Source: Candidatus Eiseniibacteriota bacterium
Lineage (GTDB): Bacteria; ARS69
Length of the DNA: 15,949 bases
Reading direction: 5' to 3'
Assembly: GCA_052390515.1 (NCBI GenBank)
Contig: JBQTGV010000140.1
Span: 1-15,949 of the forward strand
Position 1 is the stretch's first letter, and each line of letters opens with the position of its first letter. The translations under genes were made by a program, and so were the position numbers. A model generated the notes under the pieces. The model was not told where the DNA came from, ran no database searches, and worked only from the letters and a program-made list of their open reading frames with translations. Of the stretch, positions 1 through 15,949 are shown piece by piece.

Positions 1-2367
1 TACGCTCTCCCACGGCTCGGACGCGGGAACGGCACCCGTGCTATCGGGAGGAAGATCCGTCGTATCCAGCTCGAAGGCGGGGAGCTTGCCGACGAAGCCG
101 TGATTCACGAACGAGTCGGTGAAGTGCAGGTCGATTTGCGTGAGGCCGAAGTATTCGACGACGTCACCGGACACGCACACCGAATCGCCCTCTTCCACGA
201 GACCGACCACGCTCCCGCCGGTGAACACCTGGATGCCGCGGTTCGCCGGGTCCGTCGTCCAGTGGTTCTGGATCGTGAAGATGTTGTCCGCCAGCACCCC
301 GGGCGACATGGTCACGATGCCGGCGCAGTTCCGCGGATTGCCGGAGAACGCCGAGCTGTCCTGCGTGCCGGAGATGTACGTGGACTGGATCGTCTCGATG
401 GTGACCATCCCCACGTAGAGGTCGTAGTCCCCGGTCAGGGGCGCGCGGCCGTCGAAGCCGGTGTTGTCGGTCACTTCCACGTGGTAGTTCAGATCCGTTC
501 CGGCCGGATACGGGCCGACCGCGGCCTGCCAGTTCGTGCCGGAGGTGAACACCATGTTCGTGGAGTCGTAGGTCGCGCCGTTGTTCGTCGAGAAGTACAG
601 CTTCGCCCGCGTGATCGTCCCGTTGTCGGTGATCTGCGACGACACGGTGATCGCGTTCGCCGCCTGCGGACAGATCGGGCTGTAGCGCACTAGCGTGACC
701 AGCGGCGGGCCGATGATGTCGGCGTCGTCGCGCGGCTCCAGCTTGCGGTTGGAGAAGGAGTAGTCCGCGATCCCCTGTACGGCGACGAGCGAATCACCCG
801 TGGTGGGGACGTAGTTGTAGAACGCGTCGTCATCGACCCGGCAGGTGCCGGTGGCGTCGGTGATCTCCCACTCGCCGAAGCCGAGCGTGGTGCTGCCCAC
901 GACCACGTTGTTCACCCGGACGTACACGCCCTCGTAGGTCTCGCCGATGGCGGCGCCCGTGGTCAGGCTGGACGCCCCGATGACGCTCGGCCCGGGAAGC
1001 GGCCGGTTGGAGGCCAGGATCTGCACGGCCGGCTGGCCGAAGAACACGACTTCGGTGCGCTCGAAGAACTCCTGAACCTCACCCGAGATGCGCACGCTGT
1101 CCCCACGGGCGACCTGGATCGTGGAGGTGGGGTCGAAGCAGTGCACCCCGTTCCAGAAACCGGCCGCGGACTGCACGGTGAGGAGGCCGGCGGCATACAG
1201 CCCCGGCTCCGCCGTCACCACGCCTTCGATGTTCACCGGGTTGCCGACCTCGGCGGACTGGCCGGTATCGCTCGGCGGCGAGTGGAACTGCACCGAGAAG
1301 ATGGTCTGCGTGCCCCAGCGCACGCTGCGCGTCGAGAAGTCCGGGAACTTGCTGGTGCCCGCCGGGCTGCCGCTGTCCGTCGCGTCGACGTGGTAAGTCA
1401 CGACGGCGCCGTCGAGCTGCGCGGGGATCGTTCCCGTGTACGCGTTCGGACCGCTCAGAGACATGGCGACGTTGGTCGGGGCACCCGCGTTCACCGAGTA
1501 GACCAGCGTCATCGACGCGATCCCGTCGGAGTCGGTGGCGGTGACGCTGACCTGGGCCGACTGGCTCGAGGTCGGGGAGGCCGGGTTGATGAGCATGTTT
1601 GAGAGCGCGGGGCCGGGGTTCGGGATGTTCGCCGCGCCGGGCGTGTCCGACCCGAGGAGAAGGTCCGTCGAGCTGTTGCCCGTGTCGGTCGCCGAAGCAT
1701 TCCGACCCAGCGACTCGCCCACGCCCGGGAAGGCGGGAAACGCGTCGTTGTCGCTCGTGCCGACGCCCGTGCAGACGTCCGCGGTGCAGGTCGAGTTGCG
1801 CCACTCGATGGCGTCCTGCAGTACCCCGCCCGTGCCGGGGTTGCCGTTCCAGAGCTTGAGGACTTCGTACTGGTTGAAGACCGTGTTGCAGGTCGCTCCG
1901 AATCCGTTGCCGGGCAGGAGGCGGATCTGCGTGTCGTTCGCCGGATCCTGCGCGGAGAGGAGCGTCATGTTCGGAACGCTGGGGTCGTCGAACTCGAACG
2001 TGCGGTCAGGGTCGAAGAACTCGTAGTCGGCGTCGAACCCGAACCGCTCGAGGAACCCATCCTGCTCCTGGTTCGCGGCGTCGGTATTGTCCTTCGCCAC
2101 CACCACGTAGCCGCCCGCCGGAATCGTCGCGCCCGCGGGGAACGCATAGAGGTGGTCCCCGGCGCAGCTACCCGCGAACTCCGTACCGCCGACAGTCCAG
2201 CCGGCGATGCTCACGGAGGAACCGCCCTTGTTGTGGAGCTCGATGAACTCCGCCCCGTCGAAATCGGAGCCGGGGTTCGTCAGGACCTCGTTGATCACCA
2301 CCTGGGCCGGCGCGGTCGTTGCCAGCGCGAGCACTGCTATCAGGGACCCGGAGAACTTCGAACGCAT
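1..2367 (-). CDS. Secreted LTD + repeated (Ig-like + OB-fold) protein resembling the non-catalytic part of ExeM/NucH/YhcR nucleases; 3'-partial
   Basis: Not in the ORF track. Manual translation from ATG 2367 stays open to position 1 (789 codons). SD-like GAGAGGA lies upstream. Signal peptide MRSKFSGSLIAVLALATTAPA|Q. LTD start VVINEVLTNPGSDFDGAEFIELHN...GWTV...FPAGATIPAGGYVVV. OB-fold motifs VNIEGVVTA...RGDSVRISGEVQEFFERTEV and GETYEGVYVRV...FGEWEITD...VQGIADYSFSNRKLEPRDDADI. Confidence 0.9.
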   Translation of the reverse strand, partial: MRSKFSGSLIAVLALATTAPAQVVINEVLTNPGSDFDGAEFIELHNKGGSSVSIAGWTVGGTEFAGSCAGDHLYAFPAGATIPAGGYVVVAKDNTDAANQEQDGFLERFGFDADYEFFDPDRTFEFDDPSVPNMTLLSAQDPANDTQIRLLPGNGFGATCNTVFNQYEVLKLWNGNPGTGGVLQDAIEWRNSTCTADVCTGVGTSDNDAFPAFPGVGESLGRNASATDTGNSSTDLLLGSDTPGAANIPNPGPALSNMLINPASPTSSQSAQVSVTATDSDGIASMTLVYSVNAGAPTNVAMSLSGPNAYTGTIPAQLDGAVVTYHVDATDSGSPAGTSKFPDFSTRSVRWGTQTIFSVQFHSPPSDTGQSAEVGNPVNIEGVVTAEPGLYAAGLLTVQSAAGFWNGVHCFDPTSTIQVARGDSVRISGEVQEFFERTEVVFFGQPAVQILASNRPLPGPSVIGASSLTTGAAIGETYEGVYVRVNNVVVGSTTLGFGEWEITDATGTCRVDDDAFYNYVPTTGDSLVAVQGIADYSFSNRKLEPRDDADIIGPPLVTLVRYSPICPQAANAITVSSQITDNGTITRAKLYFSTNNGATYDSTNMVFTSGTNWQAAVGPYPAGTDLNYHVEVTDNTGFDGRAPLTGDYDLYVGMVTIETIQSTYISGTQDSSAFSGNPRNCAGIVTMSPGVLADNIFTIQNHWTTDPANRGIQVFTGGSVVGLVEEGDSVCVSGDVVEYFGLTQIDLHFTDSFVNHGFVGKLPAFELDTTDLPPDSTGAVPASEPWESV

Positions 2368-2450
2368 GGAGGAATCCTCTCTCGGCGGACGGGGGCTCGG
2401 CCCCGAAACTCGGCTGCAGCGGAACGGCCGTTTCGTGCTCGAATTGACCC

Positions 2451-2467
2451 AGCAGAGGAGCATAGCA
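2451..2467 (-). promoter_or_regulatory. Candidate extended -10 promoter (TG-C-TATGCT) upstream of the 1..2367 gene
   Basis: Minus strand reads TGCTATGCTCCTCTGCT. TGnTAnnnT fits the extended -10 consensus and sits in the largest intergenic gap (2368-2574). There is no good -35 box. Confidence 0.5.
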
Positions 2468-2520
2468 GATGAAGCGGCGGGCTTCCAGACGCGGCCCCGG
2501 AAGCTCCGGACAAGGTTTGG

Positions 2521-2564
2521 GAAAGCGCTCTCCGCGCCTTCGCCCCGCACCCGCGGGGAGAGCG
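2521..2564 (-). terminator. GC-rich stem-loop after the 5'-nucleotidase stop; possible weak intrinsic terminator or mRNA-stabilising hairpin
   Basis: Inverted repeat CGCTCTCC (2526-2533) / GGAGAGCG (2557-2564) begins 10 nt after the stop. It is followed on the minus strand only by CTTTC, a poor U-tract. Confidence 0.35.
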
Positions 2565-2574
2565 ATTCGGAGAG

Positions 2575-4266
2575 TCAGGGAGTCGCGGCGGACCGGGCGC
2601 GGGCCGCCGCCTCGGCGAATGCCGGATCCGGCGCGGCGGCGTCGTCCCTCACCCAGCGGCCGTCGATCGTGGGCGAGACCGGTGAGTGTCGCGCGATCCA
2701 GTTCTCCAGCGCCTGCAGGACGGTCTTCCCGGTGTACACCTTGCTGTCCTCCGGGAGCCCGGGGAGCATGGTGAGGTCGGAGTTCCCCTGCATGAGGAAG
2801 TCGCTCGTCGCCACTCGGTAGGTGGCGTTCGGATCCCAGGGCTTCCCTCCTACCTCGAGCCGGGTGACGCGGTCCCAATCCGGACGCGTCATGTTGAACA
2901 CGACCCGCCCCCCACCGATGTGCAGGCCGTGCCGCGTCTCGGCGATGCGCGCCTCGATGATCTCGCGCAGAACCGTCCCCGGGATCTCGATCACCACGAG
3001 CTTGTTCCCGAACGGCAGCACCTCGAACACGTCGCGCGGGGTCACCGGGCCAGCGGCGAGCTCGGCGCGGATCCCGCCCAGGTTGGTGAAGGCGAAGTCC
3101 GCACCGGACTCCTCCACCATCGCGTCGCAGACCGCGTTGCCCATCGGCGTGTCGTTGTCGCCGCGGGTGAACTCGGCGCTGGCCTGTCCGATGACGCGGT
3201 CCATTCCCGCCTCCGCCTTCGCCACCTCGTCCTGCACGAAGCGGCGGACATCCGGATCCGGCCAGAACTCGTCCTCGAAGAAGGTGATCAGGTAACCGCG
3301 CTCCGAGGCGAAGCGGTGATCGAGGATCTGGTTCGTCTCCGTGTCGATCGTGAGCGTCACGATTCCCGCGCCCGAGCCTCGCCCATAGGTCTGGAACAGC
3401 AGCGTGTGCGTGTTCGGCACGACCCAGGCCTCGTCGAACCCCTTGTGGATGTGTCCGCAGAAGAACGCGTCGAGCCCCGTCACGGCATGCGCGACGTCCA
3501 TCGCCGTCGACCGCGGGTCGTCGTCGGAGGGCCACCCGTCCCGGGTCACCCGGCGGAAGTGCTCTTCCGGATCGTAGGGGATGCCCACGTGACCGACGGC
3601 GAAGATGACGTCCACGTCCTGGCGGCGAAGCTCCTCGATGGCCCGGCGCACCACCGGCGCCATCGGAGCGAACTCCAGCCCGGCGATGTTCGCCGGGAAG
3701 CTCATGTTCGAGGTCTCCGGAGTGATGAGGCCGATCACGCCGACGCGCAGGTTGCCGTAGTCCTTCACGATCCACGGTTCGACCCAGTCGACGACGTCGT
3801 CCGTGCCCTCGGAGACGAGGTTCGCGGCGAGGACCGGGAACTTCGCCCGCTCGACGAGCTCCTGGGTGTTCTCCTTGCCCTCGTCGAAATCGTGGTTGCC
3901 GAGCGCCAGGAGGTCGTAGCCCGCGGTGTTCATGAAGTCGATGACCGCGCGACCCTTGGTCAGCGTGCCGATCGGTGTGCCCTGGAACGTGTCTCCCGAA
4001 TCCACCAGGAGGAAGTGTCCGCCCTTGCCCTGCACGTCGCGCCGCAGGTTCCCGATCAGCGTCGCCATGGAAGCCGCGCCGCCGAGCCGCGGGGGGAACT
4101 CCCGGTTCATGAACGTCGCGTCGGAGGGATCGATGCCGCCGTGGATGTCGTTCGTGTGCACGACGGTCAGCTCGACGATCTCGGCCGCGGCCGGCCCGGC
4201 GAAGACGAGCACGAGCGCGGGCAGCGCGGCGGATCGAAGCACTCTCGGAAGCACTAGCCACCCCAT
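2575..4266 (-). CDS. Secreted bifunctional metallophosphatase / 5'-nucleotidase (UshA/CD73 family)
   Basis: Full metallophosphoesterase motif set: HTNDIHG, DSGDTFQG, LGNHDFD, VGHVG, CGHIH. C-terminal 5'-nucleotidase domain has TNLGGIRA, VLPFGN and ATSDFL. Signal peptide ends ...GPAAA|E. An alternative GTG start at 4254 overlaps the upstream TAG. Confidence 0.93.
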   Translation of the reverse strand: MGWLVLPRVLRSAALPALVLVFAGPAAAEIVELTVVHTNDIHGGIDPSDATFMNREFPPRLGGAASMATLIGNLRRDVQGKGGHFLLVDSGDTFQGTPIGTLTKGRAVIDFMNTAGYDLLALGNHDFDEGKENTQELVERAKFPVLAANLVSEGTDDVVDWVEPWIVKDYGNLRVGVIGLITPETSNMSFPANIAGLEFAPMAPVVRRAIEELRRQDVDVIFAVGHVGIPYDPEEHFRRVTRDGWPSDDDPRSTAMDVAHAVTGLDAFFCGHIHKGFDEAWVVPNTHTLLFQTYGRGSGAGIVTLTIDTETNQILDHRFASERGYLITFFEDEFWPDPDVRRFVQDEVAKAEAGMDRVIGQASAEFTRGDNDTPMGNAVCDAMVEESGADFAFTNLGGIRAELAAGPVTPRDVFEVLPFGNKLVVIEIPGTVLREIIEARIAETRHGLHIGGGRVVFNMTRPDWDRVTRLEVGGKPWDPNATYRVATSDFLMQGNSDLTMLPGLPEDSKVYTGKTVLQALENWIARHSPVSPTIDGRWVRDDAAAPDPAFAEAAARARSAATP

Positions 4267-5564
4267 CCGGGCAGGACCCAGGTCACCGTGCCGTAGGCCG
4301 TGACGGAGCTCTCGTCCACCAGGTCCTTCGACGACCGGCTCGTGCCGCCGAACATCGCGTCGTCGAAGAGGTCGTGGAAGCGATAGTCGCGGCTGGCGGC
4401 CTCGAAAGCAAGGTCCGCGCGCAACGGCCCGACGTCAAGCCCACCGCCCAGGGTGAACGTGGTCGTGGCCACCTCGTCGTCCTGCGGCGAGGGCAGGTAG
4501 TGGAAGCCGAAGCGGACCGGGAAGCCGTTGTAGAAGACGTGCTCCAGGCCGAAGCGGAGCTGCCACACGTCGTGCAGCGCGAGATCCGGCCACACTCCGT
4601 GGGAGAACTCCGACCACTCGGTCCAGGTGGCCTCGACGCGGACGGTCGTCTTGACCTTCGCCCGGGGACGATAGGCCAGGCCGAACCCCACCTCCTGCGG
4701 ATACGTGATCTCCACCGAGGAGCCCGGCGTTGCCGGCGCGGCGAAGTAGGCGAGCGCGGCTGCATCTCCCGCCTGGGCGATGTCGCCGTCGACCGAGGCC
4801 TCCCCGCGCCAGGTCACTCCGGCGTCGACCCGGTGATCGGGCCGCACCGAGAGCCCGACCCCGACCCTCGTGCCGGAGAAGTCCTCCACGGCGAGCGTCG
4901 ACGCCGCGACGCTGTCCGCCGGGATGAACCAGGTGCCGTGCAGCAGCTCCTGCTTTCCGGACAGCACCGCGATCGACGCGCCGACGGCCAGCCGCTCGTC
5001 CGGGGCGAAACCCGCGGCGAACGTGAGCGCGTCGAGCGCCCCGCCGGAGTGCACCTCGTTCAGCGCGATGAGCTGGTCACGGGGCTGCGTGAAGGAGTTG
5101 TTGTCCCGCACCTCCTCCGTGTAGTCGTACTGGAAGTCCCGCTCGGGGGCGAAGGAGACGCCCACGCCGAGCGCGCCCTTGGTCCACGACGCCGGAACTG
5201 CCGCGGTGACGCCGATCCCGCCGCGGTACTGGTACTCGTCGTTCAGCACGTAGATCGACTCGACCAGGAACGCGTCGAAGCTGTCGTACGCCGGGATCGA
5301 GCGCGTCTCCTTCAGCTTGAGCACGCCGCCGCCCAGGGACACGCGGGGATCCCCGATCCAGGCGAGCCGAGCGGGATTCGCCGTCCCGGTGAACGCACCG
5401 ACGTCCTCGGCCAGCCGGGTCCGCCCCAGCGCCACGGACCGGGCCTCCGGGAAGAGCGCGTCGTCCCCGGTGGCGAGCTCCAGGAACGTGAGCGCGTCGG
5501 AGCGCGCCGCCGCCAGCGCCACGCAGAGCGACAGCGCCGGGAAAGCTACGCGGAATCGCATCAT
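4254..5564 (-). CDS. Outer-membrane beta-barrel, FadL/OmpP1(PorV)-like superfamily
   Basis: Signal peptide and SD GGAGGGAGG. N-terminal EARSVALG...ANPARL motif typical of FadL/PorV-like barrels. Alternating amphipathic strands (VGFGLAYRP, VRVEATWTEWS, LRFGLEHVF, PVRFGFHY, FTLGGGL, LRADLAF). Confidence 0.75.
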   Translation of the reverse strand: MMRFRVAFPALSLCVALAAARSDALTFLELATGDDALFPEARSVALGRTRLAEDVGAFTGTANPARLAWIGDPRVSLGGGVLKLKETRSIPAYDSFDAFLVESIYVLNDEYQYRGGIGVTAAVPASWTKGALGVGVSFAPERDFQYDYTEEVRDNNSFTQPRDQLIALNEVHSGGALDALTFAAGFAPDERLAVGASIAVLSGKQELLHGTWFIPADSVAASTLAVEDFSGTRVGVGLSVRPDHRVDAGVTWRGEASVDGDIAQAGDAAALAYFAAPATPGSSVEITYPQEVGFGLAYRPRAKVKTTVRVEATWTEWSEFSHGVWPDLALHDVWQLRFGLEHVFYNGFPVRFGFHYLPSPQDDEVATTTFTLGGGLDVGPLRADLAFEAASRDYRFHDLFDDAMFGGTSRSSKDLVDESSVTAYGTVTWVLPGWGG

Positions 5565-5586
5565 CGGGTCCTCCCTCCGCGCTCGT

Positions 5587-8088
5587 TCAGAACGCGTAGT
5601 CCGCCTGGATGCGGAAGTAGTTCGTGACGTCCTTCACGTCGCCGGCGTCGACCGGTTCGCCGACCTCGGCGTTGAACTGGCGAATGTCCACCGCGGTGTT
5701 GCGCAGCTCGTTCTCGCGGACGTAACGCAGCCGGATCGTGAGACCGTCGGACACGCGGTCGGTCAGCTCCACCCAGCTGCGGTACGCGTTGCCGTCGGCG
5801 ACGCGGAACGTGCTCTTCTCGAAGAACCACAGGAATCCGTCGTACACGAAGATGCCGCCGTCCACCTTCGTCCGGCGGTTCTCGAAGTTGTGAGTGAAGA
5901 AGCCTCCGAACGCCCAGCCCGGCTCGGCGTTGTTTCCCGAGATGGGCGGCACCCCGGTGGCCACCGGCTCGCCCTGCAGACGCCCGCGGGGCGGCCACTG
6001 CGTGTAGGCCGTCGCGTACAGGAACTCCAGCTGATCGAACCGCGAGAGCCGATACTCGAGCTCGATGCGCGTCTCCACGTTGTTGAAGATGGAGCCGTCC
6101 TGCAGGTTGTCGAGCTCGCGGCTCTGCCACTTGTGTCGCAGCTTGAAGCGCAGCGGGAAGAGGATGCGGTACTCCAGCCGCCCCACGAACCGCGAGTACC
6201 GGCTCATGTCGCCCTGGCGGCGCCAAGTGTCCCACTCCACGATGGTGGTGAAGGGCTGCGCCCACTGGTAGCGAGTGTTGATGTAGAAGCCGCGCTCCGC
6301 CTGGGGCTGCGCCGACGTCTCGAAGGCGAAGCCGTAGAGCGGATCCTCCAGCCGGAAGTAGTCCTCGATGATCGTGCCCTTGAAGCGCTCGTAGTTGGAG
6401 AAGGACCGCTGGTACGGATTGTCGAAGGCCGTGTCGTAGTCGCGGTACACGGTGAGGAAGTTCAGGTTCTCGTACTGGATCCAGGAGTTGAGCACGACGG
6501 CGCTGGGGTTCGGCGTGCCGCCGAGGCCGAACGGCTTGCGCCCCTTGTCCAGCTCCGCGTACTCGCCCTGCAGCGCGAGGTTGCGGTAGACCCACTGGAA
6601 GTCCATCCCGTACACGCGCCGGTACTTGCCTTCGCTCTCGTACGACGAGAGCAGCTCCGAGTCCTGCGCGACGATGTTGTCCTCGTCGTCGTCGGCGATC
6701 AGCGGATGCTTGTCGGTGGGGTTCGAGGGGTCCCACTGGGTGTCGAAGAAGCGGTCGTAGCGGCTCTCGTACCCGCTCACCCCGACGTGACGCCCGTACC
6801 CGAAGTCGTAGCGGAGATTGCCGCCGAACGTGGTCTCCTCCAGCACGTCCTTCATCGGGCGAAGGCCCGCTGCCTCCAGCGCCTCGTCGTCGATGCGCGG
6901 CGTCGTGCGGATCAGCAGGTTCACGGACCCGTCGTCGTTGAGGATGGCGTCCCGCTCGTCGTCGGAGAAGAAGCCCAGCAGCCGGAGCGGGCCGACCCGC
7001 GCCTCGGTGGCGACGCCGCGCAGCGCGTACTCGTCGGTGCGGGACAGATCGCCGAGGATGCCGTCGTAACGCTTGGCGAAGCTGTAGCCGTGATGGCGGG
7101 CGCTGCGGAAGTCCGTGTTCTCCATCACGACGCCTTGGCCCCAGGAGATCTGGTAATTGCCCACGTAGAGCTTGTCCACGTGGACGGGGCCGAACGTCAG
7201 CCCCTTCACGCCGCCGAACGCCTTCTGCGTGTCGAGCAGATCCTCCTCCCCGAAGCGGCGCGACGTCACCGCGCCCGCCTCCAGCAGGCGGCCGTAGCGC
7301 AACGCGAGCTTCTGCGAGACCGCCGGCTCGGGGTTGTCCAGACCGAGCCGATCCCACCAGTTGTCGTTCGTGCCCTGCCCGGGGTCACGGTCGTCGCGGA
7401 GCAGATCCTCGGTGCTGTCGAAGTAGTCCGTGGTCTCGACCCGCAGCGAGTAGGCGCCGTGCAGCTCGTCCTTCTCGGCCGGCGGCTCCTCGTAGAGGAC
7501 GAAGTTGCGCATGTTGGAGTAGCCCCAACCGGTGAGGCCGGGGGCCCGGCGAAGCTCGCTCTGGTTCCCGATGCGGCCGACCTGGTCGCGGTAGCGCGCG
7601 ATGGACACCGCGTCGACCGGTGTCGCGTTCTGCAGATTCGTGAGATCCAGGACGCTCGCCTCGTTGACGTTGACCGGGTCGAGCGCCAGGTCCTTGTACA
7701 GCTCCACCAGCGACTCGTCCGTGCCCTCCGAGCCTTCCCACCATTCGAAGCGGTAAAAGAGGTCGTCCTTGCGCTGCGCGCGCTCCGACGTGTGCGCCGG
7801 CTCGACCACCACGTGCGGCCTCACCGCGGCCAGCATGGCGGGGGTGAAGCCCTCCACCTCCAGGAGGTCCTGCACGGTCGTGAACCAGTCGACGAACTCG
7901 CGGTGCTCCCAGATCCGGTCGGCCGTCTCCACCGGCACGGGAAGGGCGCGAAGCTGCTCGCGCGTGGCCCGGTTCAAGTCGAGCTTCTCCTGCGCGTTCG
8001 CCGGGAGGGCGAGCGCCAGCGCGGGCAGCGCGAGCTGCGCCAGCATGCGGAGCGCCGCCTTCGCCGCGAGGAGACCTGGCCGGTTCAC
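5587..8088 (-). CDS. Secreted protein with two ComEA-type helix-hairpin-helix (HHH_3) modules and a probable C-terminal outer-membrane beta-barrel
   Basis: GTG start with SD AGGAGG and signal peptide ...LPANA|Q. Modules KLDLNRATREQLRALP...FTTVQDLLEVEGF and PVNVNEASVLDLTNL...IARYRDQVG...SELRRAPGL. Tyr/Phe/Arg-rich strand pattern follows, ending in NYFRIQADYAF (BAM beta-signal-like). Confidence 0.85.
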   Translation of the reverse strand: MNRPGLLAAKAALRMLAQLALPALALALPANAQEKLDLNRATREQLRALPVPVETADRIWEHREFVDWFTTVQDLLEVEGFTPAMLAAVRPHVVVEPAHTSERAQRKDDLFYRFEWWEGSEGTDESLVELYKDLALDPVNVNEASVLDLTNLQNATPVDAVSIARYRDQVGRIGNQSELRRAPGLTGWGYSNMRNFVLYEEPPAEKDELHGAYSLRVETTDYFDSTEDLLRDDRDPGQGTNDNWWDRLGLDNPEPAVSQKLALRYGRLLEAGAVTSRRFGEEDLLDTQKAFGGVKGLTFGPVHVDKLYVGNYQISWGQGVVMENTDFRSARHHGYSFAKRYDGILGDLSRTDEYALRGVATEARVGPLRLLGFFSDDERDAILNDDGSVNLLIRTTPRIDDEALEAAGLRPMKDVLEETTFGGNLRYDFGYGRHVGVSGYESRYDRFFDTQWDPSNPTDKHPLIADDDEDNIVAQDSELLSSYESEGKYRRVYGMDFQWVYRNLALQGEYAELDKGRKPFGLGGTPNPSAVVLNSWIQYENLNFLTVYRDYDTAFDNPYQRSFSNYERFKGTIIEDYFRLEDPLYGFAFETSAQPQAERGFYINTRYQWAQPFTTIVEWDTWRRQGDMSRYSRFVGRLEYRILFPLRFKLRHKWQSRELDNLQDGSIFNNVETRIELEYRLSRFDQLEFLYATAYTQWPPRGRLQGEPVATGVPPISGNNAEPGWAFGGFFTHNFENRRTKVDGGIFVYDGFLWFFEKSTFRVADGNAYRSWVELTDRVSDGLTIRLRYVRENELRNTAVDIRQFNAEVGEPVDAGDVKDVTNYFRIQADYAF

Positions 8089-8099
8089 CTCTCCCCTCC

Positions 8100-8981
8100 T
8101 CAGAACGCGATCCCCACGCCGTAGTGCAGCGTGTGGTTGAGCACCGGATGGTGCGCGTAGGTGAAGTCCACGTCGGCCTTGCCGTAGGACAGCCCCGCGC
8201 CCACGTCGAACACGTTCGGCTCGGAAGACGCGCCGAATCGAAGGGCCAGCGGCTCCGCGACCCGGAACTCCACGCCCCCGCGGAACTGGATGTCCTCGCC
8301 GAGCTCCTTCTCCATCTCGAACGCGGTGATCACGCCCTCGTACGGGCGATAGGCGACGCCTCCCGAGACCCGCTGCGGCAGGTCGGTGGCGACGGGGTCG
8401 CCCATCTCCGGGTTGTTCACGTTGGTGAAGAACACGCCGGCGGTCGTCCGCTCCCGGAGCCGCGCGACGAACCCGAGATCGAGCCCGATCGTCGTCTCCG
8501 ATCCCAGGTCGAAGCCGCCGACCGAGGGTGTCGGATAGTCCAGGTTGTAGAGGTGCAGCGCGTAGCCGAAGGACAGCCCCGAGGAGATGTCCTCCATCAG
8601 CCGGAAGCCGTGCGAGACCGTCACGGTGCGCTCGATGGACAGCGTCGTGCCGTCGTTCTCCGCGCGGAAATCGGAGTAGCCGACGCCCACCGTGCCCCAG
8701 CTTCCTGCCGGGATCACCACGGAGATCGCGTTCACGCGCAGGAACTCCAGGTCGTGCGGATAGAAGAGCGACATGTAGAGCTCGTGCTCGGCGGCGTCGA
8801 CGAGACCGGCGGGGTTGTAATTCACGCCCTGGGCATCCTGGGACAGCCCGGCGTAGCTGCCGCCGAGTGCCCGGGCCCGCGGGCTCGGTTCCAGGTCCTC
8901 GAAGATCGCGCGGGCCGGCGTTCCGGAGAGCGCCACCCCGGCGACGACGAGGAGCGCCCGGCCTCCTCGGAGTGATTTCAA
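8100..8981 (-). CDS. PorV/PorQ-family (T9SS-associated-like) beta-barrel, about 293 aa
   Basis: Start revised to TTG 8981 (GGAGGT 6 nt upstream, then a signal peptide ...GTPARA|I). Motif SPRARALGGSYAGLSQDAQGVNYNPAGL. Typical later strands DLGF, GVFFTNVNNP, DLPQRVSGGVAY, FRGGVEF, LALRFG, DFTYAHHPVLNHTLHYGVGIAF with terminal Phe. Confidence 0.8.
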   Translation of the reverse strand: MKSLRGGRALLVVAGVALSGTPARAIFEDLEPSPRARALGGSYAGLSQDAQGVNYNPAGLVDAAEHELYMSLFYPHDLEFLRVNAISVVIPAGSWGTVGVGYSDFRAENDGTTLSIERTVTVSHGFRLMEDISSGLSFGYALHLYNLDYPTPSVGGFDLGSETTIGLDLGFVARLRERTTAGVFFTNVNNPEMGDPVATDLPQRVSGGVAYRPYEGVITAFEMEKELGEDIQFRGGVEFRVAEPLALRFGASSEPNVFDVGAGLSYGKADVDFTYAHHPVLNHTLHYGVGIAF

Positions 8982-9019
8982 CGCGGCACCTCCCGTTGTT
9001 CCTGCTCCGGAGTGGAGCG

Positions 9020-12000
9020 TCAATCCGCGATCCTCATTCGGCCGGGGCTGGCCCCCGGCCGGTTTCCGTCGAGCCGCAAGCCCACCACGATCGGCGCGGC
9101 GATGGTCTTCACGCTGCCGCCGTCGAGGGCCACCGCCCTCGCGTGGCAGATGTACACGCCCGGGTCCACCACGGACCCGCTCTGATCCCTGCCGTCCCAC
9201 TCGAAAGCCATCTCGCCGAGCCCGACGCCGTCGTACAGCGTGGTGATCTTGCGGCCGACCGCATCGTAGATCTCCACGATGATGTCGCTGCGCCGCGGGG
9301 ATCGGGCGAGGATGTCGATGGTCTCTCCCAGATCCGGGACGAGCACGCGCTTCTCCACCTGCACCGAGGGTCCATCGGACGCGAAGCTGCCGTCCACCTC
9401 GAAGATCGCGTCCTGGTTCTGGGGAACGAGCTCGTACCCCGAGAGGAAGGGTTCGGTGGCGTCGAACTGGGTGAGGACGCCGGTCACGTCGAGGCGGTCA
9501 CCCACGGTGAAGCGCGTCAGATCCAGCGAAGAGAAGTTCTGGAACACCTGCACCGAGCCGCTCCCGTCGTCGATCCAGGCGGCCAGCGCGTTCGCGTTGA
9601 TGACCGTCCCCTCGGTGTGCACCAGGGTCCCCTCCAGCCGCTCGTCGTTCGCCGCCGCGGTGCTCACCTCGATGGGCGCGGGCCCGGCGCCTGCCACGAT
9701 GACCAGCTCGTAGAATCCGATGTCGCCCACGATGCCGGCCACCTCGGTGACCGAGCCGGACCCGGAGGACGCGGACACGAACTCCGTGACCACTCCGCGG
9801 ACGCGGACGAAATGGTTCAGCTGCACGCCGAACTCGCGGACGTCGGCGAACTCCAGCTGGAAGTCGGCCGCACCCGTCGGCAGGAACGAGAACACGTTCA
9901 CGCCGCATCCTCCCGGCTCCTGCACCCAGATGCTGACCCGGTCGGTCGGCGGCGGGGCTCCCGGCGCGGAAGCCGGGATGTCGCCGAGCGTCACGAAGCC
10001 GGCGAAGACCACGGTCTCGCCCACGCGCGGAGAGAAACCCGACTCGTCGAACTGCTGCACGTCGCACACGGTCACCGCCTCGGCGGGAACGGTGAAGCCG
10101 GTCGATCCGCTGAACACGTTGCCGCCGGTCCCCCCGATCACGAGATCGGTGACGCCCGACACCGAGAGCGTCCCCGAGGCGGACGGCGGGATCGGGTCGG
10201 TCACGACGAGGTAGTGCCGCTGCGGAGCCTCGATGTCGCCGAACACTTCCCGGACGGCGTAGCTCTGACCGCCGGCGACGACGGAGTAGTTCCCTGGCGC
10301 CGTGGCGGTCGCCTCGTCGACCGGCTCGTCGTAGCGGATCTCGATGACCGAGGCGGAGAGACCCAGCGTCGCGCTGGCCACGAATCCCGGAGGCACCGTG
10401 TCCCCGGGCACGTTCGCCGCTCCGGGCGTGGCCACCGACGCCGGCAGGAAGTCGGCGAGCGAGGAGCCCGTGTCCGACGACGAGGCGCTGCGCCCGAGCG
10501 AGTGGCCCGGCTTCGGCGGACCGAAGGGGTACGCGTCATCCGCTCCGGTCAGCGGTCCCGTGCACAGGTCCCCGGCGCAGGGTCCGATCTCCCGGTACTC
10601 CACCGCGTCGATCACCGTGCCCAGCACGTCGCGGAGCACGAGCACCTCGGCGAAGGGAACGATGCGGCCCGGGACGTTGGGCGATTCGCACTGCCCGCCG
10701 TTCGTGACCACGCCGCCGAGCAGCCCGATCTGGTCGTCGACTGCCGCGTGGGGATCGAGCAGGGTCATGTTGGGTGTCGCGGGGTCGTCGGCGGCCGCGG
10801 AGTTGTCCCCCAGCGGCGCGGCGGACGGCGACTCCAGGTCGAACATCTCGACGAGCGCGCCGGTGAAGCCCGGGAAGGAGACGCGAAATCCTCGGTCGTC
10901 GGCCGGGTTCCCGGGGTTGTTCGGATCGAGCGCCGTTCGGGCGACGACGAGGTAGCCGCCGGCTGGAAGCACCGTGCCGGACGGGAACGCCCAACGCGAG
11001 TCCAGCGTGCACCCCTCGCTCCGGCCCACGTCGGTGAGCGTCCACCCGGAGACGTCGAGGTCCACGGTCGTCCGATTGTACAGCTCCACGAACTCGGACT
11101 CGTCGCTGGTGTCGTTCGGGTTGGCCGAGACGGGCAGCAGCTCGTTGATGACCACGTCGCCCGGGCTCGCTCCGGTGACCACGTTGACAACGGGAGGGGC
11201 GGCGATCGGCGACGGCGTGCCGCCGAGGGTCGCCGTGCGCACGGGGAACGCGGACACGCCGGGATTCACCGGGGACGAGAGGTTCATGACGGTGAGGGTC
11301 CCGGAGGCCGCCGCGGTGACCGCGGCACCGGTGATGCGGATCGTGGGCGGCGCCCCCGGAACGACGCCCGCGGCGGCCGCGCCGAAGCCCGCGCCGCCGA
11401 GCGCGACGTCCGTCACAGACTGCGTCCATCCCCACGCCACCGGCACGTCCAGCTCGATCGTCTCCAGCGTGGCGACCTGGCCGGTGAAGGTGAAGTTCAG
11501 CGTCACGCCGGTCGCGTCCTCGGGAACGGAGGGCGGGCTCACGGTGGCCGTCCCCGAGCCGTCGCCGCGCACCAGATCGGCGAGCGACGTCGGCCAGACG
11601 AAGTGCGAGTCGTTGAAGGGCGGCGCGTCGTCCTGGGCGACGAACCCGATCAAGTCGAAGGCGGCGCTCGGCGGTGCGGAACCGTCGAGATCCGTCTCGT
11701 CGTCGACGTACATCCGGAAGGTGGAGACGCCGTCGGTCACGTTCACGAACGCGGAAGCACCCGCCGCCGGCCACGCGCCGGGGTTCACGATGGTGAGCGC
11801 GTTGATCCGCACGCGCGTCCCCTCCCACGCGGCGCCGTTCGTCACGATGTCGGCGGCGGTGACGACGACCGGCGCGGCCGTCGCGCCCGAGCCGATCACC
11901 GTGACCGTGCCCCCGAAGCCGAGGTCGAGCGTCCTCGTTCCGCGGATCGGCGCCGCGCCCTGCGTGAACACGGTCGAGGTGACGCTCACGCTGTCGCCGG

Positions 12001-12325
12001 GCGCCACCGCCGTGCCGATCGAGCCGGGACGGGCGATGGCGAGACCCCCGGTTCCGTCGGAGACGTAGAACCAAGCCGACGCGCCCGCCTGATCGAACGG
12101 ATCGAGGCGCCCGGTCCCGACCTGGACGACGCCCTGGATGTCCACGGTGAAGAACTCGAGCGGCGAGAACCCGCTCGCGTTGTTCGCGTTGATCTGGGAG
12201 ATCGGCGTCGTTCCGGCGATGCGTCCGAGCGGCGCGTCCGGCACCTCGCGGCCGCCGTAGGTCCGCGCCGCCGCCGGACTCGCCGCGGCGAGCATCCAGG
12301 CCAGGAGCAGCACAGCGCGTCTCAT
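9020..12325 (-). CDS. Large secreted protein: OB-fold pair, Ig-like, LTD, Ig-like, OB-fold pair, FlgD-Ig/T9SS-CTD-like tail (1101 aa)
   Basis: True start is ATG 12325, in an ATGA overlap with the upstream stop, giving signal peptide MRRAVLLLAWMLAAASPAAA. OB motifs FYVSDGTGG...PGDSVSVT, WEGTRVRI, RLEGTLVH and VGDRLDVTGVLTQFD...YELVPQ. LTD DVVINELL...EFVELYN...DVSGWTL. Tail VEIYDAVGRKITTL...WDGRDQSGSVVDPGVYI. Confidence 0.88.
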   Translation of the reverse strand: MRRAVLLLAWMLAAASPAAARTYGGREVPDAPLGRIAGTTPISQINANNASGFSPLEFFTVDIQGVVQVGTGRLDPFDQAGASAWFYVSDGTGGLAIARPGSIGTAVAPGDSVSVTSTVFTQGAAPIRGTRTLDLGFGGTVTVIGSGATAAPVVVTAADIVTNGAAWEGTRVRINALTIVNPGAWPAAGASAFVNVTDGVSTFRMYVDDETDLDGSAPPSAAFDLIGFVAQDDAPPFNDSHFVWPTSLADLVRGDGSGTATVSPPSVPEDATGVTLNFTFTGQVATLETIELDVPVAWGWTQSVTDVALGGAGFGAAAAGVVPGAPPTIRITGAAVTAAASGTLTVMNLSSPVNPGVSAFPVRTATLGGTPSPIAAPPVVNVVTGASPGDVVINELLPVSANPNDTSDESEFVELYNRTTVDLDVSGWTLTDVGRSEGCTLDSRWAFPSGTVLPAGGYLVVARTALDPNNPGNPADDRGFRVSFPGFTGALVEMFDLESPSAAPLGDNSAAADDPATPNMTLLDPHAAVDDQIGLLGGVVTNGGQCESPNVPGRIVPFAEVLVLRDVLGTVIDAVEYREIGPCAGDLCTGPLTGADDAYPFGPPKPGHSLGRSASSSDTGSSLADFLPASVATPGAANVPGDTVPPGFVASATLGLSASVIEIRYDEPVDEATATAPGNYSVVAGGQSYAVREVFGDIEAPQRHYLVVTDPIPPSASGTLSVSGVTDLVIGGTGGNVFSGSTGFTVPAEAVTVCDVQQFDESGFSPRVGETVVFAGFVTLGDIPASAPGAPPPTDRVSIWVQEPGGCGVNVFSFLPTGAADFQLEFADVREFGVQLNHFVRVRGVVTEFVSASSGSGSVTEVAGIVGDIGFYELVIVAGAGPAPIEVSTAAANDERLEGTLVHTEGTVINANALAAWIDDGSGSVQVFQNFSSLDLTRFTVGDRLDVTGVLTQFDATEPFLSGYELVPQNQDAIFEVDGSFASDGPSVQVEKRVLVPDLGETIDILARSPRRSDIIVEIYDAVGRKITTLYDGVGLGEMAFEWDGRDQSGSVVDPGVYICHARAVALDGGSVKTIAAPIVVGLRLDGNRPGASPGRMRIAD

Positions 12326-13839
12326 CGCAGGGCGCCCTCCGCCGCCGCGGCGATGACCACCGGAGCCGTCGTCGCGTCGCCCGTGCCGGGAATGGTCAGG
12401 TGCAGGATGTACAGGCCCGCGGGCAGGCGGCGGCGAAGATGGTCGCGGCCGTCCCAGCGGATGGTGCGCAGCCCGCCCTCCGGCGCCACCTCCTCGGCGA
12501 GGACGAAGAGCTCGCGTCCCTCGACGTCGTAGAGGCGCAGCAGCACGTTCTCGCCCTGCGGCGCGACGTAGCGGATCTCCACCTGGCCGTCGAGGTGCGG
12601 CACGAAGGGCCGCTTGGGCACGGTGAGGTCGAGGCCCGGGCCGGGGTTGAATCCGCGGAAGAAGACGCGGCTTCCCGGAGCCACCTCCTCGGCGAGGTCC
12701 TCGGTGAGCACCCCGCGCGCCCGCAGCTCGTAGAACGCGAGCGGCACGAGCGCCTCCGTGCCGAGCCCGACGGTCAGCGCGTCGTCGCCGAGCGCAGCGG
12801 AGCGCACCGCGACGGGCACGCCGGTCACCTGCCCCGCCGGGGACTGCAGCTCGATCAGCGTGTAGTTGGACGGAGTTCCCGCGGACCCGGCATCCAGCGC
12901 GCGAGAGAACTCGACCTCCACCAGCGCCGCCTCGACGGCGCGCGCCGCGACCAGCGCCGGCGGGCCGAACGGCCCCGGCGTGCCGATGGAATGCTCCGTG
13001 TCCGGCAGCCAGGTCGCGGAGAGATTCTCGCTCGTCTCGTCGTGCCCGGCGATCCCGTTCCCCCCGCTCGCCGTCTCGGTTCCCTCGGTGAAGTCCGCGC
13101 GCGTCACCGTCCGGCCGAAGGCGTGCACGCCGTTGTCCGCCAGGTCCTGGCCTTGAGGCGCCGTGTCGGGCAGGTACACCGAACTGGTGTTGTCCGCATC
13201 GGGACCCTCGACGGCCACGCCCGACTTGTTCGGCGACACGGTGTTGAACACCGGGCCGGCGTCGCTCCACTGGACGATGTCGACGTCCTGGACGAGGTCG
13301 CTCTGGCCGTCCCAGAAGAACAGCACGATGGTCTCGCGCGCGTTCGACAAGCCGGCCTCGGACTGGATGTAAGGAGTGCCGACGATCTGCGGACCCGGAT
13401 CGATCATCGCCGGCACGCCGTCGCCCGTGCCGTCGTCGACCAGTTCGAAGTCCGGAACGGGCAGTCCGGGCCAGGACCCGCTGAACGCCAGATCGTCGTG
13501 GATGGAGATCACCATGGTCTCGCCCGGCCCGATCGTGGTGCCGTCGGGGAAGCGCGCCAGGAAGTCGTTCGGGAACGCCGGGTCGGGCTGCAGCCCACCG
13601 TCCACCAGCCGCCAGTAGTTGCTCGTGGGGTCGCTGGCCAGGACGAAGTCGGACACGTAATAGTGCGAAAGCTCGATCACGTCCGCGGTCGGGTTGTAGA
13701 TCTCCACGAACTCCGCGTCGGTCGGAGTCACCGCGTACTCGCTGAGCAGCAGGTGATCCTGCGCGGCCGAAGGCGACGCCAGCGTCCCGGCCGCGAGCCA
13801 CGCCAGGCTCGTCACGCACGGGCCGGGGATTCGTCGCAA
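12322..13839 (-). CDS. Secreted LTD + Ig-like + FlgD-Ig/T9SS-CTD-like protein (about 505 aa)
   Basis: Start revised to TTG 13839 (AGGAG 6 nt upstream, then signal peptide ...LASPSAA|Q). LTD LLLSEYAVTPTDAEFVEIYNPT...FPDGTTIGPGE...GLSNARETIVL. Ig-like VEVEFSRALDAGSA...NYTL. Tail LRLYDVEGREL...WDGRDHLRRRLPAGLYIL. Confidence 0.87.
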   Translation of the reverse strand: MRRIPGPCVTSLAWLAAGTLASPSAAQDHLLLSEYAVTPTDAEFVEIYNPTADVIELSHYYVSDFVLASDPTSNYWRLVDGGLQPDPAFPNDFLARFPDGTTIGPGETMVISIHDDLAFSGSWPGLPVPDFELVDDGTGDGVPAMIDPGPQIVGTPYIQSEAGLSNARETIVLFFWDGQSDLVQDVDIVQWSDAGPVFNTVSPNKSGVAVEGPDADNTSSVYLPDTAPQGQDLADNGVHAFGRTVTRADFTEGTETASGGNGIAGHDETSENLSATWLPDTEHSIGTPGPFGPPALVAARAVEAALVEVEFSRALDAGSAGTPSNYTLIELQSPAGQVTGVPVAVRSAALGDDALTVGLGTEALVPLAFYELRARGVLTEDLAEEVAPGSRVFFRGFNPGPGLDLTVPKRPFVPHLDGQVEIRYVAPQGENVLLRLYDVEGRELFVLAEEVAPEGGLRTIRWDGRDHLRRRLPAGLYILHLTIPGTGDATTAPVVIAAAAEGALR

Positions 13840-13900
13840 AGCCTTCTCCTGCGGCGTCACGCGGGGGGGAACTCCGGGAGGGTCCCGAGCGGAGCAGATC

Positions 13901-13929
13901 CGTGTAGCATGCGACCCGGGCGAAGTCAA
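13901..13929 (-). promoter_or_regulatory. Candidate sigma70-type internal promoter
   Basis: Minus strand TTGACT (13929-13924), 17 nt spacer ending TGC, then TACACG (13906-13901), in the 112-nt gap before the LTD gene. The -10 lacks the conserved final T. Confidence 0.5.
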
Positions 13930-13951
13930 CCGAGCGGCCCGTCTCTCCCGC

Positions 13952-15277
13952 TCAGGCTCCGGCGAGAGCGGCGTTCGCCTTCTCCGCGGCGGAGCGAAGC
14001 GCCTCGGCCGGCTCCATTCGACCGCGCAGCACCGGCTCGATGGCCTCGCGCTCCAGGATGTCCCGGCCGGCGTACCAGCCCTTCGCCTTGGGCTGCGGCA
14101 GGGCCCGATCGAGTTGCGCGTACGCCTCGCGGAGACCGGGGTGAGCGTCGAGCTTCGCGGCGAGCACCGGGTGCTGCATCGCCGACTTGCGAACCGGCAG
14201 GTAGCCGGTCTCCGCCGCCCATCGGGCGGTCTGCGGCGTATCGGTGAACCACTTCACGAAGCGCCAGGCGCGGGCCCGGCGCTCCGGCGTGGAGGCGAAC
14301 ACGACGACGTCGGTTCCGGCGACGAGCTGCGTGTCCCGCTTCCCCGCCGGCAACGGCGCCACACCCAAGTCGAACGTGTACTTCCCTTCCAGGAACGCGA
14401 TGCTCACCGAGCTTCCCTCGATCATGGCCACGTTCCCGGCCAGGAACTCGTTCTGGTACTCGAATCCCTGCGAAAGGAGCGTCGTTCCGTCGCGCAGCAG
14501 GAGATCCGTCATGAACTCCAGCGCCTCGATCCCCTCGGGCGAATCGAACGCGGCGCGCTGCTCGGCGGCGTCGAGCAGGCTGCCGCCGTTCTGGACGATG
14601 AGGTTCTCGAACATCGTGACCGTGATCTGGCTTCCGAGACCCCAGCGGTCGACCTTCCCGTCGCCGTCGCGGTCCGCGGAGAGCTTCCTGGCCGTCTCCC
14701 GGTACTCGCCCCACGTGCGCGGCGGCTGTTCCGGATCCAGCCCCGCCTCGCGGAACGCGTCCTTGTTGTAATAGAGGCAGCGCACCGACTTGTTGAACGG
14801 GAACGCCCAGAGCACTCCGTCCTGGGTCGCTCCGTGCAGGAAGATCTCGTGGATGTCGGCCAGGCTCTCGGCGGAGAGGCCCGCGCTCCCGGCGAGCATC
14901 TCGCTGAAGGGAGCGAGAGACGCGTTGGCGATCAGGTTCGCCGTCCAGGCCTCGTAGCACTGCGCGACGTCCGGTGGCCCGCCCGCCGCCACCGCGGCCA
15001 TCAGCTTCTGCGACAACGCCTCGTACTGTCCCATCGAGACGCTCTCGATCGCGCCTTCGCCGAGCGCGTTGTACTCGCCGACCAGTCCCTCGAGGGAACG
15101 GCCCAGCGGCCCACCCATCGCGTGCCAGAAGCGCACCGGCTCCGCGGGCGGATCGGCGGCGCCGCCGCACGAGGCGAGGGCGGCGGACAGGGTGATGACG
15201 GCGGACCGGGCGATGGCAGCCGACCGACCGATGGCCGTGGACGGGGCGATGACGGCGAAGCGTGACGTTCGTTTCAC
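13952..15277 (-). CDS. ABC transporter solute-binding lipoprotein, family 1, UgpB-like
   Basis: Lipobox LASC (Cys37). FWHAMGG and [30 protein letters not shown] resemble E. coli UgpB motifs as I recall them ([37 protein letters not shown]). C-terminal AWRFVKWF...[14 protein letters not shown]. Confidence 0.92.
   Translation of the reverse strand: [441 protein letters not shown]
15167..15256 (-). repeat. Five degenerate 18-bp tandem units inside the SBP signal peptide
   Basis: GCCGTCATCGCCCCGTCC / ACGGCCATCGGTCGGTCG / GCTGCCATCGCCCGGTCC / GCCGTCATCACCCTGTCC / GCCGCCCTCGCCTCGTGC, encoding [30 protein letters not shown]. Confidence 0.65.
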
Positions 15278-15281
15278 GGGG

Positions 15282-15949
15282 TCACCCCTTGAGCCCGGTG
15301 TGGGTCAGGCTCTCGATGATCTGTCTCTGGGCGAAGAAGTACGCCACCAGGAGCGGCGCGATCGAGAACATCGCGGCGGCCATCATCAGGCCGTGCTCCG
15401 TCCCCTGGGACTGCGCGAAGTAGGCGAGCCCGACCTGGATCGGGCGGATCGAGTCCGAGTTGGTCATCACCAGCGGCCACAGGAAGCTGTTCCACGTGTT
15501 GATGAACGTGAACAGGCACACCGTGGTCACCGCCGCCCGCGAGAGCGGGAGGATCATCGAGAAGATGAAGCGCACCGGCCCGCAGCCGTCGATGACCGCG
15601 GCGTCCACGAGGTCCCGCGGGAACGACAGGAAGTGCTGCCGGAGCAGGAAGATGGAGAACACGTGGGCGAGCCAGGGCACGATGAGCGCGGAGTAGTCGT
15701 TGATCCACCCGTCGCTGCCGCCGCCGGGAAGGTTGTACAGCAGGATGTACGAGGAGATGATGTAGACCGGCTCGGGGACCATCATGGTGGACAGGAACGC
15801 GTTGAAGATGCCTTCGCGCCCGCGGAACCGGAGGAACGCGAAGGCGAACGCCGCGAGGCTCGACGTGACCACCACCCCGCCGACGATGCAGCCGGCCACG
15901 AACACGGTGTTCCAGAAGTACCGCGGGAAGGGCCCCGTGCCCCAGGCCT
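15282..15949 (-). CDS. CUT1 (UgpE/MalG-like) ABC transporter permease; 5'-partial
   Basis: The frame stays open to the window edge (AWGTGPFPRYFWNTVFVA...). EAA loop FLLRQHFLSFPRDLVDAAVIDGC and motif FINTWNSFLWPLV, with several hydrophobic helices. Confidence 0.94.
   Translation of the reverse strand, partial: AWGTGPFPRYFWNTVFVAGCIVGGVVVTSSLAAFAFAFLRFRGREGIFNAFLSTMMVPEPVYIISSYILLYNLPGGGSDGWINDYSALIVPWLAHVFSIFLLRQHFLSFPRDLVDAAVIDGCGPVRFIFSMILPLSRAAVTTVCLFTFINTWNSFLWPLVMTNSDSIRPIQVGLAYFAQSQGTEHGLMMAAAMFSIAPLLVAYFFAQRQIIESLTHTGLKG

Follow-up and report, generated by a model that had tools for sequence, protein, structure and literature searches.

The closest described counterparts of the locus presented here are the ddbABCDEF genes of Bacteroidales and genes of Riemerella, which, in the accessible parts of the sources, comprise nucleases, a DNA-binding DUF5689 surface protein and an outer-membrane transporter (PMC12478041, PMC8459023). 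The transformation genes of Riemerella anatipestifer are given there as RA0C_RS04915/04920 together with the HhH protein RA0C_RS02645 (PMC12478041, PMC8459023). From Shewanella and Vibrio, ExeM/NucH nucleases with LTD and OB fold as well as UshA-dependent use of DNA phosphorus are described in the parts of the literature available to us (PMC6085458, PMC4714964).

We analyzed DNA of a Candidatus Eiseniibacteriota bacterium (GCA_052390515.1, contig JBQTGV010000140.1, positions 1-15,949, forward strand); this whole stretch of 15,949 nt is referred to as the window. One of its genes, here called the HhH-barrel gene, encodes, in one chain, a signal peptide followed by two HhH modules of the ComEA type and a barrel of large size (Table 1).

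Table 1. Features of the HhH-barrel gene and of its neighbours in the window.
Feature	Position (nt)	Strand	Residues	Remarks
HhH-barrel gene	5587..8088	-	833 aa	ORF and translation; GTG start; stop 5587-5589
Signal peptide	7993..8088	-	aa 1-32	read from sequence; probable cleavage after PANA
HhH module 1, ComEA-like HHH_3	7801..7992	-	aa 33-96	Pfam best stretch 33-93
Acidic helical linker	7678..7800	-	aa 97-137	helices 102-109, 111-120, 125-136 (model)
HhH module 2	7489..7677	-	aa 138-200	HHH_3 match; runs straight into strand 1
24-stranded outer-membrane beta-barrel	5590..7488	-	aa 201-833	AF2 DSSP; C-terminal YAF
Loop L3			aa 316-355	conserved barrel loop
Loop L7			aa 552-597	conserved barrel loop
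PorV/PorQ-like small outer-membrane barrel	8100..8981	-	293 aa	immediately upstream; TTG start 8981
FadL/PorV/BamG-like outer-membrane barrel	4254..5564	-	436 aa	immediately downstream
UshA-type 5'-nucleotidase	2575..4266	-	563 aa	signal peptide; without T9SS C-terminal domain
Large LTD protein	9020..12325	-	1101 aa	FlgD_ig-type C-terminal (T9SS-like) domain
LTD protein	12322..13929	-	up to 535 aa	LTD 5.8e-08; true start probably internal, near 13839
Third LTD protein	1..2367	-		LTD, CBM_56-like and weak OB/ExeM-NucH N-terminal region; incomplete at contig end
UgpB-like solute-binding protein and ABC permease	13952..15947	-		co-directional, upstream

The HhH-barrel protein and its family

The HhH-barrel gene, a single copy in its own genome (100% self-match), is preceded by the Shine-Dalgarno-like sequence GAGGAGG. 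The original prediction had proposed a signal peptide, and the N-terminus, basic at its beginning and continuing with a hydrophobic core and 'PANA|QE', indeed reads by eye as type I; residues 4-24 form one helix in the AlphaFold2 model of the protein (mean pLDDT 83.3, pTM 0.81). Two HHH_3-like modules had been suspected at about 7990-7500. Pfam HHH_3 (PF12836) matched two stretches (E 3.1e-17, 62.9 bits against a cut-off of 27), which a six-frame genome search located at 7810-7992 and 7498-7677 on the minus strand. Module 1 superimposes on ComEA of G. stearothermophilus (8dss_B) with a Z-score of 11.7 and an rmsd of 1.3 Å over 64 residues at 33% identity, and the profile of the HhH-barrel family matches ComEA chains at the sequence level (8dss, 7.4e-09). 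While module 1 is missing from 3 of 50 aligned relatives, module 2 is present in all of them; its residues P138 and P157 are invariant and N142, D159, A160, G189, Y190 and N192 nearly so.

Judged from their sequence, the modules look atypical for DNA binding, as other residues stand in place of hairpin glycines and the charge of the modules is acidic. None of the four hairpins keeps the canonical Gly-hydrophobic-Gly in the family consensus, which for hairpins 1-4 reads LP-[IVL]-[PST]; G(37/50)-[MI]-[TD]; [N27/G11/S8]-V-S; and G(37/50)-L-S. Hairpin 1 is, in addition, one residue shorter than its counterpart in ComEA 8dss in the alignment. Of 50 sequences, 49 have an N-terminal region of net acidic charge and one a neutral one (mean -8.8); basic residues are conserved at only five positions of this region, and the linker carries a mean net charge of -5.2 across the family. 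The motifs of a distant subfamily (P0240, P0242) are more ComEA-like and basic. As a natural ComEA-type fold with changed hairpins, the modules are useful for finding the requirements of DNA binding.

The remainder of the chain, previously noted as about 600 aa of strand-like sequence ending in YAF, was confidently modelled as a transmembrane barrel. Residues 209-832 form 24 long strands, with short turns (eleven of 2-5 residues) alternating with long loops; hydropathy phasing was found in every strand, and the last residues, ...ADYAF, provide the aromatic C-terminus that proteins of the outer membrane typically have. Together with the signal peptide, these features identify the product as an outer-membrane beta-barrel protein (BAM substrate). 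Outer-membrane barrels were the sole matches of this part in Foldseek and VIA-align. Since the strand number is even and short turns alternate with long loops, the model puts the start of strand 1, and with it the HhH modules, at the periplasmic face, the side that had originally been predicted. In the relative P0163, a TPR array precedes the HhH modules, and TPR arrays on outer-membrane proteins are periplasmic.

A strongly acidic lumen had been named in advance as evidence against a DNA channel. When 154 lumen-facing positions were assigned by the hydropathy phase of the strands rather than from coordinates, the strand lumen was found to be net positive in 50 of 50 aligned sequences (mean +9.6, range +5 to +17), with 19 conserved basic against 9 conserved acidic positions, mostly in strands 14-18 and 22-23, so that this objection does not apply. 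The most conserved parts of the barrel are the loops L3 and L7, with top-residue frequencies of 0.70 and 0.73 compared to 0.56 for the strands. These loops may plug the pore, which in the model could possibly also be occluded by HhH module 2: when seven TonB-dependent transporters were aligned by VIA, the alignments started at model residues 112-120, which indirectly suggests that the linker or module 2 lies at the plug position.

The family comprises 358 genome matches and 193 clusters at E<=1e-30. Named organisms among the relatives belong to Gemmatimonadota, Eisenbacteria, Zixibacteria, Ignavibacteria, Calditrichia, Marinimicrobia and Fidelibacterota; the family is thus conserved over at least seven named FCB-group lineages and has no family name. 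As the original prediction had stated, annotations of the relatives read only 'HhH domain-containing protein'. The nearest clusters in the ESM Atlas are labelled 'commonest Bacteroidota', based on few members with known phylum. Within the small phylum of the source, the gene is close to core, being found in 11 of 12 species genomes; the sole miss is a genome of 73% completeness.

The conserved gene neighbourhood

The gene order around the HhH-barrel gene is almost invariant. If only loci with enough flanking DNA are counted, a PorV-like barrel gene adjoins upstream in 67/67 and a FadL-like barrel gene downstream in 68/69 cases, LTD protein genes lie upstream in 51/51, and a UshA-type 5'-nucleotidase gene is present in 52/58. 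This order spans MAGs labelled as Gemmatimonadota and those of Eisenbacteria, Zixibacteria, Ignavibacteria, Marinimicrobia, Calditrichia and Fidelibacterota.

In the window, the run of genes that begins with the LTD genes and closes with the nucleotidase gene has gaps of at most 22 nt or overlaps: the ATG of the large LTD gene overlaps the stop of the preceding gene (ATGA), and the start of the nucleotidase gene overlaps the stop of the FadL-like gene by 13 nt. The third LTD gene follows about 200 nt beyond the nucleotidase gene. Both small barrels gave matches under the respective cut-offs, the upstream one to NCBIfam PorV_fam (47.8 bits, cut-off 90), the downstream one to Pfam Toluene_X (24.1 bits) and weakly to NCBIfam BamG and PorV_fam. 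The nucleotidase matched Pfam 5_nucleotid_C (1.6e-35) and Metallophos (9.2e-11) as well as NCBIfam UshA (1.1e-57, under the equivalog cut-off). For the large LTD protein, a scan of 9020-12301 revealed LTD (5.3e-15), FlgD_ig (3.1e-05) and a weak OB fold; the product of the preceding LTD gene weakly matches the C-terminal region of PorU. A full-length orthologue of the third LTD protein (L003:15586-18687) ends in FlgD_ig/Por_Secre_tail, and a domain scan of this orthologue found no nuclease domain. Further upstream, the UgpB-like protein matched SBP_bac_8 (3.4e-38) and the UgpB model (157 bits, under the cut-off); genes of this kind occur in 20-21 of 80 loci, all from closer relatives.

The LTD gene directly upstream of the PorV-like gene encodes an OB-fold nucleic-acid-binding domain (PF01336) in 12 of 13 examples. 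Proteins of this slot also match DUF5689, the DdbD family, in 4 of 13 cases, all below the gathering score (best 4e-05). A model of such an LTD/OB protein consists of LTD, Ig, two OB folds and a C-terminal domain; the p204 HINab-dsDNA complex 5z7d was its Foldseek rank 2, at a low TM-score of 0.13/0.21. Nuclease genes accompany some of the loci. Of 80 loci, 16 have EEP genes immediately downstream, as does one truncated locus in addition, and Endonuclease I is found in 2 of the 80. In one relative, locus L042, genes for T9SS-tailed Endonuclease I (E 3.2e-82) and EEP proteins are present, and the slot of the nucleotidase is taken by a Metallophos-EEP fusion. No recognisable nuclease domain was found in the window's own locus, which the end of the contig cuts within its last LTD gene. 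The source genome encodes the T9SS translocon SprA. A link of the HhH-barrel to nucleic acids is strongly backed by the conserved OB-fold/LTD proteins, the 5'-nucleotidase and the nuclease neighbours of some loci.

Proposed role in DNA scavenging

We propose the HhH-barrel as candidate outer-membrane conduit of a locus that is linked to the T9SS and scavenges DNA independently of TonB and of a pilus; going by sequence and gene context, we regard this proposal as evenly balanced between right and wrong. Because it is set among surface nucleic-acid-binding proteins and a nucleotidase, the HhH-barrel is probably a gate for environmental DNA that serves as food. The following scenario could be envisioned: LTD/OB-fold proteins with T9SS-type C-terminal domains would be exported, kept at the cell surface, perhaps by the PorV-like and FadL-like barrels encoded on either side of the HhH-barrel, and bind DNA there. 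In some lineages, the DNA would be cut by T9SS-secreted Endonuclease I or EEP nucleases. DNA fragments or oligonucleotides would then cross the outer membrane inwards via the 24-stranded barrel, whose strand lining is arginine-rich and which is probably gated by the conserved L3 and L7 and/or HhH module 2. At the periplasmic mouth, the tethered ComEA-like modules might receive or guide the incoming polyanion, or gate the pore; a single tethered copy would not provide a classical multi-copy Brownian ratchet. Periplasmic phosphoesterases, here the UshA-type 5'-nucleotidase and in other lineages the metallophosphatase-EEP fusion, would finally liberate nucleosides and phosphate, which would be taken up across the inner membrane.

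In the ocean and in sediments, extracellular DNA holds a major store of phosphorus, nitrogen and carbon, and we know of no established route by which DNA passes the outer membrane of most uncultured diderm bacteria. If our proposal holds, such a conduit would represent a new class of outer-membrane nucleic-acid transporter, and its gene a marker by which the capacity to forage for DNA could be recognised in metagenomes. The 'utilisation locus' principle known from Bacteroidota (PULs, Ddb) would, moreover, gain a form that is linked to the T9SS and independent of TonB. One might speculate further that the locus forms a self-contained outer-membrane DNA translocon, OB/LTD-threaded, with a gated arginine-lined pore and attached ComEA-like capture, free of TonB and pilus. 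We consider this unlikely; if true, it would be a third route across the outer membrane in diderms, after secretin/pilus and the TonB-dependent DdbC type, widespread in uncultured FCB-group phyla including the abundant marine Marinimicrobia, and it might supply catabolism and ComEC-dependent transformation alike.

The alternative that survives best, improbable as we hold it to be, sees the HhH-barrel as a scaffold or anchor of the same locus, which holds the T9SS-exported LTD/OB proteins together with the PorV-like and FadL-like barrels. The HhH modules would then act as a plug or protein-binding periplasmic domain, and breakdown products would enter by other porins. The degenerate hairpins and the acidity of the modules are consistent with this, as is the fact that HHH_3-like folds also make contacts with proteins (related HhH repeats are hit by models of the PsbU and GspK types). 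The loops L3 and L7 could fill the lumen, the plug position of the linker or module 2 points the same way, and three consecutive outer-membrane barrels beside three T9SS-tailed proteins resemble a cargo-anchor pairing, the logic of which is PorP/SprF-type. However, 24 strands and 19 conserved basic lumen-facing positions would be a large investment for an anchor, anchoring of the PorV/PorQ/PorP type uses small barrels, and the locus already has two of these. The conserved periplasmic nucleotidase, moreover, implies that phosphorylated material does enter the periplasm.

What enters need not be DNA. RNA, nucleotides, NAD, UDP-sugars, teichoic-acid-like polymers or glycerophosphodiesters could be the substrate, or the barrel might export a polymer, which taken together we judge quite unlikely. 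OB folds bind RNA and oligosaccharides besides DNA, and the TPR-plus-barrel layout of one relative resembles that of exopolysaccharide exporters such as BcsC, PgaA and PelB. UshA-type enzymes are broad in substrate, according to the accessible parts of the sources (PMC10454023, PMC8475336). As 5'-nucleotidases also use UDP-sugars and NAD, and a UgpB-like binding protein with permeases adjoins directly upstream in closer relatives, another phosphorylated substrate is conceivable. Against this stand the DNase-type genes for Endonuclease I and EEP in the locus of some lineages, the OB matches to a nucleic-acid-binding family in nearly all examples, the likeness of the tandem-OB model to a dsDNA-bound HIN pair and the restriction of UgpB-like genes to a minority of the loci. 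Glycosyltransferase or polymer-synthesis genes were absent among the scanned neighbours.

A little less likely still is pilus-independent uptake for natural transformation, in which the barrel would import long DNA, the ComEA-like modules retain it and ComEC internalise one strand. The ComEA-type fold of the modules and a ComEC in the source genome would suit such a role. Riemerella, as far as described in the accessible part of the source, likewise employs a barrel for transformation, together with a DUF5689 protein at the surface and an HhH protein that is separate and periplasmic, with no pilus known (PMC8459023). Ddb loci are reported as homologous to this transformation system, so that feeding and transformation machineries can share parts (PMC12478041, as far as accessible). 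However, a canonical HHH_3 protein (75.9 bits, 189-aa frame) is encoded separately in the source genome, and secretins were matched at five sites spread over four contigs, one of these sites being on the contig of this ComEA-like gene, so that a standard DNA-uptake route appears available. Neither comEC nor dprA nor comF was found in the window or among the annotated neighbours of relatives, and the conserved partners are catabolic. Because of this catabolic context and the genome's own ordinary ComEA, ComEC and secretins, a transformation role is not favoured, and a DNA receptor/channel that serves feeding is a better fit than a substitute for the competence pilus.

Comparison with known systems

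With ComEA (PF12836, TIGR01259/TIGR00426; PDB 8dss, 8dfk, 2duy) both modules share the HHH_3 fold and, by inference from the barrel topology, the periplasmic location. In contrast to ComEA, which is a small free or inner-membrane-anchored protein, they are fused to a barrel of 630 residues, and with 38.9 and 25.7 bits the protein falls short of the two NCBIfam cut-offs for ComEA (152.35 and 53.1 bits, respectively).

Ushers are gated pores wide enough for folded pilin, and FimD and PapC, which likewise have 24 strands, gave the best VIA matches of the barrel (3ohn_B with Z 14.3 and rmsd 4.9 Å over 366 residues, 2vqi_A with Z 14.1; 366-367 residues aligned). These Z-scores are only about 1 above those of unrelated porins, and with 8% identity to FimD/PapC and no Pfam match to PF00577 at E<=0.01 the protein is no chaperone-usher. 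It lacks the usher-type internal plug and the N- and C-terminal domains. Going by the models, the likeness is one of size class: strand number and overall barrel shape are shared, and no ancestry is implied.

Pilus-dependent uptake through the PilQ secretin with type IV pilus and free ComEA, as known from Vibrio cholerae (PMC3879209, in its accessible part), may have in common the passage of DNA through the outer membrane toward a periplasmic HhH receptor. No pilus, secretin or ATPase genes were found in the locus, neither in the window nor among the scanned neighbours; the protein itself has no match to PF00263 and is thus no PilQ/GspD-type secretin, and the secretin genes lie on other contigs. 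The ExeM/NucH-UshA systems share the combination of LTD, OB fold and 5'-nucleotidase with the locus, and a weak match connects the third LTD protein with the N-terminal part of the ExeM/NucH model; domain scans of the locus did not find the catalytic domain. Unlike the HhH-barrel locus, these systems have, in the accessible parts of their descriptions, no dedicated outer-membrane barrel.

The same logic is seen in the Ddb and Riemerella systems, as far as the available parts of the sources describe them: an OB/HIN-like surface protein, an outer-membrane transporter and secreted nucleases, the latter in some relatives here. The HIN-like similarity reported for DdbD (PMC12478041, accessible part) is paralleled, at low TM-scores, by the OB model of our locus. 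DdbC, by the same limited account, is a TonB-dependent barrel that contains a plug, whereas the HhH-barrel has 24 strands and no match to Plug (PF07715) or TonB_dep_Rec in Pfam and NCBIfam. A TonB-dependent transporter of Plug and 22-strand barrel was consequently rejected; only generic barrel matches were obtained (Z 10.6-12.2). While the periplasmic HhH protein of Riemerella is described as separate, the HhH modules are fused to the barrel here. Unlike Ddb, the locus has surface proteins with LTD and T9SS-type C-terminal domains, and two small PorV/FadL-like barrels and a 5'-nucleotidase as core members. Both kinds of loci occur in FCB-group bacteria, and in our reading the HhH-barrel locus and the Bacteroidales Ddb loci are analogous rather than homologous.

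The HhH-barrel gene and its family

The window is one entire contig (15,949 bp) of an assembly that comprises 4.27 Mb and is 95% complete. Within the window, which has ~69% G+C, the minus strand carries all plausible genes. Many very long open reading frames are also present, either on the plus strand or in alternative frames (for example 5317-8124 (+), 935 aa, and 8528-12532 (+), 1334 aa); these are typical of 69% G+C DNA and are not genes. Likewise, the frame 9020-13819 is over-long, its true start being at 12325.

Features of the operon in transcription order and layout of the HhH-barrel protein
Feature	Position	Strand	Remark
ABC permease and UgpB-like (CUT1-family) solute-binding protein	13952-15947	-	first in transcription order, co-directional
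Two LTD proteins	after the ABC genes	-	joined by ATGA overlap
PorV/PorQ-like small barrel	8100-8981	-	directly upstream of HhH-barrel gene
HhH-barrel protein	5587-8088	-	833 aa; GTG start, Shine-Dalgarno-like GAGGAGG before start
Type I signal peptide	aa 1-32	-	probable cleavage between PANA and QE; read by eye from sequence
HhH modules	7810-7992 and 7498-7677	-	six-frame genome search
Signal helix, module 1, three acidic linker helices, module 2 (in this order)	module 1 aa 33-96; module 2 aa 138-200		AlphaFold2 model
24 long beta-strands	aa 209-832		AlphaFold2 model
FadL/PorV/BamG-like barrel	4254-5564	-	directly downstream of HhH-barrel gene
UshA-type 5'-nucleotidase	after FadL-like gene	-	
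Third LTD protein	~200 nt past nucleotidase gene	-	cut by contig end

The Pfam model HHH_3 matched the target protein twice (E 3.1e-17, 62.9 bits vs. a cut-off of 27), and a six-frame genome search located both HhH modules where the original prediction had placed them. For the ~630 residues beyond this part, no covering Pfam or NCBIfam model was found. Similarly, a PDB sequence search with the family profile matched the HhH part alone (EEPD1, ComEA, KIF22, PsbU) and returned nothing for the barrel.

Module 1 superimposes on ComEA of G. stearothermophilus (8dss_B) with Z 11.7 and an rmsd of 1.3 Å over 64 residues of 33% identity. While module 2 is kept in 50 of 50 aligned sequences, module 1 is absent from three, and the related proteins P0090, P0092 and P0094 (~800 aa) form a sublineage without module 1 in which module 2 is retained and the barrel region is ~40 residues longer. 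Judged from sequence, the HhH part appears to resemble a DNA binder only partly. ComEA hairpin 1 is longer by one residue than its counterpart in the HhH-barrel family. Since none of the four hairpins of the family consensus keeps Gly-hydrophobic-Gly, the N-terminal 170 residues are net acidic (mean -8.8, range 0 to -21 in 50 aligned sequences) and this region holds only five conserved basic positions, we put forward DNA binding by the modules as a hypothesis drawn from their modelled fold. However, net charge by itself says little against DNA binding, because the aligned stretch of ComEA 8dss itself carries about -2 (hand count).

A word-indexed search yielded 97 relatives, nearly all of 800-890 aa with 90-100% query coverage, which are named just 'HhH domain-containing protein' or 'ComE-like DNA-binding protein'. 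An exhaustive profile search gave 193 clusters (50% identity) at E<=1e-30, while the much larger counts at weaker E-values probably represent HhH-only proteins. When one genome per species was scanned, 358 loci were found, and the best 80 of these carry the labels Gemmatimonadota, Eisenbacteria, Zixibacteria, Ignavibacteria, Marinimicrobia/Neomarinimicrobiota, Calditrichia and Fidelibacterota. The GTDB phylum of the window comprises 12 species genomes of one family; the target gene is single-copy in 11 of them, and the genome without it is 73% complete. The nearest public records bear the label Gemmatimonadota or simply 'bacterium'. In a distant subfamily of ~770 aa, the HhH motifs are more ComEA-like and basic.

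The predicted barrel and its lumen

An AlphaFold2 model built on 50 homologues reached a mean pLDDT of 83.3 and a pTM of 0.81. Its barrel strands are joined in turn by long loops and by eleven short connections (2-5 residues each), which is the classical outer-membrane pattern. Together with the even strand number and the C-terminal YAF, this pattern puts both barrel termini and the HhH modules of the model on the periplasmic face. Such a periplasmic N-terminus fits the related protein P0163 (1251 aa), in which ~435 additional N-terminal residues with TPR repeats precede the HhH-barrel. The layout of P0163 recalls exopolysaccharide exporters of the TPR-plus-barrel type.

Foldseek against the PDB retrieved generic barrels alone (TM 0.15-0.32). 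The top matches of VIA-align were the 24-strand usher pores FimD (Z 14.3) and PapC (Z 14.1), aligned over ~366 residues at an rmsd of ~5 Å; these Z values lie just ~1 unit above those of unrelated porins, so that the ushers share a size class with the target barrel, which does not demonstrate kinship. Seven TonB-dependent transporters align with the model starting at residues 112-120, a hint that the linker or module 2 may sit at the plug position. Usher, TonB-dependent transporter and secretin were each considered as the identity of the protein and rejected. Autotransporter-like surface display of the HhH modules was rejected as well, if less strictly, since a long pore-spanning linker is missing: the gap between module 2 and strand 1 is just 10 residues.

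To describe the lumen, strand faces were assigned by family-averaged hydropathy phasing instead of coordinates. The 154 positions so assigned to the inner face carry a net positive charge in every one of the 50 sequences (mean +9.6, range +5 to +17), although the whole barrel of the query has a net charge of -28. By this indirect measure, a strongly acidic lumen, which the original prediction of a combined DNA receptor and channel had counted against itself, was not found, though this does not amount to an open pore. Among conserved lumen-facing positions, 19 are basic vs. 9 acidic, and they cluster on strands 14-18 and 22-23. Two barrel loops, L3 (aa 316-355; top-residue frequency 0.70) and L7 (aa 552-597; 0.73), exceed the strands (0.56) in conservation, which suggests that these loops reach into the pore and narrow or gate it. 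By the standard barrel-radius formula, 24 strands with a shear number of ~26 correspond to a backbone diameter of ~43 Å. A barrel of this width would admit B-DNA only when the conserved loops move aside.

The conserved locus

The strongest evidence comes from gene context. The operon is tight, with gaps of at most 22 nt, and an ATGA stop/start overlap between the two LTD genes (12322-12325) as well as a 13-nt overlap of the FadL-like and nucleotidase genes (4254-4266) suggest translational coupling. A promoter and terminator scan of the window gave no promoter-like and four terminator-like sites, which did not exceed shuffled sequences.

Conservation was counted among those of the best 80 loci with enough flank, the others being cut by contig ends. 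The PorV-like gene lies directly upstream in 67 of 67 loci, the FadL-like gene directly downstream in 68 of 69, and an LTD protein is encoded upstream in 51 of 51. An UshA-like gene follows in 52 of 58 loci; four Calditrichia-type loci lack it and two have it further off. The ABC genes occur in 20-21 of the 80 loci, in closer relatives only, and through them the locus may be connected with the scavenging of phosphate or glycerophosphodiesters.

The C-terminal domains of the LTD proteins are FlgD_ig, Por_Secre_tail or CHU_C-type, which are T9SS sorting signals, and the T9SS translocon SprA is encoded in the same genome. The two small flanking barrels, whose PorV/PorQ/FadL/BamG matches all fall below curated cut-offs, may be dedicated anchors for these T9SS-tailed proteins or additional channels. 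For the pair of the barrel (aa 201-833) and the PorV-like protein (aa 25-293), two runs of complex prediction scored 0.00, which speaks neither for nor against an interaction.

In 12 of 13 examples, the gene adjoining the PorV-like gene encodes an OB-fold nucleic-acid-binding domain, and in 4 of 13 its product gives sub-threshold DUF5689 matches. The model of this LTD protein (pLDDT 79.8, pTM 0.43) strings LTD, Ig, a pair of OB folds and a C-terminal domain together like beads. The dsDNA-bound p204 HIN pair ranked second in Foldseek for this model, with low TM-scores.

Proposed function and relation to known systems

At about even odds, we favour an outer-membrane conduit role for the HhH-barrel protein within a T9SS-linked locus for scavenging DNA. 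The domains of this locus match those known from extracellular DNA scavenging (LTD, OB fold, 5'-nucleotidase and, in some relatives, nuclease, plus an outer-membrane protein of its own), with a TonB-independent 24-strand barrel in the transporter's place and the HhH modules fused to it. We consider a scaffold or anchor role inside the same DNA-scavenging system unlikely, and a substrate other than DNA, or export, rather improbable.

No nuclease domain was recognisable in the window or in full-length orthologues of its LTD proteins, and the genome has no Endonuclease I and a single Endonuclease_NS gene, located outside the locus. Of the 80 loci, 16 carry EEP genes immediately downstream, and so does one cut locus; 2 of the 80 carry Endonuclease I. 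In the Marinimicrobia-type locus L042 (2325-4603 and 13864-16822), Endonuclease I (E 3.2e-82) and EEP genes, each with a T9SS tail, join the cluster, and a Metallophos-EEP fusion takes the position of the 5'-nucleotidase, with one more EEP gene after it. L049 is another Marinimicrobia-type locus with Endonuclease I/EEP additions.

Pilus-independent uptake for transformation is about as improbable as a substrate other than DNA, and two points speak against it. First, ComEC is encoded in the genome, as is a canonical ComEA-like gene apart from the target, and secretins match in five places on four contigs; second, the conserved partners of the locus are catabolic. Contig C133 of this genome carries both the canonical ComEA-like HHH_3 gene (244-426) and, ~20 kb away, the best secretin match (20509-20976).

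In the full-text literature (main texts outside subscription-only journals), we found no description of the HhH-barrel fusion or its locus. For the conduit reading, a known parallel is the Bacteroidales locus ddbABCDEF for DNA utilisation. In it, nucleases are encoded together with DdbD, a DUF5689 DNA-binding protein, and DdbC, a TonB-dependent transporter (PMC12478041). Transformation genes of Riemerella are homologous to ddbABCDEF (PMC12478041; PMC8459023), and Riemerella has a separate periplasmic HhH protein in addition (PMC8459023). In its logic, the HhH-barrel locus resembles both systems. In contrast to Ddb, however, a TonB-independent 24-strand barrel stands in place of DdbC, and the HhH modules are fused to this barrel. 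We regard the finding as a variant among DNA-utilisation or uptake loci, while its transporter class would be new if the function is confirmed.
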